From a bacterium (lineage in GTDB: Bacteria > Patescibacteriota > Minisyncoccia > 1-14-0-10-42-19): a stretch of DNA of 64,000 nt. Location of the stretch: the NCBI GenBank assembly GCA_030690215.1, contig JAUYHD010000004.1, positions 31,090 to 95,089 of the forward strand, read 5' to 3'. The position numbers were made by a program, and so were the translations under genes. The notes beneath the pieces are model-generated. The model was not told where the DNA came from, ran no database searches, and saw only the letters and a list, made by a program, of their open reading frames with translations. Positions 1 through 64,000 of the stretch are shown one piece after another; within the stretch, counting starts at the first letter, position 1, and each line of letters opens with the position of its first letter.

Positions 1-3000
1 ATTTGGCGCATAATCACTTCAACGTGCTTTTCGTTAATAGATGCCCCTTGAAGAGTGTAAATCTTGCTTATTTCATTCAAAATATATCTTTGCGCCGTTG
101 TCTTGCCCGCAAGATTAAACAATTCGCGAATATCAATTGGCCCGTCCGAAATCGCACTACCCGGTATTACTTCGCTCCCCTTCTCTACAACTAAAAGGCG
201 CCCGAACGGAACAATAAATTCCCGCGTTTCTTCTTTTTTCTCGCCTTCAGCTTTCCCTTTTGCCGATTTCCCTTTTTCTTCGCTATTAATAAGCACGTTT
301 ACTTTTTTATCGCGGCCATCGCTTACAATATCCATAACAGTCCCCGAAACATCAGAAATAATCGCAGGATTGCGGGGGGTACGGATTTCAAAGATTTCTT
401 CTACGCGCGGGAGACCTAGCGTGATATCTCCTGCCGCAACAATGCCTCCGGTATGAAACGTACGCATAGTAAGCTGGGTCCCCGGTTCCCCAATTGCTTG
501 CGCGGCAACAATACCTACCGCCTGTCCAATCTTCACCGGAACGTTTGTCCCCAAATCATGCCCATAGCACATACTGCATAGGCCCCGGAGCGCCTTGCAA
601 GAAATCGGCGAACGAAGAAAAACTTCGGTAACGTCAGCGTTATCCCCAATATCATCGGCATCATCAGAAGAAATGATATGGCCTTTTTTGAAAAGAACTT
701 TTTCATTTTTATCTTTAAGATCTTGCGCGAGCACCCTCCCAAAAATACGCTGCGAAAAATGCTTCCCATATTCTTCCGTTTCTCCGCGGCGAGCCGAAAA
801 ACCCTTATCATCCCCACAATCTTCTCCTCGAACAATGATGTCCTGTGCGACATCAACCAAGCGGCGCGTTAAATACCCCGCAGCTGCAGTCTTAAGAGCT
901 GTGTCAGCGGTTCCCTTTCGTGCGCCATGAGTAGAAATGAAATACTCAAGCACAGTAAGCCCCTCCTTGTAATTTGAGGTGATAGGAAATTCAATAATGC
1001 GTCCTGCGGGATTGCGAACAAGACCTCGCATACCGGTCATCTGAGCCACCTGCGCCCAATTACCACGCGCAGCGGAAGACACCATGCTATGCACAGAACC
1101 AAATTCGTTTAATGCGGAAGGAACATATTCATCAACTTTCTGTTTCGCGCCCGTCCATATTTCAATAACTCTGCGGTACCGTTCTTCTTCGGTAAGAAGC
1201 CCTTCGGTATACGCATCGCTAATTTTTTTTGCTTCTTCCTCGGCTTCGCGCACAATTTCCCTTTTTTCTCCCGGAGACAAAAAATCATCCATACCCATAC
1301 TCATACCTGAACGCGTAGCATATTCAAATCCGAATGTTTTAATTTTATCAAGAATCGGGGCCGATGCATCAGTACCGTAACGCTCAATAATACGAGAAAC
1401 GATTTTTGTGACGTCTTTTCGTCCCAACTCCTTATTTATATATTCAAAATCAGATGGAAGCGTACTGTTAAACAAAAGCCGTCCGACGCTTGTTTCAAGA
1501 ATTTTCCCCGGTATCTTCTGGTATTCGCGGTATTTTTCGGTGTCGGTAACACGTACGTTAACTTTCGCCTGAAAATCAACCGCGCCCATATCATAAGCAA
1601 GAATCGCTTCATTTGGAGTAGCAAATATACTTCCTTCGCCGGGTGCTCCCTGACGCAATTTAGTAAGCCAATAACAGCCCAACACCATGTCTTGGCGCGG
1701 AGTTGTGATAGGAGATCCTGTACCGGGCTTTGTGAGATTGCGAACAGATGCCAAGATTTCGCGCGCTTCGCGCTGGGCGTCTTCTGTCAGCGGCACGTGG
1801 ACCGCCATTTGGTCGCCATCAAAGTCCGCATTGAACGCCTCGCATACGAGCGGATGCACCTGAATCGCATTCCCTTCAACCATAATGGGTTGGAATGCTT
1901 GAATACCAAGACGATGCAGGGTTGGCGCGCGGTTCAATAAGACATATTTTCCCTTGATTACTTTTTCAAGCGCTGCCCATACATCAGACGTTGCCTCGTC
2001 AATCAAACGATTCGCTCCGCGGATATTATGCGCAAAACCCTCTTCAATCAGATAAGAAATTACAAACGGACGAAATAGTTCCAATGTCATGTGTTTCGGC
2101 AATCCGCACTGATGAAGCTTCAACTCCGGGCCCACCACGATAACCGAACGGCCCGAATAATCAACGCGCTTCCCCAAAAGATTCTGGCGGAATCTCCCCT
2201 GCTTTCCTTTTAAGATATCAGCAAGAGATTTAAGCGGACGCTTTTGCGCCTGTGATACGGCGGCTTGCTGGCCCGATCTACGAATTGAATTATCAATCAG
2301 GGCATCAACTGCCTCTTGGAGCATCCGTTTTTCGTTCCGAACAATTACTTCAGGCGCGTGCAAATCAAGCAATCGCTTAAGACGATTATTTCGATTAATG
2401 ACGCGGCGATACAAATCATTTACGTCAGATGTGGCATTCCTCCCCCCATCAAGCTGGACCATTGGGCGCAAATCAGGAGGAATCACCGGAAGCATACTTA
2501 GAAACATCCATTCAGGGCGCGTATGCGACCGAATAAGCGCTTTTATAAGGCTTAATCGCTTAAGCGATTTTCGCTGCGCCTGCGCTGATACGCTTTCTAC
2601 TTCTTCTTCAAGCATATCGCGGAGAACATCCAAATCAATATGAGAACAAATATCATGAAGCGCCTCAGCCCCAATGCCTGCCTGGAACACATCGCCGTAC
2701 CGCAAACTTAAATGATGAAATTCCGCTTCAGAAAGAACATGGCGTTCCTGGATGCTCGCGAGCTCCCCTCGCGCGCTGTCCAATGCTTCTTTTAATGCGC
2801 TCTGTTCTTTTTTAGTCGTTGCCTGTTTTGATTTCATTTTAAATTCCCGCTCAAGTTCGGCAGCAACTTCTGCTCGTTTTTCTTCGTTGACACGCGTAAT
2901 AATGTAACTTGCGAAATAAATAACACGCTCAAGATCAGATACCGAAAGATCAAGCAACAAGCCTATGCGGGAAGGAACCCCGCGCACAAACCAAATATGC

Positions 3001-3308
3001 GTTACCGGAACGGCAAGCTGAATGTGCCCCATCCGCTCCCGGCGGACAACAGCCCGCGTCACCTCAACACCGCATTTGTCACAAATAATCCCCTTATAAC
3101 GAATACGACGGTATTTGCCGCAATAACATTCGTAATCCTTTTCCGGACCGAAAATACGCTCATCAAAAAGGCCGTCCTTTTCGGGACGCTGCGTACGATA
3201 ATTTATAGTCTCGGGTTTTGTTACTTCTCCATATGACCATGACTTAATCCGATCGGGAGAAGCGATCCGAAGAATAATAGAATTAAAATCTGTTACTTTT
3301 GTTTCCAT
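1..3308 (-). CDS. rpoC: DNA-directed RNA polymerase subunit beta' (RpoC). Partial: the C-terminus runs off the window start.
   Basis: Reverse translation from the ATG at 3306-3308 gives [29 protein letters not shown]..., the zinc finger [23 protein letters not shown], and the catalytic NADFDGDQM motif. The frame stays open to position 1. It is missing from the supplied ORF track only because no stop codon lies inside the window. Confidence 0.92.
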
Positions 3309-3446
3309 GCCAAATTATAAAAAATTTATGAATAACAATGAAATAAATTTTGTCTTAATTTGCGCCCATTCAACTACTCGCTCGCGCTCGCAGGAATGGG
3401 CGGGGGTTTGGCGTTTGCTCGTGCCGTGCACTCGCAAGCCAATTCC

Positions 3447-6400
3447 TTAACTTTTCGCTTTTTCTCTTTCCTCTTGAGAAAGCTGCTGGCGTTCGCGCGC
3501 AAGGCGTCGCTCTTCAATGGCTTCGGTAAGATCCACTCCCTTTAATTCAACATCAAGCGCAAGACCTTTTAATTCATTAATCAATACATGAAATGATGTC
3601 GGCAAATTCGGCGTTTTAAATTCCTCCCCGCGAACAATAGAATCGTACGCTGCCGCGCGTCCAAGCACATCATCGGATTTTATGGTGAGCATCTCCTGCA
3701 AAAGATATGCTGCTCCATATCCTTCAAGCGCCCAGACTTCCATCTCTCCAAATCGCTGGCCTCCCCCCTGGGCTTTCCCCCCGAGAGGTTGCTGTGTAAT
3801 GAGCGAATACGGTCCGATGGAACGCATATGAATCTTGTCTTCCACCATGTGAATCAATTTCATCATATAAATTTGGCCTACGGTTACAAGATGGTCAAAT
3901 TTTTCACCGGTGCGCCCATCATAGAGCTCTACTTTCCCCTCTCGCGGCAAACCGGCTTTTTCCAATTCTGATTTAATTTCTTCCACAGTTGCGCCTTGGA
4001 ACGGAGGCACAAGCGCTTGGTACCCCAGCCGTTCGGCAGCCCATCCCAAATGAGTTTCAAGGATCTGCCCGATATTCATACGGCTTACCACACCGAGAGG
4101 ATTTAAAATCATATCAACGGGAGTGCCATCCTCCAAATACGGCATATCTTCTACCGGGAGTATTTTTGAAATAACCCCTTTGTTTCCATGGCGTCCCGCA
4201 AGCTTGTCTCCTACAGAAATTTTTCTGAGTTGCGCAATTTCTATTTGAATTAATTTAATAACTCCCGTATCAAGCTTGTCTCCCCGATCGCGAGAAAACA
4301 CCTTAACGCCTACCACCCGCCCCTGCTTCCCATGCGACATGCGAAGCGAGGTGTCGCGCACATCACGCGCTTTTTCCCCAAAAATAGCCCGAAGCAATCG
4401 TTCTTCCGAAGTAAGCTCCGCTTCTCCTTTCGGAGTAATTTTCCCTACAAGAATGTCGCCCGATCGAACCTCAGCACCAATTCGCACAACGCCATCTTCA
4501 TCTAAATCTTTCAATTTATCCTCCCCGACATTCGGAATGTCATACGTCGTAACTTCCGGACCAAGCTTTGTATCGCGTACGGGGATAGAAAAATCTTCAA
4601 TATGCACCGACGTAAAAATGTCTTCGTGCATCAGCTTTTCAGAAATAACGATTGCGTCTTCGTAATTAGCGCCTCCCCATGATACAAACGCAACCTTAAT
4701 ATTTTGACCCAATGCTACCTGCCCGTCTTGTGACGAAGATACATCTGCGAGAATATCGTCCTTCTTTACTTTATCGCCGGGGCTGACAAGCGGCCGTTGA
4801 GTAATAACCGTGTATTCATTTGAACGAAGATAATTCAATAACGGATATGTCGTGTCTTTTCGCTTTTCATTGCGGATGACAATCTTTTTTGCATCGGCAA
4901 ATTTTACGGTCCCTGCCTCCTCTGCCAAAATTAACCGGCCGGAATCGCGTGCTGCTTTTTCCTCAAAACCCGTCCCAACATACGGCACCTGTGCCTTTAC
5001 GCATGGGACTGCCTGGCGTTGCATGTTCGCGCCCATCATGACACGGTTTGCGTCATCATGCTCCAAAAACGGAATAAGAGACGTTGCGATGCTGAATGCC
5101 TGAAAGGGCGCTACATCAATCAAATCAACTTCTTCCACAGAGACAACCCCCGCTTGGCCCTTGGCGCGCGCCGGGACTTTCTCTTGAAGTATTTTTCCGT
5201 TTTCATCATACGAAATGGTTGATGGAGCAATATTTTCTTCAAGTTCTTGAAAAGCGGTAAGATACGTTATTTCATCGGTAATTATGCCGTTTACAACTTT
5301 TCTGTACGGAGTTTCAAGGATGCCAAAATCATTCACGCGGGCGAAACTCGCCAAATGCAACACAAGACCAATGTTCGGACCTTCCGGTGTTTGGATGGGA
5401 CAAATCCGGCCATAATGTGAGGGGTGGGCGTCACGAACTTCAAACCCGGCGCGCTCGCGTGTTAATCCTCCTTGCCCCAATGCTGAAACGCGGCGAAGAT
5501 GTTCCAGCTCGGCCAAGATATTGTCCTGATCCATGAATTGTGAAAGCTGGTTTGTTGTAAAGAATTCTTTAAGCACTGCCATAATCGGACGGGAATTGAT
5601 AAGCTGGGCCGGCGTCATTGTATAAATATCAAGCGTACTCATGCGATCTTGTATGATGCGCTTCATCCGCGTAAATCCAACACGCAAACGCTGCTGCAGC
5701 AATTCTCCGACACCGCGGATACGGCGATTGCCCAAATGGTCAATATCATCGGGTGAGGCGTGAGGTGTATTATTAAAATCAATAATGCGGCGAATAACCT
5801 CAACAAGATCTTCCTTTCTCAAAGTGCGGCTTGCTTCTTCAATCTTATCCAGTGGAAATCCGAGCCGTTCGTTAATCTTATAGCGTCCGACAACCGAAAG
5901 GTCATATCGTTCAGGAGAAAACATACCCTCAAGAAGTTCTCGCGCGTTGTCAATGGTTGCGAATTCTCCGGGTCGGATACGTTTGTAAATTTCCACATAT
6001 GCCTCATCCACCGTTGAGGTTGGGTCCCGGTCAAGCGTTTCTTCCATAAATGACACAGAACCCTTGTCTGCCCCATGAAATGCGTCTTTAATTGATTCGT
6101 CAGTTTCAAAACCAAAAATGCGCAAAAGCGCCGATACCGGTATCTTTCGCTTACGGTCAATGCGAACGTATAATGTATTGTCTGACCCTGTTTCAATCTC
6201 AATCCATGCCCCCCGGGAAGGAATGATTTTCGCGCCGAAAAATTTCTTTCCGCGAAGCACATTTGCCGTAAAATACACGCCAAAAGAGCGCGCAATCTGA
6301 GAAACGATTACACGCTCCACCCCATTTACAATAAACGTACCGCGGGATGTCATGAGCGGTATATCAGCAAGAAAAATTTCCTGCTCCTTTGATTCTTTTG

Positions 6401-6698
6401 TTATTTTGTTTCGGAGGCGAACCTTCGCGCGTAACGATGCTTCATACGAAAGATTGTGCGCTTTCGCAAAATATTCGTCGTGTTTCGGCTCTTCATCAAT
6501 GCTGTAACCAACAAACTCAAGCTCTAAATCTTTTTCTGCGTAATCTTTAATGGGCGAAAAATCTTTAAACAAATCATGAAGCCCGCGACTAAGAAGCCAT
6601 TTAAATGAATTAAGTTGAACAGAAACAAGGTTTGGGAGGGGGGCGAGATCTGCTCGACGCTTTGAAAAATACTTTTTTGGCAGCGTGCTTTTTTTCAT
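3447..6698 (-). CDS. rpoB: DNA-directed RNA polymerase subunit beta (RpoB)
   Basis: A 1083-aa ORF with typical RpoB blocks (GRYKINERLG, NRRIRGVGELL, MQRQAVP, ANMQRQAVPCVKAQVPYVGTG). It lies immediately upstream of rpoC on the same strand. Confidence 0.97.
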   Translation of the reverse strand: MKKSTLPKKYFSKRRADLAPLPNLVSVQLNSFKWLLSRGLHDLFKDFSPIKDYAEKDLELEFVGYSIDEEPKHDEYFAKAHNLSYEASLRAKVRLRNKITKESKEQEIFLADIPLMTSRGTFIVNGVERVIVSQIARSFGVYFTANVLRGKKFFGAKIIPSRGAWIEIETGSDNTLYVRIDRKRKIPVSALLRIFGFETDESIKDAFHGADKGSVSFMEETLDRDPTSTVDEAYVEIYKRIRPGEFATIDNARELLEGMFSPERYDLSVVGRYKINERLGFPLDKIEEASRTLRKEDLVEVIRRIIDFNNTPHASPDDIDHLGNRRIRGVGELLQQRLRVGFTRMKRIIQDRMSTLDIYTMTPAQLINSRPIMAVLKEFFTTNQLSQFMDQDNILAELEHLRRVSALGQGGLTRERAGFEVRDAHPSHYGRICPIQTPEGPNIGLVLHLASFARVNDFGILETPYRKVVNGIITDEITYLTAFQELEENIAPSTISYDENGKILQEKVPARAKGQAGVVSVEEVDLIDVAPFQAFSIATSLIPFLEHDDANRVMMGANMQRQAVPCVKAQVPYVGTGFEEKAARDSGRLILAEEAGTVKFADAKKIVIRNEKRKDTTYPLLNYLRSNEYTVITQRPLVSPGDKVKKDDILADVSSSQDGQVALGQNIKVAFVSWGGANYEDAIVISEKLMHEDIFTSVHIEDFSIPVRDTKLGPEVTTYDIPNVGEDKLKDLDEDGVVRIGAEVRSGDILVGKITPKGEAELTSEERLLRAIFGEKARDVRDTSLRMSHGKQGRVVGVKVFSRDRGDKLDTGVIKLIQIEIAQLRKISVGDKLAGRHGNKGVISKILPVEDMPYLEDGTPVDMILNPLGVVSRMNIGQILETHLGWAAERLGYQALVPPFQGATVEEIKSELEKAGLPREGKVELYDGRTGEKFDHLVTVGQIYMMKLIHMVEDKIHMRSIGPYSLITQQPLGGKAQGGGQRFGEMEVWALEGYGAAYLLQEMLTIKSDDVLGRAAAYDSIVRGEEFKTPNLPTSFHVLINELKGLALDVELKGVDLTEAIEERRLARERQQLSQEEREKAKS

Positions 6699-6732
6699 AA
6701 AAAGAAGAATTTTGATTATATGAAAACAAAAT

Positions 6733-6781
6733 AAAGCAAAAACAACTGTTCCCCTGTTTAGAAGGGGCTTTTTTGCTTTAT
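6733..6781 (-). terminator. Long stem-loop ('aaagcaaaaa...gcccct tctaaac aggggaac...tttttgcttt') followed by a U-rich tract on the minus-strand transcript. Either the terminator of the upstream FtsW-like gene or a leader attenuator in front of rpoB.
   Basis: An inverted repeat is visible in the sequence. It lies between the candidate promoter (6819-6848) and the rpoB start. By analogy, an attenuator is known upstream of rpoB in E. coli. Confidence 0.4.
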
Positions 6782-6818
6782 TCTCTATTTATTTAGGTGT
6801 ATTTCAGCACCTTGGTTC

Positions 6819-6848
6819 CAGTATAATCAAGTGAGTTTATTTGTCAAC
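6819..6848 (-). promoter_or_regulatory. Candidate sigma70-like promoter for rpoBC on the minus strand (TTGACA-16nt-TATACT)
   Basis: The reverse complement of 6819-6848 reads gTTGACAaataaactcacttgatTATACTgg. It sits about 120 nt upstream of the rpoB start. Confidence 0.4.
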
Positions 6849-7041
6849 CCCGTTAGAAATCTGGCCTGTGGATACAGAGAGTAAAGAAAATTTGATCTAT
6901 GTATTATGAAAATCCACCTTTGTGCGTACAAAAAAAATTTGAGCACAAATTTTTCTGTCCAAGACTTTCCGCCAGAGGCGGATCTGCCTCAGGCACGACT
7001 AACGAGGTCAAGACAAGCTGTGGATAATGCGCTATTTTTAT

Positions 7042-8145
7042 TTATGACACATCAATCTCATCCCCCACCACCTGCATTCTCCTGCTCTGTTTCATGTTCA
7101 TCCATATACCAAGACCCAAAAAAAGCATGAGCAAATGGGACCCGCCATAGCTCACAAAAGAAAGAGGAAGTCCGGTAATCGGCAAAAGACCTATATTCAT
7201 GCCCACATGAACAATAAAATGACTCATGATAATCAAAGAAAAACCAATTGAAAAAAGGCGGACAAAATTATCAGAACTTGTGCGGGCGGGTATGAGTAAA
7301 CGCCGAACAAGCATTACAAAAAAAAGAATAAGCAGTAAGGCGCCCGCAAACCCCCATTCCTCCGCAAACGCCGCAAAGATAAAATCGGTTTCGTGTTCAG
7401 GAAGAAACTTTAGCCGAGACTGTGTCCCATATCCCACCCCTTGACCAAAAAGCTGGCCTGACCCTACTGCTATTTGTGTCTGTACCATGTGATACCCAGC
7501 ACCTTGAGGGTCTATATAGGGATTTACAAACGTCGTAATACGATTTTTTTGGTACGGCGCAAGAACAAATACCCATACGGTAACAAACGCAAGAATGGCA
7601 ATCCCAAGCACAAGCGCTACATAACGAAGTGAAATGCCGGAGCTCATAACCATGCCAAACCATACAATAAAAAAAATAATCGCGGAACCAAAATCGGGCT
7701 GTAAGAGCACCAATACTGCGGGGATCGCCGCATATAATCCAGATATAAAAATATGCTTGAATCGCGCAATGTCAATGTGGCGTCGGGAAAAATATTTCGC
7801 AAGCAATAACACCACTATGAGTTTCATAAACTCTGATGGCTGGATAGAAAAAAGAGGGAACCGAAACCAGCTCGTTTCGTTTGCAAGAAAAAGCGCTGCC
7901 AAAAACAAAAGACCTGCCCCATAAAATACCATAAGAAAACCGCTTGAATAAAAAAAGCGCCAGTCAACCTGGGCGAGTCCGATAAATGCCGCAATTCCTA
8001 CCGCAATCCATATGATTTGCCGCCAAAAGAAGTAATCATCTCCAGCCCCTCCTCCAAATGATTTCATCGTAAAAAGCCCCACAAGAAGCAAGGGTGCAAT
8101 AATCAAAAAAAGAGACCAATCAATTGAGCGAAATGTCCGCATCAT
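7042..8145 (-). CDS. FtsW/RodA/SpoVE (SEDS) family cell-wall polymerase
   Basis: A 367-aa polytopic membrane protein. It has the family-typical 'FIFAAFAEEWGFAGALLLILFF' block and a C-terminal 'PLSFVSYGGSHLL' block. Confidence 0.85.
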   Translation of the reverse strand: MMRTFRSIDWSLFLIIAPLLLVGLFTMKSFGGGAGDDYFFWRQIIWIAVGIAAFIGLAQVDWRFFYSSGFLMVFYGAGLLFLAALFLANETSWFRFPLFSIQPSEFMKLIVVLLLAKYFSRRHIDIARFKHIFISGLYAAIPAVLVLLQPDFGSAIIFFIVWFGMVMSSGISLRYVALVLGIAILAFVTVWVFVLAPYQKNRITTFVNPYIDPQGAGYHMVQTQIAVGSGQLFGQGVGYGTQSRLKFLPEHETDFIFAAFAEEWGFAGALLLILFFVMLVRRLLIPARTSSDNFVRLFSIGFSLIIMSHFIVHVGMNIGLLPITGLPLSFVSYGGSHLLMLFLGLGIWMNMKQSRRMQVVGDEIDVS

Positions 8146-8147
8146 GC

Positions 8148-8924
8148 TTAAATTTCGGAATGTAAAAACTTTTGAGGAATCTTCCGAATAAACGTTTGAA
8201 TGGTTTTGGGCTCTTGCTCAAACAGAAACGGCCACGTAAAACTAATGTCGCGTGACGATTCCGCCTGAATCGATTCAACGCGCGTTTTGCTCACCGCAAA
8301 CGCATTTCCATTTTCATCCAAAAGCGCGACTGCGGTTTCTATCTGTTCTGCCGGCAAAAAATTACCGTTTCGGAGCGTTATATCAAGACGCCCCGTCGGG
8401 AATTGGGTCATCCGAAAATTAAATGCGGTAACCTGCGGCTTCTCCTCTTCTATTCGCTCCCAAGGGATTCTTTCAAACTCTATACTCGCTTGTACCGGCA
8501 CCCTGTTTGCCGTCTGAATATTTGATTCAAATATCATGAATCGTTCTTGAGGATTAATGAATGTTGTGCCGCCACGAAGCGCTACAAGCACATTTTTATC
8601 ATCATGTAATTTTATCTGATAGTGAACGATTGGAGCTCCCGCAAACAAATTAGGGTTTTCAACAAGAACCGCGACATCATAATGTGACGGGATTACTTCA
8701 AAAACACGATTCCACAGCACAACGACATTCTTAATGTCCCCCAAACACCCCTTTTCGCACGGTCCTCCGCAATCGATTCCCTCCTCCTCCTGATTTTGGA
8801 TCCTATCAAAACAGGTCGGCGCCGGCTGGAAAAAGAATATCAAAAGAAACACAATGAGAAAAATAATTGTGCTAAAAATGCCAAAATAGGTCAATTGTCG
8901 CTGTGCGCGCCAAGATAATGCCAT
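8148..8924 (-). CDS. Hypothetical membrane-anchored protein with a Cys-rich segment (CFDRIQNQEEEGIDCGGPCEKGC). Likely co-transcribed with the SEDS gene.
   Basis: A 258-aa ORF with an N-terminal TM helix. There is a 2-nt gap to the downstream SEDS gene on the same strand. No recognisable domain. Confidence 0.55.
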   Translation of the reverse strand: MALSWRAQRQLTYFGIFSTIIFLIVFLLIFFFQPAPTCFDRIQNQEEEGIDCGGPCEKGCLGDIKNVVVLWNRVFEVIPSHYDVAVLVENPNLFAGAPIVHYQIKLHDDKNVLVALRGGTTFINPQERFMIFESNIQTANRVPVQASIEFERIPWERIEEEKPQVTAFNFRMTQFPTGRLDITLRNGNFLPAEQIETAVALLDENGNAFAVSKTRVESIQAESSRDISFTWPFLFEQEPKTIQTFIRKIPQKFLHSEI

Positions 8925-9151
8925 AGTTTTCGAAAATTTAGAGTTTCAACGAAACGAATATATTTTCGTTAAAACTATGAGCATCCCGCATATTTTTTGC
9001 CATTATTATGTTTATTTTATGGATAAAACCATTATTGAATATGTCTCACATTACGCGTGTCCCGAATAGGGACACCCCTGACGGGCGAAGCGTAATGCCG
9101 TATATTGCATCGCAAAAAATGTGCTGGGAGTACCCTAATCTATAGTATAAA

Positions 9152-9192
9152 AAGAAAAAACCCGCAATACAACTTTACGCTGTAGGCGGGTT
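9152..9192 (-). terminator. Rho-independent terminator ('aaacccgcctacagcgtaaagttgtattgcgggtttttt' on the minus strand)
   Basis: A GC stem plus a U-run immediately downstream of the 9203..9514 ORF. Confidence 0.55.
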
Positions 9193-9202
9193 TGGAGCTT
9201 AT

Positions 9203-9514
9203 TTATTTATCTTTTTCGGATGCCATTTTTTTAAATACCTCTATTATTTCTGGGGTCGGAGATGTTCTACAGAGCTCCAAAGCAACCATCATGCCTTCTT
9301 CGGCATTCGCCACATCTTCCCAAAAATCCTCTTTGGATAAGACGTAATTTTCTGAAATAAGCGCAAGCTCGTCGCCTACCTCATAGCTAAACAAAAATGA
9401 ACCAAGCTCTTCGGACCTTTCTTTGATGTCTATCAAATCCTCAACATCCTGCGGTGTCTCTGCTTTTAGCAATATCCGTATAGCACCGTCTATCTTATCA
9501 ATCTGCGCCTTCAC
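9203..9514 (-). CDS. Hypothetical acidic protein (103 aa)
   Basis: An ORF followed by a terminator. No known motif. Confidence 0.45.
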   Translation of the reverse strand: MKAQIDKIDGAIRILLKAETPQDVEDLIDIKERSEELGSFLFSYEVGDELALISENYVLSKEDFWEDVANAEEGMMVALELCRTSPTPEIIEVFKKMASEKDK

Positions 9515-9572
9515 TCTTATCTCCCCTTTTTTATTTTTGCTTTTTTGTTCATCGTCGACCCATCCTGTATTT

Positions 9573-9839
9573 TTATTTTAAATCCCCTGAAAGAATCGCT
9601 ATTATCAAGAGCAATGCTGTAAACCCGCCGAGCCCCAAGAAAATATACCCCACTATCCCCAATATTAATTCTGATCGTCGCTCTGCTGTTCCCATATCTT
9701 TGATTGCCATATGGCGTATTTTCTGTGTCTCTTCCAAAATTCTTAATTTTTCGTCAGCAGGCAAATCAGACTTTATTAATTTGTCCTGTTGCTTGTATGA
9801 ATTCTTTAAATACTCCCCCAGATGGTCTTTAAACAACAT
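9573..9839 (-). CDS. Hypothetical small protein with a C-terminal TM helix (88 aa)
   Basis: ORF only. Contains the hydrophobic segment GIVGYIFLGLGGFTALLLIIAILSG. Confidence 0.4.
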   Translation of the reverse strand: MLFKDHLGEYLKNSYKQQDKLIKSDLPADEKLRILEETQKIRHMAIKDMGTAERRSELILGIVGYIFLGLGGFTALLLIIAILSGDLK

Positions 9840-9904
9840 CGCTCTTCTCCCTTTTACTTTTTATTTTTAAATCCAAAACAAGAATAGCACTATAAAGTGC
9901 TATT

Positions 9905-10060
9905 CGTCAACCCCGTAAGACAATATCGCATAATGCATTCTTATAAGTCATTATACAAAGTAGTCTATGAGGAAAAACAAGACAATCCAATAAAATTTGA
10001 GCCCCCAGCGGCGAACGCATAACTTATAATGCGATATTGCTCTACGGGGTCAATGATTCA
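9905..10060. repeat. MITE-like element: imperfect inverted repeats of about 28 bp ('accccgtaagacaatatcgcataatgc' / 'ttataatgcgatattgctctacggggt') flanking about 100 bp
   Basis: Inverted repeats seen directly. The termini share the 'ccccgtaaga' motif with the dispersed repeat family. Confidence 0.45.
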
Positions 10061-10073
10061 TGTATTAAAAACT

Positions 10074-10250
10074 GACGGCTACCTACTCTCCCCTTGCGAG
10101 TACCACCCGCCTTCTCCGCCAGCTGGCGGATTCGGCGAGGCAAAGTCAGCTCAATCGAGTTTCACTTCCGTGCCTGCCCCGTAGCTCCCGCTTCAGCGGG
10201 ATGGTTCGGGGTTCGGAATGTTACCGATTTGCCTGCGAGTAACATGAGCA
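10074..10250 (-). ncRNA. Degenerate 5S-like copy carrying two insertions of about 45 nt each (pseudo-5S or 5S-derived RNA)
   Basis: It shares the 27-nt block 'ctacctactctccccttgcgagtacca' and the 'tttcacttc...gttcggaatg' blocks with the adjacent 5S gene. The complementary terminal helix I cannot be formed. Confidence 0.4.
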
Positions 10251-10299
10251 GACGCAAATCGCAATCCCGTATTAAAATTTAAAAAATAAGTACTTAAGA

Positions 10300-10402
10300 C
10301 CGGCGACTACCTACTCTCCCCTTGCGAGTACCATCGGCACTACCGCGTTTTACTTCTTTGTTCGGAATGGAAAAAGGTAGTTCCACGGCGTTAAGTCACC
10401 GG
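10300..10402 (-). rRNA. rrf: 5S ribosomal RNA (short form)
   Basis: The reverse complement aligns along its length with E. coli 5S (…CTACTCTCGC…TACCATCGGCGCTACGGCGTTTCACTTC…GTTCGG…). The terminal helix is ccggtgac/gtcgccgg. It lies just downstream of the 23S gene. Confidence 0.75.
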
Positions 10403-10865
10403 ACTTAAATCCTTATTTATTTTTTTAAATTTTAATTGCGGGAGGAACGGGTGGTGCTCCGCCTTCATTAAAACTCCGGCGAGACAAGCACGACGACAAG
10501 CCACCAGATTACAGCACACGACTACACAACAACAGGTATTTACCCCGCCTTAATTTTGCTCTTTATTACTTCATTTCTTTATTAAAAAGAAAGAGCGTTA
10601 TATTGCCGGCAATGCGCTTCGTCCATACGGGGTGTGCTATCCGCACACGCGCATTGCAAAACAATACAAAGCAAAATTAAAGCGGGGTCTCAATTCCGCC
10701 ATGCCATTCTCTATTTCCTAAAGGAACGGCGGAATTGGATAACCATCACATATTTCAGCGGGATTGACCACTTAGTACAGCTCGGCTTAACTCCTCACAG
10801 AGCGTACACCTGCTGCCTATCAACCTCGTCATCTCCGAGGGGTCTTAATGATTCCTAATCTTGAG

Positions 10866-10903
<38 letters not shown>

Positions 10904-10992
10904 TCCCGACATAGCTACCCAGCGATGCTCTTGGCAGAACAGCTGGTACACCAGAGGTCAGTTCTCTTCGGTCCTCTCGTCACATTCTCCCC

Positions 10993-11805
10993 TATTTCTA
11001 GGAGTGCAGACTATATCTTCACCTTTCTTTAATAAAAAGTTAAGGTGTTGGCGTATTACAAACATAAGCCTGTTTCTTTTGAAAGAAACTTTCCGGCATT
11101 ATGAAAGTCCGCTCCGACATAAAGTCAGAGACAAGTCGTTACGGGGTCAGACCTAAAATTTTATGCAATTCGCTTCTTGTTTTTTTCTTTTTGGTAACGT
11201 AATTTTGACTTTGAATAACCAAAATCAGATCAACAAGTTTTGTCAATTGCCTTTTCGTTAGCTTTTGGAACTTTGTGTTGGATAACACTTCACACGCTTG
11301 TAAGAGCGCGCGTGTTTGAGGTTTTTTAAAACGAATATACGGCAACAAACTTTTAAGAATATTTCTTATCTGTTTATAACCATTTATTCGCAGCTCAGTC
11401 ATTCCATCATTTCTGTCAGAAATATAACCGATACCCAAGACTTCTTTTATCCAATATAAAGTCTTTTTATGCCTAGCATCTTGATAAAAACAAATTGTAG
11501 TCATAAAACGAATCCCTCGTTTGCTATCGCTTCGCTTTTTGAGCTGAAGCATAAGACTCCCATCTCCATCAAGAAAACCAGCAATATACGCGAACTTAAT
11601 TTTAGATCGACTTCCCACGATATTATCTTACTCTATTTCTGGTCCTCAAGCGAATAGTAATATCAAAGACCGTATGATATTACTTTTCATCGAACCGAGA
11701 AACATGAATGAAGATTCCACCGTTATTAGCCACTTTTTCATCACACATTTCTGCGTGAAGTAGCAAGGCCCCAAAAGGGCTTACTAGAAGAAACTCCTCT
11801 CAAGA
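10993..11805 (-). mobile_element. Putative group I intron in the 23S domain V/VI region carrying a LAGLIDADG homing endonuclease gene
   Basis: About 810 bp replace roughly 35 nt of conserved sequence between the exon blocks '...ggtcctctcgtcac' and 'gcagtagataggagaccaacctgtctcacg'. Confidence 0.65.
11139..11618 (-). CDS. LAGLIDADG homing endonuclease (single-motif, I-CreI-like size)
   Basis: A 159-aa ORF with the motif YIAGFLDGDGSLMLQ, lying inside the 23S insertion. Confidence 0.85.
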   Translation of the reverse strand: MGSRSKIKFAYIAGFLDGDGSLMLQLKKRSDSKRGIRFMTTICFYQDARHKKTLYWIKEVLGIGYISDRNDGMTELRINGYKQIRNILKSLLPYIRFKKPQTRALLQACEVLSNTKFQKLTKRQLTKLVDLILVIQSQNYVTKKKKTRSELHKILGLTP

Positions 11806-11835
11806 ATCAACGCCTGCAGTAGATAGGAGACCAAC

Positions 11836-12208
11836 CTGTCTCACGCATGTTTTGCTTCGTAAACCCGCTGGCCTGCGCAGAATATACGCAGAATCACGCA
11901 GACACGAAACATTCCCGCTATTACTAGCGGCATTGGACTATATCTTCATCCCACTTGTGCTGGGAGGCTAACATGTAGTCTCTACAGGGTCATAAGAAAA
12001 TATAAATGAATTTTTCTTAGACTTCCCTCGGTATTGTCCTTATGAAAGGATTTTACCGATATAAGTTAGCTTCTCGCTCAAAAATTACTCTTTGAGGCCG
12101 CCGTGATTGAGGTTGTTTCCTATCTTTATTTCATAGACGAAAAATATGTCGTTGGATTCAAACAGTCGATGAGCCAATCAGTAGTTCAAGATCGTAATGC
12201 GCGATTAG
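11836..12208 (-). mobile_element. Putative ORF-less intron in 23S between ...CTGTCTCACG and ACGGTCTGAACCCAGCTCGCG
   Basis: A 375-bp insertion splits the contiguous conserved sequence GAGACAGTTCGG.../...ACGTTCTAAACCCAGCTCGCG, which is uninterrupted in E. coli. Confidence 0.55.
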
Positions 12209-12241
12209 CGCATCAACGGTCTGAACCCAGCTCGCGTGCCA

Positions 12242-12320
<79 letters not shown>

Positions 12321-12917
12321 GCTTCGTCGATATGGACTCTTGGAAGCGACCAGCCTGTTATCCCCGGAGTAGCTTTTATCCGTTAATCTTCCGCGGCGTC
12401 TAGTGCCCACGGTCGGTTCACTATGTTCTGCTTTCGCATCTCTTTTTATACATGAAAGCATAAAAAGTTCCGAAATATTCGGAAGTTTGACATGTCCGTC
12501 TTACAGTTAAGCCAGCTTATGCCATTGCGCTATCGGCGCGATTTCCATCCGCACCTAGCTGACCTTGATAAACACCTCCGTTACTTTTTAGGAGGTAAGC
12601 GCCCCACTTAAACTGCCCACCAGATACTGTTCCCGTGCGTTTTTGCCGCAAAGGTTAGAGTCTAAAAATGAAAAGATGGGTATTTCACTGTTGGCTCCAT
12701 GCCGCCCAAGAGCAACACTTCAAAGCCTCCCCACTATGCTACGCATTACATTCTTAGAGCCAATATCAAGTTGCAGTAAAGCTTCCGGGGTCTTTTCGTC
12801 TAACTGCAGGTAACCGGCATCTTCACCGGTATTGTATTTTCACCGGGCTACTCCCCGAGACAGTCCCCCAGTCGTTACGCCTTTCGTGCACGTCGGAACT
12901 TACCCGACAAGGAAATA

Positions 12918-12953
<36 letters not shown>

Positions 12954-14299
12954 GACGAGGGCTTCGGTCGGTCAGCATCCCGCTAAAAGCGGGACACCAC
13001 CAACGTTAACCTTCTCGCATTGGTCAGGCGTCACCCTCTATACATCCTCTTACGAGTTCGCAGAGAGCTGTGTTTTTGTTAAACAGTCGCCAGGGGTACT
13101 TTCGCTGCGTCCCGCTTTCCACACGATAAAAACCGTATGGTTAACGGGAAACTCTTATTGCTAACTTACGAGTGCTTTTTTGCCGAGTTCCTTGGGGAGC
13201 ACTCACCCGTTCGCCTTAGTCTTCTCGACCTGCTCACCTGTGTCGGTTTGCGGTACGGTTTCCATATACTTAACCCTAGAAGTTTTTCTTGGAAGGCTCT
13301 TCAAAAGAATTTTCTTCCGAAACGAAAGAATTTCTGCATTGCGCGAGATTTGCCTTGCGGCCGCTTTCCGGATTTGCCGGGAAAGCATCTCTGTACAACA
13401 CAAACGCGAATCCAATAACGCGCTCTTTTTTATGTCCTCCGTCCCTCCATTGGAAATATACGGAAGTCACGGAATATTAACCGTGTGTCCATCAACTGCG
13501 CCTTTCGGCATCGCCTTAGGACCGACTCACCCTTGGCTGATCACCATTGCCAAGGAAACCTTGAGCTTTCGGCGTGCAGGGCTCTCACCTGCATTGCGGT
13601 TACTTGTGCCAACATTCTCGCTTCCCAACGCTCCACCACTTCTCACGAAGCAGCTTCACTGCATTAGGAATGTTCTCCTACCGCGTTATGCAAAAGCATA
13701 ACACCCTCACCTTCGGTACTCTGCTTGAGTCCCGATTATTTTCGGCGCAATATCTCTTGACGAGTGAGCTGTTACGCACTCTTTAAAGGATGGCTGCTTC
13801 TAAGCCAACCTCCTCGCTGTCTGAGAAATTTCACCACCTTGAAAACACTTAGCAGAGATTTAGGGACCTTAGATTGAGATCAGGGCTGTTTCCCTTTTGA
13901 CCGATGGAGCTTCGCCCCCATAGTCTAACTGCCCTTACAATACGTTCGGTATTCGGAGTTTGGTTGGAAAGCCGAGCTTTCGCCCTATGCATCCCATCCA
14001 GTAGCTCTACCCCCGAACGATAATAAAGACGCTAACCCAAAAGTTATTTCGGAGAAAACCAGCTATTCCCACGTTCGATTAGCTTTTCACTCCGACCCAC
14101 AGCTCATCCGATGACGTTGTACGATCAACCGGTTCGGACCTCCTTCCGCCTTTCGGCGAAATTCATCCTGGCCATGGGTAGCTCACGTGGCTTCGGGTCT
14201 TTTGCATGTTGCCTTTATTCTTCGCCAATTCACTCGCGTTAAAACGAGTGAATTGGAAAGAATGATGCGCGCTGTTAACACTCGGTTTCCCTTTGCCTC

Positions 14300-14860
14300 C
14301 CCCCGCTCTTTTGGCACTATTCCAGTAAACTATTTTGAATACGCTTCTTAAGATGCCCGATTACCGCTCCGTGATGTTTTAGTTTTTCTTCACGAAGCAA
14401 TGCATCTTTTTTACTAAGATACGATTCGTAATAAATAAGTTTGAATGGAGCGTAATGTTTTGTTGATCTATTTTCTCCTTGATTGTGTTCTTTCAATCTT
14501 CTCCGAAGATCATTCGTACTCCCCACATAGAAAAAATTTTTATTTTTACTTTTAAGAAAATAAACATAATACATAATCAATAATTATACCAACAAAATAA
14601 TAACGCCAAAAGAGCGGGGTTAGACGAGCAGCATGCAAAAACTCGTTGGCTCATTCTTCAATAGGCACCCGGTCACTCGTACCTCGCTCTCGCTCGGCAC
14701 TTCGTAATTTTCAATTTTTAATTTCTAATTTTTAAACATTTGAAAATTGGAACATTAAACATTGAATAAAAATTGAGAATTGAAAATTAAAAATTTTGTG
14801 CTGAACAAAAGTGAGGCACAAGCTCCCAGTCCTTGTAAGTATATGGTTTCAGGTACTATT
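14300..14860 (-). mobile_element. Intron-like insertion in the 23S 5' half carrying a GIY-YIG endonuclease gene plus an AT-rich low-complexity tail
   Basis: 23S-conserved sequence resumes on both sides (about 14290 and about 14870, CTCACGGTACTAGTTCACTATCGGTC). The insert contains the ORF 14317..14580 and 'aattgaaaatt' repeats. Confidence 0.5.
14317..14580 (-). CDS. GIY-YIG nuclease (catalytic domain only, 87 aa)
   Basis: Motifs YYVYFLKS...FYVGSTNDLRRRLKEHN, matching the GIY/YIG/Arg/Glu pattern. Confidence 0.85.
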   Translation of the reverse strand: MIMYYVYFLKSKNKNFFYVGSTNDLRRRLKEHNQGENRSTKHYAPFKLIYYESYLSKKDALLREEKLKHHGAVIGHLKKRIQNSLLE

Positions 14861-14880
14861 TCATCGCCCTCATCGGGCTG

Positions 14881-14920
<40 letters not shown>

Positions 14921-15299
14921 TTGAAGCGTATTTAGCCTTGGGAGCTAGTGCTCCCGGCTTCCCCCGAGGCATTCGTTCCTCGAGGTACTCAAGAGTACAT
15001 TCCGAGAGACAGAGATGATTTTCGTGTACGGGGCTATTACCCTCTTTGGCCCGCCTTTCCAGACGAGTTCTACTAACCAAATCTCTTCTTGTAAATCTCT
15101 CCTGAGAGTAAACTCTCAATGAATGTATCTTTCAACCCCCCTCGACTCGATGCTACGCACCTCGCTCGGGGTAAACCCATCTTTTAAAAAACGAAGATTG
15201 GGCTTGCCCTGAGTGAGATTCGCAGAATCGAATCGAAGGGTTTGGGCTCTTCCCGTTTCGCTCGCCGCTACTAAGGGAATGGACCACATCTCGCTTCGC

Positions 15300-15670
15300 T
15301 CGAGTGGAATTCCCAATTTTCAAGCACCAATTTCAAAACAAATCCCAATGACCAAAATCCAAAACAAGGGTTTTTGAAAATTGAAACATTAAAAATTGAT
15401 TGCCCGCCCAAAGGGCGAGGTCTCGCCTAAGGCGGAAAAATTAGAAATTAAAAATTGGAAATTCCGCGCCGAACAAAGTGAGAAGCAGCATTGTTTTCTT
15501 TTCCTCTAGGTACTGAGATGTTTCACTTCCCTAGGTGCGCTCCGCGCTCTGCACGGAAACCCAAATTTCCAAGCACCAACCCCCAAACAATGCAAAAATT
15601 CAAATGACCAAAACGGATTTGGAATTTGAAATTTAGAATTTGTTTGGAATTTGGATTTTGTAATTTAGGA
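15300..15670 (-). repeat. Two related AT-rich expansion inserts in the 23S 5' domain ('cc(a/c)aatttccaagcaccaa...caaatgaccaaaa' copies at about 15318 and about 15558, plus 'aattgaaa/aatttgga' low-complexity runs)
   Basis: Direct repeat and low-complexity sequence lying between conserved 23S blocks. Confidence 0.5.
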
Positions 15671-16106
15671 TTTCCGTGCAAAGCACGGTCTCCGTGGTTT
15701 ACACGGAGGGGTTTCCCCATTCGGACATCTCCGGATCAAAGGTTGCTAGTCACCTCCCCGAAGCTTATCGCAGACACGCCACGTCCTTCATCGCCACTTC
15801 AAGCCAAGGCATCCGCCATATACTCTTATTCCCGCTGAAATATACAATGATTATAAATGCTATAATCACCTGTTGTTTATATTCTATTGTAAATTTGCTC
15901 ACCTTTACTGCCGGCATCTGTTTAATAAAAAAATGATAAACAGGTGTCGGGAGTAAAAATATTGTGTACCCTCCTCCGCACTTCTCCGCTAAAGCTCCGA
16001 AGTGCTTCGGGCGGGTTATTTTTCGCAACTACGCTTCGCGTAGGCAAAAAATGAATAATCGCGCCGCAAGCAGTGCGATATCTCACGCTATGCTTGCAGC
16101 TTTGCG

Positions 16107-16311
16107 ATTATTCCACCCAGCTCATAAATCTTAACCGGGGTCTTTTTGTAATATGATTCCATTTTTTTAACATTAATGAAATCAGGAAAGACATAAGATC
16201 TATGAGCTGGGTTTATTATCTGCAAACCGCATTCATTCCCACCGCCCGCTTCGCCGAAGCGAAAGCGAGACGAGCAAGCGACGGGGTATTCTGCGGGCAG
16301 ATAATAAAAAA
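16107..16311. repeat. Repeat family D, copy 1: hairpin element 'ttattccacccagctcat...atgagctgggtttattatctgcaaaccgc...gcgggcagataataa'
   Basis: A second copy is at 59260..59417, with compensatory changes in stem 1. Confidence 0.5.
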
Positions 16312-16695
16312 TCCGCTTCTTTTGAGCGGAGTTCATACAACCAAATACAGGCGTGATTACAAACTAGGACTCGTCGCCCCCGCTTTCTAAAAATGATATG
16401 TTGATAGTGTGTAACATCGTATTGTTTTCCTAGTATAGCAGGTCTGTTTTGGCTGTCAAACCCCGTTTGGCTAAATCGAAAGCTGTATCTACGTCTGACG
16501 GATACTATATCTGGTTAAGGAAACAATGGTCCGTTATGTGAGTCGTCGAAATTCGCTGGTAGATACAACAAGGAAGACGGTTCGATTTTGCCTAACGGGG
16601 TCAAATCTTTCAACTAAATCCAAAACAAGCCCGACTACCCACCATTGCACATGGGGCTTTCCGACAGGAAAACCCCATAGAACAATAGCGATTAG

Positions 16696-17385
16696 CTATT
16701 TCCGGCTATTGGAAATATCTGATCCGAGCTTTGCTAGAAACCGCGAAGCTGTTTCTTTCCCGCCAAGACCGAACGAAAGACCAAGGGCGATAGAAAGAGC
16801 CGCAATAAACCCGGTAAAAAGGGTTTGGACAAAAGGTCCCGCAATGCCGAGTTGGTACATTGCCGCAAGAAATGCAAAAATCCAGATTGACCATTTACTG
16901 ATCCCCCCAAGAAGATCTGCGGACGGAAGGTGCGCGGCTCTCGCAGACCCGACAACAATTCGGCGCATTGCATCAGCAACCACTGCCGCAATAACTAGGA
17001 TAAATGCCGCAACAATAACATTCGGCAGATATGAGACAACATCGCGCAAGAAAAGATTTATCTGATCAAGTCCTAACACGTCAACTGCCGCGATAAGGAA
17101 TACGATAATGAAAAACCATTTTACAAGCCCTCCAATAAATCCCCCTACGTCAAGTTTAAATCCCGCGCGCGTAATCGGTTCTTCAAAGCCAAGATTTTCA
17201 AAAATCTTGTTTACTTTGAGCATAGCGAAGATTTGCGCAACAATTTTGCCCAAAGAAACGGCAATAAGCCACCCGAGGACAAAAATGATAAAAGCAACGA
17301 TAAATTTTGGGATAAATTCTACGACACCAGTCCAAAGATTTTGGAATGATCCATATAGAATGTCCCCAAATGTTTCAAAAACCAT
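16696..17385 (-). CDS. Polytopic membrane protein with two copies of an MscS-N-terminus-like 'TM helix' repeat
   Basis: A 229-aa ORF with an internal repeat (FIPKFIVAFIIFVLGWLIAVSLGKIV / VSYLPNVIVAAFILVIAAVVADAMRRIV). The function is inferred only loosely. Confidence 0.5.
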   Translation of the reverse strand: MVFETFGDILYGSFQNLWTGVVEFIPKFIVAFIIFVLGWLIAVSLGKIVAQIFAMLKVNKIFENLGFEEPITRAGFKLDVGGFIGGLVKWFFIIVFLIAAVDVLGLDQINLFLRDVVSYLPNVIVAAFILVIAAVVADAMRRIVVGSARAAHLPSADLLGGISKWSIWIFAFLAAMYQLGIAGPFVQTLFTGFIAALSIALGLSFGLGGKETASRFLAKLGSDISNSRK

Positions 17386-17626
17386 ATGTTAAAAAATAAA
17401 ATAAAAGCTAATTCTAATGAGAACATAAAAAAAATAACCTTAAAGACCAAAATCAAATTCTCGACCTTTTGGCCTAAAAAGGGTCCTTTTTCAGAAGACT
17501 CCTTATATTATAGCACATGTTAGAGGTCTTTTCATGGGCATTTCGGTTCTTGTGGATAACATTTTATTACAAATCTAAATAAAAACCCCGTTTAAACAGG
17601 GCCTTCTTTTTCTTTATTTTTTGCTC

Positions 17627-17962
17627 TTATTTTTTATATAATGTTCTTTCTTCTATAGGAATGCCAATCTTTCCATAATGCTCAATGCTATATTGCATGC
17701 CTTTTGAAATACCATGGTCGATATATACAACTATCAAATCCGCACATACTCCCCATGCTTGCCCCGCATGAATGCCCATCATCCGCTCTTCCGGGATAAG
17801 ATCGTTTAAAATGCCTTCCTGGGTATAAAAAAGATGGCTCGCAAACGGTGCTTCTCCCCTGCTTATACAGTCATGCGCACACGCACGCGCATATTGGACA
17901 TTCTGCTCTTCACTGCGCTTTTCATCACCTTTAAACGGACTTTCTATGATTACTCGCCTCAT
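17627..17962 (-). CDS. Hypothetical protein (111 aa)
   Basis: ORF only. No confident motif. Confidence 0.45.
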   Translation of the reverse strand: MRRVIIESPFKGDEKRSEEQNVQYARACAHDCISRGEAPFASHLFYTQEGILNDLIPEERMMGIHAGQAWGVCADLIVVYIDHGISKGMQYSIEHYGKIGIPIEERTLYKK

Positions 17963-17988
17963 TATTTCTCCTTTTAAAGATCGGGATA

Positions 17989-18062
17989 TGCGCGCGCCTG
18001 GACTCGAACCAGGGACCTTTGCAATGTGAATGCAACGCTCTAACCAGCTGAGCTACGCGCGC
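17989..18062 (-). tRNA. tRNA-Val (anticodon CAC)
   Basis: The reverse complement GCGCGCGTAGCTCAGCTGGTTAGAGCGTTGCATTCACATTGCAAAGGTCCCTGGTTCGAGTCCAGGCGCGCGCA folds as a cloverleaf. The anticodon loop is TTCACAT. No CCA is encoded. Confidence 0.9.
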
Positions 18063-18065
18063 CTA

Positions 18066-18692
18066 TTAGAGACCTAATTTATCGTATATTTTTTCGTGAG
18101 GATAATCAAAAATATTGCGAATGAATTTATCATACATGCCTACCCGGTATAAAAATTCTTTTGAGTTGAGTGTGGCATAGTTCAATTCCTTGCCCACCCT
18201 TGCTTCAATTGAACGCATGATACGCTCAAGTTTTGTCTTTTTTATATTGTCTCCAACAATCAATAGGTCAACGCGCGAATCACTCCCCTCTTCGGCATCA
18301 AGAAAAAATCCGGTAAGCACGACTAATTTTATATTTCCCGTGCTCCGAACCTTCCGCAATAGCTGATCGCGCGGAATGGGGGCTGCATTTAAGAGAAGAT
18401 TTTTTAAAGGACGCAAAAATGGAAATAACGGGTTTAGCTGCCATCCTTGTATCTTTTTCTTTTTCGTACGACGCCTTTTTTTTGAACGAATAACGATCTC
18501 CGACTCCCGAACGCCCTTCACGATACATCCTATTTTTTTAAGCAAATTAATCTCGTAGCGCGCCTTCTTTGCAGACACATTGCTTCGGTCTCCTATGTCA
18601 GATACATCAAACACCTTTCCGGGATTCAGCAAAAAAAGCCGCAATATTTTTACCAGCGGCTCAGACGAAAAAAGTTCTGCGAGTATATCCAT
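18066..18692 (-). CDS. Hypothetical protein with an N-terminal winged-helix-like region and a basic linker
   Basis: A 208-aa ORF. The N-terminus VKILRLFLLNPGKVFDVSDIGDRSNVSAKKARYEINLLKKIG resembles a wHTH. It sits directly downstream of rplL. Confidence 0.5.
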   Translation of the reverse strand: MDILAELFSSEPLVKILRLFLLNPGKVFDVSDIGDRSNVSAKKARYEINLLKKIGCIVKGVRESEIVIRSKKRRRTKKKKIQGWQLNPLFPFLRPLKNLLLNAAPIPRDQLLRKVRSTGNIKLVVLTGFFLDAEEGSDSRVDLLIVGDNIKKTKLERIMRSIEARVGKELNYATLNSKEFLYRVGMYDKFIRNIFDYPHEKIYDKLGL

Positions 18693-18699
18693 ACCTATT

Positions 18700-18782
18700 T
18701 AGTTAACTAGTTTGCTAGTAACTAGTCAACTAGAAAATCCCGCGACGATCGCGGGATTAAACTAGTAAACTATTTCAATTCA
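18700..18782. promoter_or_regulatory. CTAG-rich repeat cluster (5 copies of AACTAGT-like motifs) enclosing a hairpin 'atcccgcgacgatcgcgggat' (18737..18757). This hairpin is the likely rplL terminator.
   Basis: Counted directly. A mirror cluster lies at 19800..19878. Confidence 0.5.
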
Positions 18783-19180
18783 ACTTGTCCTCCTGCTGCC
18801 TCAATCTTCTTTTTGAGTTCTTCTGCTTCCGCCTTTGGCATCCCCTCCTTCAAAGGTTTGGGAGCCGCATCAACCAAATCTTTTGCTTCCTTCAAGCCGA
18901 GCCCGAGCACCTCCCGGACTACCTTAATAACCTGAATCTTCTGATCACCTCCTGATTTCAATTCAACGGTAAATGCGCTTTTTTCTTCGGCTCCTCCTGC
19001 ATCCCCTCCTGCCGCGGGAGCTGCCATCATCATACCCATAGGCATCGCCGCCGAAACGCCGAATTTATCCTCAAGCACTTTTACTAATTCCGATAAATCA
19101 AGAACGGTCATTTTTTCTATTGTCTCTACAATGTCTTTGAACTTTGCAGGAACAACAATGTCTTTTTTTTCTTCGCTCAT
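18770..19180 (-). CDS. rplL: 50S ribosomal protein L7/L12
   Basis: A 136-aa ORF with an Ala/Gly hinge and a C-terminal ...[29 protein letters not shown]...AGGQVELK. Confidence 0.95.
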
Positions 19181-19210
19181 AACTAATAACTTAATAACTA
19201 ATAACTTAAT

Positions 19211-19795
19211 TTATGTTCGACTCTTTTGCATATTTGTTAATACTCCAATAAACCCTTGCAACGGTCCATTGATAACCCGAACAAAACCTCCGAGGGGGGA
19301 TACAATACCCCCTACCACCTGCCCCAACAGTACTTCTCGCGGTGGGATGGACGCAAGCATCTTAACGGTTTCTACTCCCACATACCCCTTTTCGTATACC
19401 CCTCCGAGTATCTGCAATCCCTCGGTTTTTTTTGCGAAATCAACGAGAATTTTTACTGCCTCTACCGGCTCGCTCTCTTTTCCGCCCGAGGCGGATCCGC
19501 CTTTTGCGCCAGAGGACGCATCCGTTCCTTTGGCGGAGGCGGAAAAAAATAAAGCGACCTCCCCCTCAAAGCCGGACATTTCGCCGGAAAAGCCAAAACC
19601 ATCAAGTACGCGCTTAACCAGTCGTTTTTTTGCCACCTTAAGAGTAGCGCCCACCCCGCGAAGCTCGTTTCGAAGCGTAGACATACCCGCAACCGATACA
19701 CCGTGAAAATTTATGAACACAATCATGTCTGCCTTCTCAGACAAAGCGTGAACCTCCTTAATTATTGATTCCTTTTTTTGTTTTGTAATTGCCAT
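19211..19795 (-). CDS. rplJ: 50S ribosomal protein L10
   Basis: A 194-aa ORF immediately upstream of rplL. The N-terminus MAITKQKKESIIKEVHALSEKADMIVF is L10-like. Confidence 0.92.
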   Translation of the reverse strand: MAITKQKKESIIKEVHALSEKADMIVFINFHGVSVAGMSTLRNELRGVGATLKVAKKRLVKRVLDGFGFSGEMSGFEGEVALFFSASAKGTDASSGAKGGSASGGKESEPVEAVKILVDFAKKTEGLQILGGVYEKGYVGVETVKMLASIPPREVLLGQVVGGIVSPLGGFVRVINGPLQGFIGVLTNMQKSRT

Positions 19796-19799
19796 CTTT

Positions 19800-19878
19800 T
19801 CAGTTTTCTAGTTTCGTCCGCTCCCCGAACTTCTAGTTTTCTAGTTTCTAACTAGCAAACTAATGAACTAGGAAACTA
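19800..19878. promoter_or_regulatory. Second CTAG-rich repeat cluster (5 CTAG in about 80 bp: tctagtt x3, aactagc, aactagg) in the rplJ 5' leader
   Basis: Counted directly. Confidence 0.45.
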
Positions 19879-20154
19879 TATATTTTAACCAAATAAAAAC
19901 CGCAGCCGTAAGCCGCGGAACTCAAAACCCGCATATACACAATGCGAATCTTATGCCTTGGAGGGTCTTACAGCCCGGTTATCCAACCGGGTGCTTTCGC
20001 ATATGCCTGCCCTCTGTCTACGGCTATACAATCCAGTATAATCATCAAAGTAAACCTGTCAAGATTTATTTTTCATTCCACAAATTCTTGACAAACATAT
20101 ATCTGCATGTTAAAAGTAAATAAAATTCATCTTTAACAAAAAGGAGGCAGATAG

Positions 20155-21009
20155 GTGCCGATCAAGTCAGTATATGTTATTTCCCCTGTTCATAACAGAG
20201 AAGATACGTTGAATGCTTTTTTAATCGGTGGCGATCCTGATATCACGCCGTTAAAAGAAATGAGAGATTTTTTGGAAGAAAAGTGGATTACGTTTAAGAC
20301 AATCCTCGTAAACGACGCTTCAACCGATGAAACATTCGAAATAATAGATGATTTATGGCACAAAACAATTTGGATAAAACCTATCCACAAAAATAAGAAC
20401 GAGATGGTGGCGAAAGCACTTCTTGATGGGTACACCGAAGCAATTCGCCTTGCTCCTTTGGAGTACCGCTATAACCATCCATATAAGAAAAACGAAGTTT
20501 TATTCGTGCGGCTAGATTCTGATCTGGAACATAATCCGAAACATATTCTTGAATTAATAGAAGTAGTAAACAATGGTGCTGATGGCGCAATTCATCAATT
20601 ACGATACCGCCCCGAAGATCAGACCGAGATTGATTATTGGTTTGACGGGTCGCAAGGAACATTCCAGGGAAATGTTATACTCGGGAAAGGCGAATCATTA
20701 CTGCATAATTGCCCCGGTTACACTGCATACCGCATGGATGCCATGGAAAAAATGCTCCCGCTTTATCAAAAATATTTTAAACTCTATAAAGAGGAGTATG
20801 GGGTTGAGCCGACATGGGGCGGAGATATGGCGCTATTTTTTATCGCAAAAAATATTCTTAGGCTCACCATAGCAACAGATCTCGTTGCCGATTCCACACG
20901 GCAATCGCCCGGCAGAACGATAGACAAAGTGCTCCAGCAAATACAGCGAAATACAGCACACCTTCTTCTTATGAGAAAAATCCAAACGGGAAAAATAAAA
21001 TTCCTATAA
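20155..21009 (+). CDS. Family 2 glycosyltransferase (GT-A fold)
   Basis: GTG start 7 nt after the RBS aaaggagg. Motifs VISPVHNRED, VNDASTDET and the DXD-like RLDSDLEH. Confidence 0.75.
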   Translation: MPIKSVYVISPVHNREDTLNAFLIGGDPDITPLKEMRDFLEEKWITFKTILVNDASTDETFEIIDDLWHKTIWIKPIHKNKNEMVAKALLDGYTEAIRLAPLEYRYNHPYKKNEVLFVRLDSDLEHNPKHILELIEVVNNGADGAIHQLRYRPEDQTEIDYWFDGSQGTFQGNVILGKGESLLHNCPGYTAYRMDAMEKMLPLYQKYFKLYKEEYGVEPTWGGDMALFFIAKNILRLTIATDLVADSTRQSPGRTIDKVLQQIQRNTAHLLLMRKIQTGKIKFL

Positions 21010-21015
21010 AACCAA

Positions 21016-21047
21016 AAAGGACAGCTTCGGCTGTCCTTTCTTTTTTA
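21016..21047. terminator. Bidirectional rho-independent terminator 'aaaggacagcttcggctgtccttt' followed by a T-run
   Basis: A perfect hairpin between the convergent GT2 and Nudix genes. Confidence 0.7.
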
Positions 21048-21629
21048 TAGTAATCCTCTTTTTTCAAGCACCGGCAATACATTTAAAATCTTGATGTCTA
21101 CCAAAAAACCGGAATGAGATGTGGCGCAAAAATCAACAAGCGCATCTAACGGTATGGTCATAACTTCTATGTCTTCGGCATCTTCCAACATCGGCTCTCC
21201 GACTTTTTCTACATTGTCGGCAAAAAAAACTATCATCTCGTCACTTACCAATCCTGAATTAAACGGGCCTTCAAGAATTCTCGTAACGCCATTCTTTGCT
21301 TCGTATCCGGTTTCTTCGCGCAATTCTCTTTGAATAACTTCTTCTGGTGTCTCTCCGTCTTTATCCATAAGCCCGGCGGGAAGTTCCACTATATATTGAT
21401 TCATAGGAACTCTAAATGTTTTTTCAAGAAGCACTTTTTTATTTTTTGTGAGGGCAAAAATCGCAACTATTTTTCCGAATGTTTTTCTTCTGACCGTCTC
21501 CCATACGCATGCCTTCCCTGTTTTACCGATAAAATGAATTTTTGAAACTTGTATAAAAGAACCGTCAAACACTATTTCTTCTCTTTGTATCTTCATACAG
21601 ACCTCCTTCCTAATAGTTAATGGTAGCAA
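21045..21629 (-). CDS. NUDIX hydrolase
   Basis: Nudix box GLMDKDGETPEEVIQRELREETGY. The true start is probably the internal MKIQREE. Confidence 0.8.
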   Translation of the reverse strand: MLPLTIRKEVCMKIQREEIVFDGSFIQVSKIHFIGKTGKACVWETVRRKTFGKIVAIFALTKNKKVLLEKTFRVPMNQYIVELPAGLMDKDGETPEEVIQRELREETGYEAKNGVTRILEGPFNSGLVSDEMIVFFADNVEKVGEPMLEDAEDIEVMTIPLDALVDFCATSHSGFLVDIKILNVLPVLEKRGLL

Positions 21630-21666
21630 TTATTAAACACCGAGTGTTTAATAATTTTAGATAATT

Positions 21667-22371
21667 TCAGTGAAGTAATTGGTATGCCGTGACAATAGCG
21701 GCAGTCTCGGACCTAAGCGTTAATTTCCCGAGAGAAATGACTAAATGACCTGCCTTTTGAGCTGTTTCTATCTCCTGCTTGTTCCATCCGCCCTCAGGGC
21801 CTACAAAGAGCGCTACAAAGGGCTTTGAGGGGTATGAGACAACCCGTTCAGCAGAAATATGAAGCGCCGGGAAAAACGACTGAAGCCCTCTTTTAGACGC
21901 ATATAGCACCGCCTCATGAAAAAGCATCATCGGCCGAAGTTTTGGAATAACGCTTCGTCCTGACTGTTCTGCCGCCTCTCTAATAATTTTTTCGGCCCGT
22001 TCCTGGTTAAAGCTTTTTTTTACGGAACGCTCCGTTAAAATAGGAACAAATTCGGTTACTCCGACCTCTACCCCCTTCTCAAGAACCCATTCAAATTTAT
22101 CTTTTTTAATAAGAGATTGGAACAATACAAGTTTTCGTTTTGGCTCCCGGTTTGGTATCGTACACTGCGTAATATGAACCACGCATCCTCGTCGCGAAAT
22201 ATCTTGAATGTTTGCCGTACAATCATATCCGGAACCATCAAAAAGAACAATTTCATCTCCTTCCCGCATACGAAGAACCGAGGAAATCTGATGAGCAATT
22301 TCGCGCGAACATTCTATGAGGGCATCTTTTTCTAATTTTTGATTTACAAAAAATCGATGAGGGTGGGACAT
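21667..22371 (-). CDS. rsmE: 16S rRNA (uracil1498-N3)-methyltransferase RsmE
   Basis: A 234-aa ORF. The N-terminus HRFFV, ...FVGPEGGW..., ...ISLGKLTLRSETA and the C-terminal motifs are typical of RsmE. Confidence 0.8.
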   Translation of the reverse strand: MSHPHRFFVNQKLEKDALIECSREIAHQISSVLRMREGDEIVLFDGSGYDCTANIQDISRRGCVVHITQCTIPNREPKRKLVLFQSLIKKDKFEWVLEKGVEVGVTEFVPILTERSVKKSFNQERAEKIIREAAEQSGRSVIPKLRPMMLFHEAVLYASKRGLQSFFPALHISAERVVSYPSKPFVALFVGPEGGWNKQEIETAQKAGHLVISLGKLTLRSETAAIVTAYQLLH

Positions 22372-22384
22372 ATCTTCTTATTGT

Positions 22385-22415
22385 AAACAAAAAAGCGGCT
22401 TCTTCAAGCCGCTCT
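22385..22415 (-). terminator. Rho-independent terminator (agcggcttgaagaagccgct + UUUUU on the minus strand)
   Basis: A hairpin plus T-run downstream of the 22421..23041 gene. Confidence 0.6.
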
Positions 22416-22420
22416 ACTTT

Positions 22421-23041
22421 TCATGCTATTGCGTCATCTGAAATGCCTACGCCATTTTTTATTGCCATCCAAAGACGCTGCAATTTGCCGTCAAAATCCG
22501 TGCTGTTATCAATCACAATATGATTAGGGTGTCCCTTCCAGGCATCCAGCGTGCGTCTGTCTTGCTTTCGCGCCTCCTCAAGCGTTTTTTCTACCCGCGC
22601 TTCATTGTCCAGATTATAATGCTCCTCTGCGCCATGCGCGGTGCTCACAAGATGACACACAATATCATATCGCGCATTATCAATCGCGATACTTTCTTGG
22701 CGCAATTGTTGTATAAGTGAATCGTATTCATGTATCGCCATATATGCTCTGCCGTCCCTGATGCCCCTGTCACACAAAAGGGCCTTCTGCGCATTTTTAA
22801 AGCGACTTAGGAATGCCCGGCATTGTTCTTCTTTTGCGATCTGCAAGCGCATAATATGCTCTTGAAAATCCAGCCAATCCACATGAGATAATTGTTCACG
22901 CACACCTGCAAAGAATAATTCTGTTGCCGTCTCCGAAATAGTCAGCACTCCAAAATCATGTTTTCGCAGTTGCGCTGCAACAAATGGAAGCGCGGATGTT
23001 TTCCCGCCGCATGGACCACCGGTCAACACAATCGTATACAT
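22421..23041 (-). CDS. P-loop NTPase (AAA_28-like predicted ATPase/kinase)
   Basis: Walker A LTGGPCGGKTS at the N-terminus. 206 aa. Confidence 0.6.
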   Translation of the reverse strand: MYTIVLTGGPCGGKTSALPFVAAQLRKHDFGVLTISETATELFFAGVREQLSHVDWLDFQEHIMRLQIAKEEQCRAFLSRFKNAQKALLCDRGIRDGRAYMAIHEYDSLIQQLRQESIAIDNARYDIVCHLVSTAHGAEEHYNLDNEARVEKTLEEARKQDRRTLDAWKGHPNHIVIDNSTDFDGKLQRLWMAIKNGVGISDDAIA

Positions 23042-23060
23042 GTCGCCCCCTCTTATTTTT

Positions 23061-23822
23061 TTATTTTTTTCCTCCGGAAACGCCTGCCTGTCCGGTAGGC
23101 AGGAATCCGCCTTTTGCGGAAAAGATCCTCGGGCATATTTCTCTCACATAACACCATTCGCATTCCGGTCGAGGGAACGCATGAACGCCCCTATTGTATT
23201 CAACCATTGTGTAATTTATCCATATCCAATCTTTTTTTGAAAATAACTTCATCAAGTCTCGTTCTATTTTATTGGGGTCGTTTTCTTTTGTAAAGCCAAA
23301 GCGTTGCGATACCTGGCGCACGTGCGTATCCACCGCAATGCCCTCGGCACGATGATAGACATGATTGAGCACAATATTCGCGGTTTTACGCGCAACGCCG
23401 GGGAGGCGCGTCAACTCTTCAATCGTCTTTGGCAATTTCCCATGAAAATCTTTTTCCAGCATTCGCGCAGACCCGATAATATTTTTCGCCTTTTGGCGGA
23501 AAAATCCGAGCGAATGTATCTCTTTTTGGAATATGGATAGATCGGCAGAAGCAAAATCATGCACCGTTTTGTATTTTGTAAATAATCCCCTCTCCTGCGT
23601 CACCTCATTTACCTTTTTATCCGTTGCCTGCGCTGAAAGCATTGTAGCTGCAAGCATCTGCATGGGTGTCTTGTACATCAAAACACTCCTTGTTCGCGGA
23701 TATGCTTTATGCAAACAAAAAAGCAGGGCCCTTGCCCTTTTTTTGCGCACTTCAAACGAGTCGTTTGCCCATTCTTGAAAAGAATGGGCGGCATGAATAT
23801 TTTTTTTCAACATAATACTCAC
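23061..23822 (-). CDS. nth: Endonuclease III (HhH-GPD DNA glycosylase)
   Basis: Helix-hairpin-helix LTRLPGVARKTANIVL, catalytic-region VDTHVRQV, and a C-terminal Cys cluster CEWCYVREIC. Confidence 0.82.
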   Translation of the reverse strand: MSIMLKKNIHAAHSFQEWANDSFEVRKKRARALLFCLHKAYPRTRSVLMYKTPMQMLAATMLSAQATDKKVNEVTQERGLFTKYKTVHDFASADLSIFQKEIHSLGFFRQKAKNIIGSARMLEKDFHGKLPKTIEELTRLPGVARKTANIVLNHVYHRAEGIAVDTHVRQVSQRFGFTKENDPNKIERDLMKLFSKKDWIWINYTMVEYNRGVHAFPRPECEWCYVREICPRIFSAKGGFLPTGQAGVSGGKK

Positions 23823-23954
23823 AGCTTTTCCCCCGTTAGGCTACATCGAAACATCGTACTTGTTTTATCAAAAACAATATTCCGATTATTGCCTTCACAT
23901 GTATGTTAACGATAATCCTTTATACTACCCCGTACGATGAAGATATAAAACATT

Positions 23955-23994
23955 CGATGTTGCCATACGGGGCATACCCCGTATGGCAACATCG
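23955..23994. repeat. Near-perfect 18-bp-arm palindrome 'cgatgttgccatacgggg cata ccccgtatggcaacatcg'. It is the core of dispersed repeat family B.
   Basis: Seen directly. Related copies are at 24100, 24460, 24765, 25775-26095, 41395-41475 and 41595, with short variants elsewhere. Confidence 0.8.
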
Positions 23995-24074
23995 AAAAAC
24001 GTCTTCCTTGCTGCATCTACTCGCATAATCTTAGAATTATACACAAAAAACCAATATTTCTTTGCTAATTTGTA

Positions 24075-24353
24075 TTATTCCGTAAGACGTAAAGGTTTTG
24101 CTTTCGATGTTGCCATACGGGGTTCCACAAGAAAGTCGGGTATTTCTATTATCTTATTGGGCTTGCGTACACCCCTGCGAAGGCGAATCTTTGAGGGTGA
24201 AATATTAAAATAAACTGCAAGCGCGTCTAGTACCGCTCTGTTTGCTTTGCCCCCTTCCGCTTTTTCTTTTACATACACATCAAAAGAATCATTTTTCTTT
24301 TGAATAATCGCGTCTTTCGGCGACCGGGTATGGGCTTTCACTTTTACAAGCAT
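24075..24353 (-). CDS. DUF167 (YggU) family protein
   Basis: MLVKVKAHTRSPKD...FDVYVKEKAEGGKANRAVLDALAVYFNISPSKIRL matches the YggU pattern. The C-terminus probably reads into a repeat copy. Confidence 0.55.
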   Translation of the reverse strand: MLVKVKAHTRSPKDAIIQKKNDSFDVYVKEKAEGGKANRAVLDALAVYFNISPSKIRLRRGVRKPNKIIEIPDFLVEPRMATSKAKPLRLTE

Positions 24354-24475
24354 ACCTAACCAAAAAATCGACTGCTCGCAAAAAGCACGATAAGCCCGAC
24401 AATGATGACCAGAGCAAATCTGCTAATATATGACCACAATGAACCTTTATTGTTACCTTGGGGAGGCATACCCCG

Positions 24476-24772
24476 TTAGGCTAAATCAAATGAAGAAGAC
24501 CAATACTCCCGCAGGCGATTCCTCAAAAATCTGCGTCCTGCAGTAGATTTGAGATAACGCTCACGCTGCATGGCGTCTTCTTGATTTGTACAAGCCTCAA
24601 GATAAATGATAATAAATGGTAGTCTCATTTTTGTTGAAAAGTTATACCCCCGTTTGTGCTCTTCTAATCGTTTTTTAATATTCTTTGTATATCCTACATA
24701 CATATTGCCGTCCTTTTTGCTCCGCAATACGTATGTCCAGAAGAGCACATTTGATTTTGCCATACGGGGCAT
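24476..24772 (-). CDS. GIY-YIG nuclease (catalytic domain only)
   Basis: WTYVLRSKKDGNMYVGYTKNIKKRLEEHKRG. Family-B repeat copies flank it on both sides. Confidence 0.8.
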   Translation of the reverse strand: MPRMAKSNVLFWTYVLRSKKDGNMYVGYTKNIKKRLEEHKRGYNFSTKMRLPFIIIYLEACTNQEDAMQRERYLKSTAGRRFLRNRLREYWSSSFDLA

Positions 24773-24805
24773 ATATCTATTATACTACGCGAACTCTTTT
24801 TATAT

Positions 24806-24830
24806 AAAAAATCCCGCTTTAAGCGGGGTT
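24806..24830. terminator. Bidirectional terminator hairpin 'cccgctttaagcgggg' with T-runs on both sides
   Basis: Seen directly between the GIY-YIG gene and the TPR gene. Confidence 0.55.
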
Positions 24831-24832
24831 TT

Positions 24833-25501
24833 TTATATGGCATCAAGCATTGACTGCAGAACCGCTGAAATCGTAGGGTGGTTCGTTATTGCTCCTTGCA
24901 ATAATTCACGCGCGCTTGCTTTATCTCCCAAAATATCTACATACAGCTCAACTGCCGCTGCGTAATATTGGGGATTTGTCGGCGCTTTCTCTATTGCCTT
25001 GAGTATATACTCCTCCCCTTTTTGGTTGTCGTGGAAGTGATATATATATAAATTGGAAAGATTATTGAATACACGAGCATCATCCGGCTGAATAAACGCA
25101 ACATAGCTCCAAATCTCCTCTGCTCCCTTGTAGTCTTCAATTAGTTTGCGGTACGTTCCTAGTTCCAACCAATGATCTACGAGCGCAGAATCGCTTTTTA
25201 GAGTGTCTATCAATTCCGCTATTTTTTGCTTTGCCTGCGTTGCAGATTCAGAATTCATCCCCTCGGGGATAACAACCGGCCGATCAAGATCAGGAATTGG
25301 AACCGAATCTATGCTATTTGAGACATCGGCGGGCACGACAACGGCATCTATGCCGTTGTCTTTGTTTTCGTTTTTACCATCTTCTGTAGAAGAGGGGCTG
25401 TTGGCATTGTATAGGAACATAACACCCCCAAACAGAAAAAGAACCAAAAAACCAATAATGTATATTTTGTATTTTTGCATACCCTTGTTAAAAATTTCCA
25501 A
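24833..25501 (-). CDS. Membrane-anchored TPR-repeat protein
   Basis: An N-terminal TM helix. The C-terminal half carries TPR-like repeats (…AEEIWSYVAFIQPDDARVFNNLSNLYIY…EEYILKAIEKAPTNPQYYAAAVELY…). Confidence 0.55.
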   Translation of the reverse strand: MEIFNKGMQKYKIYIIGFLVLFLFGGVMFLYNANSPSSTEDGKNENKDNGIDAVVVPADVSNSIDSVPIPDLDRPVVIPEGMNSESATQAKQKIAELIDTLKSDSALVDHWLELGTYRKLIEDYKGAEEIWSYVAFIQPDDARVFNNLSNLYIYHFHDNQKGEEYILKAIEKAPTNPQYYAAAVELYVDILGDKASARELLQGAITNHPTISAVLQSMLDAI

Positions 25502-25774
25502 TTTTAAATTTCCAATTTTTATTCAATGACATAATTCCAAAATTTTTAAATAGTGTAAGAAATTGAATCATTAAACATTGATTATTCTTCGATTTTGCTC
25601 AGAATCTTAAAATCTTGAGCTTGCCGAAAGAAAAATTCAAAATTAAGAATTAAAAATTAAACACTACTGATACTATTTCGTATTATCCCGAAATACATAA
25701 AGATTTTGCTTTTCTGCCGGAGGCAGATCTGCTCGCCTCGTTTTCGCCTTGGCGAAGCGGGCCTTCGGCATGAC

Positions 25775-26095
25775 GATGTTGCCATACGGGGCATACCCCG
25801 TTAGGCTACATCGAAAAACGTCTTCCTCGCAAAACCGCCGAATATATTTCGATGTTTACCTTTTATTGTACTTTTACTAATAATACTTTGTGTTATTCCC
25901 GTAAGACGCAAAGGTTTTGCTTTCGATGTTGCCATACGGGGCATACCCCGTTAGGCTACATCGAAAAACGTCTTCCTCGCAAAACCGCCGAATATATTTC
26001 GATGTTTACCTTTTATTGTACTTTTACTAATAATACTTTGTGTTATTCCCGTAAGACGTAAAGGTTTTGCTTTCGATGTTGCCATACGGGGCATA
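25775..26095. repeat. Tandem array: a 150-bp unit present 2.1 times (one mismatch between units). Each unit contains a family-B palindromic core.
   Basis: Unit starts are at 25775, 25925 and 26075. The repeated translation (FTFYCTFTNNTLCYSRKT x2) is visible in the ORF track. Confidence 0.85.
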
Positions 26096-26277
26096 TCTAC
26101 AATTTGTATCACAGGTTCTTTTTTATTTCAACCCCGACCTTGAGAATCCTTAATGCTCTCAGAGAACTGCACTATAAGGATTCTCAAGAGCGGGGCAATG
26201 CAAAAGCCCCGTGTTTCCACGGGGCTTTTGGAGCCGTCTCTTCGCTCACGAGGAGCAAAGGACCACAAGAGGCTCTA

Positions 26278-29200
26278 TTAGTTAGAAGACGTCAATGTCT
26301 CAAAGGACATGTTCGTCGTCGGCAAACCGGGTACAAGATAACCGTTCGTAAAGTCAAGATCGGTAAGCGCAATTGACGTTGTCGTAGAATTCGGTGACCA
26401 GATAAGGTCATCATTCGTGTCAGTGTCAATAAATGTCGCGCTTGCCATAGCGATCTTGTCTGTTGCGTTTATGTTTTCATCCGGGTGAGGGGTAGCGGTT
26501 GGATATGCCGCATCTCCCATCAATCGTACTTCAAACGATTCTTCGCCAGAGCTTGTCTCAACGCCATACACGTCTGCTGCAAAGCGGAACCATCGTGTTT
26601 CCCCTGAAGGAATCTTGTACGTGGTTGTCGCTGTGCCACAGGTTGTCTTGTTGAAGTTTACGTTAATGTCAGTGTTGTCAAGACCAATCACGCTTACGTT
26701 ATCCGTTGCCTCAACTGCTGCTGTCTTGTCGGAAGACTTAAACATACCCCCAAAGAGAAGAATAGCATCAGTTGGGTACGCGCAATTCTCGGCATTCAAC
26801 AGACCTGTCGTTGAAAACGACGTGTCGGGTGAGGCAAAACTGGAGTCAGTAAATGCGTACACCGAATATCCAGATGTTGACGCATTTGCAAGGTTCCCGG
26901 TTGAAGATGACAGCTGGAATGTAAACTTGTACAACTGTACGTCGTTACCAACCGCCGTTACCTTGAATTTGTAGATTGTTCGGTCAGAACCAGTCTGCAT
27001 AGTTCGTTCTGAAGTTGACAAGTCAATCTTTGCAAATGACGGGTACGACTTCATGATACGAACACCGGTAATGGTTGTGTCGCTGCCTGTTGGCGAGATG
27101 TTTGATCCTGATCCCACGCCAACACCATAGTTTCCTCCGCTCAAACCAAGCGCACCGGCATCCCACTGCACTTGGAGAAAGTCACCGGATGCTACGAGCG
27201 GACCTGACACAGTAATGCCACCAATATCACCTTTAACAGTCATAGTCTTTGAGCTGTCTTTCGGCACTCGGAATGCGCCTGAAGCAATTACTGAAGATGT
27301 CGCGAAATCTCCGTTTGCTCCGAATGTCGCATCCGCTAGCCATGTTGAGCCATCGTACAAGCTGACTTTTTGGCCTATCAAATCAATCGGTGAGTTCGTT
27401 GCAACAGCAGAAAGCTCGAAGTTTACGCGGCGAATGTCAATGTCTTCAAACGATGCCGAAAACTTAAGTTTCGCAAGCGTTACGCCTGTTGTTCCTGACT
27501 GAACAATGCTGTATCCCGGCGTTGAATCATCAGTAACGGTATATGTCCCGCCTGTTTGAACAGTCATTGTTTGGCCGACGACACCTGTCCCATCGCCTGA
27601 ACCATTTTCAGTAACAGTTGCTGACTGCCCTGAAGTCACTCCAGTCGGCGTAGGAGATGAAGCAGTGCTGTATCCCCATCGGAATCCTGTGTTCGCAGCT
27701 GCACCGGTTGAAATATTACACTTTAATCCTATCGTCTTTACTGTCCCTTTCGGAACAATCAAACCGCTGCCCAAGAACGTAAATGACGTTGAAGATCCAA
27801 CCGCGCTTGGGTCTACTCCATCAGACACGATTGTCGCGCCGTCATAGAGCTTACATGCAGTCAAGTTAGTTGCTGTTCCTCCCACCGGTGTTCCATATTC
27901 AAGCGGAAGTGAAGCAAACCGAATGTCGTCCCCAGAATTTGTAGCGTCAAGTTCATAATTCGCGAAAAGAAAATCACTTGTGCCTGCTACAACATTCTGC
28001 GCGAGCGGTACGCTTGAAACGCTGATTGTTACTGCCGCCGCTTTAAGCGTCATTGTGTTTCCGCTGATTGCCGATGATGGAGACGGTGTAATAGATACTG
28101 ATGTCGTCTGTCCGGTTACTGTCGTCCACTGGGTGCTTGGGGTTGTGGATGCGTGTACCGTGTCATTGTTGTCAAAGTCACTTCCATATTTACCCTTCAA
28201 TGTGTACGTTTTCTTCCCAACAGGGAATATGATTGTTTCGGTGAAAGTAACCGTACCATACGAACCGCTTACCACTACTCCGTCTGCGGGACCTGCCAAC
28301 ACTACGCCGTCATCGCGAACAAGCGAAATGTTTGTAAGGTCTGCAGGATCACCTGTTCCGGTAGTTCCAAGACCAAAGATGATCTGCGCTACCGATATTT
28401 CTTCACCCTTTATTTCTACGTTGAACCCACCAATTGCCTGGTCAGGAACGTTTTCTGCAACGTTTTGTGACTGAACAGCTGATGAATTTTCTACCGTAAG
28501 AGTTCCGGTATCAATAGTAACTTGGTAGCCATCAAACCATGGGTTTGTATCCTCATGGAACGCGCCATCGTCAGTGCCTGAAGCGTCAGTGCCATTTGGA
28601 GGCGAGATATTGTATCCGAATGTCTTTCCGTAGAACGTTACGTCTGTCCTGCGGAAGATATCAAAGTCAATCGTCCTGCTTGATCCGTCTACAATATCGC
28701 CTTTCACAGAAACTTCCGTTGAAAATCCTTTTGCAATAGAAACGCCTGCTCCAAACGACGCGCTGTAGTATTTGCCGTCATCAGAAACCTTCGCGTCATA
28801 CGCTGTGCCGTCTACTACAATTTTTACGTTCGCCAAGTCTGATGAAGCCGCCGAACCTGACTGGTTAAAGCGGATGTTCTTCAAAAGAAGATCTTCTGCC
28901 GAACCTGCGGTAAATTTAACCGATGTGAATGTGTATGCTGTTTCACCTACCTTCTTGTTTACGCTTGAACCCGGGTCCAATGGACCAATCGCGTTCGTAA
29001 CGCTACCAATAGTGAGTGAATTGTTTGCGGTGTGGATTGCTCCCTTAATAGGAAGTGACCCCTCTAATGTTGCAGTACCCTTCAACGCAATTGCGGTTAC
29101 CGCCAAAATAGGCGCTTCTCCTACATTTGCTGAAAGACTCGCAGCCATGTCACCTCCAACGGTGACTGTCTTTGTTGTTCCTGCCTTAATTGTGAAGTCT

Positions 29201-29961
29201 TCGGTAAGGGTTGCCTGGTGAAGCGAGTTCAATGATTTGGAAAGCCCGATTCGGGTTCCATCGCTATCAATCAAGACAACACCTGAAAATGCGGAGTCTG
29301 CACCCAATCCCTGTCGTTCAACAGTGACTGAATCAACGATTACATCGCTTGCTCCCGCGCTTAATGTAATAACCGTGAATGGAACTCCTTGTGCGTTCTT
29401 TACCGCCAAAGAATCTGCCGGCTGGGTGCCCGCGGCAACCAATAAGCTACCAGCTGATACCGGCGTAGTTGGTGTGGTTGGCGTAGTTGGTGTCCCAAAC
29501 AATGCATTTAATTTAGCTCGCGTTCCCGCTCCTACAAATCCTGTAGGCGCGCTAAGTCCCAATGGAGTCAACACTTCAGAAGCATATTTGTTCTGGAAGC
29601 AGTTGGCCGCATCACGCGTGATAGGACCAAAGTATCCTGTGTAAGATCCGAAAGTGAAGCATCCTTCCAAGTCCAGCGCTTGCTGGAGGGCTTTTACTTC
29701 ATCGCTGGTCATTCCCATTGAAAGGTTCGTATTGAACACATGGGAAAATCCCGATGAGCCTCCCGACAAACCTGAAAGCTGTGTTTGCAATGTTGCAATC
29801 TGCGCTAACAGTGCTTGGATTTGTGCTTGAAGGTCAGCAACTGTTTGCGCTTGAGCTGCTACCGGAATCAAATATCCGATACCCCCAAGCCACAAAGCAG
29901 TTGTTACACTGAGAACGGTGGAAGCAATTTTTGCTTTCATCGTCCCTTTAAAGCTACTCAT
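26278..29961 (-). CDS. Giant secreted cell-surface protein with a PG_binding_1 (peptidoglycan-binding) domain and a long Thr/Ser/Gly-rich beta-rich region
   Basis: A 1227-aa ORF. It has a signal peptide/TM at the N-terminus, a coiled QAQIQALLAQIATLQTQL segment, the PG-binding-like motif MTSDEVKALQQALDLEGCF...YFGPITRDA, and a TPTTPTTPTTP linker. Confidence 0.75.
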   Translation of the reverse strand: MSSFKGTMKAKIASTVLSVTTALWLGGIGYLIPVAAQAQTVADLQAQIQALLAQIATLQTQLSGLSGGSSGFSHVFNTNLSMGMTSDEVKALQQALDLEGCFTFGSYTGYFGPITRDAANCFQNKYASEVLTPLGLSAPTGFVGAGTRAKLNALFGTPTTPTTPTTPVSAGSLLVAAGTQPADSLAVKNAQGVPFTVITLSAGASDVIVDSVTVERQGLGADSAFSGVVLIDSDGTRIGLSKSLNSLHQATLTEDFTIKAGTTKTVTVGGDMAASLSANVGEAPILAVTAIALKGTATLEGSLPIKGAIHTANNSLTIGSVTNAIGPLDPGSSVNKKVGETAYTFTSVKFTAGSAEDLLLKNIRFNQSGSAASSDLANVKIVVDGTAYDAKVSDDGKYYSASFGAGVSIAKGFSTEVSVKGDIVDGSSRTIDFDIFRRTDVTFYGKTFGYNISPPNGTDASGTDDGAFHEDTNPWFDGYQVTIDTGTLTVENSSAVQSQNVAENVPDQAIGGFNVEIKGEEISVAQIIFGLGTTGTGDPADLTNISLVRDDGVVLAGPADGVVVSGSYGTVTFTETIIFPVGKKTYTLKGKYGSDFDNNDTVHASTTPSTQWTTVTGQTTSVSITPSPSSAISGNTMTLKAAAVTISVSSVPLAQNVVAGTSDFLFANYELDATNSGDDIRFASLPLEYGTPVGGTATNLTACKLYDGATIVSDGVDPSAVGSSTSFTFLGSGLIVPKGTVKTIGLKCNISTGAAANTGFRWGYSTASSPTPTGVTSGQSATVTENGSGDGTGVVGQTMTVQTGGTYTVTDDSTPGYSIVQSGTTGVTLAKLKFSASFEDIDIRRVNFELSAVATNSPIDLIGQKVSLYDGSTWLADATFGANGDFATSSVIASGAFRVPKDSSKTMTVKGDIGGITVSGPLVASGDFLQVQWDAGALGLSGGNYGVGVGSGSNISPTGSDTTITGVRIMKSYPSFAKIDLSTSERTMQTGSDRTIYKFKVTAVGNDVQLYKFTFQLSSSTGNLANASTSGYSVYAFTDSSFASPDTSFSTTGLLNAENCAYPTDAILLFGGMFKSSDKTAAVEATDNVSVIGLDNTDINVNFNKTTCGTATTTYKIPSGETRWFRFAADVYGVETSSGEESFEVRLMGDAAYPTATPHPDENINATDKIAMASATFIDTDTNDDLIWSPNSTTTSIALTDLDFTNGYLVPGLPTTNMSFETLTSSN

Positions 29962-30919
29962 ATGTGATAATGAATGGCTCTTTTTTTCTCCCGCTCTTTA
30001 CCCACCTTTCATCGTAGATAACATATATTCTATCGGAATACCGATACATACGATGCTATCTATACGCAAAGACAAACAAAGAGCGGGATTCAAAAAGAGT
30101 TTTGAGAAAGATAGACATGGTTCCGACAAATTGACCACATAATAACTTTCTCTGATGTTCAAAAATTAATAATTCTCAAATTTTAAATCTGCGTACTGCG
30201 AGGAGCAAAGCCATTAAGAAAAATTCTCATCGACCTGGCCTACCGGCATACATAATATGTATATATTGCATACGCCAAGTAACTCCTCCTTTTTCTTTAG
30301 ACATAACAATTAACCGAAACAGAACTATTTCACACAATCATCCGTACTGCCGTTTATATAAAACTGTTAATGTCCTTCCCTAGATTCTTTGAAGGGAAAT
30401 TTACTTTCCCTTTCCTATGCGTCGCGCCAAACGCGATGAACAGGGTAAGGAAAAATAATCGTACTACTTTCTAATTTCTAACCTCTAAACAAATCCTATG
30501 TCGTATCTTATATCTTCTTTTTTCATAAAAAAATTCTTGTGTTAATTGTAAAAAATAATTCGTACATACAGATACAGGAAACCAGCCAGTAAAATGGCCT
30601 TGATAAAAAATTTTTACACTCTATCTACATACATACACACGTGCACTCTTCACTTCGGTCATTCTCCCTTATATTCATTATAATTAGAGCAAAAAATGCT
30701 TGCAAAATGGTTCTGTGGATAACTTAAATGCGCATTTTTCGTCCTATCCAAATCTTGCTATAATCCTTGTTTCTCCAGTAAAAATCGTTATTTCTCGCTT
30801 CCTTAAATCATAAAGCAAGAAAGAATACTCGGTCAACAAATAAGCGCCCCAGAACAACAATAATATAATCTGTCAACTGCGAGCCTGTCAGAAAAAGGAC
30901 CATAAAGTATATAATTCTT

Positions 30920-31765
30920 TTAGTCAACCGTTAGCGCGTATCTCCGCCACCGCTTATCTCCATGTTTTTTGACCACGCCGTCTCCTGCGAGCGAAATAAG
31001 ATCCCGCTGTATGGTTTTTCCGCTTATTCCGGCAAAATATGCCGCCACATCACCCGCGCTCACCTCCCCCCGTTCACGGATAATAGAGACAATTTTTTCT
31101 TTTCTGCCACTATCGCCGCCAACAGAAACATATTCATGATTTTCTTTTTCACTCTGGCGAGCATTGTTTGTTTTTGGTTTACCGTAGGACGAAGAATCGC
31201 TATGGTCTTTATTTACAGATTGAGAAAAATATTGTGTACTGCTATTGTTTTCGTTTTTTTTCTGGAAAATGTCTTTAAGATTATCTTCATTATTTCGTTT
31301 TGGCAAAAAAGAGTCTTTTTCTTTTTTCTGTTTGTCTAATTCGGCATTATTGTCTTTTAGAATTTCCTCCAAGGACCTCATGGACAATTGTTTCGCAGAT
31401 TCTGGCAACAATTCATCTTTTTTGTCTTTTATAAAATTAAAAAGCGCGCTGTATTCTTTACTTAATACCTCAAAATTTGTCCGAGAGATAAACGTACCCA
31501 AAGAAGCAAGTCCAAGCGCGTGCGTCATATGAGGAATTATTTTTTCTATCCTGTCAATATATTTTATCCGGTCATAGACACCTGCATCCTCAATTTTTAA
31601 AAACATCTCAAAAATAAGCAGCCCCTCTTCCCGCAAATACCATTTTAATGGCTCTCGATCAGGGAAAATATCGGTAATTCTATAAAGCGCTTCCGTAATT
31701 TTCTGAGCGTGATTGCGCATATACGCGCAATAAATATTTGAATTATGAGAAGAGAAATTTAACAT
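30920..31765 (-). CDS. Hypothetical protein with a C-terminal DeoR-like winged-helix DNA-binding domain
   Basis: The C-terminus IVSIIRERGEVSAGDVAAYFAGISGKTIQRDLISLAGDGVVKKHG is HTH-like. 281 aa. Confidence 0.5.
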   Translation of the reverse strand: MLNFSSHNSNIYCAYMRNHAQKITEALYRITDIFPDREPLKWYLREEGLLIFEMFLKIEDAGVYDRIKYIDRIEKIIPHMTHALGLASLGTFISRTNFEVLSKEYSALFNFIKDKKDELLPESAKQLSMRSLEEILKDNNAELDKQKKEKDSFLPKRNNEDNLKDIFQKKNENNSSTQYFSQSVNKDHSDSSSYGKPKTNNARQSEKENHEYVSVGGDSGRKEKIVSIIRERGEVSAGDVAAYFAGISGKTIQRDLISLAGDGVVKKHGDKRWRRYALTVD

Positions 31766-31876
31766 AGTTATAAAATAGAAGAGACCATCAAGTTACTTAA
31801 TATTAAATAATACACTATGCATTCGCCCATGAAAACAAAGAACATTATCTGCTCTCATAGAGCATTGGGGATATTG

Positions 31877-32012
31877 TTTTGCCCCGCACCAGAAAGCCCC
31901 GAACGCAAGCTTGAGAGATGACCAGTATAAAACGCGCTTTCGGTGTGGGGTTTCGCGCAACAAAAGATCGAAAGAACTGATGCTACGAGCGTAAGCTTGA
32001 GGAGCGCTTCAC
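31877..32012. repeat. Repeat family C, copy 1 (a structured element of about 135 bp: ccccgcaccagaaagc...gctttcggtgtgggg plus internal cgNaagcttgag direct repeats)
   Basis: A second copy is at 44599..44889, interrupted by an insertion of about 160 bp. Confidence 0.5.
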
Positions 32013-32117
32013 ATAATAGCTTATAAAAACGATCAACGGAGTATCAGCCAACAAAGTCCATGTTTTAATGGACATATCAGACATTATAAAAGACAATAAA
32101 TCTATCGGACAAAGAGA

Positions 32118-33320
32118 CTACGCACTATTTCTTGTGTCTTTTATGCCTATGACACGAAGTGTTTCTTCTACGGTAGTAACCCCGCGCGAAACTTTTTTCA
32201 TCATTGCGTCCCATAAACTCTTTGACCCCTTCTGTCGGAGAATGGTTCCTAATTGAGAAATGTTTTTCCCCTCCATGATATACGATTTTATATCTTCATC
32301 AAAAGCAACTACCTCAAAAACGCCCTCTCTGCCCAGATATCCGCTGTTCTCGCATGCGTTGCACCCCCTTCCTTTCTTCAAGGAAATCCCGGAAAACGAA
32401 TCTCCAAAAATACGCTTCTCAAAGTCGTTCAATACATAGGGCTCTTTGCATTTCTCGCATATTTTTCTCACCAGCCTTCCTGATACAACACCTATAAGAA
32501 CGTGGGAGATGACAGAACGAGGTATCCCCATCTCCAGAAACCGAATTATAATCCCAGGAACATCAAATGTATGAAATGTAGAAAACACGAGAATGCCCGA
32601 AAGAGCAGCCTGAAAAGACAACTGCACCGTCTCTGTATCCCGCAGTTCTCCAAGCATTATAACATCAGGATCTTGGCGTAATACAGCTCGGAGCGCTTTT
32701 GGAAATGTCACCCCTATACTTTCTTTTACTTGAAGCTGTCTGATAGTGTCCATTTGAAACTCTATAGGGTCTTCAATAGTCACTATATTATTCCTAGGAG
32801 TATTTATTGCTTTGAGAATAGAATATAAAAGGGTTGTTTTCCCCGCCCCGGTCGGTCCCGTAATTAAACTCATGCCATACGGGAAAACAATCATTCTTTT
32901 TACATCTTCTATCTGGTCAAATTCAAAACCTAAACCTACCAAATCCATCATGGCGTCCTTTCTGTCCAAAAGACGCAGCACAACCGCCTCTCCAAATGTT
33001 GTGGGGAACGTTGAGACGCGGAGATTATAGATTTTCCCCCCCTCGCCATATATCTCAAAATGGCCGTCTTGCGGAAAACGTTTTTCCATTATTTCCATGC
33101 CCGCAAGAACTTTAATGCGCGAAACAATCTCGTCCTTCCCGTCTTTCTCAAACACCTCTGCCGGATGCAAAAAACCGTCTATGCGAAAACGGACGCCGAA
33201 AGAATCTCGCGCCGGCTCAAAATGAATATCGCTTGCGCGAAGCGTAATTGCTCGCCGTAATAATGAGTCAACAAGATCGGTTACGTTTTTATATTGGCTT
33301 CCTTTTGGTTCTTCGGCCAT
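32118..33320 (-). CDS. Type II/IV secretion system ATPase (GspE/PilB family)
   Basis: Walker A ITGPTGAGKTT. Also the Asp box, Walker B and His box (...DPDVIMLGELRD...FSTFHT...) and a tetracysteine motif CEKCK...CNACE. Confidence 0.85.
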   Translation of the reverse strand: MAEEPKGSQYKNVTDLVDSLLRRAITLRASDIHFEPARDSFGVRFRIDGFLHPAEVFEKDGKDEIVSRIKVLAGMEIMEKRFPQDGHFEIYGEGGKIYNLRVSTFPTTFGEAVVLRLLDRKDAMMDLVGLGFEFDQIEDVKRMIVFPYGMSLITGPTGAGKTTLLYSILKAINTPRNNIVTIEDPIEFQMDTIRQLQVKESIGVTFPKALRAVLRQDPDVIMLGELRDTETVQLSFQAALSGILVFSTFHTFDVPGIIIRFLEMGIPRSVISHVLIGVVSGRLVRKICEKCKEPYVLNDFEKRIFGDSFSGISLKKGRGCNACENSGYLGREGVFEVVAFDEDIKSYIMEGKNISQLGTILRQKGSKSLWDAMMKKVSRGVTTVEETLRVIGIKDTRNSA

Positions 33321-33360
33321 GTATGTAGTATATCACCCTCCCCGCTCTCATACACTAACA

Positions 33361-34023
33361 CTAACTGGGCGCGTGATTTTTTATTTTTCTACGAAGCGCG
33401 TATAAACTCGCCCCGGTGATACCCAGCATAAGCCCCAACACAACAATAAAATAAAATGGATTGCCCGATATAAATGCATCGCTTAGATACACAAGGGTTG
33501 TCGCGGCGAATATTTCATAGAGCAATGTTGCAACGAGATATTTTGCAAAATGATACCGTACCATGCCTAACGCGTATCCTCCAATTTCTGAAGGAATCGC
33601 AAACCGAAAAAGCAAAACGAGCCCAAATTCGGCTTTCCCGGAAATCCGGTGTCTATAATAATTAATATGCTGCATTGTCTTTGTGCGAGAAAAAAATGGC
33701 GCGCCAAATATCCCGCCAATGGCATACACGCCCATACCCCCAATAAGCCACCCGCATACAAGCAACACAATTGTAAATGTTTCACCCCACACCGGAATAA
33801 CTAACGGCACCAACGGGGCGCTTGAAAACGGCGAGATGACAACAGCAACCACCGCAAGCCCGATAAACACCAACACTGCCAACACAGGGCTTTTTTCAAT
33901 ATGCTCCCCCACAAATCCCTGGGCTATCGCGAATACATCCTGTAAAAAGCCCGAAGACCAAAACAAAACCCCAATACAGAGAAGTAATAACGCTACCAAT
34001 ACGTGCTTTTTCTCAAAAATCAT
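33361..34023 (-). CDS. DedA/VTT-domain-like membrane protein
   Basis: A 220-aa polytopic membrane protein. ...RFAIPSEIGGYALGMVRY... resembles the DedA core. Tentative. Confidence 0.45.
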   Translation of the reverse strand: MIFEKKHVLVALLLLCIGVLFWSSGFLQDVFAIAQGFVGEHIEKSPVLAVLVFIGLAVVAVVISPFSSAPLVPLVIPVWGETFTIVLLVCGWLIGGMGVYAIGGIFGAPFFSRTKTMQHINYYRHRISGKAEFGLVLLFRFAIPSEIGGYALGMVRYHFAKYLVATLLYEIFAATTLVYLSDAFISGNPFYFIVVLGLMLGITGASLYALRRKIKNHAPS

Positions 34024-34156
34024 AAAAAATAGTAGACATGCTTAATTGGAAAATAGATCTGGCCATATGCCCCAAGACCCTAAAAAGCCCTCGAGAAACT
34101 TGACTTTATTCTCATAATAGTATACAATAACCCGCATATAAAAGCAGGTCAAGTTC

Positions 34157-37100
34157 TTGCGTAGTGTTCTCCGCATATTACAATCTAATTTTATCAATTA
34201 CATGCGTACTATTACTAAAAATATGAGATATGTTATGTTTTTTGCAGGTTTTATGGGAATAGCTGTGTTTTTGGCGTTTTCGCCATCAACGAGCCATGCG
34301 ATCAGCTTTCCTTCATGCTCTCTTTCCCCCCAGCAAGATAGGATTATTGTTCAGTTCAACCCTATCACAAAACTCTGGGCAAATGAGCAATACAAAATGG
34401 GGGGGCCGTTTTCGGCATCAATTCCCGCGGGAGAATACAAAATAACAGCAATGTCCTTTGACGACCACTTGGAACGGTCACATCAAAACCAGCCGAATGA
34501 GCAGTGGTTTATGATTCTTAAGAACAACAACAGCACTGTTGCTCAAACGGGTTCTACGAATGATTTGCCGGACAACGCGGATGTGCGCGTAGACGTTGTA
34601 AATATCTCACTCGTTATACCGCAATCGGTTACATCAATCATCACGTTTCATACGATGTACCCCAACAGCAATCCAAACAGTATTTACCCAATATGCGCCG
34701 CATTTGATAGGATACACCAGCCGGAACCCCCTACCGTAGATATTAAAGCAAACGGAAGTGATGGACCGATTACTATCGGATTCAACTCAAGCGCAACAGT
34801 AAGCTGGACATCGTCTAATGCATCAAGCTGTACTGCGTCAGGCGCATGGTCAGGATCAAAAAGCCTTTCAGGTTCTCAATCAACCGGAAATCTTACCGGA
34901 TCAAAAACATACACCATAACATGTACGGGATCCGACGGCAGTGACTCTGATAGCGTAACAATAAACGTACAACCACCCGCATCTCCAACAGTAGACATTA
35001 AAGCAAACGGAAGTGATGGCCCTGTAACAATCGGATTTAATTCCAGCTCAAATCTTACCTGGACCTCTTCTGACGCATCAAGCTGTACCGCGTCAGGAGC
35101 ATGGTCAGGATCAAAAAGCCTTTCAGGTTCTCAATCAACCGGAAATCTTACCGGGTCAAAAACATACGTTATAACATGTACGGGACAGGGTGGAAGCGAT
35201 TCGGATAGCGTGACGGTGACTGTGCAGTCGCAAAATCTTCCGACAGTAGACATCACCGCAACCCCATCATCAATCATACAGGGGGATACGTCATCGTTGG
35301 GATGGACATCCTCAAACGCAGATTCATGTTTCGCAACAAACGGATGGAGCGGAACAAAATCGCTTTCAGGCAATCAAGCAGTTTCGCCGCAAAACACCGC
35401 AACCTACACAATCACCTGTTCTAATGGTGCAGGCCAGGCATCAGACAGCGTAACAATTACCGTAAGCGTACCTCAATCGCTTCCGACAGTTGCTATTTCC
35501 GCAAACCCAAATCAGGTAGCGCAGGGAAACCCAAGCGTCCTTACATGGACATCTGCAAATGCAGACACATGCACCGCATCAGGTGCATCCGACTGGAATG
35601 GTTCGCGCAATATATTCGGAAATCAGGTAGTCTCTCTTTTTAATACAACAACCTACACGATTACCTGCTCCAACAGCACAGGACAAGCATCAGACAGCGT
35701 AACTGTTTCGGTCCAATCAATCACCCCCTCTGCCGACATTAAAGCGAATGGGAGCGACACATCTATCACTATTTCGCCCAACAGTTCAGCGACTATCAGC
35801 TGGACATCAAGCAATGCCGCAAGCTGTTCTATTTCACCTACCGGCTGGTTTGGGACATCGGGATCGCAATCAACGAGTAATCTCACCAACTCAATTACAT
35901 ACACAATAAATTGTAGCGGAGTGACAGGAGGCACGGCATCAGACAGTGTAACTGTGAACATCCAAGACAACCTCCCAACGGTGGATATTTCCGCGAATCC
36001 GGGATTTATAACCCAAGGAAATTCAACGGTGCTCACCTGGACTTCTTCAAACGCAGATTCATGTTTTGCAACAAACGGATGGAGCGGAACAAAATCGCTT
36101 TCCGGGAACCAATCAACATTCCTCACGCAGACAACCACATATACAATCACTTGTTACAATAACGCGGGGCAAGCAACAGACAGCGTAACTGTTTCGGTAC
36201 AAGCAATAACGCCTACGGTAGATATTACCGCCGCCCCTATAACAATAAACCGCGGCGAAAGCACTGTGCTTGTATGGAGCTCCGCAAACGCGGACTCATG
36301 TTTTGCAACAAACGGATGGAGCGGTTCTAAATCGCGCTCAGGATCAGAAGTAACGGCACCGCAATTTGATACCACATACACAGTCACCTGTGCTAAAGGA
36401 GGACAAAGCGTTTCGGATTCAGTTACGGTTTTTGTAAACGCGAACCAACCACCCATTACAGGAACATTCAATGTTGCCTGTTCCGTAAGCAGCCCGACAA
36501 TTACCCTAGGCGACAGCGTTTCTTTTGTCGCAGGGTATGCCGGAGGTGTTGCCCCCGTTACATTTCAGTGGAGCGGAGATGTCACCGGATTTACGCAAAG
36601 CCGTGTCACAAACTTTAGCACAACAGGAACAAAATTTGCGACAGTAACGGTAACCGACGCGCAGGGACGAAACAATTCCGCAAACTGTTCTGTACAGGTA
36701 GTCCCCGCGACGGTGGTAAGTGCTGCGCCTCCGCAACCTCCGACAGTTATCACAGCGACAACGAACACGCAACCGACGTCTTGTTGCTGTTGCAATGGAG
36801 TGCCAACGCAAATCCAATATGACTCAAATGGAAATCCAATTACCGTTGCGTCAGATACTCAAGACCGGTCAATGCTCGCTTCATTATTCACTACGCAAAG
36901 CGGAAATCCATCAACGCTCTTATACATGCTCTTGTTCCTATTGATTGTTCTCGCGATTATCGCCATGGTTCGCTATCTCTTCGTAGATAAGCCGGTAAGA
37001 CGGTACGAATATGGATATCGTCAAGAACAATATCCATACGAACGAAAGGGGTATGGATACCAAAACGGGAACTCCAACGGATATGCAAACGGATATGCCA

Positions 37101-37219
37101 GCGACGACGAACGATTCGAACCAAAAAAGCGCCAGCCCCAGCCATACAACGAAAACGAACGGTTTGAGCCGAAACGAAACGGATACCCGCGTCCTACATA
37201 TACCGAACAGTCCCGCTAA
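34157..37219 (+). CDS. Giant cell-surface protein: signal peptide, about nine tandem Ig-like repeats of about 100 aa, and a C-terminal TM anchor with a Tyr/Gly/Asn-rich cytoplasmic tail
   Basis: A 1020-aa ORF. The unit PTVDIKANGSDGPITIGFNSSATVSWTSSNASSCTASGAWSGSKSLSGSQSTGNLTGSKTYTITCTG..SDSDSVT is repeated with variation (DNA repeats at about 34740-36470). There is a CCCC motif just before the TM helix LLYMLLFLLIVLAIIAMV. Confidence 0.8.
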   Translation: MRSVLRILQSNFINYMRTITKNMRYVMFFAGFMGIAVFLAFSPSTSHAISFPSCSLSPQQDRIIVQFNPITKLWANEQYKMGGPFSASIPAGEYKITAMSFDDHLERSHQNQPNEQWFMILKNNNSTVAQTGSTNDLPDNADVRVDVVNISLVIPQSVTSIITFHTMYPNSNPNSIYPICAAFDRIHQPEPPTVDIKANGSDGPITIGFNSSATVSWTSSNASSCTASGAWSGSKSLSGSQSTGNLTGSKTYTITCTGSDGSDSDSVTINVQPPASPTVDIKANGSDGPVTIGFNSSSNLTWTSSDASSCTASGAWSGSKSLSGSQSTGNLTGSKTYVITCTGQGGSDSDSVTVTVQSQNLPTVDITATPSSIIQGDTSSLGWTSSNADSCFATNGWSGTKSLSGNQAVSPQNTATYTITCSNGAGQASDSVTITVSVPQSLPTVAISANPNQVAQGNPSVLTWTSANADTCTASGASDWNGSRNIFGNQVVSLFNTTTYTITCSNSTGQASDSVTVSVQSITPSADIKANGSDTSITISPNSSATISWTSSNAASCSISPTGWFGTSGSQSTSNLTNSITYTINCSGVTGGTASDSVTVNIQDNLPTVDISANPGFITQGNSTVLTWTSSNADSCFATNGWSGTKSLSGNQSTFLTQTTTYTITCYNNAGQATDSVTVSVQAITPTVDITAAPITINRGESTVLVWSSANADSCFATNGWSGSKSRSGSEVTAPQFDTTYTVTCAKGGQSVSDSVTVFVNANQPPITGTFNVACSVSSPTITLGDSVSFVAGYAGGVAPVTFQWSGDVTGFTQSRVTNFSTTGTKFATVTVTDAQGRNNSANCSVQVVPATVVSAAPPQPPTVITATTNTQPTSCCCCNGVPTQIQYDSNGNPITVASDTQDRSMLASLFTTQSGNPSTLLYMLLFLLIVLAIIAMVRYLFVDKPVRRYEYGYRQEQYPYERKGYGYQNGNSNGYANGYASDDERFEPKKRQPQPYNENERFEPKRNGYPRPTYTEQSR

Positions 37220-37282
37220 TCGCGACTCTCTTAAATGAAATCACCACACTCTCGAGTGTGGTGATTTTGTGTAAAAAAGAAA

Positions 37283-37543
37283 TTACAAACCTTCGCCGAA
37301 TTTTTTCTCAAATCGTTCTCTCACCCCTTCTTTGTCTTTCTTGGTAAGATAAGGATCTTTGTCCAAACTTTTCAAAATGCTTTTCGCCTCTTTTTTATCA
37401 ATACCTTTTTGCGCGCCCTCTTCATGCAGCGCCTGATTCGTGTATGCCCTCACCCTGTCTCGCTTAGATTTATTCATGCCTTCTCCCATCAAGGGAGACA
37501 TTATCTTTTTTTGAAACTCTGATTCGTGCATTTTTTCCCCCAT
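37283..37543 (-). CDS. Hypothetical small Lys/Glu-rich protein (86 aa)
   Basis: ORF only. Confidence 0.35.
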   Translation of the reverse strand: MGEKMHESEFQKKIMSPLMGEGMNKSKRDRVRAYTNQALHEEGAQKGIDKKEAKSILKSLDKDPYLTKKDKEGVRERFEKKFGEGL

Positions 37544-37634
37544 AAAATAAGAAAGTTAATTTAATAATAATTATATACAGCAACCTCTTTTTAGAATAAC
37601 ATAAGTATGTTTTAATAAAAATAACGACCTGTAT

Positions 37635-38105
37635 GTGCCAGGAGGCAGACCATTGAAAGAACCGCGCACAAAGAAGAAGGGGTGCCGCAAAACAAAGCGT
37701 GAGCGGCAAGAGCAAAAAAAGAGACTCCAACGAAACAGAGAACAGCAAGAAATATATGATGCGTCGCGCGAAGCGAACCGAACATTTAAAAAATACGGCG
37801 ATTATGCTGAATGGATAGTGGGGCGCGCGCTTGCAACGCTGCAAGAAGAAAAACGCATCGCCTGGTACAAAAAAAATGACAGAGAAGGCATTGATTACGA
37901 TATCGGTCTTACCGAAACAACAACCGTATACCTCCAGGTAAAAAGCAGCGAAAAAAGCTGCAAAGACCACCAAAAAAAACACCGGGATATCCCGTGCGTA
38001 TCATCAGACCGAAGAACCAGAAAAAAAGACGAAGATAACGAAGCACTGCAAAAACGCCTCGTGAAAGAGGCAAAAAAAGACATCGTCCGCATTTTCAAAC
38101 TCTAA
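37635..38105 (+). CDS. Hypothetical highly basic protein. The likely true start is the TTG at 37653, which follows a ccaggagg RBS.
   Basis: ORF with an SD-like sequence. Lys/Arg-rich N- and C-termini. Confidence 0.4.
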   Translation: MPGGRPLKEPRTKKKGCRKTKRERQEQKKRLQRNREQQEIYDASREANRTFKKYGDYAEWIVGRALATLQEEKRIAWYKKNDREGIDYDIGLTETTTVYLQVKSSEKSCKDHQKKHRDIPCVSSDRRTRKKDEDNEALQKRLVKEAKKDIVRIFKL

Positions 38106-38146
38106 AAAAATACCGTCCTCGGCATAACCGGGACGGTTTTTTGTTT

Positions 38147-39310
38147 CTATTCAGAAAGAAAGCGGGCAAGAACGGTTTTCTGCATCTCGGAACTTCCCTC
38201 ATACAATGTGGAATTAAGAATGCCAATCGTGCGCTCAACTGCCGTCAGGTCATTCGTTATACAAGAACCGCCAAACACCCTGCATGCGCGCACCGCAACA
38301 TCAAGCGCACGCTCCGTTGCAACTAATTTTGTGACAGAAGCAGGAATAGTAATCCGCTTGCCGGCTTTTTTCATGCGCATCGCAATGCGCGACGCTTCAT
38401 CAATCGCCGCCCACGAAGATAACAATTCCGCATACCACGCAGCAAATGAAAATTGAAGCGCTTGATTTTCCCATATTTTTTTCCCGAACTGTTCTCGGTC
38501 TTTTGCTTCCTCTAACGCTTCATCAAAAATAGAAGCAGCCATTCCTATCGCCTGCGCCGCTATATTAATACGCCCATTATCAAGCGTCGCCATCGCAATA
38601 GAAAATCCCTTATGGATTCCCCCCAACAAAGAATCTTCCAGCATGCTTACATTATCAAAAAACACGCTACAAAAATCAGACGATTTTAAACTGCGCTTCT
38701 CTGTTTTCTTCACAACCAAAGATCCGCTCTGTTTTGCCTCTTGGAGGTCAACAATAAATGCGGAAATATCGTGCTTGCCTTCTCCGGTACGCGCAAACAC
38801 AATCCCAACAGAAGCAAGTAGGGCATTTGTTATAAATCTTTTTTCACCCTTGAGCACCCACCCACCGTCTTTTTTGGTCGCGCGAGTTTCGAGAGAAGCC
38901 GCATCCGATCCTGCGCCTGGCTCAGTAAGCATAAAACAGCCGAATATATCTCCGGAAGCAATACGCGGAAGATATTTCTTCTTTTGGGCTCGGGTACCCG
39001 CATAGATAATGGGAAAGGCGGCAAGCGAAGAATTTGCCGTCCAAATCAGATGAAGACCGCCGGAAATATAGGCAAGTTCGCGGGCGATTACAGACAACTG
39101 CCGCATGGAACACCCTGCCCCGCCGTACCGCTTCGGTATCGAACACCCGAACAAAAATATCTTTGCCATTTCTTGAACCATTTTTGTCGGGAAAGAAGCA
39201 TTCTTATCGCATTCAAGGATTTCTTCATGCATATCTTTCCCCATCTTTCTGATAACTTCTATGAATCCTAGCGTTACATCATCATATCGATATGCATCAA
39301 ACCATTCCAT
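38147..39310 (-). CDS. Acyl-CoA dehydrogenase
   Basis: A 387-aa ORF. It has ...FMLTEPGAGSDA..., GxKxFITN, and the catalytic-Glu block STLYEGSSEMQKTVLARFL (YEGT/S-E-I/M-Q). Confidence 0.85.
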   Translation of the reverse strand: MEWFDAYRYDDVTLGFIEVIRKMGKDMHEEILECDKNASFPTKMVQEMAKIFLFGCSIPKRYGGAGCSMRQLSVIARELAYISGGLHLIWTANSSLAAFPIIYAGTRAQKKKYLPRIASGDIFGCFMLTEPGAGSDAASLETRATKKDGGWVLKGEKRFITNALLASVGIVFARTGEGKHDISAFIVDLQEAKQSGSLVVKKTEKRSLKSSDFCSVFFDNVSMLEDSLLGGIHKGFSIAMATLDNGRINIAAQAIGMAASIFDEALEEAKDREQFGKKIWENQALQFSFAAWYAELLSSWAAIDEASRIAMRMKKAGKRITIPASVTKLVATERALDVAVRACRVFGGSCITNDLTAVERTIGILNSTLYEGSSEMQKTVLARFLSE

Positions 39311-39424
39311 TGTGCGTTCTCCTTCTCGTTTTCAAATCTGTGCATACGGTAACACGCTTTATCAAAAAAGAAAAGCGTTCCGATTGACCGAAACGCCCTT
39401 ATACTATCTTCATTATTTCAAAAA

Positions 39425-39547
39425 TCAATTGTGCATCATCGCCCCGACGGCAAAAAGGATAAGAGCTGCTAATAATGCCTTCCCTGCGATACGCAGCACA
39501 TCCGCTTCGGTCATATTCTCCACAATTTCGTTTACTTTTTTGAACAT
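39425..39547 (-). CDS. Candidate 40-aa single-pass membrane peptide (MFKKVNEIVENMTEADVLRIAGKALLAALILFAVGAMMHN)
   Basis: A strong RBS (ggaggtagg) lies 5 nt upstream of the ATG. Below the ORF-track size cutoff. Confidence 0.35.
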   Translation of the reverse strand: MFKKVNEIVENMTEADVLRIAGKALLAALILFAVGAMMHN

Positions 39548-39621
39548 ACCTACCTCCTTTTTTTATTAGATTATATATGATTTTTTCTGAATACGCAACC
39601 CGTCTGGCGTATTCACGCCTT

Positions 39622-39659
39622 AAAACATTCTAACATTCTGCAGAATGTTAGAATGTTTT
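39622..39659. promoter_or_regulatory. 38-bp perfect palindrome 'aaaacattctaacattct gc agaatgttagaatgtttt' (candidate bidirectional terminator or operator)
   Basis: Seen directly. A related split inverted repeat is at 57036..57094. Confidence 0.6.
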
Positions 39660-39694
39660 AATCCCACCCTCCATGACAACGTTTATTATTTTTT

Positions 39695-40474
39695 CTATTG
39701 GCGCAAGCCGTATCCTTTCCGAAAAAGAATATAGACCGCAAAACTCAAAAAAATAATGAGAGAAAAAATAATACCAAAACCCAAAAGAGCGCTTGCTTCA
39801 TGCACGCCAATCATGGAGTAACGGACTCCATCTATAAAATAGAAAAAGGGGTTGAGGCGTACAACGGTTTGCAGAAATGGCGGGAGCATGGTGATAGAAT
39901 TAAAAACCCCGCCCAAAAAGCTTAATGGCGTAATCACAAAAACCGTCCAGATGTTAAGGTGCTCAAAATTATCGGCCCATACCGATACCAAAAGCCCCAG
40001 CAGAGAAAAGACAACGGAAACAGAAAGAAGATAAAAAATAAATAACCCGAAATGCGCTATATTCGCCGCGTTAAAAAACACGGCAATCAAAAAAACGCCA
40101 AGCCCCACCAAAACGCCCCGCGCAATGCCGCTCACCACACATCCGATAATCATTTCAACGTGGGAAAAGGGGGTGATAAGAATTTCTTCAATACTTCGGG
40201 TAAACCGCTGGATATAGAGCGAGAATGATGTCTGGGAAAACGCCGACGAAATAACGCTCATCATAAGAATGCCGGGTAATACAAAATCTATGTAGGGCGC
40301 ACCTGCAATCGTATCTATTCTGCCCCCGACAATAAAACCAAAAACAAAAATATATAACAGCGCTGAAATCCACGGAGCAAGAAGCGCTTGGACTGCGACG
40401 CGAAAAAAGCGCTCAACTTCGCGCCACACGAGCATATACATGCCGACCCAATTAACGCGCATGCGGTGTTTCAT
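39695..40474 (-). CDS. ABC-2 type transporter permease
   Basis: A 259-aa ORF with six TM segments, overlapping the upstream ATPase gene by 23 nt. Confidence 0.8.
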   Translation of the reverse strand: MKHRMRVNWVGMYMLVWREVERFFRVAVQALLAPWISALLYIFVFGFIVGGRIDTIAGAPYIDFVLPGILMMSVISSAFSQTSFSLYIQRFTRSIEEILITPFSHVEMIIGCVVSGIARGVLVGLGVFLIAVFFNAANIAHFGLFIFYLLSVSVVFSLLGLLVSVWADNFEHLNIWTVFVITPLSFLGGVFNSITMLPPFLQTVVRLNPFFYFIDGVRYSMIGVHEASALLGFGIIFSLIIFLSFAVYILFRKGYGLRQ

Positions 40475-41198
40475 CGTGATGATTGGTTAATTCAAGATAT
40501 TTTTCTTCCAATGTTTTCCCGCCATCAAGAAAATCTTTCTTGTCCCCTATCGCGATTATTTTTCCTCCATGAATAATTCCGATGCGGCCGCATAATTTTT
40601 CTACCTCCTCCAAATAATGCGAGGTGAGCAAAATAGTTTTTCCGGCTTCATTTAAATCTTTTAAATACCGCCATATCTCCCGGCGGAGCTCTACATCAAC
40701 GCCCGCCGTAGGTTCATCTAAAATAAGCAATTTTGGATCATGCACCAAAGCGCGGCCCATCATAACACGGCGCTTAAGCCCGCCTGAAAGCGTTCGGAAC
40801 TGTTTTTCGGCATGTTCTTGCAATTCAAATGTATGAATGATGTGGGCGACTCTTTTTTTGCGTTCATCGGCGCGAAGCCCATAATACCCCGCCATATATT
40901 CAAAAATGTGGCGGACTTTCATAAATGGATCAACTGTGAATTCCTGCGGCGAAAGGCCTATCTGCATGCGCGCTTCCCGATACTGCGTCCGTACATCATA
41001 TCCGAATACTGAAATCTCCCCCTCTTCAAAACGCGCAATGCCCGTGACGCACTGAATGGTGGTTGTTTTGCCCGCGCCATTCGGCCCTAAAAAGCCGAAA
41101 AATTCGCCTTCTTGTATAGACAAAGAAACATCTTCCACAGCGCGAATATGCTTATAGTGTTTCTTTAAATTGCGAATACTAAGCGCGTCTTGTTTCAT
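40452..41198 (-). CDS. ABC transporter ATP-binding protein
   Basis: Walker A GPNGAGKTT, signature LSGGLKRR, Walker B LLILDEPT. Confidence 0.9.
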   Translation of the reverse strand: MKQDALSIRNLKKHYKHIRAVEDVSLSIQEGEFFGFLGPNGAGKTTTIQCVTGIARFEEGEISVFGYDVRTQYREARMQIGLSPQEFTVDPFMKVRHIFEYMAGYYGLRADERKKRVAHIIHTFELQEHAEKQFRTLSGGLKRRVMMGRALVHDPKLLILDEPTAGVDVELRREIWRYLKDLNEAGKTILLTSHYLEEVEKLCGRIGIIHGGKIIAIGDKKDFLDGGKTLEEKYLELTNHHDETPHAR

Positions 41199-41204
41199 AC
41201 CCCG

Positions 41205-41620
41205 TTAAAAATTTCCAATTTTAAATTTCAAATTTTTCCGCCAGAGGCGGATCTGCCTCAGGCAGATAATCAATGCTGTAATAAATTAATTCCTAAAAAA
41301 TAAGGTCGTTTTATTCATTAAAAAATTAAAAATTGAATAAAAATTAAAAATTAATAATTAAAAATTAAACACTACTGATACTATTTCGTATTACCCCGTA
41401 AGACGTAAAGGTTTTGCTTTTCCGCCGAAGACGGATCTGCCTCAGGCACGACTAACGGGGCATACCCCGTTAGGCACTATCGCATGGTAAGCCATGCGTT
41501 CGCCGTTTATTATTCGTATCATAGGATTCGTTTTTCATTTATATATATATGGGGTGTATACCAATGACTTACAAGAACGCATTATGCGAGAGTGCCATAC
41601 GGGGCATATCCAAATATACT
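41205..41620. repeat. Cluster of dispersed-repeat copies (two family-A hairpins 'ccgccagaggcggatctgcctcaggca', family-B 'cccgtaagacgtaaaggttttgcttt...ccatacgggg', and AT-rich 'aattaaaaatt' runs)
   Basis: The sequence is identical to segments at 6955-6998, 25560-25830 and 24078-24125. Confidence 0.7.
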
Positions 41621-41677
41621 ATCAAAAAAAGAACAGCCCGTAGAGGGCTGTTCTTATATGTAAAAATATCCGCGTAA

Positions 41678-41899
41678 TTACATTGATGCTGACCCTCCCT
41701 TCCCTGCGCAATGCAAGCAATCTTTCTTATGGCTGATAACAAGATACACTGCCGAGATACCAACAAGAATATAAATAATTTTAGAGATCATGACATCCGA
41801 TCCTCCAAAAATAGTTCCGATTTCCCAGTTAAAAATGGCAAACACAAGCCAATTAAGTCCCCCCACAATAACAAGCAAAAATGCTATTTTGTGCAACAT
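41678..41899 (-). CDS. DUF378 family small membrane protein
   Basis: IAFLLVIVGGLNWLVFAIFNWEIGTIFGG...IIYILVGISAVY matches the DUF378 pattern. Confidence 0.6.
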   Translation of the reverse strand: MLHKIAFLLVIVGGLNWLVFAIFNWEIGTIFGGSDVMISKIIYILVGISAVYLVISHKKDCLHCAGKGGSASM

Positions 41900-42007
41900 G
41901 CAAATCTTTCAATTAAAACCTGACGACCTTTGCAATCGTATATAATCTATCCCTCTAGTATACCAGGCGTGTACACACCCGAGCTACATTGCTGTGAACA
42001 TGGCTCA

Positions 42008-42511
42008 CTATCGTTTGATAGCGAGCATCTCTACCGTAAAAATAAGCGTTGCATTGGGAGGAATTGCGCCCGGAATACCGCGCTCGCCGTATGCAAGTTC
42101 GGGCGGTATGGTAAGTTTGCGCACCTCTCCCACCTTCATGCCTAAAACTCCCGCATCCCAGCCCGGAATAACTTCGCCTGCCCCTAAAACAAAATTGAAT
42201 GGGGTGCCGCGGTCAACGCTTGAATCAAACTTCGTATCGTCTTGGAGCCATCCCGTATAATGAACCGTTACCACGTCCCCTTTTTGTGCGCCATTTCCGG
42301 AGCCCTCTTGGATAATAGCAATCTGCATCTCTACTTCTTTTGCTCCTTCGGAAGAAGCGGGCGTTGAATCATTTTTATTTTCTTCTGGCATGGCATTTTC
42401 TTGTGTGTCGGCTGAAGGCGCGGGCTGATTAAGAGAATTTTTTGCTATATACATGCCTCCGCCAAGCAACAAAACAACAATAATAATCGCATACGACCAC
42501 TTATTATTCAT
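42008..42511 (-). CDS. FKBP-type peptidyl-prolyl cis-trans isomerase, membrane-anchored
   Basis: [22 protein letters not shown]...[36 protein letters not shown]. Confidence 0.85.
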
Positions 42512-42615
42512 ACGGCTTTACGAAAAATAACATATAAAGTAATTATAACAATTAACCTTTTTCCTATTATACAATGGCATATGAAAGGTACCAAACCCCA
42601 AGGCAAGCCCTGGAC

Positions 42616-42722
42616 CCGCCCAAAAAACGCATACGTTTTTTGGGCCGTTCCGCCGCAAGCGGCGGGGTTTTCACCTTTGCTGCCTGCGTCGCTCAGAAAT
42701 GAATGTGCTTGCACATTCATTT
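42616..42722 (+). promoter_or_regulatory. Three consecutive perfect hairpins (gcccaaaaaacg/cgttttttgggc, ccgccgcaagcggcgg, gaaatgaatgtgc/gcacattcatttc) in the divergent region upstream of the desaturase gene
   Basis: Seen directly. The overlapping 90-aa ORF (42508..42780) is probably spurious. Confidence 0.5.
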
Positions 42723-42847
42723 CGTTCGCTATCCTCGGCAGATAAAAAAATACGAACCCGAAACACAAACATGGCTTCACAAAACAAGCAATCTACGGTA
42801 TGATACATACCAATCGGCTATTTAAAAAATGAATATCGGAGACGACA

Positions 42848-43924
42848 ATGAACAAAATTACTTTTGCAAAAGCGACGACATTTAGCGAAGAACTTCAAAA
42901 AAATGTAGAGGAATATTTCAAAACAACCGGAGAAAAAAAGAGGGATAACCCTCTTATGTTTTTCAAAGCAGCGCTCATGTTTGCTTGGTGTGGGGCAGCA
43001 TATTATCTGCTCATTTTTACTACCAACACCTGGGTAGAAGCAATCGGTTATACCCTATTTCTCTCATTTGCGGTATTAGGAATTGGGCTTAATGTCCAGC
43101 ATGACGGAAACCATGGGGCATTCTCAAAAAGGAAATGGGTCAACTACATCATGGGATATAGCCTTGATATTATAGGAGGCAGTTCGTTTTTTTGGCGCAA
43201 AAAACATAATATAGCCCACCACACATACACAAATATCCAGGGCGCAGATGATGACATAGACCTCGGGATATTTGCCCGCATGGCGCCCGAACAACCCTGG
43301 CGACGTTTTCATAGATTCCAGCATATTTATCTCTGGTTTCTCTATGGGCTTATGTTCTTCAGATGGCATTTTGACTTCGAGGCTTTCCGGAAAAGCCTCT
43401 TTCCCCCAAAAGACGGACCGCAACCCGGCACATGGGATAGAATTACGTTCTTAGGAGGGAAAATTATATTTTTTAATTTAGCATTCATCATTCCTATGCT
43501 CTATCACCCATGGTGGGGAGTGCTTGTATGCTACGCCTTTGGCATATTCAGCATCAGCGCTGTGACTGCAATTGTATTTTCTCTCGCTCATACTATGGAT
43601 GAAACAGAATTTCCCCTGCCGAATCCCCAAACACTGCATATACCAAGCGAATGGATGAAACATCAACTACAGACAACAGTAAACTTTTCACCAAACAATC
43701 CGCTTTTGACATTTTATTTGGGCGGGCTCAATTATCAGGTAGAACACCATCTTTTTACCAGAATCTCTCATATTCATTACCCAAAGCTCGCACCCATCGT
43801 ACAAGAAACATGCAAAAAATTTGGCATTCACTACCGCGTCAATACAACCCTATGGGGCGCGATACAATCGCATTATCAATTCCTCAAAAAAATGGGACAG
43901 CCCCACATGCAACCAATCGCATAA
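42848..43924 (+). CDS. Membrane fatty-acid desaturase with three His boxes (HDGNHG, HNIAHH, QVEHHLF)
   Basis: A 358-aa ORF. It has the His-box pattern of diiron membrane desaturases. Confidence 0.8.
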   Translation: MNKITFAKATTFSEELQKNVEEYFKTTGEKKRDNPLMFFKAALMFAWCGAAYYLLIFTTNTWVEAIGYTLFLSFAVLGIGLNVQHDGNHGAFSKRKWVNYIMGYSLDIIGGSSFFWRKKHNIAHHTYTNIQGADDDIDLGIFARMAPEQPWRRFHRFQHIYLWFLYGLMFFRWHFDFEAFRKSLFPPKDGPQPGTWDRITFLGGKIIFFNLAFIIPMLYHPWWGVLVCYAFGIFSISAVTAIVFSLAHTMDETEFPLPNPQTLHIPSEWMKHQLQTTVNFSPNNPLLTFYLGGLNYQVEHHLFTRISHIHYPKLAPIVQETCKKFGIHYRVNTTLWGAIQSHYQFLKKMGQPHMQPIA

Positions 43925-44113
43925 AAATATGTTTATCAAATACCTCGCGCGCTCGCGGGGTTTTATTTTTTATACGCATATACAAAAGACTGAGGTCGTG
44001 TATAATCATAATTAATGGCGTAACTTGGTGAGATGTGCGGGTGCGTCCCAAAGCCCCCATCCTCATAAAAGTTTGCTAGGGTCATACATTATTAATCAAC
44101 ACATACAATCAAA

Positions 44114-44296
44114 GTGGCTTACGATGACAGGAGCGGCCCCCCTACGGACCGCAAAATGTATCAGGGCGATTGGAAGTGTTCAAACTGCGGAGCTGAAATA
44201 AAAGAACTCCCGTTTGAGCCGGATCCTGCACGCATGGATAAACTCCAATGCAAGGAGTGCTACCGACAAACCCGTCCCCCAAAACGCCGATACTAA
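44114..44296 (+). CDS. Small zinc-ribbon protein (CSNCG...CKEC), 60 aa
   Basis: A CxxC-x19-CxxC arrangement. The start is uncertain (GTG, or the internal ATG). Confidence 0.4.
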   Translation: MAYDDRSGPPTDRKMYQGDWKCSNCGAEIKELPFEPDPARMDKLQCKECYRQTRPPKRRY

Positions 44297-44374
44297 AAGA
44301 CACAAAAAAGCCCGCATTCCTGCGGGTTTTTTTGTATCCAAAAGAAAAATCTGTTTGCCCCCACACCTGTTTTC

Positions 44375-44611
44375 TTACAAGATACTTGTCATGATCCTTC
44401 GTTTGAGTTGAGCGAGCGCATTACCATCTTTTTTTAACGAGTGCTCTCGATGTCTCGCATCTTCCTCTGAAAAATACGCTTCATAATATCGCAACTCAAA
44501 CGGAGCATGTGATTTTGTTGAACGCACCTGCCCCTTGTTGTGTTCTTCAAACCTTCGTCTCAAGTCGCTTGTTGAACCCACATACAGATTCTTATCCATT
44601 TTGCCCCGCAC
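44375..44611 (-). CDS. GIY-YIG nuclease (catalytic domain only). The likely start is the ATG at 44597-44599.
   Basis: NLYVGSTSDLRRRFEEHNKG. The 5' end abuts repeat family C, copy 2. Confidence 0.8.
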   Translation of the reverse strand: MRGKMDKNLYVGSTSDLRRRFEEHNKGQVRSTKSHAPFELRYYEAYFSEEDARHREHSLKKDGNALAQLKRRIMTSIL

Positions 44612-44889
44612 CAGAAAGCCCCGAGCGTAAGCTCAAGGGATGAACCCCGTTAGAAGTCTTGGGGGCAGAAAAATTTGTACTCAAATTTTTCTTTTACGCA
44701 CAAAGATGGATTTTCTCATAACACATAAACCAACCCCCCCCCCTCTCTCTCTTTTTTTTGTCCTTTGTGAGGATATGCCAGACTTCTAGCGGGGTGAATG
44801 GTATAAAACGGGCTTTCGGTGCGGGATTTCGCGCAACGAAAGCTCGAAGGGGTTGATACCCCGAGCGTAAGCTTCGGGGAGCGCTTCAC
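44599..44889. repeat. Repeat family C, copy 2, carrying a nested insertion of about 160 bp (about 44648-44808). The insertion contains a 'ccccgttagaagtc' family-B-like motif and a C/CT homopolymer tract.
   Basis: Aligned by eye to 31877..32012. Confidence 0.5.
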
Positions 44890-44955
44890 TTTTCAAGATA
44901 TAGACATAGAACATACAAACATCATAGCCGACTTGAGACGCATAAGAAAACAGGT

Positions 44956-45459
44956 GTGGGGGTTTGCTATACTAATTACAATACCATGAGAAAAATGATT
45001 ATACAAAAAACACCCTATTCTCTTACGATAAAACGAGGCAGAACGGGGTTGGGCTTATTCACAAACAACAGCATCAGAAAAGGCAGATTTGTAATTGAAT
45101 ACGGAGGCGACCTCCTGCCGACCAAAGAAGCAGACAGACGCGGCGGCAAATTTCTCTTCAAAATAAATAAAGATTGGGCAGTAGACGGAAAGTCGCGCAA
45201 AAATATTGCGCGCTATATGAATCATTCCTGCCGTCCAAACTGCGAAGACAAAATAAAAAAGAAAAGAAAAAGAATTTTTATATATTCCAAAAAAAACATC
45301 CGAGCCGGAGAAGAACTCTCATTTGACTACGGCAAAGAATATTTTGATGAATATATTAAACCGAAGGGATGCAAATGCATCACATGCCTAGAAAAAAAGA
45401 CGCGTAATACCCGTCACTACCATATCAAGGCCAACCGCTCCTATAAAAAATCCGCTTAA
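44956..45459 (+). CDS. SET-domain protein (putative protein-lysine methyltransferase) with a post-SET CxC motif
   Basis: NHSCRPNC, GEELSFDYG, CKCITC. Confidence 0.75.
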   Translation: MGVCYTNYNTMRKMIIQKTPYSLTIKRGRTGLGLFTNNSIRKGRFVIEYGGDLLPTKEADRRGGKFLFKINKDWAVDGKSRKNIARYMNHSCRPNCEDKIKKKRKRIFIYSKKNIRAGEELSFDYGKEYFDEYIKPKGCKCITCLEKKTRNTRHYHIKANRSYKKSA

Positions 45460-45999
45460 GCGCAAAAATATTCCCATTACTTTATCAAACGCGACCTTCA
45501 ACTTTTTAGAAAACATCTGCCGAAACATCAGCAACACAAAAATACAGATATAGTTAATACCGAGAATCATTGAAAGTATAGAGAGGCTTTCGGACGCGTT
45601 AAATTCGGACCCTATCAAAATACTTACTGAAATAGTCCCCGCCCCCACAAAAAAAGGGAGGGCTATTTCGGATGCAAGATCATCCAAGCTTTCTTTCATC
45701 CCCAAAAGAGCGAGACGCCCCTGCACAACGAACAAGAACGCTTGAGAAAAAATAATAATGCCTCCAAAAATCCGGAATGATTCAAAGTGGATTCTAAAAA
45801 CTTCTTCAAACAGAAATGTCCCCGAAAGCGAGAAAATGAAAAAAATAGCAAGAGAGATCAGAGACGCTTTCAACAGAACAACCAAAAAATCCTTTCGCGA
45901 AAGCGCAGACATGACCGGCTGAAGATACAAAAAAAGCGCAAATGGATTGAGGAGCGCAAGAAATGCAAGAATATAGGCGACGGCGGGAGAAGAGAACAT
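45388..45999 (-). CDS. MarC family (UPF0056) integral membrane protein
   Basis: A 203-aa ORF with six TM segments, LNPF near the N-terminus and FFVGAGTIS. It overlaps the convergent SET gene by 72 nt. Confidence 0.65.
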   Translation of the reverse strand: MFSSPAVAYILAFLALLNPFALFLYLQPVMSALSRKDFLVVLLKASLISLAIFFIFSLSGTFLFEEVFRIHFESFRIFGGIIIFSQAFLFVVQGRLALLGMKESLDDLASEIALPFFVGAGTISVSILIGSEFNASESLSILSMILGINYICIFVLLMFRQMFSKKLKVAFDKVMGIFLRLSGFFIGAVGLDMVVTGITRLFF

Positions 46000-46002
46000 G
46001 TC

Positions 46003-47307
46003 CTAAAAATCACGCAGATACCCCCAATTATGGAGCTTGTCGCTATCCTCAAACCATCTGTCCGCGATATCTTTGCGGTAATACATATTCGGCATCATGA
46101 TGTTTTTTATCCTCTTGTACGCCTGCGCTTTCGCCTGCTTCATTGTTTGCCCCGTCCCAACAACAATCAACACGACACCCGAAGTACCGGTGATAACCCA
46201 TTCGCCGTTTACTTCTTTTACGTCTTCAATGTGAATCCCGTCACGTTGCGGTTTTTTAAAAAAGATAACCGCATCCTTGGAGTTAATTTCAAATGTTTTG
46301 ACATCCCGATAAAACGGGAATGGCGGGACCACAAGACGAACGCCCACTTGAAACCCGCTTCGCGTACGGAGTTTTATCTGTTCGCCTGCCGCCAACTGAT
46401 ATAAAAATTCTCCAATGGGATTGAGCATGCCCTCCTGCTGAATGCTGATTGTAGGATAGCCGAAACGCGACGTAAACTCCAAAGGATAAATGCCATTTGC
46501 ATTCACAATGCAATTTAAATCAATGTAGCCGACATACCCCTCCTCTGCGAGCTTCCCTTCCATTTTTTTAAGCGTATTATTGAACACATTATTCGGCGCG
46601 CTCCAAAACATACTGGTTCCCATCTCGCCTGTAGACGGGCCTATATCCCCGGGAAACAATTTTTTGTGCTCAAAATTGACGTTAATCGGATATACAAATT
46701 CTTTCCCGTTGAAAAATGCCCCCACCCCAACCTCAACCCCCACCACGCGCTTTTGGAGCAAAAACAATTTTATTTTTTTTGAGAGTGATTTTTTGTATGC
46801 CAGAAGAAGCTGAATGACATCTTTGCCGTCTTCTTCCTCTCCCACAAACAAAAGCTGTTTTATATTCTGCGCGTCCAAGCTTGATTTAATGACATACCGG
46901 CCGGGATTATTTTTTACATATTCAATAGATTCATCAAACGAAGAAAAATTTTGATATGGCAAAATAAGCACCCCTGCCTTTTTGAGTTCCTCTTGGCCAA
47001 ATGAACGGTCATCCTCCAGCATATCGGTATAGGCAGTCCCCCCAACCACAAGCTTGCCGTCTTTACGAAGCCTCTGCGCCTTTTTCCCATGGCCCAGCAC
47101 ATCGTCAAACACAATAACGTCGGCCCATTCAACATCTTTTTGCCAATCATCTGTTTTTGCGATAAAGCCGTCGCCAATATCTTTTTCGGTGGAAGATTCA
47201 ATGAAATAGCGGACATCGTGCCCTTCACGCGCCACCTGCCAAGCGATATCCGTAATAAGACCCTCTATGGACACAAAAAGAAATTTTTTCTTTTCTATCA
47301 TATTCAT
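46003..47307 (-). CDS. PurD-like ATP-grasp ligase (phosphoribosylamine--glycine ligase homologue)
   Basis: 434 aa. NFEHKKLFPGDIGPSTGEMG corresponds to the PurD DHKR...GDxGPNTGGMG block, and the length and N-domain pattern are PurD-like. The canonical GGREHA motif is not obvious. Confidence 0.6.
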   Translation of the reverse strand: MNMIEKKKFLFVSIEGLITDIAWQVAREGHDVRYFIESSTEKDIGDGFIAKTDDWQKDVEWADVIVFDDVLGHGKKAQRLRKDGKLVVGGTAYTDMLEDDRSFGQEELKKAGVLILPYQNFSSFDESIEYVKNNPGRYVIKSSLDAQNIKQLLFVGEEEDGKDVIQLLLAYKKSLSKKIKLFLLQKRVVGVEVGVGAFFNGKEFVYPINVNFEHKKLFPGDIGPSTGEMGTSMFWSAPNNVFNNTLKKMEGKLAEEGYVGYIDLNCIVNANGIYPLEFTSRFGYPTISIQQEGMLNPIGEFLYQLAAGEQIKLRTRSGFQVGVRLVVPPFPFYRDVKTFEINSKDAVIFFKKPQRDGIHIEDVKEVNGEWVITGTSGVVLIVVGTGQTMKQAKAQAYKRIKNIMMPNMYYRKDIADRWFEDSDKLHNWGYLRDF

Positions 47308-47408
47308 ATGTTTATCCTACACCTCTATTCAAAAAAATAAAAAGTGTGAATAAGTTTTTTATATAAAAAAACGTCCGGCGATACGCCAGACGTACTATGT
47401 ATGTTGTA

Positions 47409-48323
47409 TTATGTGCTTGCTGTTTTTGGCAACTGCACTATGTTTACATAATCCAAGCCCCTGATAATCCAGTAGATTGGATCTTTTTCGTGCCATCGAA
47501 CGCCTCCGAAATTCGCATTACCCGGCCTCTGATGATGATTGTTATGATAACTTTCTCCCAACATGAGAAAATCAAATGGCAAAAAATTCCGCGACGTATC
47601 GGGGGTGTCAAAATTTCGATAGCCGACAAGATGCGCGAACCAATTAACAATCGCTCCATGAATCGGCCCCATGGCGCATGTAAAAGCCCAAAACGGCAAA
47701 ATATACAGCCATTCAAGAGGAGGAGTTATGTACGGAAACCACCCTAAAGAAATAAGAGGGTATGGGGATACGATTACATAGAAAATAAAATACGCAATGC
47801 CCCATGCGAGCCGCATATAATATGACTCGGCGAATGCGTCAAAAGCATCCCAGGTGGGCAAATTTTTCTTAAATCTCTCTTCTACGGGGAATGATCCTTT
47901 CCCGATACCGCTGTATGCTTCCCGCGTTCTCGACATCATAGAAATAATATCATTATCATATCGGGGCGAATGAACGTCCTTTTCTGTATCCGCATACGCG
48001 TGATGTATGCGATGCAATATTCCATATGTTTTTGGGCTTAAATAGGAAGAACCCATAGTAAGCCACGAGAATATGAAAAAAAATTTCTCCCATCTTGGAG
48101 TCATCTTAAACTGGCTATGAGCGGCGTATCTGTGATTAAAAAAGGATTGCGAGAACAGCGAAAGAAACCAAAAACAGAAAAAGTAAAAAACAATCCACCA
48201 CATGGTTCCATCTCCTTTTTGTAAATGAGCTCTATGCGAAAAATCAAATCGTTGTTTGATACTAATGCTAACAATCGCCCGCCGCACTGTCAACGAATCG
48301 CGCGCTTCTTCTTTACTCCACAA
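47409..48323 (-). CDS. Acyl-CoA (delta-9-type) membrane desaturase with His boxes HRYAAH, HRIHHAY, HNNHHQ
   Basis: A 304-aa ORF. The three-box pattern is typical of the stearoyl-CoA desaturase family. Confidence 0.75.
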   Translation of the reverse strand: MWSKEEARDSLTVRRAIVSISIKQRFDFSHRAHLQKGDGTMWWIVFYFFCFWFLSLFSQSFFNHRYAAHSQFKMTPRWEKFFFIFSWLTMGSSYLSPKTYGILHRIHHAYADTEKDVHSPRYDNDIISMMSRTREAYSGIGKGSFPVEERFKKNLPTWDAFDAFAESYYMRLAWGIAYFIFYVIVSPYPLISLGWFPYITPPLEWLYILPFWAFTCAMGPIHGAIVNWFAHLVGYRNFDTPDTSRNFLPFDFLMLGESYHNNHHQRPGNANFGGVRWHEKDPIYWIIRGLDYVNIVQLPKTAST

Positions 48324-48365
48324 AAAAACCGCTGATGCGCAAACGCAATCAGCGGTAGTTTGGTT

Positions 48366-49019
48366 TTAATGAATTATCGTGCCGAGAGGAATCTTCCGCA
48401 CCGAATCAGCTACCGTGCCCAGAATTTCGTTTTCTATATCCAGAAGCGCTTCGTCGTGTGCAACCCAAAAGCCCTCAAACGCCAACACAACAACATCCAT
48501 AGGAACAGAAATCGTAAGAATATTTTTTTCTATATTCTCATAGCATTGACGAATCGTCTGTTCCCATTTTTCGTTGGCAAACTCCATGAACAAACCCTTA
48601 TTCATTGAAAAAAGAATGAATAAAAATACGGCTATCGGCATTGAATATGAAACATCGCCCCGCTCGGCATCGTCTACAATCGTTTGGTTCATAACATCAA
48701 GGTATTCAATAAAGCCGGCTGTATGTTTTCTTCCGAGTTTCTCAAGCTCTTCGGTCCATTGCCCCTGATCAAGCAATCCGCCCCATACGGTAACCCCAAA
48801 AATATGCGGGATTGCTTCAACATCAGAAATGCGCTGGTCATCAATTTCTCCGCAAAAAACGGCTCCTCCGTCCTGTACTACATACGAGGGCACATCTGCC
48901 ATATATTGAAAACCTATCTCTTTTAGCTGTTCTGCTACTGCCCGAAAATATGTCGCATCGGAACGTATAATCAAAAGCCTTTTTGCGTTTTTGTTTTCTT
49001 CAGTTGCCATACGGAACAC
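48366..49019 (-). CDS. Hypothetical protein (217 aa), co-operonic with the desaturase and the SET gene
   Basis: ORF only. It overlaps the upstream SET gene by 20 nt. Confidence 0.45.
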   Translation of the reverse strand: MFRMATEENKNAKRLLIIRSDATYFRAVAEQLKEIGFQYMADVPSYVVQDGGAVFCGEIDDQRISDVEAIPHIFGVTVWGGLLDQGQWTEELEKLGRKHTAGFIEYLDVMNQTIVDDAERGDVSYSMPIAVFLFILFSMNKGLFMEFANEKWEQTIRQCYENIEKNILTISVPMDVVVLAFEGFWVAHDEALLDIENEILGTVADSVRKIPLGTIIH

Positions 49020-49407
49020 TCTCCTCCCCTAATGTTTTATAATCGACTGTCAATTCCTCGCCCGCATTGATATCACGCTGTGCGAAGTAATTGTATTGCT
49101 CATCATGATATATGTTCGGGGTGTCCGAATGGTTCAAATACCATCCTATGCACATCTTGTGAAAATCATGAGGCACCCAAAAGCCATCTTCATCCCTCAC
49201 CCCATATTTTTCAATAAGAGCTTTTTCTTCCTCATATTCTATATCGGAAAATTTTATAAAATCAGCATCTTCATTATCAAATAATCCCAGAAAAGAACCG
49301 GCGGGGATATCAAGTGCTGCGAAAACTCCAACACCCTGGATGAAAGATTGTCCTAGCACAAAATAAATAGTGCGCTCTCCTTTCTTTCTAGTAGCAAAAC
49401 TTGCCAT
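49000..49407 (-). CDS. SET-domain protein no. 2 (136 aa). The start is reassigned to the ATG at 49405-49407, which follows a gggaggagag RBS.
   Basis: GVGVFAALDIPAGSF..., NHSDTPN, AGEELTVDY. The track ORF extends to 49620, but the internal ATG has a strong SD. Using it removes a 78-nt divergent overlap. Confidence 0.7.
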   Translation of the reverse strand: MASFATRKKGERTIYFVLGQSFIQGVGVFAALDIPAGSFLGLFDNEDADFIKFSDIEYEEEKALIEKYGVRDEDGFWVPHDFHKMCIGWYLNHSDTPNIYHDEQYNYFAQRDINAGEELTVDYKTLGEESVPYGN

Positions 49408-49542
49408 TTTTACTCTCCTCCCTCTCTTTATTGTTAATTCTTTAGAGAAAATATCATTTTTTGTGTGGTTTGTCAATTGTATTAGTGGGCAAACCATGGT
49501 AAAAATGAGAGAATATTCTTTAAAAATATACGGAGGCAATAA

Positions 49543-50898
49543 ATGCTTAAAGATGAACGGCTGGATTCTTTGGCAAAACACGGCGCGAATGTCGCGCAAT
49601 TTGCGAGCTTTGACCCCCAAGGCAATATACGATTTGCCCGGGTGCGAGAACTTCCAAAAATAAAAACGGAAGATCTGAAAAAAGTAATATCTTTTGTGCT
49701 GGAACGCGGATGCGGTTCCGCAAACATACGTACATTCCTTCCCGAAAAACCCGATGGCAATCCATTTGAGTACGGGCTTACCAACAGCGAAGAAATTGCC
49801 GCAAAAATACGCGCCTATGCGTCACAGGGGTACTACACCATTCTTAACGAAACGATAGATATACATGACGGCGGGCTTTCAGGGGTGCTGTTCGGCAAAA
49901 TCATGGAAGGAGCGCCAAAAGATACCCCTCGCTGTGTGGAAAAGCCCGGATGCATGCTTCTCCCCCGCTCCATTGGATTCCAACTTATCAACGCAATATA
50001 CGGATTTCATTTCCATACCCCGTACGGCGAACATTGCAGAATTGAATTTTCCGTACATCCCGCACCCACAGGCCATCTCCGAGACAACCAAATTATTTGG
50101 CAAGTGGACGAATATGAGGATAGGGCGACCCCGCAAACAACCCCCCAAATCTTATGGCCGAATAAATACAGTGAATTTATCGGCGATAAAACATTTGGTC
50201 TCCTGATTGCATATCTCTTGGGATTTCCTGTGCCATTTACACGCGTATTTGCACGGGGAGTTCCCATGTTTAATTTCGGGGCAGAAATAGGCAAAAAGGA
50301 ACCGGTATGGGTCCGCACAGCGCCGCGCATACAAACACCCGGACGATTCAAAACAAAACGCGGGTGGCTCGATCCGTTTGAGATTATGCAAAAAGACGAC
50401 CCCGACAACAAAGACATAGCCGCAATACTTATCCAAGACGGGCTTTCTGCGGAATATTCCGGATCTGCAATAACCGACTACGCGGGCAATATAATAGTTG
50501 AGGGATGCAAGGGATATGGCGATAATTTTATGCTTGGCACAATCGCTCCGGACAAGCTTCCGCAAGAAGTTCTGGGGGGCATCACATTCATCTACGGCCG
50601 GCTCAAAGAAATTCTAAATGACATTAGATTTGAATGGGTATACGACGGAAGAAGAATCTGGGTTGTCCAGCTTCATACCGGAAAATCAGAAACCTCGGAA
50701 AATGTCGTATATCCGGGTGTACCAAAGCAATGGATTGATTTTGATCCGAAAGACGGATTGGAAGTTCTCCGCGAAATGGCGAAAGAAGTGGAAGGAAAAA
50801 ATATAGGCATCGTCGTACGGGGCCATGTGGGCATCACTTCACATGTTGGCGATATTCTCCGGAGAGCGAAGATTCCTTCATATATAGACAAACGATAA
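49543..50898 (+). CDS. Hypothetical 451-aa protein, possibly a PEP-utilising-enzyme-like phosphotransferase (PPDK_N-like N-terminus plus a swivel-domain-like C-terminus). It lacks a PEP/pyruvate TIM-barrel domain.
   Basis: An RBS (acggagg) precedes the ATG. The N-terminal LAKHGANVAQF resembles the PPDK_N GGKGANL motif. The C-terminal GIVVRGHVGITSHVGDILRRAKIPS resembles the PEP-utilisers mobile-domain TSH signature. Weak, by-eye similarity. Confidence 0.4.
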   Translation: MLKDERLDSLAKHGANVAQFASFDPQGNIRFARVRELPKIKTEDLKKVISFVLERGCGSANIRTFLPEKPDGNPFEYGLTNSEEIAAKIRAYASQGYYTILNETIDIHDGGLSGVLFGKIMEGAPKDTPRCVEKPGCMLLPRSIGFQLINAIYGFHFHTPYGEHCRIEFSVHPAPTGHLRDNQIIWQVDEYEDRATPQTTPQILWPNKYSEFIGDKTFGLLIAYLLGFPVPFTRVFARGVPMFNFGAEIGKKEPVWVRTAPRIQTPGRFKTKRGWLDPFEIMQKDDPDNKDIAAILIQDGLSAEYSGSAITDYAGNIIVEGCKGYGDNFMLGTIAPDKLPQEVLGGITFIYGRLKEILNDIRFEWVYDGRRIWVVQLHTGKSETSENVVYPGVPKQWIDFDPKDGLEVLREMAKEVEGKNIGIVVRGHVGITSHVGDILRRAKIPSYIDKR

Positions 50899-50959
50899 AA
50901 AAACGAAACAAAAAAAATAAACGGCACACACTGTGCCGTTTTTCTTTTTAGACATACAT

Positions 50960-51610
50960 TCATTTTTGGAACTTTGGGAAAAATCTTCCTACGCGCTTCA
51001 TATAGTCGCTGTATTCGCTCCCAAATCGTAATACAAGGTTTGCTTCTTCTTTTTTCGTACGAATAACGAGCAACAAAAACACAGCCATCCCCGAAAGAAA
51101 AACAAACCAATTCCCTAAAGCAAGAGAATTCGCGATAAAAAGTGAGCAAAGCACTACATAAAATGGATGACGAACCCAGCGATACGGACCACTTGAGATA
51201 AATGTATGTTCGTTCCGTATTACGACCGTATCGGTTAGATTTTTACCGAGATGCCGGAATGTCCATATCCACAAAACTCCCGCACATACTCCTAATGCCA
51301 CGCCAGTCCAACGAAGCCACAATGGCAACGCGACAGCAGACCATTGCATGAACTCAGGGCTAATCAAAAAAACAATAACTCCGCCCATGCTAAGAAGCCC
51401 GCCCAAGCGAATACCTATAAGTATAAACAGTCCCTCTTGCATGCGATCTAGCTTTTCTTTTGTTTTTGAACGAACTCGATAATACCCCGCCCACGGCACT
51501 ACTATCAAAAAACCGACAATCATTACTGCCCGGATTATAGTATCTTGATCCATTCCCCTATTATCCCCAAGATAAGAAAAAATGGAAGCCAAAAAGAAAA
51601 ATCCCGGCAT
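50960..51610 (-). CDS. Isoprenylcysteine carboxyl methyltransferase (ICMT/PEMT) family membrane methyltransferase
   Basis: FISSGPYRWVRHPFYVV and a C-terminal ...EE..L...FG..Y..Y pattern. Confidence 0.7.
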   Translation of the reverse strand: MPGFFFLASIFSYLGDNRGMDQDTIIRAVMIVGFLIVVPWAGYYRVRSKTKEKLDRMQEGLFILIGIRLGGLLSMGGVIVFLISPEFMQWSAVALPLWLRWTGVALGVCAGVLWIWTFRHLGKNLTDTVVIRNEHTFISSGPYRWVRHPFYVVLCSLFIANSLALGNWFVFLSGMAVFLLLVIRTKKEEANLVLRFGSEYSDYMKRVGRFFPKFQK

Positions 51611-51637
51611 GCCGGGATTTTTCTCAAACTGATTTTT

Positions 51638-51961
51638 TTAGTATCGGTTTCTGCCACCTCCAAAACCTCCGCCGTGGCCGCCGCGATTAAAGCCGCCTCC
51701 TTGCGGGCGCTCTTCTTGCGGGCGAGCTTCGTTAACGACTATTTTTCGTCCATCAAGCTCTTTGCCATTGAACATTTCAATCGCTTTTTGAGCTTCCTCT
51801 TCCGAAGACATTTCCACAAAACCGAAACCCTTTGAACGACCGGACATTTTGTCCATGATCACGGTCGCTGTTTCAACGGTTCCTGCCTTTGAAAATTCTT
51901 CTTTCAAAGTATCGTCAACGGTACTGTAGGACAAACTTCCTACATACAATTTTTTTGCCAT
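51638..51961 (-). CDS. RRM-type RNA-binding protein with a Gly-rich tail
   Basis: MAKKLYVGSLSYS (RNP2), KGFGFVEM (RNP1), GGGFNRGGHGGGFGGG. The start is reassigned to the internal ATG at 51959-51961. Confidence 0.8.
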   Translation of the reverse strand: MAKKLYVGSLSYSTVDDTLKEEFSKAGTVETATVIMDKMSGRSKGFGFVEMSSEEEAQKAIEMFNGKELDGRKIVVNEARPQEERPQGGGFNRGGHGGGFGGGRNRY

Positions 51962-52158
51962 TGATAGTGTATTTATGCTTTTAATTTTTGTAAGCCGACC
52001 TCCATTTGTATCTTTCAGCTTACATAAAATATAAGGAAAGGAAAACAAAACGTAGTACTTACTTATCCAACCATATTAGACTATTGCGTCTAAAAAGTCA
52101 AGCTCCGTCCGGTAAGGAGCCTAGGAAGCTTATATTTGGCCGATTCTAATCAAAAATT

Positions 52159-52266
52159 GATATCAAATACGTATCCAATATACGCTGGTCCATATCATAA
52201 AAATACTTTCCCTCCGAATGCAGTTTTTCTGCTAAATCCCGCCCCACAAAACGCCAATGCCAGGGT
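52159..52266. repeat. 108-bp perfect direct repeat, copy 1. It duplicates the 3' end of the M15 peptidase gene. An imperfect match of about 17 bp extends to the left.
   Basis: Identical to 53550..53657. Confidence 0.9.
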
Positions 52267-52277
52267 CCGGGAAAATT

Positions 52278-52826
52278 TTATTTTTCTTTCTGCTCGTTTC
52301 CTTTTTCTATTTCAGAGAGAATCTCTCTTGTTACCTCCGCCTCCGTTTTACCTTCTTGTTTTGCGTATATTCGTATTGTTTGTTCTGCCTTTCTTTTTCT
52401 AAGCTCTTTTTTCCATTGTTCTAATTTTTCTGGAGTGTCTGGTTTTTCTGTCTCTTCTATAAGATCAAATATAAGCTCCAAATCTGTTTTTATATTTTCT
52501 TTTGGGTACGATTCTTTTTTTCTTCCGTCCAGCTCTTCTTTTTTATGTTTTATCCACTCAGACACTTTCTCTGCTTGAGGACTATGTAAAAAATTATAGG
52601 CAGTTTCGATGCCTTTTTTTATCCCCTCGGGGGTTATGTTTATCTCAATTTTCTTTTTATTTAAATCAAAAGAGAGTTTTGTGGGCGACCCCTCTGCTTT
52701 GATTTTTGCTGATACGTCAAATCCTTTTATATTTTTTGCAACTTCAAAAAGGGAGCCGCCTCTCTCCTTTTTATTTTTTTCTTCTTCTCGCTCTTGCGAG
52801 CGTGTTTCGGAAGATTCAAATGTCAT
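52278..52826 (-). CDS. Hypothetical Lys/Glu-rich protein (182 aa)
   Basis: ORF inside the repeat-bracketed insert. Confidence 0.4.
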   Translation of the reverse strand: MTFESSETRSQEREEEKNKKERGGSLFEVAKNIKGFDVSAKIKAEGSPTKLSFDLNKKKIEINITPEGIKKGIETAYNFLHSPQAEKVSEWIKHKKEELDGRKKESYPKENIKTDLELIFDLIEETEKPDTPEKLEQWKKELRKRKAEQTIRIYAKQEGKTEAEVTREILSEIEKGNEQKEK

Positions 52827-52905
52827 AATTGTTTTTTTATACCCTCATTTTATTATAAATAATAAAAAAAAACAAGGACGTATCAATACCCGATACGCCC
52901 CCGAA

Positions 52906-53421
52906 TTAGAGTCTGCCAAGGGTCTTCATTGCTTCTCTCGCATCCTCTTTTGTTACCCCTGACGATTGATTTTCTTTTTGTTTTTGGGGTAGATTTGAAC
53001 AAAGCCACAAAAAAAGACCTACACTCCCAAAGAAAAAGGCGGCCTTCGCTACAAATATACCGTATGATTCCGTAGAAATTTTTAGCGTTTTGGGATGTGG
53101 AAAATTTTTAGATATAGTATCGCTTGCCAGTAGTTCATTTGTCCTTTCGCGAATTTCCCTCTCTATCTTATTTTTAAAGAAGCTTGCTGTGAACGGCAAA
53201 TGAATACTTAATTCTACCTGTGACGAGCTTACAACAATTGTCCCATCAATAGAATGGCCTTTTACCAAAAAGCGGAAATTCCCAATATTTCCTGCCCATT
53301 TTTCTTCTCCATCAGTGATTTTATCCCGAGAGTATTTTTTCATATGCGCAGAAAATCCCTTCAAGCGTTTCAGTGCCTCTTCTTCTGACAGACCGTGCGG
53401 AAGAGTAATGTTTAATTCCAT
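52906..53421 (-). CDS. Hypothetical protein with a PHA_gran_rgn-like N-terminal domain and a C-terminal TM helix
   Basis: MELNITLPHGLSEEEALKRLKGF...ELSIHLPFTASFFKNKIEREIRERTNELL resembles the polyhydroxyalkanoic-acid-system family pattern. Tentative. Confidence 0.4.
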   Translation of the reverse strand: MELNITLPHGLSEEEALKRLKGFSAHMKKYSRDKITDGEEKWAGNIGNFRFLVKGHSIDGTIVVSSSQVELSIHLPFTASFFKNKIEREIRERTNELLASDTISKNFPHPKTLKISTESYGIFVAKAAFFFGSVGLFLWLCSNLPQKQKENQSSGVTKEDAREAMKTLGRL

Positions 53422-53536
53422 TTTTGGATTCCTCCTTTTTACGATTTTTTAAGTTGCTGATTTCGCCTCACATAATATCACAAAAAATGAAGGAAACCAA
53501 CCCCGCCCCCAAATCCTGCCTATACCTCAACTGATT

Positions 53537-54418
53537 CTAGTCAAAGAAAGATATCAAATACGTATCCAATATACGCTGGTCCATATCATAAAAATACTTT
53601 CCCTCCGAATGCAGTTTTTCTGCTAAATCCCGCCCCACAAAACGCCAATGCCAGGGTTCAAAACGATAATAATCGTTGTTGTCCGGGTATGAAAGAACAA
53701 AGCCGTACCTATAGGCGTGTTGCAGGAGCCACGCGTATGCAGGAACACCTTCAAACGAATAAAAATCGGCTCCTGTAGCCCCTGTAGTAAAATCAATTGC
53801 CGTACCCAACTGATGCTCTGAATATCCCTGATCTGCCGAAAATTGGCTTGCTCCCGTACCGTACACGACAGAATAACTAGATTTTAATAGTGCCTGTTCC
53901 CCAAAAGATCGGAACGCCGAGATTATCTTGATATCAATACCTGCGCTTTCGGCATCTTCTAAAAGATTTTTTACATATGGAAAAACTTTTTCGTGTACAA
54001 ATAATGTTTTTTCGCCATTGTAGACATGGCGCGGGTCAATTGCGGCAAGCTCTTCGGGCACATAATTCTCGTTCAAAAAATAAATCTTTGAATATTTTTT
54101 GAGGAGCTCCGAATCAAGCGTCTGTAATTTTTCAAACACGCCGACCATGCTCTGGATGGTGCTTATCTGCGACGTCAAATCATCCATTCTCTTTTTTTCG
54201 GCATAATAATTCTGCTCAAACATATCCCGCTCAAGAAGAGCGTCTCCAAGCTTTTTTGATGTTTCTTCAAGAGCTTTTTCAGAAAACAAAATACGCTCTT
54301 CTAAAAATAACGCGTGCTTTTTTAAATCATAGTTTTGATACCCTCCATACGCAATAACGCCCGCGAAAAGAGCGCACAAAAAAACAAAACCATACAATTT
54401 AAGATGCTGTAATTTCAT
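53537..54418 (-). CDS. D-alanyl-D-alanine carboxypeptidase (VanY / peptidase M15B) with an N-terminal membrane anchor and a coiled region
   Basis: SAFRSFGEQ, SEHQLGTAIDF, EPWHWR. Confidence 0.8.
   Translation of the reverse strand: MKLQHLKLYGFVFLCALFAGVIAYGGYQNYDLKKHALFLEERILFSEKALEETSKKLGDALLERDMFEQNYYAEKKRMDDLTSQISTIQSMVGVFEKLQTLDSELLKKYSKIYFLNENYVPEELAAIDPRHVYNGEKTLFVHEKVFPYVKNLLEDAESAGIDIKIISAFRSFGEQALLKSSYSVVYGTGASQFSADQGYSEHQLGTAIDFTTGATGADFYSFEGVPAYAWLLQHAYRYGFVLSYPDNNDYYRFEPWHWRFVGRDLAEKLHSEGKYFYDMDQRILDTYLISFFD
53550..53657. repeat. 108-bp perfect direct repeat, copy 2, lying within the last about 36 codons of the M15 gene
   Basis: Identical to 52159..52266. Confidence 0.9.
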
Positions 54419-54530
54419 TAAAATAAGTATAGCACGCTAGCCCATTCTCATATTATTGCATTCAATTTTATAAAATAAAAAAAGCGGATTGCTATATATA
54501 GCACCGCTTTTTCATACATATAATCAATAT

Positions 54531-54887
54531 TTATGAATGTTGCTTATCTGGGACAGCCCGAACCCGTAACTCAACTTCATCCTCATCAAACCTTAAAAAA
54601 GTCCCGCAACTAGGACAAGGGAATCGGAATTGATATCCCTCAACGACGCCATGCGCATCAGAAATAATCCCCTGACTAATTTGAATTTCTTTTCCCACAT
54701 TATCTAAATAAAAATTGCTGCCGCATTCATGACATTGCACTGTAATATAATGCGAAGCATTTTCAGCACACTTGCCCATACCTTCGTAAAGAATTGCATT
54801 AACCCTCTTTGGAACCCTTGACTTTGCCATCTTATCTTCTCGCATGTTTGTTAATACCTCCCTTTTTATTTGAAAACAAAATAGCAC
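54531..54887 (-). CDS. Hypothetical zinc-ribbon protein (CHEC...CPSC)
   Basis: ORF only. The likely start is the internal MAKSRVPK. Confidence 0.4.
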   Translation of the reverse strand: MLFCFQIKREVLTNMREDKMAKSRVPKRVNAILYEGMGKCAENASHYITVQCHECGSNFYLDNVGKEIQISQGIISDAHGVVEGYQFRFPCPSCGTFLRFDEDEVELRVRAVPDKQHS

Positions 54888-54990
54888 CCTTCGTGCTATT
54901 TGTCAATAAATAAATCATTAAAACAAAAACCGCCCTGGATATTTCGAAGGGCGGTTTTTGTTTTAATGATGTTTGGTTTTATATTCGTAC

Positions 54991-56883
54991 TTATTTGCAG
55001 AGCCCATTCGTTGGGGTCAAGCCGTCCCATGCCAGTCCCTCGGCGACTACATTGGTAACCGCGGTTGCATAGCATCCTGACGGTGCGTTTTTGAGCTCAA
55101 ACGTTACGGTACCGGCAGTTCCGGTAGTCCCTGTGCCATTCCAAGATGTTCCCGAGTCGTGGTTTAAGGTAATTGAAACCGAAGCGTTCATCACGGGATT
55201 TCCAAGGTTGTCTACAACTAGAGCGGTAACCGAAAGGTGTTTGTCTGAATTCTTTCCTCCTGAAGTAGCGTAGCTAATAGAATCAACACTGGCCGTACTC
55301 GCTTCAATCGGCGCCGGTCCTACAGAGAATGCGACCGAACCGCTTCCAGAAACACCTCTTGTGTCAGTAACGGTTGTCTCAACCGTGTATGTGCCGTCCG
55401 CAAGGCCCGAGATGTCAAAACTTCCCGTATAGGTCCCGAGAGTCTCGGTTTCGCTAAAAGTTATATTTGTAGAAGTACTATTGAGTATAGTAGCAAACGC
55501 CAACGCGTCAAGACCGGTTATGGCACTACCGTTTTCATCAGTAACTGCGGCAGTAAAAATTGCAGTGGTGTCTGTACCGCTTACATAACTGGTCTTGTCT
55601 GTCCCCAAAACAACAGTAACTGCCGGATCGGGAGGCTCAACCGGTCCAATTGCCGCAACTGCCGCGGCCGCGCTTACAAGACCCCAGCCATATTTGTTGT
55701 CCCTCCCAGTATCACCCAAATCTTCGGCAGTATCATTCAGAACTTGGCGCACTTCATCGTTAATAAATCCATTGCCGTTGGCATCGCTAATGCCTGCCGC
55801 TATAACTAACGCCGCCACTCCTGCTACATGAGGAGACGCCATCGAAGTGCCGCTACCTTCCTTATACCAGTCGCCGTTCAAAGTGAACGGCTGTGGGTTA
55901 TGCGGGCTGTCGCCGTCATTCCAAGAGGAAAGGACGGATACGCCCGGAGCGGATAGCTCAACCGCGGGACCAGTGCTTGACCAGCTTGGCCGTGTATTGT
56001 TTCCGTTGGTTGCCGCCACCGCGACAACGGATTCATACTTTGCAGGATAAATGACGCTATCGTTATTGCCTCCCGGATTGCCGGAGTTCCCGGCAGCTGC
56101 GATATGAAGAATGCCTGCGGCCGCTGAATTGTCAAAAGCCGCCTTTACGGTACTGCCGGGGTCTGACCCGCTCCCGTAACTATTGTTCGTTACTTGAATA
56201 TCGTTATCTACCGCCCACTGGAGTGCCGCAATAACATTACTGAATGAGCCGACGCCGGAGTCGTCTAACACTCGCAAAGAATAAAGCGCGCAACCCGAAG
56301 CTACGCCGACTACGCCCAAATCATTATCTTCTGCGCAGGCAGTTCCTGCAACATGCGTGCCGTGTCCGTAAACATCAGCTGGGTCGCCGTCATTTTCAAC
56401 GAAATCCTCACCGCCAGCATAAACGCCATCCAAATCCTGATGAAAATAATCAATACCAGAATCAATAATGGCTACCTTTACTCCCGTTCCGATATTACCG
56501 CTGTCGTGAACTGTTCCGGAGCCGATTCTTTTTACACCCCACGTATTATCCAATTCCGCGTCAATTGCATACACTGTCCCGTCCGCCTCAACATAAGCAA
56601 CTCGGGGATTCTTTAAAAGTCCCTTAACCGCCAATTCGGGCATGCTAGCCGCGATGGCCGGCACAAGATGATAACTATGAGAAATTTCGCCGCCAAAAGC
56701 GCGCACAAGCGCCTGTTCAGAGGCGCCCGGTGTTTGGGCAAACCCGATAAACACATTAACTCTTGAAGAAGCATGAGCGGTTTGCGAGGTAAGAGAACTT
56801 GCCCCAGCCACTCCCGCCAAAAGAGCTACGACCGCGAATACTGCTACCGACTTACTTATTTTTGTTTGTATGTTCATAATCAT
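54991..56883 (-). CDS. Secreted subtilisin-like serine protease (peptidase S8) with C-terminal beta-rich domains
   Basis: Signal peptide present. Asp, His and Ser motifs VAIIDSGIDYFHQDL, HGTHVAGT, GTSMASPHVAGVAALV. Confidence 0.85.
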   Translation of the reverse strand: MIMNIQTKISKSVAVFAVVALLAGVAGASSLTSQTAHASSRVNVFIGFAQTPGASEQALVRAFGGEISHSYHLVPAIAASMPELAVKGLLKNPRVAYVEADGTVYAIDAELDNTWGVKRIGSGTVHDSGNIGTGVKVAIIDSGIDYFHQDLDGVYAGGEDFVENDGDPADVYGHGTHVAGTACAEDNDLGVVGVASGCALYSLRVLDDSGVGSFSNVIAALQWAVDNDIQVTNNSYGSGSDPGSTVKAAFDNSAAAGILHIAAAGNSGNPGGNNDSVIYPAKYESVVAVAATNGNNTRPSWSSTGPAVELSAPGVSVLSSWNDGDSPHNPQPFTLNGDWYKEGSGTSMASPHVAGVAALVIAAGISDANGNGFINDEVRQVLNDTAEDLGDTGRDNKYGWGLVSAAAAVAAIGPVEPPDPAVTVVLGTDKTSYVSGTDTTAIFTAAVTDENGSAITGLDALAFATILNSTSTNITFSETETLGTYTGSFDISGLADGTYTVETTVTDTRGVSGSGSVAFSVGPAPIEASTASVDSISYATSGGKNSDKHLSVTALVVDNLGNPVMNASVSITLNHDSGTSWNGTGTTGTAGTVTFELKNAPSGCYATAVTNVVAEGLAWDGLTPTNGLCK

Positions 56884-57035
56884 TTTTTTAAATTATTTTA
56901 ATAATTTTATTATTTAATAATAATTTTAACTTTAAAAAGTGTTGGAATCAATAATTTTCATAAGACCATAATTATAGCAAACTTTTTAACAAAAAGCAAC
57001 CCCTTGCCTGCCCGCCTCTGAAGAGACATATCCAC

Positions 57036-57094
57036 AACATTCTAACATTCTACCCCTCAACTGTGTTCGGGATAAATAGAATGTTAGAATGTTG
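57036..57094. promoter_or_regulatory. Split inverted repeat: 'aacattctaacattct' - 27 bp - 'agaatgttagaatgtt'
   Basis: Same arms as the palindrome at 39622..39659. Confidence 0.55.
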
Positions 57095-57135
57095 GAGGAT
57101 TTTGTAAACCCAAGTTGCAACTCTAAAAACCAATG

Positions 57136-57207
57136 CTCTGGCGGCAGGGATCGAACCTGCGACCATCTCCTTAACAGGGAGCCGCTCTACCGCTGAGCTA
57201 CGCCAGA
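57136..57207 (-). tRNA. tRNA-Asn (anticodon GTT)
   Basis: The reverse complement TCTGGCGTAGCTCAGCGGTAGAGCGGCTCCCTGTTAAGGAGATGGTCGCAGGTTCGATCCCTGCCGCCAGAG folds as a cloverleaf. The anticodon loop is CTGTTAA. Confidence 0.85.
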
Positions 57208-57411
57208 ACATTGATTTTTAAACAACGGACAAAAAACAGTGCCTATTGCTCTCGTCCTCCACCGCAAAACCACCTGTCTGCCATGCCTTCGGCATGTAAA
57301 CCGACGGACGGGGCTATGGAATGTAAAACACAATATAGACAGAATATCACGCAAAAATATTCCTTTCAAGAAAAATCCCCCACTCGCGTTTGACGCGAAT
57401 GGGGGTCTATA

Positions 57412-58299
57412 TTATTTCATTATTTCAGAAAAATTGGGCATAATGCCCGCGAGCTTCAAAGCACGAATCCAGCGGGTCATTCCTATCCCGCCACCCGAAC
57501 GAACAAGCGGATTTTTTTCTACCATTTTTAAAAATGCATTCAATTCTTTCATTACCGCCTCTTCTGAAAATTCAGCAAACATTCTCGCGGCGTATTCCCC
57601 ATTGCTAATGTTAAGAAAGCGATCTCTCATCTCTCCGACATTGCAACTTCTTTGCGCAGAACCAACTGTTTCAACGCCATACACTAACACATCAATTTTC
57701 CTTGATACATCCATATCCCTCCACATATTCCAAAATGGATTGGAGTATTCCGGAAAATATTCTGAAAATACAACGGGGCCAAATTCTTTCCCCATCATTC
57801 GTTCATGCTCATCTGTTAATTCTTGCGTATTATAACGCTCTGCCATATCAAGATATCGCACATGAATATAATTTTCTTTTGAACCGAAGCCTACAAATTC
57901 AAGCAATCTTTCTTCCAAGGCTCGTAAATCGTTAATATCTCCATGCATCTCAAATTCAAACATAGGAAATATCAAATTGTGCCTTCCTTTTTTCGGCCGC
58001 GCTTCTCTCCGATAACTCGTGGTTGTACAAAATACTCCCCTTCTTACGTTTGGGTTCGTCAAAAGCTCCCATTCTAAATGCATCTGATTTGTTTGATGAA
58101 GAGCCCACACCTTTCCTAAAATCCAAAATGCCATGATGCTTTCCGGGACCTCACATGCAGAAAGATTATACAGATTGTGATCGTAATACCCTTTGTAAAA
58201 ACCTTCTCTCCTAAAGAATTCGGTCAGTTGCGCTTCTGCAAAATCCCACTCTTGGACAGGAATACGATCAATATATTCGCTTGCTTCAAATGGATTCAT
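57412..58299 (-). CDS. AsnRS-like catalytic-core paralogue lacking the anticodon-binding domain (archaeal-type asparagine synthetase A / aspartate-ammonia ligase)
   Basis: A class II aaRS motif-2-like block YRREARPKKGRHNLIFPMFEFEMHG and a motif-3-like block SGGGIGMTRWIRAL. The 295-aa length matches archaeal AsnA. Confidence 0.65.
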   Translation of the reverse strand: MNPFEASEYIDRIPVQEWDFAEAQLTEFFRREGFYKGYYDHNLYNLSACEVPESIMAFWILGKVWALHQTNQMHLEWELLTNPNVRRGVFCTTTSYRREARPKKGRHNLIFPMFEFEMHGDINDLRALEERLLEFVGFGSKENYIHVRYLDMAERYNTQELTDEHERMMGKEFGPVVFSEYFPEYSNPFWNMWRDMDVSRKIDVLVYGVETVGSAQRSCNVGEMRDRFLNISNGEYAARMFAEFSEEAVMKELNAFLKMVEKNPLVRSGGGIGMTRWIRALKLAGIMPNFSEIMK

Positions 58300-58402
58300 T
58301 GCGCCCTCCTTTTACTATGAATTTTTCAACGAACACAAATTGATACCACTCTACCACAAATCCTTCTTTTTGCAACCCTACTCCGTTTTTTGCTTTGCAA
58401 AA

Positions 58403-58684
58403 CTACGAACGGGCAAGGATCTTTTTTATATATCCTTCGCGCCCCAATAATCGTGCCTTGATACTGCTCCCGCGATTATACCCTCCTATCTTGCCGTCAG
58501 AACGGATGACTCTGTGGCATGGGACCGCGGGATTATAATTTTTGTTCAGAATATTTCCTACTGCGCGATATGCTTTCGGGTTTCCTGCGCGGCGCGCAAC
58601 TTTTATATAGGTAAGCGTTTTTCCTTTTGGGATGTTCGCGACAACGCTATACACTTTTTCTGAAAATGTTTTCATGAATATCAC
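58403..58684 (-). CDS. Methylated-DNA--protein-cysteine methyltransferase (MGMT) DNA-binding/active-site domain protein
   Basis: The PCHRV active-site motif followed by GKIGGY. 93 aa. Confidence 0.7.
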   Translation of the reverse strand: MIFMKTFSEKVYSVVANIPKGKTLTYIKVARRAGNPKAYRAVGNILNKNYNPAVPCHRVIRSDGKIGGYNRGSSIKARLLGREGYIKKILARS

Positions 58685-59175
58685 AAAAGGATAAAAAGGG
58701 ACAACGCGATAAAAATGCCCTGTATGCTAAACCCAATAAACGGGCGCGGCTCATAGGCCGTATGCACCCACTTGTGGAATCTATGGATAAACGGCATCGG
58801 GCCTTTTGGGAAAAACCAGAACATTGGCTGGAGTATGTCGGGCAGTACTGCGCCAAGCACAATCGCCCCAAAAGGAACTAAGCCCACTATGCTTATTTCC
58901 GGCCGTATAATAAAAAATAAGATGCCCGCTCCAACCGCTCCATCAATAAATATTTTTAGCACATCGCCAAATAAGCGTTCACGATGTATACCAAGAAATT
59001 TTGCTGTTTTCCCCTGGCCCTCACGGATAACAGCATCAAGCTTATAATCGCGATGCGGGATTATATCTAATAGATAATGTGACGCCAACGCGCCGACAAA
59101 CAACAGTACTGGGTGTAGACCCAACAAAGGTTTTGTAAGTACAGCAGCTCCTAGTACATGTGTAGTTAAAATCAT
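58681..59175 (-). CDS. Membrane protein, possibly a YdjM/DUF457-like membrane-bound hydrolase
   Basis: The N-terminus MILTTHVLGAAV plus a His-rich DIIPHRD. Tentative. Confidence 0.4.
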   Translation of the reverse strand: MILTTHVLGAAVLTKPLLGLHPVLLFVGALASHYLLDIIPHRDYKLDAVIREGQGKTAKFLGIHRERLFGDVLKIFIDGAVGAGILFFIIRPEISIVGLVPFGAIVLGAVLPDILQPMFWFFPKGPMPFIHRFHKWVHTAYEPRPFIGFSIQGIFIALSLFILL

Positions 59176-59259
59176 ATACAGGCATTGTACCCTTGTTATG
59201 TAAAAATAAATAACCGCACTACTTGCAGTGCGGTATCTGCGCTGGTTGCAGTCTTGCGG

Positions 59260-59417
59260 TTATTCCACCCAGCACATAACTCAAATATAGAGACTCACAC
59301 TGAAATCTTGTGCGTATGTTCCATGGTTATCAAAGCAATAAGGTAATATCCTAAAAGTTATGTGCTGGGTTTATTATCTGCAAACCGCGCAGTAGTGCGG
59401 GCAGATAATAATAAAAA
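59260..59417. repeat. Repeat family D, copy 2 ('ttattccacccagcacataac...gttatgtgctgggtttattatctgcaaaccgc...gcgggcagataataa')
   Basis: Matches 16107..16311. Stem 1 is maintained by compensatory substitutions. Confidence 0.5.
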
Positions 59418-59455
59418 GGCCGCTTTTGTTTCCAAAAAAACGGCCTTTCGTATAT

Positions 59456-61066
59456 TTATATATACATTAAATCGTCATATTCCTTGAGCATTCGGTCTGC
59501 GGTCCATTTCTGTTCTGCCTCTTTCATCTCCAAAAATGCCTTATTGTTCCACCGAAATTGATCACCAAACGAAGGAAAAATTTCTTCGTCAAAACATTTC
59601 CGTAATTCACCGGCGTCATGCGCGTCTTGATCCGAATCATGCACGCCATTGGAGCCGAATAAAAATGCATGTTCCGGATTTGCTTCAAGCATCCAGCCGT
59701 CTGGCGTTGAACAATTTATCGCGCCAACCATCGCGGCAGACATTCCCGATGTCCCGCATGCTTCATAGGGCGCGCGAGGGGTATTCAGCCACACGTCAGC
59801 TCCCGCTTTTAATATCTTGTTCATCTCCATGGTAAACCCAGGCAACATTACAAGATGAGGCAGGGATTTGCTTTGGGAATAAATATAATTCCACGCATGA
59901 ATCATAGCTTTGTCATCCGGATGAGGCTTGCCTGCATAAATCACCTGGAAACGCCCGGAAACAAGATGATTTTTCAGCCATTCAAAATCATCAAAAAGCA
60001 GTTTTGGCCTTTTGTATTCTGCAAAACGCCTTGCCCACACTACTATCATGCTTTCTTTCTCTAAAGAAACGCCGGACATATCTCTTACATAATCAATAAG
60101 ATATTTCCTATGCGTTCTTTTTTGGTGCATAAGTTCGTGGGGTGTGCGCGCGTTTCTGAACTCTTTGTACTGCCAAAAATCCTGGGATGTGCCGTTCGTA
60201 ATTGAAATCATTGGTCGTTGCCGTCTCTCGTCCACAAACCTGCCTACCAATTCGCGTGCCTTTTTTAAATGTTTTTTTGAAACCGCGTTTGTCTGCCCCG
60301 CAAGATAGACACCCACGCCCGTCATGTTAAACTCCTCGCTGTCCCCGCCTATCTCCTCAAGTATTCCCTTGTCGTACCCGCCCAAATACGCAACCCGATC
60401 TATAGGATAACGAGGATTGCCCGCGTCAACCGGCGTGTGTGTAGTAAAACGAACCTGGCTACGTACCATCTTAAGCGAATTGCGTCTTCCTTCTTTTTCA
60501 TATGCATGCAAAAGCTCAACCGCCGTGAACACACAGTGCGATTCGTTGATATGGAATATAACATCTAAGCCCAAATAATCTATAAGCGCGACGGTTGCTT
60601 TTCCTATAAGAAGCGACTGGCATATTTTTCTGTCCAAATTGGCACCTCTCGCATAACTCCCGCCATATAAATGCAATGTATTTAATCGCGCAAGATCATT
60701 ATTTTCCGGAATATCGGCATCAAAGAAAAATATTTCAGGAAAACCAAATGTTCCGTGAGGAAGCCTATGTACCAATACCTGCACGGGTGATCCGCAGAGC
60801 TCAATTGTCAAATAAATTCCCGTGTTTTCCAGAATGCCCGGATAATATCGCGGAGTATACGAAATTGTCATGCCGGATCCGTCTACTCCCTGATCGTAAT
60901 ATCCTTCGCGGGGCAAAATAGCAAACCCAACCATATCCAATTCTTTTTTATACGCGGCAGTAAGAATAGCCCTGCTAAATTCTCCAAGCCCCCCTGTTCC
61001 GGTATGAAGCTCTGAAGAAATAAAAACTTCCGGTGTTACAAATGCTATCGTTTTCTTTCTTTTCAT
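59456..61066 (-). CDS. Alpha-glucan (glycogen/maltodextrin) phosphorylase-family protein, short archaeal-type. Ser sits at the position expected for the PLP-binding Lys.
   Basis: The N-terminus IAFVTPEVFISSELHTGTGGLGEF, ARRFAEYKRPKLLF, and EACGTSGMSAAMVGAINCSTPDGW. The family motif as recalled is EASGTS(N/G)MK. Confidence 0.7.
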   Translation of the reverse strand: MKRKKTIAFVTPEVFISSELHTGTGGLGEFSRAILTAAYKKELDMVGFAILPREGYYDQGVDGSGMTISYTPRYYPGILENTGIYLTIELCGSPVQVLVHRLPHGTFGFPEIFFFDADIPENNDLARLNTLHLYGGSYARGANLDRKICQSLLIGKATVALIDYLGLDVIFHINESHCVFTAVELLHAYEKEGRRNSLKMVRSQVRFTTHTPVDAGNPRYPIDRVAYLGGYDKGILEEIGGDSEEFNMTGVGVYLAGQTNAVSKKHLKKARELVGRFVDERRQRPMISITNGTSQDFWQYKEFRNARTPHELMHQKRTHRKYLIDYVRDMSGVSLEKESMIVVWARRFAEYKRPKLLFDDFEWLKNHLVSGRFQVIYAGKPHPDDKAMIHAWNYIYSQSKSLPHLVMLPGFTMEMNKILKAGADVWLNTPRAPYEACGTSGMSAAMVGAINCSTPDGWMLEANPEHAFLFGSNGVHDSDQDAHDAGELRKCFDEEIFPSFGDQFRWNNKAFLEMKEAEQKWTADRMLKEYDDLMYI

Positions 61067-61247
61067 TGCATTCCCCCCTTTCTTTTTTTGTCATCTGTGT
61101 AGTTTTCAAACAACTCAAAACATGCAAATTATACTACAAAAACAAATCAAAGTCAATTTTTTACGCGACCTCCGCCCTATACAACTTGCCACAAAACAAT
61201 AAAGGTATACAATTGAATGAAACGCACTTTACCAAAGGAGGGTTTGC

Positions 61248-61712
61248 ATGAACAAAATATTGCTTCGCAAAATATGGTCATTCGGCGCATATTGGGCATC
61301 ACTCATGCTTATTTTTATCCTTGTTTTTTCAGGAATAAAGATAGTTATCCACTTTATGTCTCCGGGGTATCAATTTTCACGCTTTTGGACATTGGATATC
61401 ATCGGCATAGCAATGATTTTTACCTTATCTATCAGCGTCTGGACAGCAAAAAGGATAGCAAACGCGAAAGAAGCTCTCAACAAAATCTGGGACTTCGGCT
61501 TATCATGGGCATCAATAATGTTGATTGTAAGCGTGATTTTTTTTGGGACACACATAGTTCAATCCTGGTTTGACCCCAAGTATTTATTTTCGGAATACTG
61601 GGCAATGGATATTATCGGGGCAACAATGCTTGCCGCAATAATTCTTAGTATGTGGTTTTCGGGGCTGGCAAAATTCTTATTTCGTCCAGCGCAACATACA
61701 AAAAAGCAGTAA
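61248..61712 (+). CDS. Hypothetical membrane protein with an internal duplication
   Basis: RKIWSFGAYWASLMLIFILVFSGIKIV... and NKIWDFGLSWASIMLIVSVIFFGTHIV... are repeated. Confidence 0.5.
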   Translation: MNKILLRKIWSFGAYWASLMLIFILVFSGIKIVIHFMSPGYQFSRFWTLDIIGIAMIFTLSISVWTAKRIANAKEALNKIWDFGLSWASIMLIVSVIFFGTHIVQSWFDPKYLFSEYWAMDIIGATMLAAIILSMWFSGLAKFLFRPAQHTKKQ

Positions 61713-61789
61713 ACCCGCAAAAAGAACTCCAATACGTACTCAAAAAACTCAAGTAAAATCCCCTCCTTCTAGAAGGAGGGGATTATTTT

Positions 61790-62272
61790 TTATTCGTAAT
61801 TCTCTTGCAGTAAAGAAATTTTTCCTGCGCGAAGCTCTTCGCGCAATTTCATCCAGATTTTCCCAAGATAGTTTGAGCCATCTTTATGCGCGCCCCATCC
61901 CCAAAAATCATCGCGATGAGAATCCTCAACTATTATCCTGTCGCCCGTTTCAAGCAACTTCTTTTGAATATAATAATATTGCGACAGCTTTGCGCGAACA
62001 ATCTCTTCCATTACACCCAATTTTATAAGAGACCAATACCCCCTCACCTTGTCTTTATGCACTACTGTTGCAAGCTTGTAGGCGTCATGCGCTGACCGAG
62101 CATTTTTTATTTTATTTCTGATTTCTTCATCTTCAAATTTAGTTGCCTGGTAGGCGTGTTCCGAAGTTTTCCAAATTTCTCCACACCACCTTACTTCAAA
62201 AGACGCGAAATTTGAAAAAATATACCACTCATATTCATAAAACAATGCATGTGTACTATTTTCTTTGCCCAC
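61790..62272 (-). CDS. NADAR (YbiA-like, DUF1768) domain protein
   Basis: FYEYEWYIFSNFASFEVRWCGEIWKTSEHAYQATKF and a C-terminal LGKIWMKLR. Confidence 0.8.
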   Translation of the reverse strand: MGKENSTHALFYEYEWYIFSNFASFEVRWCGEIWKTSEHAYQATKFEDEEIRNKIKNARSAHDAYKLATVVHKDKVRGYWSLIKLGVMEEIVRAKLSQYYYIQKKLLETGDRIIVEDSHRDDFWGWGAHKDGSNYLGKIWMKLREELRAGKISLLQENYE

Positions 62273-62356
62273 TTAGATCTCCTTCGAATTTTTAATCTCA
62301 AACAAAAATAGCACGCTTCGTGCTATTTATCAAAGGAGGTTATTTTGCTCCGGCAC

Positions 62357-62563
62357 TTAAAATCCCCCGGTTGTAACCGCATTCAACGAGGAAAGAAAAG
62401 CCGGAATTGCAAACAATAAACCGATGAGGGGCAACACAAATACCACCACGGTAACAATCATTGTTACCAAAAAATACTTTCTCGTTTTTTCTACGGAAAT
62501 ATAAACCGCGTTTATTTTCTCATCCAGAGCGTTTAATTTTTCTTGCAATGCTGTGTCATCCAT
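62357..62563 (-). CDS. Hypothetical small membrane protein (68 aa)
   Basis: ORF only. A single TM segment. Confidence 0.3.
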   Translation of the reverse strand: MDDTALQEKLNALDEKINAVYISVEKTRKYFLVTMIVTVVVFVLPLIGLLFAIPAFLSSLNAVTTGGF

Positions 62564-62893
62564 GTCCTTTGATTATAAATCTTATTAGCAATGCCGACAA
62601 TAAAATGAAAACCGTATGGCGAACCATACGGCTTATAAGCAAAATGTCATGCTTTACTTTTTTTGTACTGTGCTTCTCCCTTGCTAAACACTTTATCTTG
62701 ACAGTGAGCTTATTACCAGGAACAAACTTATATTTACCACATTTAAGACATTCGACATAAAACCTTTCGTCCCCATCACTCGCATAATCTCCGCCAAACT
62801 CACCGCAACGAACATCTTCTGGTTCAGCTTCTAAGCTTGATTTACAATTAGGGCATTTAAACGCCCACCACTTTTTTTCCTCAAGTATTTTCA
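62556..62893 (-). CDS. Hypothetical zinc-ribbon protein (CPNC...CLKC). The start is reassigned to the ATG that follows an aaggagg RBS.
   Basis: MKILEEKKWWAFKCPNCKSS...YVECLKCGKYKF. The SD is 8 nt upstream. Confidence 0.45.
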
Positions 62894-62973
62894 TGCCATA
62901 ACCTCCTTTTTTCATCTTTAAATCCAAGAACAAAATAGCATATTTTATGATATTTGTAAAGCTAAACAGACAA

Positions 62974-63531
62974 CTATATACTTGTCCATCCCTTCCCTTG
63001 CGCATTTTCCCTTCCAGTTTCAGATAATGGTTTAGCTTTCCCCTTGATTTCATCTGCTTCCTCTGGAGTGAATCCTACAATTTTTACATCTTTAACTACT
63101 TCGGGAGGAAGTATAAACTCAGAACCTTTGGCAGCCCCGCTTTTCGCTATATACTTCTCCAATTCTTCTTCAGGAACATCTATATACGAAAGCGCCCCGC
63201 TATAATGACGCAAAAAGGGCAGTGCGATGCCCTCTAATGAGTTTGTGTATGAAGGATTGTGACCAACTTCGTCTTGTCTGTTGCCACGCCAAAGTCTAAC
63301 GTATCCATCTTGTAAATCAGGAAGGTTTTCTCTAATGGTATCGGCCAGTTCAACCAAAGCACGCATTCTAGGACTATCCTCGTAGGTTTGTCCATCGCTT
63401 AGTATTTTCCCAGACTCATTGATAAAAATTTTGTGTGCTGCTGAGCGTTCATTATAAATTTTTGCCAGTTCTGGGTTATTATCCAGTAGTTCTTGTATCG
63501 GAGATTCCTGTACTTGTTCGAAGTTTTCCAT
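62974..63531 (-). CDS. Hypothetical protein (185 aa)
   Basis: ORF only. It contains YVRLWRGNRQDE and several acidic motifs. No confident family assignment. Confidence 0.45.
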   Translation of the reverse strand: MENFEQVQESPIQELLDNNPELAKIYNERSAAHKIFINESGKILSDGQTYEDSPRMRALVELADTIRENLPDLQDGYVRLWRGNRQDEVGHNPSYTNSLEGIALPFLRHYSGALSYIDVPEEELEKYIAKSGAAKGSEFILPPEVVKDVKIVGFTPEEADEIKGKAKPLSETGRENAQGKGWTSI

Positions 63532-63719
63532 ATTTATTTTTATATCGTTTGGCGGGTCCCGTCAAACGGGACTCGTCAAACTTGGGGTAAAACCCCGTTT
63601 GACGGGGTGCCTGATGGGAATCCTTCTCCTCCGTCGCTCGCAACGTCCCGCTTAAAGCGGGACAGGCTCGCTCCTCCTCCAAAGCTCGGGGTCCTTCGTC
63701 CCGACAAAAAAACAAGTAT

Positions 63720-63992
63720 TTAGCGATGTTTGTATTTTACTTTCTCAAAACAATCTTCGAGTTGGACCTTCAACTCTTCTCTGCCCTTACCTCCCTTTAG
63801 AAACTTTTCCCGACGCTTAGCGTCGATAGAACTTATATAAGTTTCGTAGTATAAAAGTTTAAGCGGCCTTCGATATTTTGTTGCAATAACGTAACCCAAA
63901 TTATGTTTTTTAATCCTCGCTTTTAAATCGGGGGTGGAACCGATATAAAGCTGGCCGTCCTTTTCGCTCAAAAGTATATAGACATAATACAT
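63720..63992 (-). CDS. GIY-YIG nuclease (catalytic domain only)
   Basis: MYYVYILLSEKDGQLYIGSTPDLKARIKKHN. Confidence 0.8.
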   Translation of the reverse strand: MYYVYILLSEKDGQLYIGSTPDLKARIKKHNLGYVIATKYRRPLKLLYYETYISSIDAKRREKFLKGGKGREELKVQLEDCFEKVKYKHR

Positions 63993-64000
63993 ATTTTTTT

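Follow-up and report, generated by a model that had tools for sequence, protein, structure and literature searches.

A probable non-coding mobile DNA element composed of three hairpins behind transcription terminators in a genome of the Patescibacteria

The window, i.e. the whole stretch of DNA that was analysed (64,000 nt), originates from an uncultured bacterium that homologues place in the Parcubacteria (CPR), close to Candidatus Niyogibacteria; it is part of an NCBI MAG with the locus tags Q8O83_00325/00330. Genomes of CPR/Patescibacteria are small and gene-dense, and despite this genome type the window holds several structured intergenic repeat families and unusually long spacers. The element studied here is present twice in the window. 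Copy 1 is located 214 nt upstream of the 5' end of the 23S rRNA gene (15839), which is the next gene, and copy 2 is located 46 nt downstream of the stop codon of a phosphorylase gene and is followed by a gene for a 164-aa membrane protein. All genes flanking the two copies are encoded on the minus strand. These positions are in agreement with the earlier note, which had assigned both copies to intergenic DNA, one next to the 23S 5' end and the other next to the end of the phosphorylase gene. The same note had described a two-hairpin element at 16107-16311 and 59260-59417. The features quoted there are present, but a third hairpin had been missed: homology starts 54 nt (copy 1) and 52 nt (copy 2) to the left of these bounds, the added hairpin A has a compensatory pair of its own, and the element has the bounds listed in Table 1.

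Table 1. Positions in the window of the two copies of the element, of their hairpins and of the adjoining host features
Feature	Position	Strand	Remarks
Copy 1 of the element	16053..16305	(-), relative to flanking genes	253 bp; bounds from the empty sites in L015 and L014
Copy 1, hairpin A	16054..16112		outer stem AATAATCGC/GCGATTATT; interior partly conserved
Copy 1, hairpin 1	16116..16211		base CCCAGCTCATA/TATGAGCTGGG; interior of 74 nt, imperfectly palindromic
Copy 1, hairpin 2	16215..16305		ATTATCTGC-AAA-CCGC ... GCGG-GCAGATAAT; loop of 62 nt
Copy 1, segment within the loop of hairpin 2	16244..16276		other GC-rich small hairpin repeat of the genome; resembles 25730-25762 on the opposite strand
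Host intrinsic-terminator hairpin before copy 1	16312..16330	(-)	terminator scan; conserved in the element-free loci L014 and L015
Right half of the target, directly after copy 1	16046..16052	(-)	ATTTTTT; equivalent of the second T-run, ATTTTT, in the empty site
Copy 2 of the element	59208..59409	(-)	202 bp, or 205 bp if the extra AAT at 59410-59412 is included; empty site in L007
Copy 2, hairpin A	59209..59264		AATAACCGC/GCGGTTATT; C-G where copy 1 has a T-A pair
Copy 2, hairpin 1	59268..59369		CCCAGCACATAACT/AGTTATGTGCTGGG; 74-nt interior mostly unrelated to that of copy 1
Copy 2, hairpin 2	59373..59409		short loop of 8 nt, GCAGTAGT
Phosphorylase host terminator, directly before copy 2	59414..59449	(-)	terminator scan; kept in L007, L008 and L009, which lack the element

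Several further features were observed around copy 1. On the minus strand at 16306-16459 a promoter (TTGACA-16-TGcTATACT) is followed by a highly conserved structured RNA of ~120 nt that ends in a terminator hairpin, and the same arrangement was found in the related loci L014 (10934-11089) and L015 (2572-2728). This RNA, located upstream of the 23S gene in three genomes, had no Rfam match and may represent either the leader of the rRNA, including an attenuator, or an sRNA that lacks annotation. Between copy 1 and the 23S proximal region lies a ~100-nt module of small GC-rich hairpins (15960-16045), which is present in the window and in L015 but not in L014; it has ATTTTT on both sides in L015 (on its own strand) and is a second indel in the same T-rich tract as copy 1. 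Within 10298-15839, the 23S match spans 3712 nt compared with a model of 2925 nt, which implies insertions, and a group I intron match (11914-12119) and a LAGLIDADG endonuclease ORF (11139-11618) are found between the 23S match and the 5S gene. There is no 16S gene in the window, and the rRNA genes are therefore unlinked.

Other repeats and long spacers are distributed over the window. At least seven copies of ACGGGGCATACCCCGTTAGGCTACATCG, together with larger 150-nt tandem units, occupy unusually long intergenic regions (23821-26111, 41455-41624 and 16451-16478); one ACGGGGCATACCCCGTTAGGCTACATCG copy lies directly beside the -35 box of the promoter upstream of the 23S gene, and the break of the Logan contig L006 coincides with one copy. 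A free-standing 98-aa GIY-YIG nuclease ORF (24476-24772, minus strand) is embedded in the repeat-rich region. Two ORFs of 1227 and 1020 aa (26278-29961 on the minus and 34157-37219 on the plus strand) had no Pfam match, and the second of them contains internal repeats of ~250 nt. An 89-nt intergenic sequence occurs twice with 79% identity (31910-31998 and 44786-44874) and may be another structured element. Stretches of 0.8-2 kb without any ORF of at least 90 aa, which are unusual for a small CPR genome, were found at 1381-3446, 43925-45387, 29962-30919 and 41199-42007.

Read on the plus strand, the element consists of hairpin A, the linker CCA, hairpin 1 (CCCAGC...GCTGGG), the linker TTT and hairpin 2. 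Pairwise alignment of copies 1 and 2 gave AATAAYCGC...GCGRTTATT as the consensus stem of hairpin A. In hairpin 1, CCCAGCTCAT (16116-16125) pairs with ATGAGCTGGG (16202-16211) in copy 1, and CCCAGCACATAAC (59268-59280) pairs with GTTATGTGCTGGG (59357-59369) in copy 2. In hairpin 2 both copies carry TTATTATCTGCAAACCGC...GCGGGCAGATAATAA around a variable loop, as had been noted before, the loop being 62 nt long in copy 1 and 8 nt in copy 2. The identical blocks shared by the two copies are 16-25 nt long; the 25-mer GCTGGGTTTATTATCTGCAAACCGC and the 20-mer TTGCGRTTATTCCACCCAGC each occur twice in the window, compared with 0.00 and 0.03 expected occurrences. Compared with shuffled controls, folding z-scores of the two copies ranged from -6.9 to -9.3 on either strand. 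The similarity of the repeat segment inside the long loop of copy 1 to its counterpart at 25730-25762 amounts to 88% over 33 nt (blastn), with 19-mer matches at 0 and 2 mismatches where 0 were expected.

The third copy, which comes from other metagenome assemblies, was reached by way of a plus-strand frame through hairpin A that is open in copies 1 and 2. A profile of the two peptides, compared with 1.84 billion representative proteins, gave one match, the spurious 58-aa protein P0242 (E = 4.7e-5). Copy 3 (L017:3014-3179) is 166 bp long and neighbours a DUF192 gene and a class II ribonucleotide reductase gene, both of which run opposite to the plus orientation of the element, as in the window. 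Its locus is also contained in L018 and L019 from other ENA assemblies, which are 98.7% identical to L017 overall and identical within the element. With this copy included, element length varies between about 165 and 255 bp, and the longest block common with copy 3 is 13 nt. Hairpin 1 is only 38 nt long in copy 3 compared with 96-102 nt in the other two, and the loop of hairpin 2 has an intermediate length of 37 nt, with ends (ATTCA...GGGGTATTCT) in common with the long loop of copy 1. Copy 3 is composed almost only of three perfect hairpins and reached a folding z-score of -17 as single-stranded DNA. The hairpin tips of the three copies showed no conservation of sequence, length or even fold, and the hairpin 2 loop of copy 1 has taken up part of the GC-rich repeat mentioned above.

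The search for additional copies was extended to several sequence collections. The 82-aa spurious ORF on the minus strand matched only itself in the protein database. Scanning genome_contigs with a 20-mer gave 4 matches, all of them due to chance and with no other element block nearby; 22-mer and 20-mer scans of metagenome_contigs gave 0 matches, and 18-mer and degenerate 16-mer scans of viral_contigs gave 2 and 52 matches, all of which were chance matches according to nhmmer. When the window and all loci of the relatives were searched by nhmmer with 2- and 3-copy profiles, no further copy was detected except a doubtful fragment in L010 (3335-3399). There, ATTATTTGCCTGTGGAATATCCC follows the orthologous phosphorylase terminator and is identical to the beginning of the element in 20 out of 28 positions; the phosphorylase is 64% identical, and the contig ends 55 nt into the putative fragment. 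Judged by its sequence, it is possibly a diverged and truncated fourth copy, and if real it would imply either that the same target was hit by insertion more than once or that the element was precisely lost several times. The family is thus described here from three copies plus this doubtful fragment.

The ends of the element, written on the minus strand, are 5'-ATTATCTRC... and ...GCGRTTATTY-3', and each of them pairs inside its own hairpin. Terminal inverted repeats were not found in the three copies, the ends of which share only a loose ATWATC(N)GC likeness. An overall dyad symmetry exists: the left part of the element (hairpin A and the 5' arm of hairpin 1) and its right part (the 3' arm of hairpin 1 and hairpin 2) show 79% complementarity over 33 nt, and beyond hairpin 1 the symmetry amounts to 79-82% over 28-33 nt, while the predicted fold consists of three separate hairpins. 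A coding function was ruled out by stops in the frames and by ORFs that are not conserved between copies. Promoter cargo was rejected as well, as no -35/-10 pair is conserved among copies 1-3 in either orientation when the three sequences are read by eye. The integron attC consensus is RYYYAAC/GTTRRRY for R''/R', and on reading of the sequence the element does not match it. In the Logan contig L005 the break lies 4 nt within hairpin 1, which fits poorly to the clean inversion breakpoint of an invertible segment. No Rfam family was matched by the copies at gathering score or at E up to 10, and the best sub-threshold matches were unrelated miRNA or sRNA models of about 20 bits.

We then analysed base pairing in the core stems; in the three-copy count a GAAA placeholder stood for each variable interior, and one linker C was removed from copies 1 and 2 to keep the register. 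Comparison of copies 1 and 2 alone showed 33 of 33 core pairs to be Watson-Crick in both, with two double changes: in hairpin A a T-A pair is replaced by C-G, and in hairpin 1 one is replaced by A-T. Since 115 of 500 shuffles were as good, covariation between only two sequences is not distinguishable from chance. The third copy altered this result. All 33 core pairs are Watson-Crick in each copy (99/99 cells), in eight of them both partners have changed (hairpin 1 accounts for five and every other helix for one), and neither one-sided changes nor G-U pairs were found. None of 500 shuffles reached these values, and controls with slid partners dropped to 30-40% paired. Thus, the compensatory changes that the earlier note had reported for stem 1 are real and more extensive than it had claimed, and the non-compensatory changes in further copies that it had named as refuting are absent from the core stems of copy 3. 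As every core pair is Watson-Crick without any G-U, both strands fold equally; for G-U-compatible pairs in the variable parts the strand asymmetry was mixed.

Comparison with related genomes revealed that both sites exist without the element. In L007, where the phosphorylase is 89% identical and the gene order is the same, copy 2 is absent and the terminator is conserved; the phosphorylase gene and the gene for the 164-aa protein are 87 bp apart there and 280 bp apart in the window. On the minus strand the empty site reads GGCCTTTTT^ATTTTGAAT and the occupied one GGCCTTTTT(ATT)[ATTATCTGCC...GCGGTTATTT]ATTTTTAC. The element is also absent from the more distant Niyogibacteria loci L008 and L009, in which the phosphorylase terminator is again conserved. 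Copy 1 is absent at the 23S locus of L015 and L014, relatives with an MS-channel protein of 85% and 89% identity, although their 23S-upstream region matches that of the window almost base for base over the promoter, the ~120-nt leader, the terminator and the 23S 5' end. The empty site of L015 (minus strand) is GCGGATTTTTT^ATTTTTCGCG and the occupied site of the window GCGGATTTTTT[ATTATCTGCC...GCGATTATTC]ATTTTTTGCC, so that in L014 and L015 copy 1 is missing exactly between ATTTTTT and ATTTTT. A small non-coding sequence is therefore polymorphic for presence and absence between related genomes at two independent empty sites. Its absence from intact orthologous sites in close relatives argues for insertion; precise deletion in the relatives, instead of insertion in the window genome, is formally conceivable. 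The empty sites TTTTTT^ATTTTT (L015, L014) and TTTTT^ATTTT (L007) already hold both flanks, and therefore no target duplication took place, or at most an ambiguous one of 3 nt, as the element itself starts with ATT; duplications longer than 3 nt were not found.

The three copies share a short asymmetric target, with 5-6 T ahead of the element and ATTTTT behind it. Terminator hairpins are located 5-11 nt upstream of the element in all three cases, and the orientation relative to this upstream terminator is the same in 3/3 copies. At copy 1, the T-tract of the host terminator (16306-16312 on the plus strand) forms the left half of the target. At the site of copy 3, read on the gene-sense strand, the terminator AAAAAGGGGATTACAACCCCTTTTTT is followed by CGTTATTTTTT^[ATTATCTAC...GCGGTTATTC]ATTTTTCAG. 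Nine places in the window have the exact TTTTTATTTTT sequence (two on the minus strand) but not the element, so the motif alone does not set occupancy.

Altogether, the element is probably a non-autonomous, non-coding and site-specific mobile DNA element, made of three hairpins, hairpin-ended and placed behind terminators. Its presence or absence at otherwise intact sites, the shared target, the fixed orientation, the terminal hairpins and the lack of both terminal inverted repeats and target duplication all point to mobile DNA and not to an RNA gene or a terminator, and so do the strict Watson-Crick pairing on both strands, the free tips and the lack of a shared promoter. Hairpin 2 and hairpin A form the ends of this element, with hairpin 1 between them, and it inserts precisely into the T-run/ATTTTT sequence within ~11 nt downstream of an intrinsic-terminator hairpin. 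The bases of the hairpins and the short linkers (CCA/CA, TTT and the AAA bulge) seem to be what is conserved, whereas the tips appear free to change in both length and sequence. Hairpin feet and linkers are probably recognition structures in the DNA for an enzyme that would act in trans from a gene elsewhere in the genome.

The most likely candidate for this enzyme would be a single-strand-DNA HUH/Y1 transposase of the IS200/IS605 or RAYT kind that reads the folded hairpins. Elements of the IS200/IS605 group have palindromic ends and move as single-stranded DNA (PMC8266576). Like them and their ORF-less derivatives, the element described here has no terminal inverted repeats, causes no target duplication, carries a hairpin at each end and is found, in a sequence- and orientation-specific manner, 3' of a fixed short AT-rich target (3/3 copies). 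Unlike in IS608-type elements, whose subterminal hairpins each have a guide tetranucleotide on their 5' side, the hairpins described here abut the termini, starting 0-1 nt from them without an obvious guide segment in the three copies. The target of ~11 nt (T-run/ATTTTT) also differs from the tetra- or pentanucleotides of the IS200/IS605 group, and the window showed neither a TnpA nor a TnpB gene. More broadly, no transposase, Y1_Tnp or recombinase domain was detected in the 50 window ORFs that were scanned.

A similar picture emerged for the REPIN/REP-RAYT (TnpA-REP) system. Both types of sequence are non-coding, intergenic and hairpin-forming and usually occur at the 3' ends of genes, and both combine a conserved hairpin foot with a variable spacer, compensatory changes, overall dyad symmetry and no coding capacity (PMC3116915, PMC8266576). 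The element is, however, much larger and folds into three separate hairpins instead of one REP doublet. The foot GTAG is not conserved, being found in copy 3 only (GTAGATAAT, GTAGCGCGG), whereas copies 1 and 2 have GCAG at both places. In further contrast to REPINs, the target site is defined and demonstrable from empty sites, and no RAYT is encoded among the 50 window ORFs.

The weightiest alternative to such a single-strand transposase is that the mobile element owes its movement to site-specific recombination between the joined element ends and the target, the enzyme being either of the IS110 type (DEDD, with a bridge RNA) or one of the tyrosine or serine recombinases. We regard this as rather unlikely. 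In its favour, the joined ends (...TTATTY|ATTATCT...) agree with the target TTTTTT|ATTTTT at 8 of 11 positions, and ATT is found at both junctions, as expected of a crossover core. The size of the element is presumably close to that of an IS110 left end plus right end without the ORF. Moreover, IS110-family elements insert beside hairpins (REP sequences) without classical inverted repeats (PMC8450116, PMC12288879). Against this explanation, no recombinase was found among the window ORFs scanned, and the upkeep of perfect hairpins at both ends would be left unexplained. None of the internal loops carries sequence that could pair with both target and ends, copy 2 has lost the one internal loop of any size in hairpin 2, and the copies have no Rfam match. 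A bridge RNA in particular was rejected, as conserved guide-like loops are absent.

According to the earlier note, the preserved stems were the signature of selection on structure, and it asked whether the copies act as transcribed RNAs or terminators. The first point stands insofar as the stems are kept by two-sided changes. A functional RNA or terminator gene is not supported, given the insertion, the empty sites in relatives, the absence of a shared promoter and of any Rfam match, and host terminators that were there beforehand. Compensatory changes are common in the hairpins of REPINs, which are mobile palindromic DNA (PMC3116915), and compensatory base changes in a repeated hairpin are, taken alone, no evidence for a functional RNA. 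A structured non-coding RNA, be it an sRNA gene or a cis-acting leader whose helices are under RNA-structure selection and which has spread or been duplicated to several loci, would be consistent with the very strong folding (z-scores of -7 to -17), with the compensatory pairs, and with conservation at helix bases and junctions combined with variable tips, as seen in many RNAs. It would also fit that in copies 1 and 2 G-U pairs give hairpins 1 and 2 a slightly better fold on the minus (gene-sense) strand, and that copy 1 lies within the probable pre-23S leader downstream of a conserved, near-consensus promoter. Yet the element is dispensable, being absent at intact orthologous sites of close relatives, no promoter is conserved among copies with otherwise unrelated flanks, and each copy is located just past a terminator, where transcription should be low. 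In addition, all 99 cells of the core stems are Watson-Crick and none is G-U, no Rfam family matches, and the downstream genes (23S rRNA, the 164-aa membrane protein and ribonucleotide reductase) are unrelated. Taken together, a structured RNA of either kind is a decidedly unlikely explanation.

That the copies are ordinary host terminators or attenuators, possibly bidirectional and merely alike in sequence, is hardly credible: terminator-like sequences do occur, namely hairpin A with the adjoining TATTTATTTT or TATTCATTTT (copies 2 and 3, minus strand) and hairpin 1 with the adjoining TTTATTATCT (copy 3, plus strand), and every copy lies between co-directional genes, but a canonical terminator is already present directly upstream at each locus and is kept in relatives without the element, three hairpins over 165-255 bp with long identical blocks far exceed the needs of a terminator, and copy 1 was not scored as one.

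Within mobile DNA, comparison with other palindromic repeats showed both common and separating features. BOX/SPRITE, BIME and Correia elements are likewise modular, highly base-paired non-coding repeats enriched downstream of genes, with modules that vary in length and number, elements that insert into one another and some members that are terminator-like (PMC3049150, PMC10969869). In BOX and Correia elements, however, terminal inverted repeats pair with each other, and Correia and RUP elements duplicate their target; the element described here has neither property. It shares no sequence similarity with any of these repeats, and the host phylum is another one. Classical MITEs differ as well, as the element lacks terminal inverted repeats and target-site duplications. 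It probably belongs to a known class, that of palindromic non-autonomous mobile elements, but the variant is new and comes from a phylum for which our literature search found no description of miniature mobile elements (CPR/Patescibacteria).

With regard to the target strategy, the element resembles group IIC introns, which also land in fixed orientation just downstream of the stem-loop and T's of a Rho-independent terminator (PMC1702495, PMC4748821). The resemblance is limited to this strategy: the element is 165-255 nt long, has no ribozyme, no domain V and no GUGYG...AY, and it gave no match to group II Rfam models at E up to 10. Landing behind a terminator may provide a mobile element with a safe harbour in a compact genome, since the upstream gene would keep its terminator. 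The last hairpin of the element together with the remaining ATTTTT would again be terminator-like, and the downstream promoter would stay untouched. In the terminator scan, hairpin A with its T-rich flank scored as terminator-like on the minus strand in copies 2 and 3 but not in copy 1, and on this basis the insertion is probably neutral for the host. The interiors of copies 1 and 2 are very divergent, though both insertions look younger than the split from relatives with 85-89% identity. This points either to several diverged source copies or to a fast turnover of the hairpin tips.

A more far-reaching reading is that these copies represent the first described class of hairpin-ended mobile elements in CPR/Patescibacteria that target the tail of terminators, moved by an enzyme that reads both the hairpins of the element and that of the terminator. 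We consider this possible but doubtful. If true, it would be a class without inverted repeats or target duplications, and the enzyme would be an unrecognised HUH enzyme or another recombinase, possibly RNA- or structure-guided; the class would then constitute a protein-only analogue of the safe-harbour strategy of group IIC introns. The element can serve as a marker for strain typing and for assembly breaks, and it offers an entry point to an enzyme that recognises hairpin DNA beside terminators. Together with its empty sites, it provides a handle on how small, gene-dense genomes tolerate selfish DNA.

Follow-up and report, generated by a model that had tools for sequence, protein, structure and literature searches.

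The window analyzed here, a 64-kb stretch of DNA, stems from a Niyogibacteria genome and contains no 16S gene. All genes of its rplJ-rplL-X region are encoded on the minus strand, and the features of this operon are compiled in Table 1. The hexamers of the predicted rplJ promoter are identical 5′ of rplJ in one related locus (L002) and in a separate relative (L005). An exact-sequence look-up of the window L10 protein retrieved no record; the lineage-specific insertion in this protein results from a 24-nt tandem duplication in rplJ (19477-19524), detected with TRF.

Table 1. Features of the rplJ-rplL-X operon in the 64-kb window
Feature	Coordinates	Strand	Description
Promoter of the rplJ operon, sigma-70-like	20035..20062	−	TTGACA / 16-nt spacer / TATACT; score 11/12
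L10-leader-like RNA	19885..20041	−	GCCGUAGACAG ... CCAAGG motif, attenuator terminator at the end; RF00557 match
Leader terminator hairpin	19891..19918	−	CCGCGGCUUACGGCUGCGG, then U-tract (tail TTTTTATTT); 19918-19900 before the U-tract; 8 pairs, 6 G-C; fold prediction
Distal arm, rplJ 5′-UTR array	19850..19878	−	mRNA sense AUAGUUUC CUAGUUCA UUAGUUUG CUAGUUAG; TRF period 8, 3.6 copies
Proximal arm, rplJ 5′-UTR array	19803..19849	−	AAACUAGA AAACUAGA AG, nested hairpin (GUUCGGGGAGCGGAC), GAAACUAGAAAACU; TRF, fold
rplJ (L10)	19211..19795	−	Lineage-specific 21-aa Gly/Ser/Ala insertion
rplJ-rplL spacer	19181..19210	−	mRNA sense AUUAAGUUAUUAGUU x2; 7/8-nt period; no Shine-Dalgarno; TRF
rplL (L7/L12)	18770..19180	−	
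rplL intrinsic terminator	18736..18769	−	Hairpin 18736-18758, UAGUUUACUAGUUU with CTAG 18762 before the hairpin; 10 pairs, 6 G-C
Array before X AUG	18693..18735	−	CUAGUUGA CUAGUUA CUAGCAAA CUAGUUAA CUAAAUAGGU; TRF period 8, 4.4 copies
Gene X	18066..18692	−	208 aa; conserved Parcubacteria protein; predicted winged-helix N-terminus, basic wing tip

CTAG clusters and short-period arrays in the operon

CTAG is depleted in the window, as an earlier note on this DNA had claimed for bacteria in general, with 52 sites observed versus 237 predicted by base composition and 66 by a second-order Markov model. Ten of the 52 sites are packed into two stretches of ~60 bp each that bracket rplJ-rplL, five per cluster, and the flanks described originally (TCTAGTT three times, AACTAGC, AACTAGG, AACTAGT, GCTAGT, and AACTAGA) were all recovered. 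The upstream cluster (plus-strand numbering: 19808, 19833, 19841, 19852, and 19868) lies between the L10-leader-like attenuator and the rplJ ATG, whereas the downstream cluster (18707, 18715, 18722, 18730, and 18762) surrounds the rplL terminator and reaches as far as the ATG of X, the gene that follows. The latter sites are indeed interleaved with the terminator, the hairpin of which sits between CTAG 18730 and 18762. Spacing is 8, 7, and 8 bp across 18707-18730, and 8 bp from 19833 to 19841. In 200,000 simulations placing 52 sites at random in 64 kb, at least five sites within 65 bp occurred with a frequency of 2e-5. This figure refers to a single cluster and bears out the proposed non-random clustering; a pair of such clusters 1.1 kb apart is far less likely to arise by chance. 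The density of AACTA/TAGTT reaches 7 per 100 bp only at the two clusters (18674-18773 and 19779-19878) and is ≤2 elsewhere in the window. Likewise, AACTAG/CTAGTT clusters were found at the rplJ-rplL operon and nowhere else in the 64 kb, and a MITE or other interspersed repeat family was rejected because the motif has no dispersed copies there.

An 8-nt unit, AACTAGNN, recurs in both clusters, arrayed in tandem or in inverted orientation. According to TRF, the repeats at 18700-18733, 19831-19847, and 19850-19878 have period 8, and those at 19179-19210 have period 7/15. Since the core of the unit is self-complementary, the arrays are able to fold into imperfect hairpins. In the predicted fold of the rplJ 5′ UTR, the distal arm (containing CTAG 19852 and 19868) pairs with the proximal arm (CTAG 19841, 19833, and 19808), yielding a Y-shaped structure of −22.6 kcal/mol that is modestly better than those of shuffled sequences (z = −2.5); the upstream arm out-pairs 30 of 32 mismatched controls. 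GAAAAG separates the proximal arm from the AUG, and no Shine-Dalgarno sequence is present. The 30-nt rplJ-rplL spacer consists of repeat throughout (a 15-mer in 2.1 copies at 100%, also called as a 7-mer in 3.9 copies; TRF). It lacks CTAG, is built on the related core TAGTT/AAGTT, and is predicted to be unstructured (−4.1 kcal/mol). Four CTAG cores (18730, 18722, 18715, and 18707) lie in the array before the X AUG. The rplL terminator hairpin, 3′ of the stop codon, has the tail TTCTAGTT preceded by TT, and in the predicted fold ACUAG and CUAGU lengthen its stem (z = −5.9). The distance from array end to AUG is 6 nt for rplJ, 0 nt for rplL, and ~10 nt for X, and none of these three start codons is preceded by a GGAG-type Shine-Dalgarno motif. 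Similar arrays with other units occur in the window within expansion segments of the 23S rRNA and ahead of unrelated genes.

The earlier note had alternatively regarded the CTAG sites as RNA elements within the L10 leader. In Bacillus subtilis, this leader (RF00557) attenuates transcription in response to L10(L12)4. The window has a comparable RNA in the expected context: located 5′ of rplJ and in the orientation of that gene, it contains the conserved motif and has an intrinsic terminator at its end; the motif is kept among relatives. Comparison with the Rfam L10_leader model, which the earlier note had suggested, returned a covariance match over the full model length (E = 1.2e-4), but its 40.2 bits fall below the gathering score of 44. 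The element at 19885-20041 is thus leader-like and not a curated RF00557 member. A scan of the window at Rfam gathering thresholds reported no L10 leader, and of 20 related loci, a single one had a hit at these thresholds. The leader of locus L160 reaches the gathering score, and those of L138, L102, and L090, retrieved in E-value searches, remain below it. The RNA-element reading therefore holds for the presence of an L10-leader-like RNA but not for the CTAG sites, because the cluster (19808-19871) is located 3′ of the leader terminator, outside the model, which ends at 19885.

Turnover and distribution of the arrays among Parcubacteria

Relatives were retrieved by an alignment-based scan of genome contigs; a single-protein scan had provided none. 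In loci L002 to L005 and L172, with 76 to 86% L10 identity, gene order, promoter, leader, and terminator are kept, and unrelated sequence occupies the place of the upstream cluster, in L172 GTTTTAC heptads. This cluster was found only in the window and L001, which are effectively the same strain, so that the pair is no gauge of its conservation. As for the downstream array, all four CTAG cores that precede the X ATG have remained intact in the three closer contigs L167/L168 and L169, and the sequence between the cores has changed. L169 also retains the fifth core, upstream of the rplL terminator, and the array is absent from L170. Absence from orthologous loci, named in the earlier note as a refutation of its own reading, thus applies in full to the upstream cluster and only in part to the downstream one. 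L172 and L006 share with the window the array in the rplJ-rplL spacer. Altogether, the CTAG arrays are confined to a narrow subclade and turn over quickly between relatives.

Arrays of other sequence were found at the same positions in a set of 151 non-redundant Parcubacteria rplJ loci. Related loci were found to hold 37 period-7 arrays. In the set of 151, 16 such arrays were located in the intergenic region upstream of rplJ (37 kb), at least 10 in the rplJ-rplL spacer (10.5 kb), and 2 in other non-coding DNA (48 kb), which represents at least a 10-fold enrichment directly before the rplJ and rplL starts relative to the remaining non-coding DNA of these loci. Because the loci are phylogenetically related, the counts overstate independent events. 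Among the 20 loci with the strongest periodicity, lag 7 scored best as repeat period in 19. Each lineage has its own unit (e.g., CUACUGA, AGCUAAC, CUAAAAG, AAAUUNN, or GUUUUAC). Arrays precede the rplJ/rplL starts in ~10 to 13% of the loci, and ~85% of rplJ loci have none, which indicates that arrays are dispensable. Those adjacent to start codons in other lineages are strand-specific, non-palindromic, and G-poor: G accounts for 11% of their bases, CTA outnumbers TAG (74 versus 18) and TAC outnumbers GTA (34 versus 6), and among trinucleotides CUA ranks second to AAA. The rplJ and rplL starts lack a Shine-Dalgarno sequence; before rplJ, a 4-mer match to it occurs in 3% of the loci and a 5-mer match in 0% (n = 150). 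CTAG is over-dispersed in rplJ UTRs of other lineages (7 loci with at least three sites versus 1.5 expected); AGCT and CTAC show equal or greater over-dispersion, and CTAG is therefore not special in itself.

Two general models were discarded on these data. Arrays preceding rplJ pair better with their own upstream arm than with mismatched controls (Wilcoxon p = 0.002), but a general hairpin model accounts for roughly one in two rplJ-proximal arrays and fails for those before rplL. Similarly, repeats providing stop codons in all three frames were rejected, as several arrays (CUACAAC, CUACUCC, and CAAAUUC) contain no stop codon.

The rapid turnover of the arrays could also reflect neutral evolution without function, in which slippage generates simple-sequence repeats in tolerant operon spacers and CTAG is enriched only through the unit that happened to expand. 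We consider this somewhat unlikely. The unrelated sequence at the same places in close relatives, the low share of loci with arrays, the presence of similar arrays ahead of unrelated genes and within expansion segments of the 23S rRNA, and a second slippage product at the locus (the duplication behind the 21-aa L10 insertion) are all in line with neutrality, and heptanucleotides are reported to be the commonest class of long prokaryotic simple-sequence repeats, ascribed to polymerase slippage during replication (Mrazek et al. 2007, as cited in PMC4679880). The Parcubacteria arrays resemble that class, as summarized there, in being short-period tandem repeats, mostly of 7 nt, in non-coding DNA. 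However, their enrichment before start codons, sense-strand polarity with G depletion, and local conservation would not be expected of a purely mutational class. Locally, ~50 nt of array before rplL are ~100% identical between L035 and L076 although their rplJ DNA is only 76% identical, the spacer array is common to the window, L172, and L006, and the CTAG cores of the window, L167, and L169 are kept while the sequence between them has changed.

Candidate partners of the CTAG sites in DNA and RNA

The earlier note interpreted the clusters as arrays of half-sites for a DNA-binding protein and pointed to the adjacent winged-helix-like product of X as the potential binder. The predicted fold of the X N-terminus agrees with that description: its AlphaFold2 model (pLDDT 77) matches MarR, ScoC, and TFE folds in Foldseek searches (E ~4e-3), and a profile search gave weak matches to TFE and ArsR-type chains. 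No significant match to X was found in Pfam or NCBIfam. Nonetheless, X is conserved across Parcubacteria (~50% identity; immediate 3′ neighbor of rplL in 67 of 118 loci), unlike the CTAG arrays, and its presence beside rplL does not correlate with arrays (12/66 versus 11/51; p = 0.65). X was thus rejected as partner of the arrays, being unassociated with them and far more conserved. An operator built of double-stranded half-sites for a dimeric regulator, either X or a TrpR-like protein, that represses or bounds rplJL is accordingly very improbable. Its appeal lies in the palindromic cores (AACTAGTT), which abut at 7 to 8 bp, in the basic wing predicted for X, and in the stretch ACTAGTTAACTA before gene X, which we take to match the core of the Escherichia coli trp operator. 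In that operator, CTAG sites are 8 bp apart, much as the palindromic half-sites of the window are. However, the window sites are not conserved in relatives, both clusters are situated within the transcribed unit (the rplJ promoter is ~170 nt upstream of the CTAG cluster, and none was predicted inside either cluster), the motif is confined to this operon in the 64 kb, and the equivalent arrays of other lineages have the strand specificity described above.

Recognition at the RNA level was considered as well. In the mRNA sense, UAG occurs eight times in the 98-nt rplJ UTR, mostly 7 to 8 nt apart; another seven copies surround the rplL terminator, 5′ and 3′ of its hairpin. HutP reads UAG-N4 repeats, and the window triplets resemble HutP/TRAP sites in their regular short spacing and in flanking a terminator hairpin. 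Conceivably, an oligomeric RNA-binding protein could, as HutP and TRAP do, bind one UAG/CUA core per subunit and thereby regulate how often transcription passes the rplL terminator, or else the translation of rplJ, rplL, and X. The sharp preference for a 7-nt period across lineages, which suggests a molecular ruler, and the prominence of CUA, second only to AAA, in start-adjacent arrays would fit such a scheme. Still, we regard it as improbable: spacing in the window is 7 to 8 nt with irregular gaps, units vary widely by lineage (CUACUGA, AGCUAAC, AAAUUNN, and GUUUUAC), many of them without UAG, a mutational explanation has also been proposed for the 7-nt preference, and X is unassociated with the arrays.

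Finally, if transcription proceeds past the rplL terminator, the two clusters could base-pair within the transcript, forming a long stem around rplJ-rplL that, like the stalks of rRNA precursors, would be cut by RNase III. Positions 19870-19851 and 18719-18700 (mRNA sense) are 90% complementary (18 Watson-Crick pairs and one G-U of 20), the duplex energy of the window flanks is the strongest of 122 loci, and only 0.3% of mismatched pairs attain an equal energy. However, such complementarity follows automatically when both flanks derive from one palindromic unit, and transcription has to pass a strong terminator before it reaches the distal arm. Over the full set of 122 loci, the complementarity of real flank pairs does not exceed that of mismatched ones (means of −32.4 versus −32.2 kcal/mol; p = 0.51), and conserved pairing of the 5′ and 3′ operon flanks was therefore rejected. 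Moreover, if L005 and L167, from the same sample, represent one genome, it has the downstream array without the upstream one. A processing stem is thus highly improbable.

A proposed reading as lineage-specific repeats in untranslated mRNA

The reading that we favor, with a probability of roughly 0.5, is that the CTAG clusters are fast-evolving, lineage-specific repeats in untranslated mRNA of the rplJ-rplL-X operon and not conserved protein-binding sites in DNA. A short-period array, of unit AACTAGNN or a related one, precedes each of the three start codons. These arrays probably originated by replication slippage, as other heptanucleotide simple-sequence repeats, and may have been retained for a putative role in the mRNA instead of the DNA. 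They might supply rplJ, rplL, and X with a G-poor, Shine-Dalgarno-less leader for translation, and in their hairpin form could determine how stable the mRNA is, how it is processed, or how accessible the start codon is. The excess of CTAG would then be a by-product of multiplying, in both orientations, one repeat unit with a palindromic core. Several observations fit this reading less well. The window arrays have period 8 instead of 7 and are U-rich or A-rich, not C/A-rich; the gain in UTR folding over shuffled sequence is modest; a hairpin that ends 5 to 15 nt before the AUG is ill suited to an unstructured initiation region; and neutral slippage predicts rapid turnover equally.

The closest known systems are heptamer direct repeats. 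TAACTGA arrays occur in marine Beggiatoaceae and in some Cyanobacteria and Bacteroidetes (MacGregor 2015, PMC4679880). In Beggiatoaceae they lie directly 5′ of starts that lack a Shine-Dalgarno sequence, including those of ribosomal protein genes (PMC4679880), and TTTTGAA repeats were described near start codons in Nostoc (bioRxiv 10.1101/2022.06.06.494920). For such repeats, translational control via S1, Csp, or CsrA was proposed (PMC4679880; bioRxiv 10.1101/2022.06.06.494920). The arrays reported here share with them the short tandem unit, the 2 to 6 copies that end a few nucleotides before the start codon, the usual absence of a Shine-Dalgarno sequence, and ribosomal protein genes among their targets. 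By contrast, the CTAG unit has 8 nt and occurs in both orientations, only the rplJ-rplL spacer showing a 7/15-nt period, and it is not reused at many genes of the window. TAACTGA is spread over ~170 unrelated genes, whereas the Parcubacteria arrays concentrate on rplJ and rplL, with units that differ by lineage. A broader and, in our judgment, unlikely speculation is that Parcubacteria use lineage-variable 7- to 8-nt arrays as a Shine-Dalgarno substitute that sets rplJ/rplL output and is read, one core (CUA or UAG) per repeat, by a ruler-like RNA-binding factor or the ribosome; the CTAG clusters would be one rapidly evolving version of it.

If the arrays are neutral, they call for caution, as the excess of a rare palindrome can stem from slippage of one unit instead of a protein-binding site. 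If functional, they would show how translation starts at highly expressed Shine-Dalgarno-less genes in Candidate Phyla Radiation bacteria. They would also provide a second, phylogenetically independent test case for the heptamer repeats of Beggiatoaceae and cyanobacteria, tied to a defined gene pair, rplJ/rplL, the products of which are needed in a fixed ratio.

CTAG clusters and the start codons of rplJ, rplL, and X

L10 homologues place the organism within Candidatus Niyogibacteria, a Parcubacteria lineage in the Candidate Phyla Radiation. CTAG, which the earlier note called normally depleted in bacteria, is depleted in this DNA, with 52 sites in the 64-kb window versus 237 expected from base composition and 66 from a second-order Markov model. 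Ten of these sites lie in two short clusters (18707-18762 and 19808-19868), with the flanking bases originally reported. Random placement of 52 sites yielded at least five within one 65-bp stretch in only 2e-5 of simulations, and the extended motif AACTA/TAGTT reached 7 per 100 bp nowhere in the window except at the two clusters; the clustering is therefore correct and non-random. X denotes the gene directly following rplL.

Features of the rplJ-rplL-X locus (window positions)
Feature	Position	Strand	Remark
Promoter	20062-20035	-	near consensus, TTGACA-16 nt-TATACT
L10-leader-like RNA	19885-20041	-	Rfam L10 leader, full-length match
Terminator hairpin	19918-19900	-	ends the L10-leader-like RNA
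rplJ	19211-19795	-
rplL	18770-19180	-
X	18066-18692	-	208 aa
tRNA-Val	17989-18062	-

The alternative that the sites are RNA elements of the L10 leader holds in part. A leader-like RNA does precede rplJ (40.2 bits, just below the gathering score of 44; E = 1.2e-4), but the cluster does not belong to it, being located 3′ of its terminator and filling the ∼95 nt that remain before the rplJ AUG. In mRNA sense, four units in one orientation (AUAGUUUC CUAGUUCA UUAGUUUG CUAGUUAG) precede others in reverse complement (AAACUAGA AAACUAGA AG, a small hairpin, and GAAACUAGAAAACUGAAAAG-AUG), with a predicted Y-shaped hairpin of -22.6 kcal/mol (z = -2.5). The 30-nt rplJ-rplL spacer, predicted to be unstructured, consists of a perfect 15-mer repeated twice or, alternatively, of a 7/8-nt repeat with the core UAGUU/AAGUU. 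Downstream of rplL, UAGUUUACUAGUUU leads into a terminator hairpin (18758-18736), after which the array CUAGUUGA CUAGUUA CUAGCAAA CUAGUUAA CUAAAUAGGU extends to the X AUG. None of these three start codons is preceded by a Shine-Dalgarno sequence, and a short-period array precedes each; the CTAG arrays of the window have period 8 rather than 7. The sites claimed to bracket rplJ-rplL are thus real, but they are better described as arrays before three start codons.

The rplJ start is placed at the ATG at 19795 because the N-terminus MAITKQKK is conserved. Within 19742-19765, a perfect AAGGAGG lies 7 nt ahead of an in-frame TTG at codon 18, which is the start in the public gene call on a same-strain contig (P0001, 177 aa). 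L10 carries a 21-aa Gly/Ser/Ala-rich insertion (SASAKGTDASSGAKGGSASGG) missing in its eight closest homologues; a 24-nt tandem duplication lies at its position (19477-19524), making the insertion a further slippage product at the rplJ locus. The minus-strand rpoB (3447-6698) is separated from rplL, which it follows in most bacteria, by ∼12 kb holding X, tRNA-Val, the 23S-5S rRNA genes, and other genes.

The two flanks of the operon show the strongest complementarity among 122 loci, with no general trend across them, and it is extremely unlikely that the two clusters form a processing stalk. Separately, 24 nt of the leader terminator region (19904-19927) are 79% complementary to 18811-18834, near the rplL 3′ end, which may be chance.

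Arrays across Parcubacteria

An alignment-based scan retrieved 160 further Parcubacteria rplJ loci; together with those fetched earlier, they gave 151 non-redundant loci, exclusive of the window's own strain. CTAG clusters occur just before rplJ in distant lineages (six sites in L109, five in L159, and also L016, L079, and L080) and between rplJ and rplL in L070. CTAG itself is not special, however, among the most over-dispersed 4-mers in the 150 nt before rplJ, which are AGCT, CTAC, CTAG, and GCTA, with TTTT also ranking high. These 4-mers sit in sense-strand period-7 tandem arrays such as CUACUGA (five copies), CUACAAC (four copies), and AGCUAAC-AGCUAUA-AGCUACA; of the 20 most periodic loci, 19 had lag 7 as their best period. 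Scanned uniformly, the loci held 37 arrays of period 7, three of period 8, one of period 9, and none longer. Intergenic DNA upstream of rplJ (37 kb) accounts for 16 of the period-7 arrays and the rplJ-rplL spacer (10.5 kb) for at least 10, with only two in the remaining 48 kb of non-coding DNA of the same loci.

Arrays lie within 50 nt of the start codon of rplJ in 20/151 loci, of rplL in 15/147, and of X in 3/69. They contain little G (11%) and are strand-specific (CTA 74 versus TAG 18; TAC 34 versus GTA 6), and a DNA operator at the CTAG sites appears very improbable. Shine-Dalgarno matches before rplJ occur in 3% (4-mer) and 0% (5-mer) of loci. For about half of the arrays preceding rplJ, a complementary array supplies the 5′ arm of a hairpin in which they are the 3′ arm (P = 0.002); this is mostly not so before rplL. 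As a side observation, the 30 nt ahead of the rplJ and rplL starts of ∼150 Parcubacteria contain 14% and 7% G, respectively, versus 23% for other ORFs, and no Shine-Dalgarno sequence; many non-repeat leaders are C/A-rich (e.g., ACAACCAAACACCACACU).

Protein X and array turnover in relatives

The earlier note had proposed X as the binder of the CTAG sites. Its winged-helix-like character is borne out by an AlphaFold2 model (pLDDT 77) with a winged-helix N-terminus and a long basic wing, weakly resembling MarR, ScoC, and TFE folds; a C-terminal domain completes the architecture. X has no significant match in Pfam or NCBIfam, but its homologues, of which there are over 330, are uniform in length and ∼50% identical across Parcubacteria. 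In 67 of 118 loci (57%) it comes directly after rplL in the same orientation, often with a gap below 40 nt, which suggests a conserved rplJ-rplL-X operon. The presence of X beside rplL does not correlate with that of arrays (P = 0.65). Because X is conserved while the arrays vary, it is, on these comparisons, a poor candidate for their sequence-specific binder.

L001, effectively the window's strain, has all three spacers identical. Next come L002-L004 and L005 (L10 identity 85-86% across aligned positions, or 76% in BLASTP, where the insertion counts) and L172 (80% and 72%). These relatives retain the promoter hexamers, the leader motif GCCGUAGACAG...CCAAGG, the leader terminator, and, where contigs reach far enough, gene order through X. 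The upstream cluster is absent from all of them, its position being taken by unrelated sequence, in L172 by GUUUUAC heptads. The rplJ-rplL array is kept in L172 and recognizable in L006. The downstream array is retained in L167/L168 and L169 (X protein 82-83% identical), where the four CTAG cores nearest the X ATG are all preserved and the sequence between them differs; L169 also keeps a core upstream of the rplL terminator. It is absent from L170 (83%). Absence from orthologous loci, which the earlier note would have taken as counterevidence, thus applies to the upstream cluster and partly to the downstream one. One pair, L035 and L076, shows ∼100% conservation of the array ahead of rplL at 76% identity in rplJ DNA.

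Further repeats and possible roles of the arrays

Similar arrays in the window stand ahead of genes for a subtilase, an ABC ATPase, and a hypothetical protein; others make up expansion segments of the 23S rRNA and two hairpins resembling terminators. The 23S rRNA (12128-15839, minus strand) is ∼790 nt longer than the model, having three insertions (126, 206, and 86 nt) and another, large one around model position 583, partly made of A/U-rich 7-nt repeats (14705-14795, 15374-15463, and 15617-15673); a group I intron match (11914-12119) adjoins its 3′ end. The arms of hairpins 39624-39657 and 57036-57093 are tandem copies of one octamer (AACATTCT x2/AGAATGTT x2), one being terminator-like after an ABC-2 permease gene and the other downstream of tRNA-Asn. 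A MITE-like family with inverted ends CCCCGTTTGGCAACATCGAAA/TTTTCGATGTAGCCTAACGGGG (25490-26095, 41205-41470, and L169 907-1056) includes a 150-nt unit in 2.1 copies (25774-26095). Its L169 copy is inserted exactly at the X ATG, ending in ...TAACGGGGT-ATG, as does the leader of the gene at 41198 and, nearly, that at 25480 (...TAACAAGGGT-ATG). A 1020-aa ORF without a Pfam match contains a 255-nt tandem repeat (34736-35211; 1.9 copies, 84% identical).

Among the long simple-sequence repeats of prokaryotes, those of heptanucleotides are the most frequent, which is ascribed to slippage (Mrazek 2007, as summarized in PMC4679880). The arrays could be neutral slippage products, which we consider rather doubtful. 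In Beggiatoaceae, TAACTGA heptamer arrays likewise lie just upstream of starts without Shine-Dalgarno sequences, including those of ribosomal protein genes, with S1, Csp, and CsrA as proposed readers (PMC4679880); reading of the present arrays by an oligomeric RNA-binding protein seems decidedly unlikely. Putative regulatory effects have been described for similar repeats in Nostoc (bioRxiv 10.1101/2022.06.06.494920). We give roughly even odds (about 0.5) to a function at the RNA level, as judged from sequence comparison: the arrays would arise by slippage and act in RNA, in leaders of genes whose translation uses no Shine-Dalgarno sequence, with the surplus of CTAG arising incidentally, from the multiplication of one palindromic-core unit in the two orientations. 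Our literature search found no paper tying such arrays to Patescibacteria or to rplJ. What is new is their concentration on rplJ and rplL across a phylum, with a unit particular to each lineage and in two forms, single-stranded and hairpin.

Follow-up and report, generated by a model that had tools for sequence, protein, structure and literature searches.

The question raised by this locus is what a palindromic repeat family represents when its copies gather around, and in part within, a small GIY-YIG nuclease gene. For the whole stretch of DNA analyzed here (64 kb, hereafter the window), an initial annotation had described a palindrome with 18-bp arms at 23955-23994, more than ten related copies, and 2.1 tandem units of 150 bp at 25775-26095. 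The palindrome is real and slightly longer, with arms of 20 nt that are 100% complementary around a 4-nt loop at 23953-23996, and the tandem array is confirmed at 25774-26095 (period of 150 bp, 2.1 copies, 99% matches). More than ten copies are indeed present where chance predicts none: the 24-mer core of the repeat occurs 4 times and the 20-mer arm 11 times in the window, against 0.00 expected for each, and a 13-mer of the repeat occurs 16 times against 1.06 expected. Comparison with Rfam gave no RNA family at gathering or E<=1 and only sub-threshold, hairpin-like matches, and a promoter scan (13 sites versus 6.7±3.0 expected) was uninformative. A search for the arm 20-mer in 185,579 species-representative genomes returned three chance matches only, in unrelated MAGs from which the element is absent; either the exact family is lineage-restricted or its source lies outside this genome set.

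When the minus strand is read, the repeat arms correspond to the first 8 codons and to the last codons, with the stop, of the GIY-YIG gene, so that the element amounts to a cassette of 299 bp with terminal inverted repeats as its boundaries. It is made up as follows.

24471..24769, minus strand: full-length element of 299 bp, with 5' arm CCCCGTATGGCAAAATCAAATG, GIY-YIG ORF, and 3' arm CATTTGATTTAGCCTAACGGGG
24476-24772, minus strand: GIY-YIG ORF of 98 aa (Pfam GIY-YIG PF01541, E=2.5e-17; protein MDP2676133.1)
24770..24773, minus strand: left TATG flank as read in the sequence (CATA on the plus strand), the ATG of which starts the GIY-YIG ORF
24467..24470, minus strand: right TATG flank, the ATG of which starts a host small membrane ORF at 24356-24469

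Copies had been thought to flank the gene at 24476..24772; they are present at both ends, but they overlap it, covering the start codon with codons 2-8 on one side and the last codons with the stop on the other. The inverted ends match at 19 of 22 positions, and the RNA fold of the element is closed by a terminal stem (z=-7.4). Orthologs of the small host ORF (37 aa) in two syntenic relatives, L036 and L037, have the same start position. The source MAG carries three GIY genes on three contigs, encoding proteins 93-95% identical (MDP2676065.1, MDP2676133.1, and MDP2676758.1), which might conceivably be variants from different strains placed in one bin; exact look-ups matched neither the window protein nor its 93% homolog P0001 to a contig.

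The other copies in the window carry no such gene. Those of 139-161 bp are ORF-less and have the same ends as the 299-bp element, with unrelated, non-coding interiors, and are non-autonomous, MITE-like derivatives. They are given here together with two composite copies and the features that they touch.

6848..7007, plus strand: miniature D, 160 bp, arms CCCCGTTAGAAATCTGG.., flanks TCAA/TCAA, with a nested 27-nt GC-rich repeat
9911..10049, plus strand: miniature A, 139 bp, of the C subfamily, flanks TCAA/TCAA, downstream of the 5S rRNA gene
16461..16600, plus strand: miniature B, 140 bp, flanks TCAA(A), upstream of the 23S rRNA gene
23831..23972, minus strand: miniature E4, 142 bp, in tandem with E3 with TATG between them
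23953..23996, no strand assigned: the palindrome first annotated, consisting of the E3 3' arm, a TATG spacer, and the E4 5' arm
23977..24122, minus strand: miniature E3, 146 bp, joined in frame at its 5' end to the 3' terminus of the DUF167 gene
24075-24353: DUF167 gene, its 3' end fused to E3
25482..25791, minus strand: composite F1, about 310 bp, 79% identical to 41200-41460
25796..25941, minus strand: miniature E1, 146 bp, which with TATG makes the 150-bp tandem unit
25946..26091, minus strand: miniature E2, 146 bp, 99% identical to E1
41200..41460, minus strand: composite F2, 261 bp, its end AACGGGG directly followed by the TATG that starts an ABC-transporter ATPase gene (41198)
41465..41604, minus strand: miniature C, 140 bp, subfamily arms ..GGCACTCTCGCAT.., flanks TATG/TATG
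44645..44794, minus strand: miniature D2, 150 bp, flanks TTCA/TTCA, within another GIY-YIG gene

In total, the window holds 12 elements at 7 loci, amounting to 2,178 bp (3.4% of its length), so that the earlier impression of copies in almost every larger intergenic gap was overstated. The annotated sites at 24100, 24460, 24765, 41395-41475, and 41595, as well as the shorter variants at 6843, 9905, 16465, 23835, and 44648, all turn out to be ends of genuine elements; the variant at 10640 is no element end and belongs inside a different 145-bp inverted-repeat unit (10543-10687). Beyond the window, the family has further loci in L005, L007, and L008. E4 lies about 10-20 nt upstream of the start of nth (endonuclease III). 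From its 5' arm, F1 runs through a nested GC-rich insert and an AT-rich body to a decayed 3' tip, and the GTATG at its end is the start (25480) of a TPR-protein gene. E1 folds stably both as RNA (z=-4.95) and as DNA (-5.1). Two readings of the 150-bp unit were rejected: it is not an internal-deletion product of the GIY gene, the interiors having no similarity beyond the arms, and its 47-aa ORF is not a real gene, having no Pfam match and not being kept in the miniature of L009. No miniatures were found within 15-20 kb of the GIY elements of L010, L022, L029, and L031, and the miniature burst is specific to the window organism and its close relatives.

Comparison between genomes shows the family to be mobile, because flanking repeats, empty sites in relatives, a difference at the ABC-ATPase locus, an insertion within a gene, and the three GIY copies of the MAG all point the same way. 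Direct repeats of 4 bp (TATG, TCAA, or TTCA) surround 8 of the 12 window copies. Repeats are less clean for E3/E4, flanked only as a composite (GGAA/GAAA), for B (5 bp), and, outside the window, for the copy in L008 (3 bp). The initial annotation had called for a search for such duplications and for empty sites, and both were found. In L036 and L037, where gene order is the same, E3 is absent from the orthologous junction and E4 is likewise missing; L037 also has no GIY element at gTATG. Reconstructed empty sites, from which the element and one repeat copy are deleted, align colinearly with the relatives, and removal of the E3+E4 composite restores colinearity with L037. The site in L008 orthologous to F2 contains a clean 146-bp copy, a small membrane-protein gene starts there at the TATG of copy C instead, and a copy at another locus of L008 is 94% identical to E1. 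The GIY-YIG gene hit by D2 is now a pseudogene (about 44378-44914). Insertion is shown to leave a 4-bp direct repeat, although the constant TATG could reflect a site-specific mechanism, or a TATG owned by the element, rather than true duplication.

The suggestion of a MITE-like mobile family is thereby upheld. The 139-161-bp copies are small (below about 500 bp) and lack coding capacity; terminal inverted repeats are evident from arms that match at 17-21 of 22 positions across the window copies and from their covariation; target-site duplications accompany 8 of the 12 copies, with exceptions of 3 or 5 bp or at composite level only; and the 12 copies of the window are matched by empty sites in L036 and L037. 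A candidate autonomous partner is the GIY element, which shares its ends with the miniatures, stands in tandem with one in L009, and may take the transposase role. The family resembles known bacterial MITEs (e.g., Correia/NEMIS of Neisseria, RUP, ERIC, and Nezha) in size (100-300 bp), terminal inverted repeats, short target duplications, and many intergenic copies, as well as in the potential to form long RNA hairpins and to affect expression of neighboring genes. Known MITEs, however, descend from IS elements whose transposases are of the DDE (or another classical) type, whereas the sole full-length partner here is a minimal GIY-YIG nuclease element of about 300 bp that sits on host start codons.

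For that partner, we examined nine independent GIY-bearing elements from different Patescibacteria, namely the window copy and those of L009, L010, L011, L012, L022, L023, L029, and L031. Their full-length form measures 299-315 bp, and in all nine genomes the arms enclose no ORF other than a GIY-YIG gene (85-102 aa, single-domain, and Slx1/UPF0213-like). Despite differing arm sequences, 9 of 9 are arranged as TATG, tip, interior, tip, and (T)ATG, where the second ATG natively starts a host gene of the same orientation in every case; gene-carrying copies are placed exclusively between the T and the ATG of a host start codon, in the orientation of the host gene. For the eight loci that were fetched, gene calls from the collection itself put the next gene of the same orientation 1-2 nt past the tip, and the host genes are proS-like, lexA, DUF72, murG, ligA, cysS, an unknown ORF, and a 167-aa ORF that follows a GIY+MITE pair. 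In L009 and L012, the upstream host gene stops inside the 5' arm (CCCCGTAA). We found no published description of this start-codon arrangement, and the literature searched gave no account of bacterial GIY-YIG elements that have inverted ends or have produced MITEs.

Most of these copies look stable rather than actively hopping, because GIY elements are single in each of the other 15-20-kb loci and three of them occur at the same locus across many samples. Proteins P0045 (62 contigs), P0019 (31 contigs), and P0054 (11 contigs) each represent one locus sampled many times; the reading of each as one protein at many loci was rejected. Apart from the frequent breaking of contigs at the edges of the element, these proteins offer no support for recent transposition.

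The arms themselves carry a further signature. They are about 20-24 nt long, begin with a conserved tip (CCCCGT...ACGGGG), and are translated as the N- and C-terminal tails of the nuclease. Pairing between them extends to 84% of cells, compared with 70% in shuffles, none of 500 of which reached 84%, and with 34-53% in slid controls. Both sides change in 16 of 21 pairs, and compensatory variants occur even in the tip (CCCAGT/ACTGGG twice and CCCGGT/ACCGGG once). The reverse-complement rule also holds in the proteins, where 65 of 66 homologs satisfy it between residue 8 and the antepenultimate residue. The arms covary strongly.

In the nuclease, the catalytic residues Y14, Y25, R35, H39, and E59 are invariant. 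The GIY-YIG domain occupies residues 11-80 of the 98 aa, and the structural model forms one compact domain, with low model confidence for the arm-encoded tails. Sequence matches lead to 1zg2 (UPF0213 protein BH0048, E=2.1e-6) and 1ywl (EF2693, E=2.8e-4), and Foldseek places 1zg2 first, followed by Slx1 chains (TMq 0.55-0.64 for both), with UvrC and I-TevI poorer. With its single domain in the range of about 90-110 aa and similarity in both sequence and fold, the protein belongs with the UPF0213 and bacterial Slx1-like proteins (BH0048, EF2693, and E. coli YhbQ), which share its size and fold and are its best matches. The small GIY-YIG proteins of CPR bacteria form a very large family, in which the 8,000 candidates scored contain more than 6,000 clusters at 90% identity. 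To our knowledge, neither an inverted-repeat cassette nor start-codon placement has been reported for UPF0213 or Slx1-like proteins. They have been treated as vertically inherited housekeeping genes or genes of unknown function (PMC1564403).

Taken together, we consider it probable that the repeats form the inverted termini of a tiny GIY-YIG mobile element that parasitizes start codons and has given rise to MITE derivatives. The geometry suggests that the nuclease ORF is headed by the upstream ATG copy, which has the translation-initiation context of the host, while the downstream copy would still start the host gene. The host gene is probably translated by coupling, since its ATG copy lies 10-22 nt past the nuclease stop. 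The nuclease might alternatively start at an internal ATG or GTG 9-10 codons further on, and this could weaken the idea of a borrowed start codon if the start at codon 9-10 is the real one. Repeated insertion at one TATG would produce tandem arrays, and the junctions of such arrays would be the conspicuous palindromes. We infer that the nuclease drives mobility, as the mobilizing enzyme of the element itself, through a link that is purely associative. It probably recognizes a paired-arm or branched structure with the conserved tip rather than a long sequence, because the arm sequences covary while the small nuclease stays conserved; it would cut at the element boundaries, and joining may be left to host functions or to cohesive 4-nt ends. 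It is plausible that the ends serve as the substrate of the nuclease they enclose, which would be a stronger form of the original suggestion that the repeats are target sites for the nucleases. More tentatively, and with less confidence than in the mobile element as such, we raise the possibility of a new superfamily of prokaryotic transposable elements whose sole protein is a Slx1-like GIY-YIG nuclease of ~95 aa acting on its own paired-arm ends.

Two established groups of small elements share part of this description. REP/REPIN-RAYT systems also place a small nuclease gene between palindromic units dispersed in the genome, with recognition that is probably based on hairpin structure, but RAYTs are HUH/Y1 enzymes (REP-associated tyrosine transposases) and REPs are units of 20-40 nt without target duplication. 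The proposal of a REP-like structural element does not fit, since the units here are 140-300 bp, 4-bp flanking repeats are present, no RAYT gene occurs among the ORFs scanned, and the gene between the repeats encodes a GIY-YIG nuclease. Elements of the IS200/IS605 type are likewise very small, have ends read as DNA hairpins, and insert beside a specific tetranucleotide; they differ in their HUH transposase of about 130-150 aa, subterminal hairpins, absence of duplication, and length of 600 bp or more, whereas here a GIY-YIG ORF lies between true terminal inverted repeats, with flanking repeats of 4 bp.

It could be argued that a conventional (e.g., DDE) transposase, encoded at another place in the genome, moves the short copies in trans as ordinary MITEs and that the GIY-YIG ORF is a passenger or a homing endonuclease gene that invaded one lineage of MITEs. 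The 4-bp target duplications and inverted ends are typical of DDE elements, a weak Transposase_mut fragment does occur in L029 about 1 kb from the GIY element, and GIY-YIG enzymes are hydrolytic, with none known to us to catalyze transposition or strand transfer. However, no transposase is present among the 30 largest ORFs of the window, and no Y1/HUH match occurred among the ORFs scanned. No transposase-bearing full-length partner was seen, GIY-YIG being the sole ORF between the arms in the nine genomes, and the arms belong to the ORF and have evolved together with it across more than 60 homologs, which would be odd for a passenger. We regard this explanation as unlikely.

Of similarly low probability is a mainly RNA-level role, in which the arms form a long mRNA or rRNA stem that RNase III cuts, as in the intervening sequences of 23S rRNA, or that keeps coupling intact by bringing the upstream stop close to the downstream host AUG, with spread by rare recombination or homing and not by nuclease-driven transposition. 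Terminal stems are strong in the RNA folds, one pair in L011 is kept only as G.U, and the upstream host stops inside the 5' arms of L009 and L012 would fit. A different GIY-YIG gene enclosed by an inverted repeat at the helix-25 loop of the 23S rRNA points in the same direction.

14301-14619: separate, inverted-repeat-bounded GIY-YIG unit in the 23S rRNA, stem CCCCGCTCTTTTGGC/GCCAAAAGAGCGGGG

This unit is a 312-nt insertion at LSU model positions 653-659 (helix 25). The helix-25 loop of 23S rRNA is the classic site of intervening sequences (IVSs), which are defined by insertion in the loop of helix 25 or 45 with an inverted-repeat stem, as found here, and by RNase III excision without religation. 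IVSs resemble the repeat family in being closed by a long inverted-repeat stem, some with a small ORF, but the family occurs between genes and at the starts of protein genes, and its insertion leaves repeats on either side. For CPR bacteria, unexplained GIY-YIG ORFs have been noted in rRNA insertions that are not introns (PMC11270868). An RNA-level role leaves the 4-bp flanking repeats and the multicopy bursts without explanation; A, B, and D are non-transcribed or antisense, D2 lies in a coding region, and folding as DNA is equally favorable. Such a role is compatible with a mobile GIY-YIG element and does not exclude it.

A free-standing homing endonuclease gene that cuts empty TATG/start-codon sites and is copied by double-strand-break repair, with the miniatures as decayed copies, is less probable still. 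The GIY-YIG fold is the classic one for such enzymes, the elements sit between genes and disrupt little, like free-standing phage homing genes, and many genomes have one stable copy per locus. The selfish character and fold are indeed shared with T4 Seg and the I-TevI family, but those enzymes have long DNA-binding domains (>200 aa) and home to one allelic site, and their genes have neither inverted ends nor flanking repeats. The enzyme described here has the catalytic domain without a separate DNA-binding domain, is a single domain of 98 aa, and is structurally nearer to Slx1. Allelic homing cannot give rise to unrelated loci across genomes and several in one genome, the miniature interiors are unrelated to the ORF and hence are no simple decay products, and flanking 4-bp repeats would be unexpected. 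Finally, the idea that the repeats are structural or regulatory palindromes without mobility (REP-like units or terminators) that simply look alike is scarcely credible, for although the junction palindrome is a terminator-like hairpin and copies lie in intergenic regions, this is contradicted by the empty-site alignments with relatives, by flanking duplications, an ORF embedded in the repeat, and one coding-region insertion, and by 94% identity between copies at non-homologous loci of different organisms. The terminator function first suggested may survive as a side effect, as the junction palindrome at 23953..23996 has a terminator-like score on the minus strand, with the main role of the family lying elsewhere.

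If such a superfamily exists, its element, with a length of only about 300 bp, would be smaller than any autonomous mobile element known, and one without a translation start of its own, which survives by landing between the T and the ATG of a host gene, taking initiation signals from the host and giving the host gene a duplicated ATG. Thousands of patescibacterial annotations as "GIY-YIG nuclease family protein" or "excinuclease ABC subunit C" would in that case represent copies of this element, and the small GIY-YIG proteins of CPR bacteria would gain a concrete role. The GIY-YIG ORFs in non-intron rRNA insertions described as lying "outside the context of homing" (PMC11270868) would also be explained. 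For genome analysis, the cassettes shift annotated gene starts, break assemblies, and add false C-terminal tails to host proteins, as with the DUF167 gene of the window. Should the nuclease indeed mobilize the element, GIY-YIG would join the DDE, HUH, serine, and tyrosine enzymes as a class that powers transposition and set a new lower size limit for autonomous elements. Insertion exactly at start codons with a duplicated ATG is an unusual way to express a selfish gene without harm to streamlined operons.

The palindromic repeats of the window are the ends of a GIY-YIG cassette and of its miniatures. The MITE-like reading in the initial annotation was right about mobile units with inverted ends and miniature forms, but incomplete in that it did not recognize this cassette. 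The palindrome it described lies at 23953-23996, where two 20-nt arms are 100% complementary around a 4-nt loop, and Tandem Repeats Finder recovers the tandem array at 25774-26095 as 2.1 copies of a 150-bp unit with 99% matches. Compared with dinucleotide-preserving shuffles, the core 24-mer is found 4 times in the window and the 20-nt arm 11 times (0.00 expected for each), and a 13-mer 16 times versus 1.06 expected. A tip-to-tip inverted-pair scan, combined with reading of the remaining sites, yields 12 units summing to 2,178 bp. Several subfamilies are present, differing in their inner arms, and the tip CCCCG(T/C)...(A/G)CGGGG, the conserved outer end of the arm, is common to all. Each copy position proposed from the sequence alone is the end of a genuine repeat unit, with the exception of 10640, which lies inside a different inverted-repeat unit.

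Units of the cassette family in the window, with flanking repeats
24471-24769, minus strand: GIY-bearing unit (n=1), TATG flanks
25796-25941: main-family miniature E1 (n=4 with E2-E4), TATG flanks
25946-26091: main-family miniature E2, TATG flanks
23977-24122: main-family miniature E3, GGAA/GAAA flanks as composite with E4
23831-23972: main-family miniature E4, flanks as for E3
25482-25791: composite F1 (n=2 with F2; about 260-310 bp, 79% identical to one another)
41200-41460: composite F2, TATG flanks
9911-10049: miniature A of another subfamily (n=5 with B, C, D and D2), TCAA flanks
16461-16600: miniature B of another subfamily, TCAA(A) flank
41465-41604: miniature C of another subfamily, TATG flanks
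6848-7007: miniature D of another subfamily, TCAA flanks
44645-44794: miniature D2 of another subfamily, TTCA flanks

Read on the minus strand, the two arm types are asymmetric, the first being ATG CCC CGT ATG GCA A(A/C)A TC(A/G) AA and the second TTCGATGTAGCC TAA CGGGG T ATG. They correspond to the start codon with codons 2-8, and to the last codons with the stop, of a 98-aa ORF (24476-24772) that is a single GIY-YIG domain (PF01541, E=2.5e-17, residues 11-80). As the arms coincide with both ends of the ORF, the gene is enclosed by terminal inverted repeats in a 299-bp unit (24471-24769). Each 150-bp unit of the tandem array consists of a 146-bp element and a TATG spacer (4 bp); the element has the same two arms with about 100 bp of unrelated sequence between them, and the palindrome is the junction of the 3' arm of one copy with the 5' arm of the next.

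These units are a family of mobile elements bounded by inverted repeats, with miniature derivatives, and they leave 4-bp flanking repeats. The window comes from the chromosome of a Patescibacteria/CPR-type bacterium and includes rpoB, ftsW, L10, aminoacyl-tRNA synthetase fragments, and type IV pilus ATPases, and no transposase is found among its 30 largest ORFs. Its endonuclease III is NCBI MDP2676131.1 (100% identity), with a Candidatus Niyogibacteria MAG as nearest named relative (69%). The mobility of the family is well supported, among other things by the 4-bp flanking repeats and by empty sites, represented by a relative without the insertions, L037. This locus and a second, L036, have endonuclease III proteins 80-81% identical to that of the window and keep the gene order small ORF, DUF167, nth, and downstream genes. 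In L037, the small ORF begins gTATGgac without a GIY element upstream, and the DUF167 stop lies 2 nt ahead of nth. Removal of the GIY element and one TATG from the window gives a colinear alignment with L037 through the junction, as does removal of E3+TATG+E4 and one GAA; the latter also restores a sensible DUF167 stop (..VEKL*), where the gene as found runs into E3 and ends ..VEPRMATSKAKPLRLTE*. In L036, a D-type miniature is present instead, 9 nt upstream of the small ORF. The small ORF itself (window 24356-24469, minus strand; L036 192-296; L037 30-137) is unannotated-looking. Three related genomes keep it ahead of DUF167, and its product, which is 34-37 aa long and has a single hydrophobic helix (..SLWSYISRFALVIIVGLIVLFASSRFFG), is probably a genuine small membrane protein.

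A further relative, L008, is syntenic with window positions 40350-41207 (90.7% identity) and 41604-41745 (80.7%). Here a single clean copy of 146 bp directly adjoins the start codon of the ABC-ATPase gene, and a small membrane-protein gene is also present; the places of both are taken by F2 and C in the window. With E1/E2, located 15 kb away in the window, the L008 copy shares 94% identity. Insertion into coding sequence is seen for D2, which breaks another GIY-YIG gene after about codon 10. That third GIY-YIG gene (MFYVYILKSE..., about 44378-44914, minus strand) is a pseudogene, and since its interruption of about 270 bp includes D2 and two copies of GAGCTTACGCTCGGGG, the insertions are nested. 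The 90%-identity cluster of the window protein comprises three proteins, 93-95% identical, from three contigs (97, 21, and 84 kb) of one MAG, of which the flanks were read for the window copy only. Contigs carrying two other homologs, P0019 and P0054, end repeatedly at element edges.

A single-sequence search returned 14 homologs of the GIY-YIG protein, and a profile search recovered over 6,000 (E<=1e-10) of the 8,000 candidates scored; most are about 100 aa long, and those few for which a source is named are assigned to Patescibacteria or Candidatus Nealsonbacteria. Their usual termini are MP(R/S)NTTS (N-terminal) and FG(x)GS (C-terminal). With clustering at 50%, the close clade shrinks to 5 representatives (E<=1e-30), which belong to a set of 13,364 GIY-YIG representatives (E<=1e-3). 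DNA was fetched for eight further independent GIY-bearing elements. In all eight, TATG precedes the tip and an in-frame translated 5' arm; the GIY-YIG ORF comes next, and then the 3' arm with its stop, the tip, and a (T)ATG at which the following co-oriented host gene is annotated to start. GIY-bearing copies sit precisely at host start codons: those of lexA (L011), murG (L023), ligA (L029), cysS (L031), a proS-like synthetase (L010), a DUF72 gene (L012), an unknown ORF (L022), and, after a tandem of GIY element and miniature, a 167-aa protein (L009). Host N-termini look native (MurG MKIVLSGGGTGG, DUF72 MANLFIGTSGW, CysS MLKLFNSLSRK). Three arrays of the window likewise end on gene starts, those of the small membrane ORF, a TPR-protein gene, and the ABC ATPase, and in L009 and L012 the upstream host gene enters the 5' arm and terminates at the TAA of CCCCGTAA.

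The arms vary together. Across 17 aligned constructs (9 GIY elements and 8 miniatures), standard pairs fill 84% of cells versus 70% in shuffles (reached in 0 of 500), and 34-53% with partners slid out of register. Both sides have changed at 16 of 21 arm pairs, and compensatory tips are found as CCCAGT/ACTGGG (L023 and L031) and CCCGGT/ACCGGG (L029). Since the arms are translated, their pairing is also visible in the protein: codon 8 and the antepenultimate codon are reverse complements. Of the 66 homologs that have both termini, residue 8 S/R/G goes with antepenultimate T/S/A (60/60), N with I/L (4/4), and H with V (1/1), with a single exception. The predicted fold of the miniature is closed by the terminal stem both as RNA (z=-4.95), the check the initial annotation had suggested, and as DNA (z=-5.1), as is that of the GIY element (z=-7.4). 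The pairing fits a DNA structure, an RNA stem, or two identical protein-binding sites alike and cannot tell them apart; that the arms vary freely while a 60-70% identical one-domain protein hardly changes favors recognition of structure plus the conserved tip.

Residues of catalytic type (Y14, Y25, R35, H39, E59) are invariant or nearly so in 126 sequences, and the only PDB sequence matches are the UPF0213 proteins BH0048 and EF2693. The AlphaFold model is one compact domain (pLDDT 84.9) with low confidence in the arm-encoded tails (residues 1-10 and 91-98). Foldseek places BH0048 at the top; Slx1 nuclease domains come next (TMq 0.55-0.64), and UvrC and I-TevI rank lower. Branched DNA is the substrate of Slx1, a structure-specific nuclease, and the modeled Slx1-like fold would be compatible with the paired ends of the element as substrate, a fit and not a proof. 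The protein is a member of the UPF0213/Slx1-like minimal branch, regarded as ancestral and vertically inherited in a 2006 superfamily survey (PMC1564403).

The nuclease's role and chemistry in mobility are hypotheses. From tip to tip, the unit itself lacks an initiation codon ahead of the arm. The ORF is open from the flanking ATG onward, so that translation of the nuclease could begin at this borrowed codon, in the initiation context of the host. AAAGGA precedes this ATG by 1 nt in L010; in the window, L029, and L031, TATAAT lies 7-10 nt upstream, which suggests leaderless starts. The true start could also be an internal ATG/GTG at codon 9-10, as chosen by some gene callers (P0005, P0007). 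The host gene's retained ATG follows 10-22 nt past the nuclease stop, a spacing that would suit translation by termination-reinitiation. From this geometry, start-codon insertions may be the only ones both expressed and harmless, which would account for the constant placement of GIY-bearing copies at TATG starts, when miniatures are also found at TCAA/TTCA and in either orientation. Tandem arrays would arise by re-use of the flanking TATG. With less confidence, the nuclease might cut the paired-arm structure at the tip/TATG boundaries, the move being completed via four-nucleotide cohesive ends or host repair.

The small GIY-YIG genes of the window are not all cassettes. A second one, of a different clade, lies within the 23S rRNA gene (14301-14619, minus strand, ORF 14317-14580) and adds 312 nt to the hairpin loop of helix 25 (LSU model positions 653-659), where IVSs classically occur. 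The inverted repeat CCCCGCTCTTTTGGC/GCCAAAAGAGCGGGG closes this insertion, and a flanking direct repeat is absent; another 62-nt insertion follows immediately downstream. A 145-bp unit (10543-10687) between the 23S rRNA 3' end and 5S rRNA has inverted ends matching at 19/22 (CCCCGCCTTAATTTTGC...), a tip in the style of the helix-25 unit, and likewise no flanking repeat. The fourth gene (63720-63992, minus strand; 90 aa, MYYVYIL..) lacks the N-terminal MPR tail, and no inverted repeat is visible on its 3' side, its 5' flank being outside the window. A 27-nt GC-rich repeat, CCGCCAGAGGCGGATCTGCCTCAGGCA (6969-6995, 41238-41264, and 41422-41448; related 25700-25745), is present three times with <=3 mismatches versus 0 expected, always nested in other repeat units, and may be a separate, very small REP-like insertion. 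A 64-bp hairpin (26132-26195; arms of 21-22 nt, CCCCG tip, CCCCGACCTTGAGAATCCTTA..., CAA/CAA flanks) just downstream of the terminator of a 1,227-aa surface-protein gene may be an even smaller relative of the cassette family.

The split 23S rRNA gene (about 10700-15839, minus strand) is interrupted by a group I intron (Rfam 67.6 bits) followed by a 159-aa LAGLIDADG_1 ORF (intron and ORF features at 11914-12119 and 11139-11618), and typical 23S 3'-terminal sequence picks up again near 10870-10892, outside the Rfam-aligned region. A stretch of about 31 nt from the 3' part of 5S rRNA (ggctacctactctccccttgcgagtaccacc) is repeated identically about 200 bp downstream of the real 5S gene (10077-10108 versus 10298-10403), and the adjoining 10107-10137 matches the locus L007 (93.5% over 31 nt). 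A 255-bp tandem repeat (34736-35211; 1.9 copies, 84% matches) within a 1,020-aa ORF (34157-37219) presumably codes for a repeated protein domain.

Among known systems, the miniatures correspond to the descriptive definition of MITEs. REPIN/RAYT follows a similar logic, but the assignment fails on its defining features, with differences in enzyme class, in unit size, and in duplications. A classical GIY-YIG homing endonuclease gene is ruled out by the lack of a DNA-binding domain, the occupation of unrelated loci, and the inverted ends. No description of a GIY-YIG inverted-repeat cassette is present in the full-text literature searched, the coverage of which is partial, so that novelty is not proven. 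The GIY-YIG cassette is widespread in Patescibacteria and positioned on host start codons.
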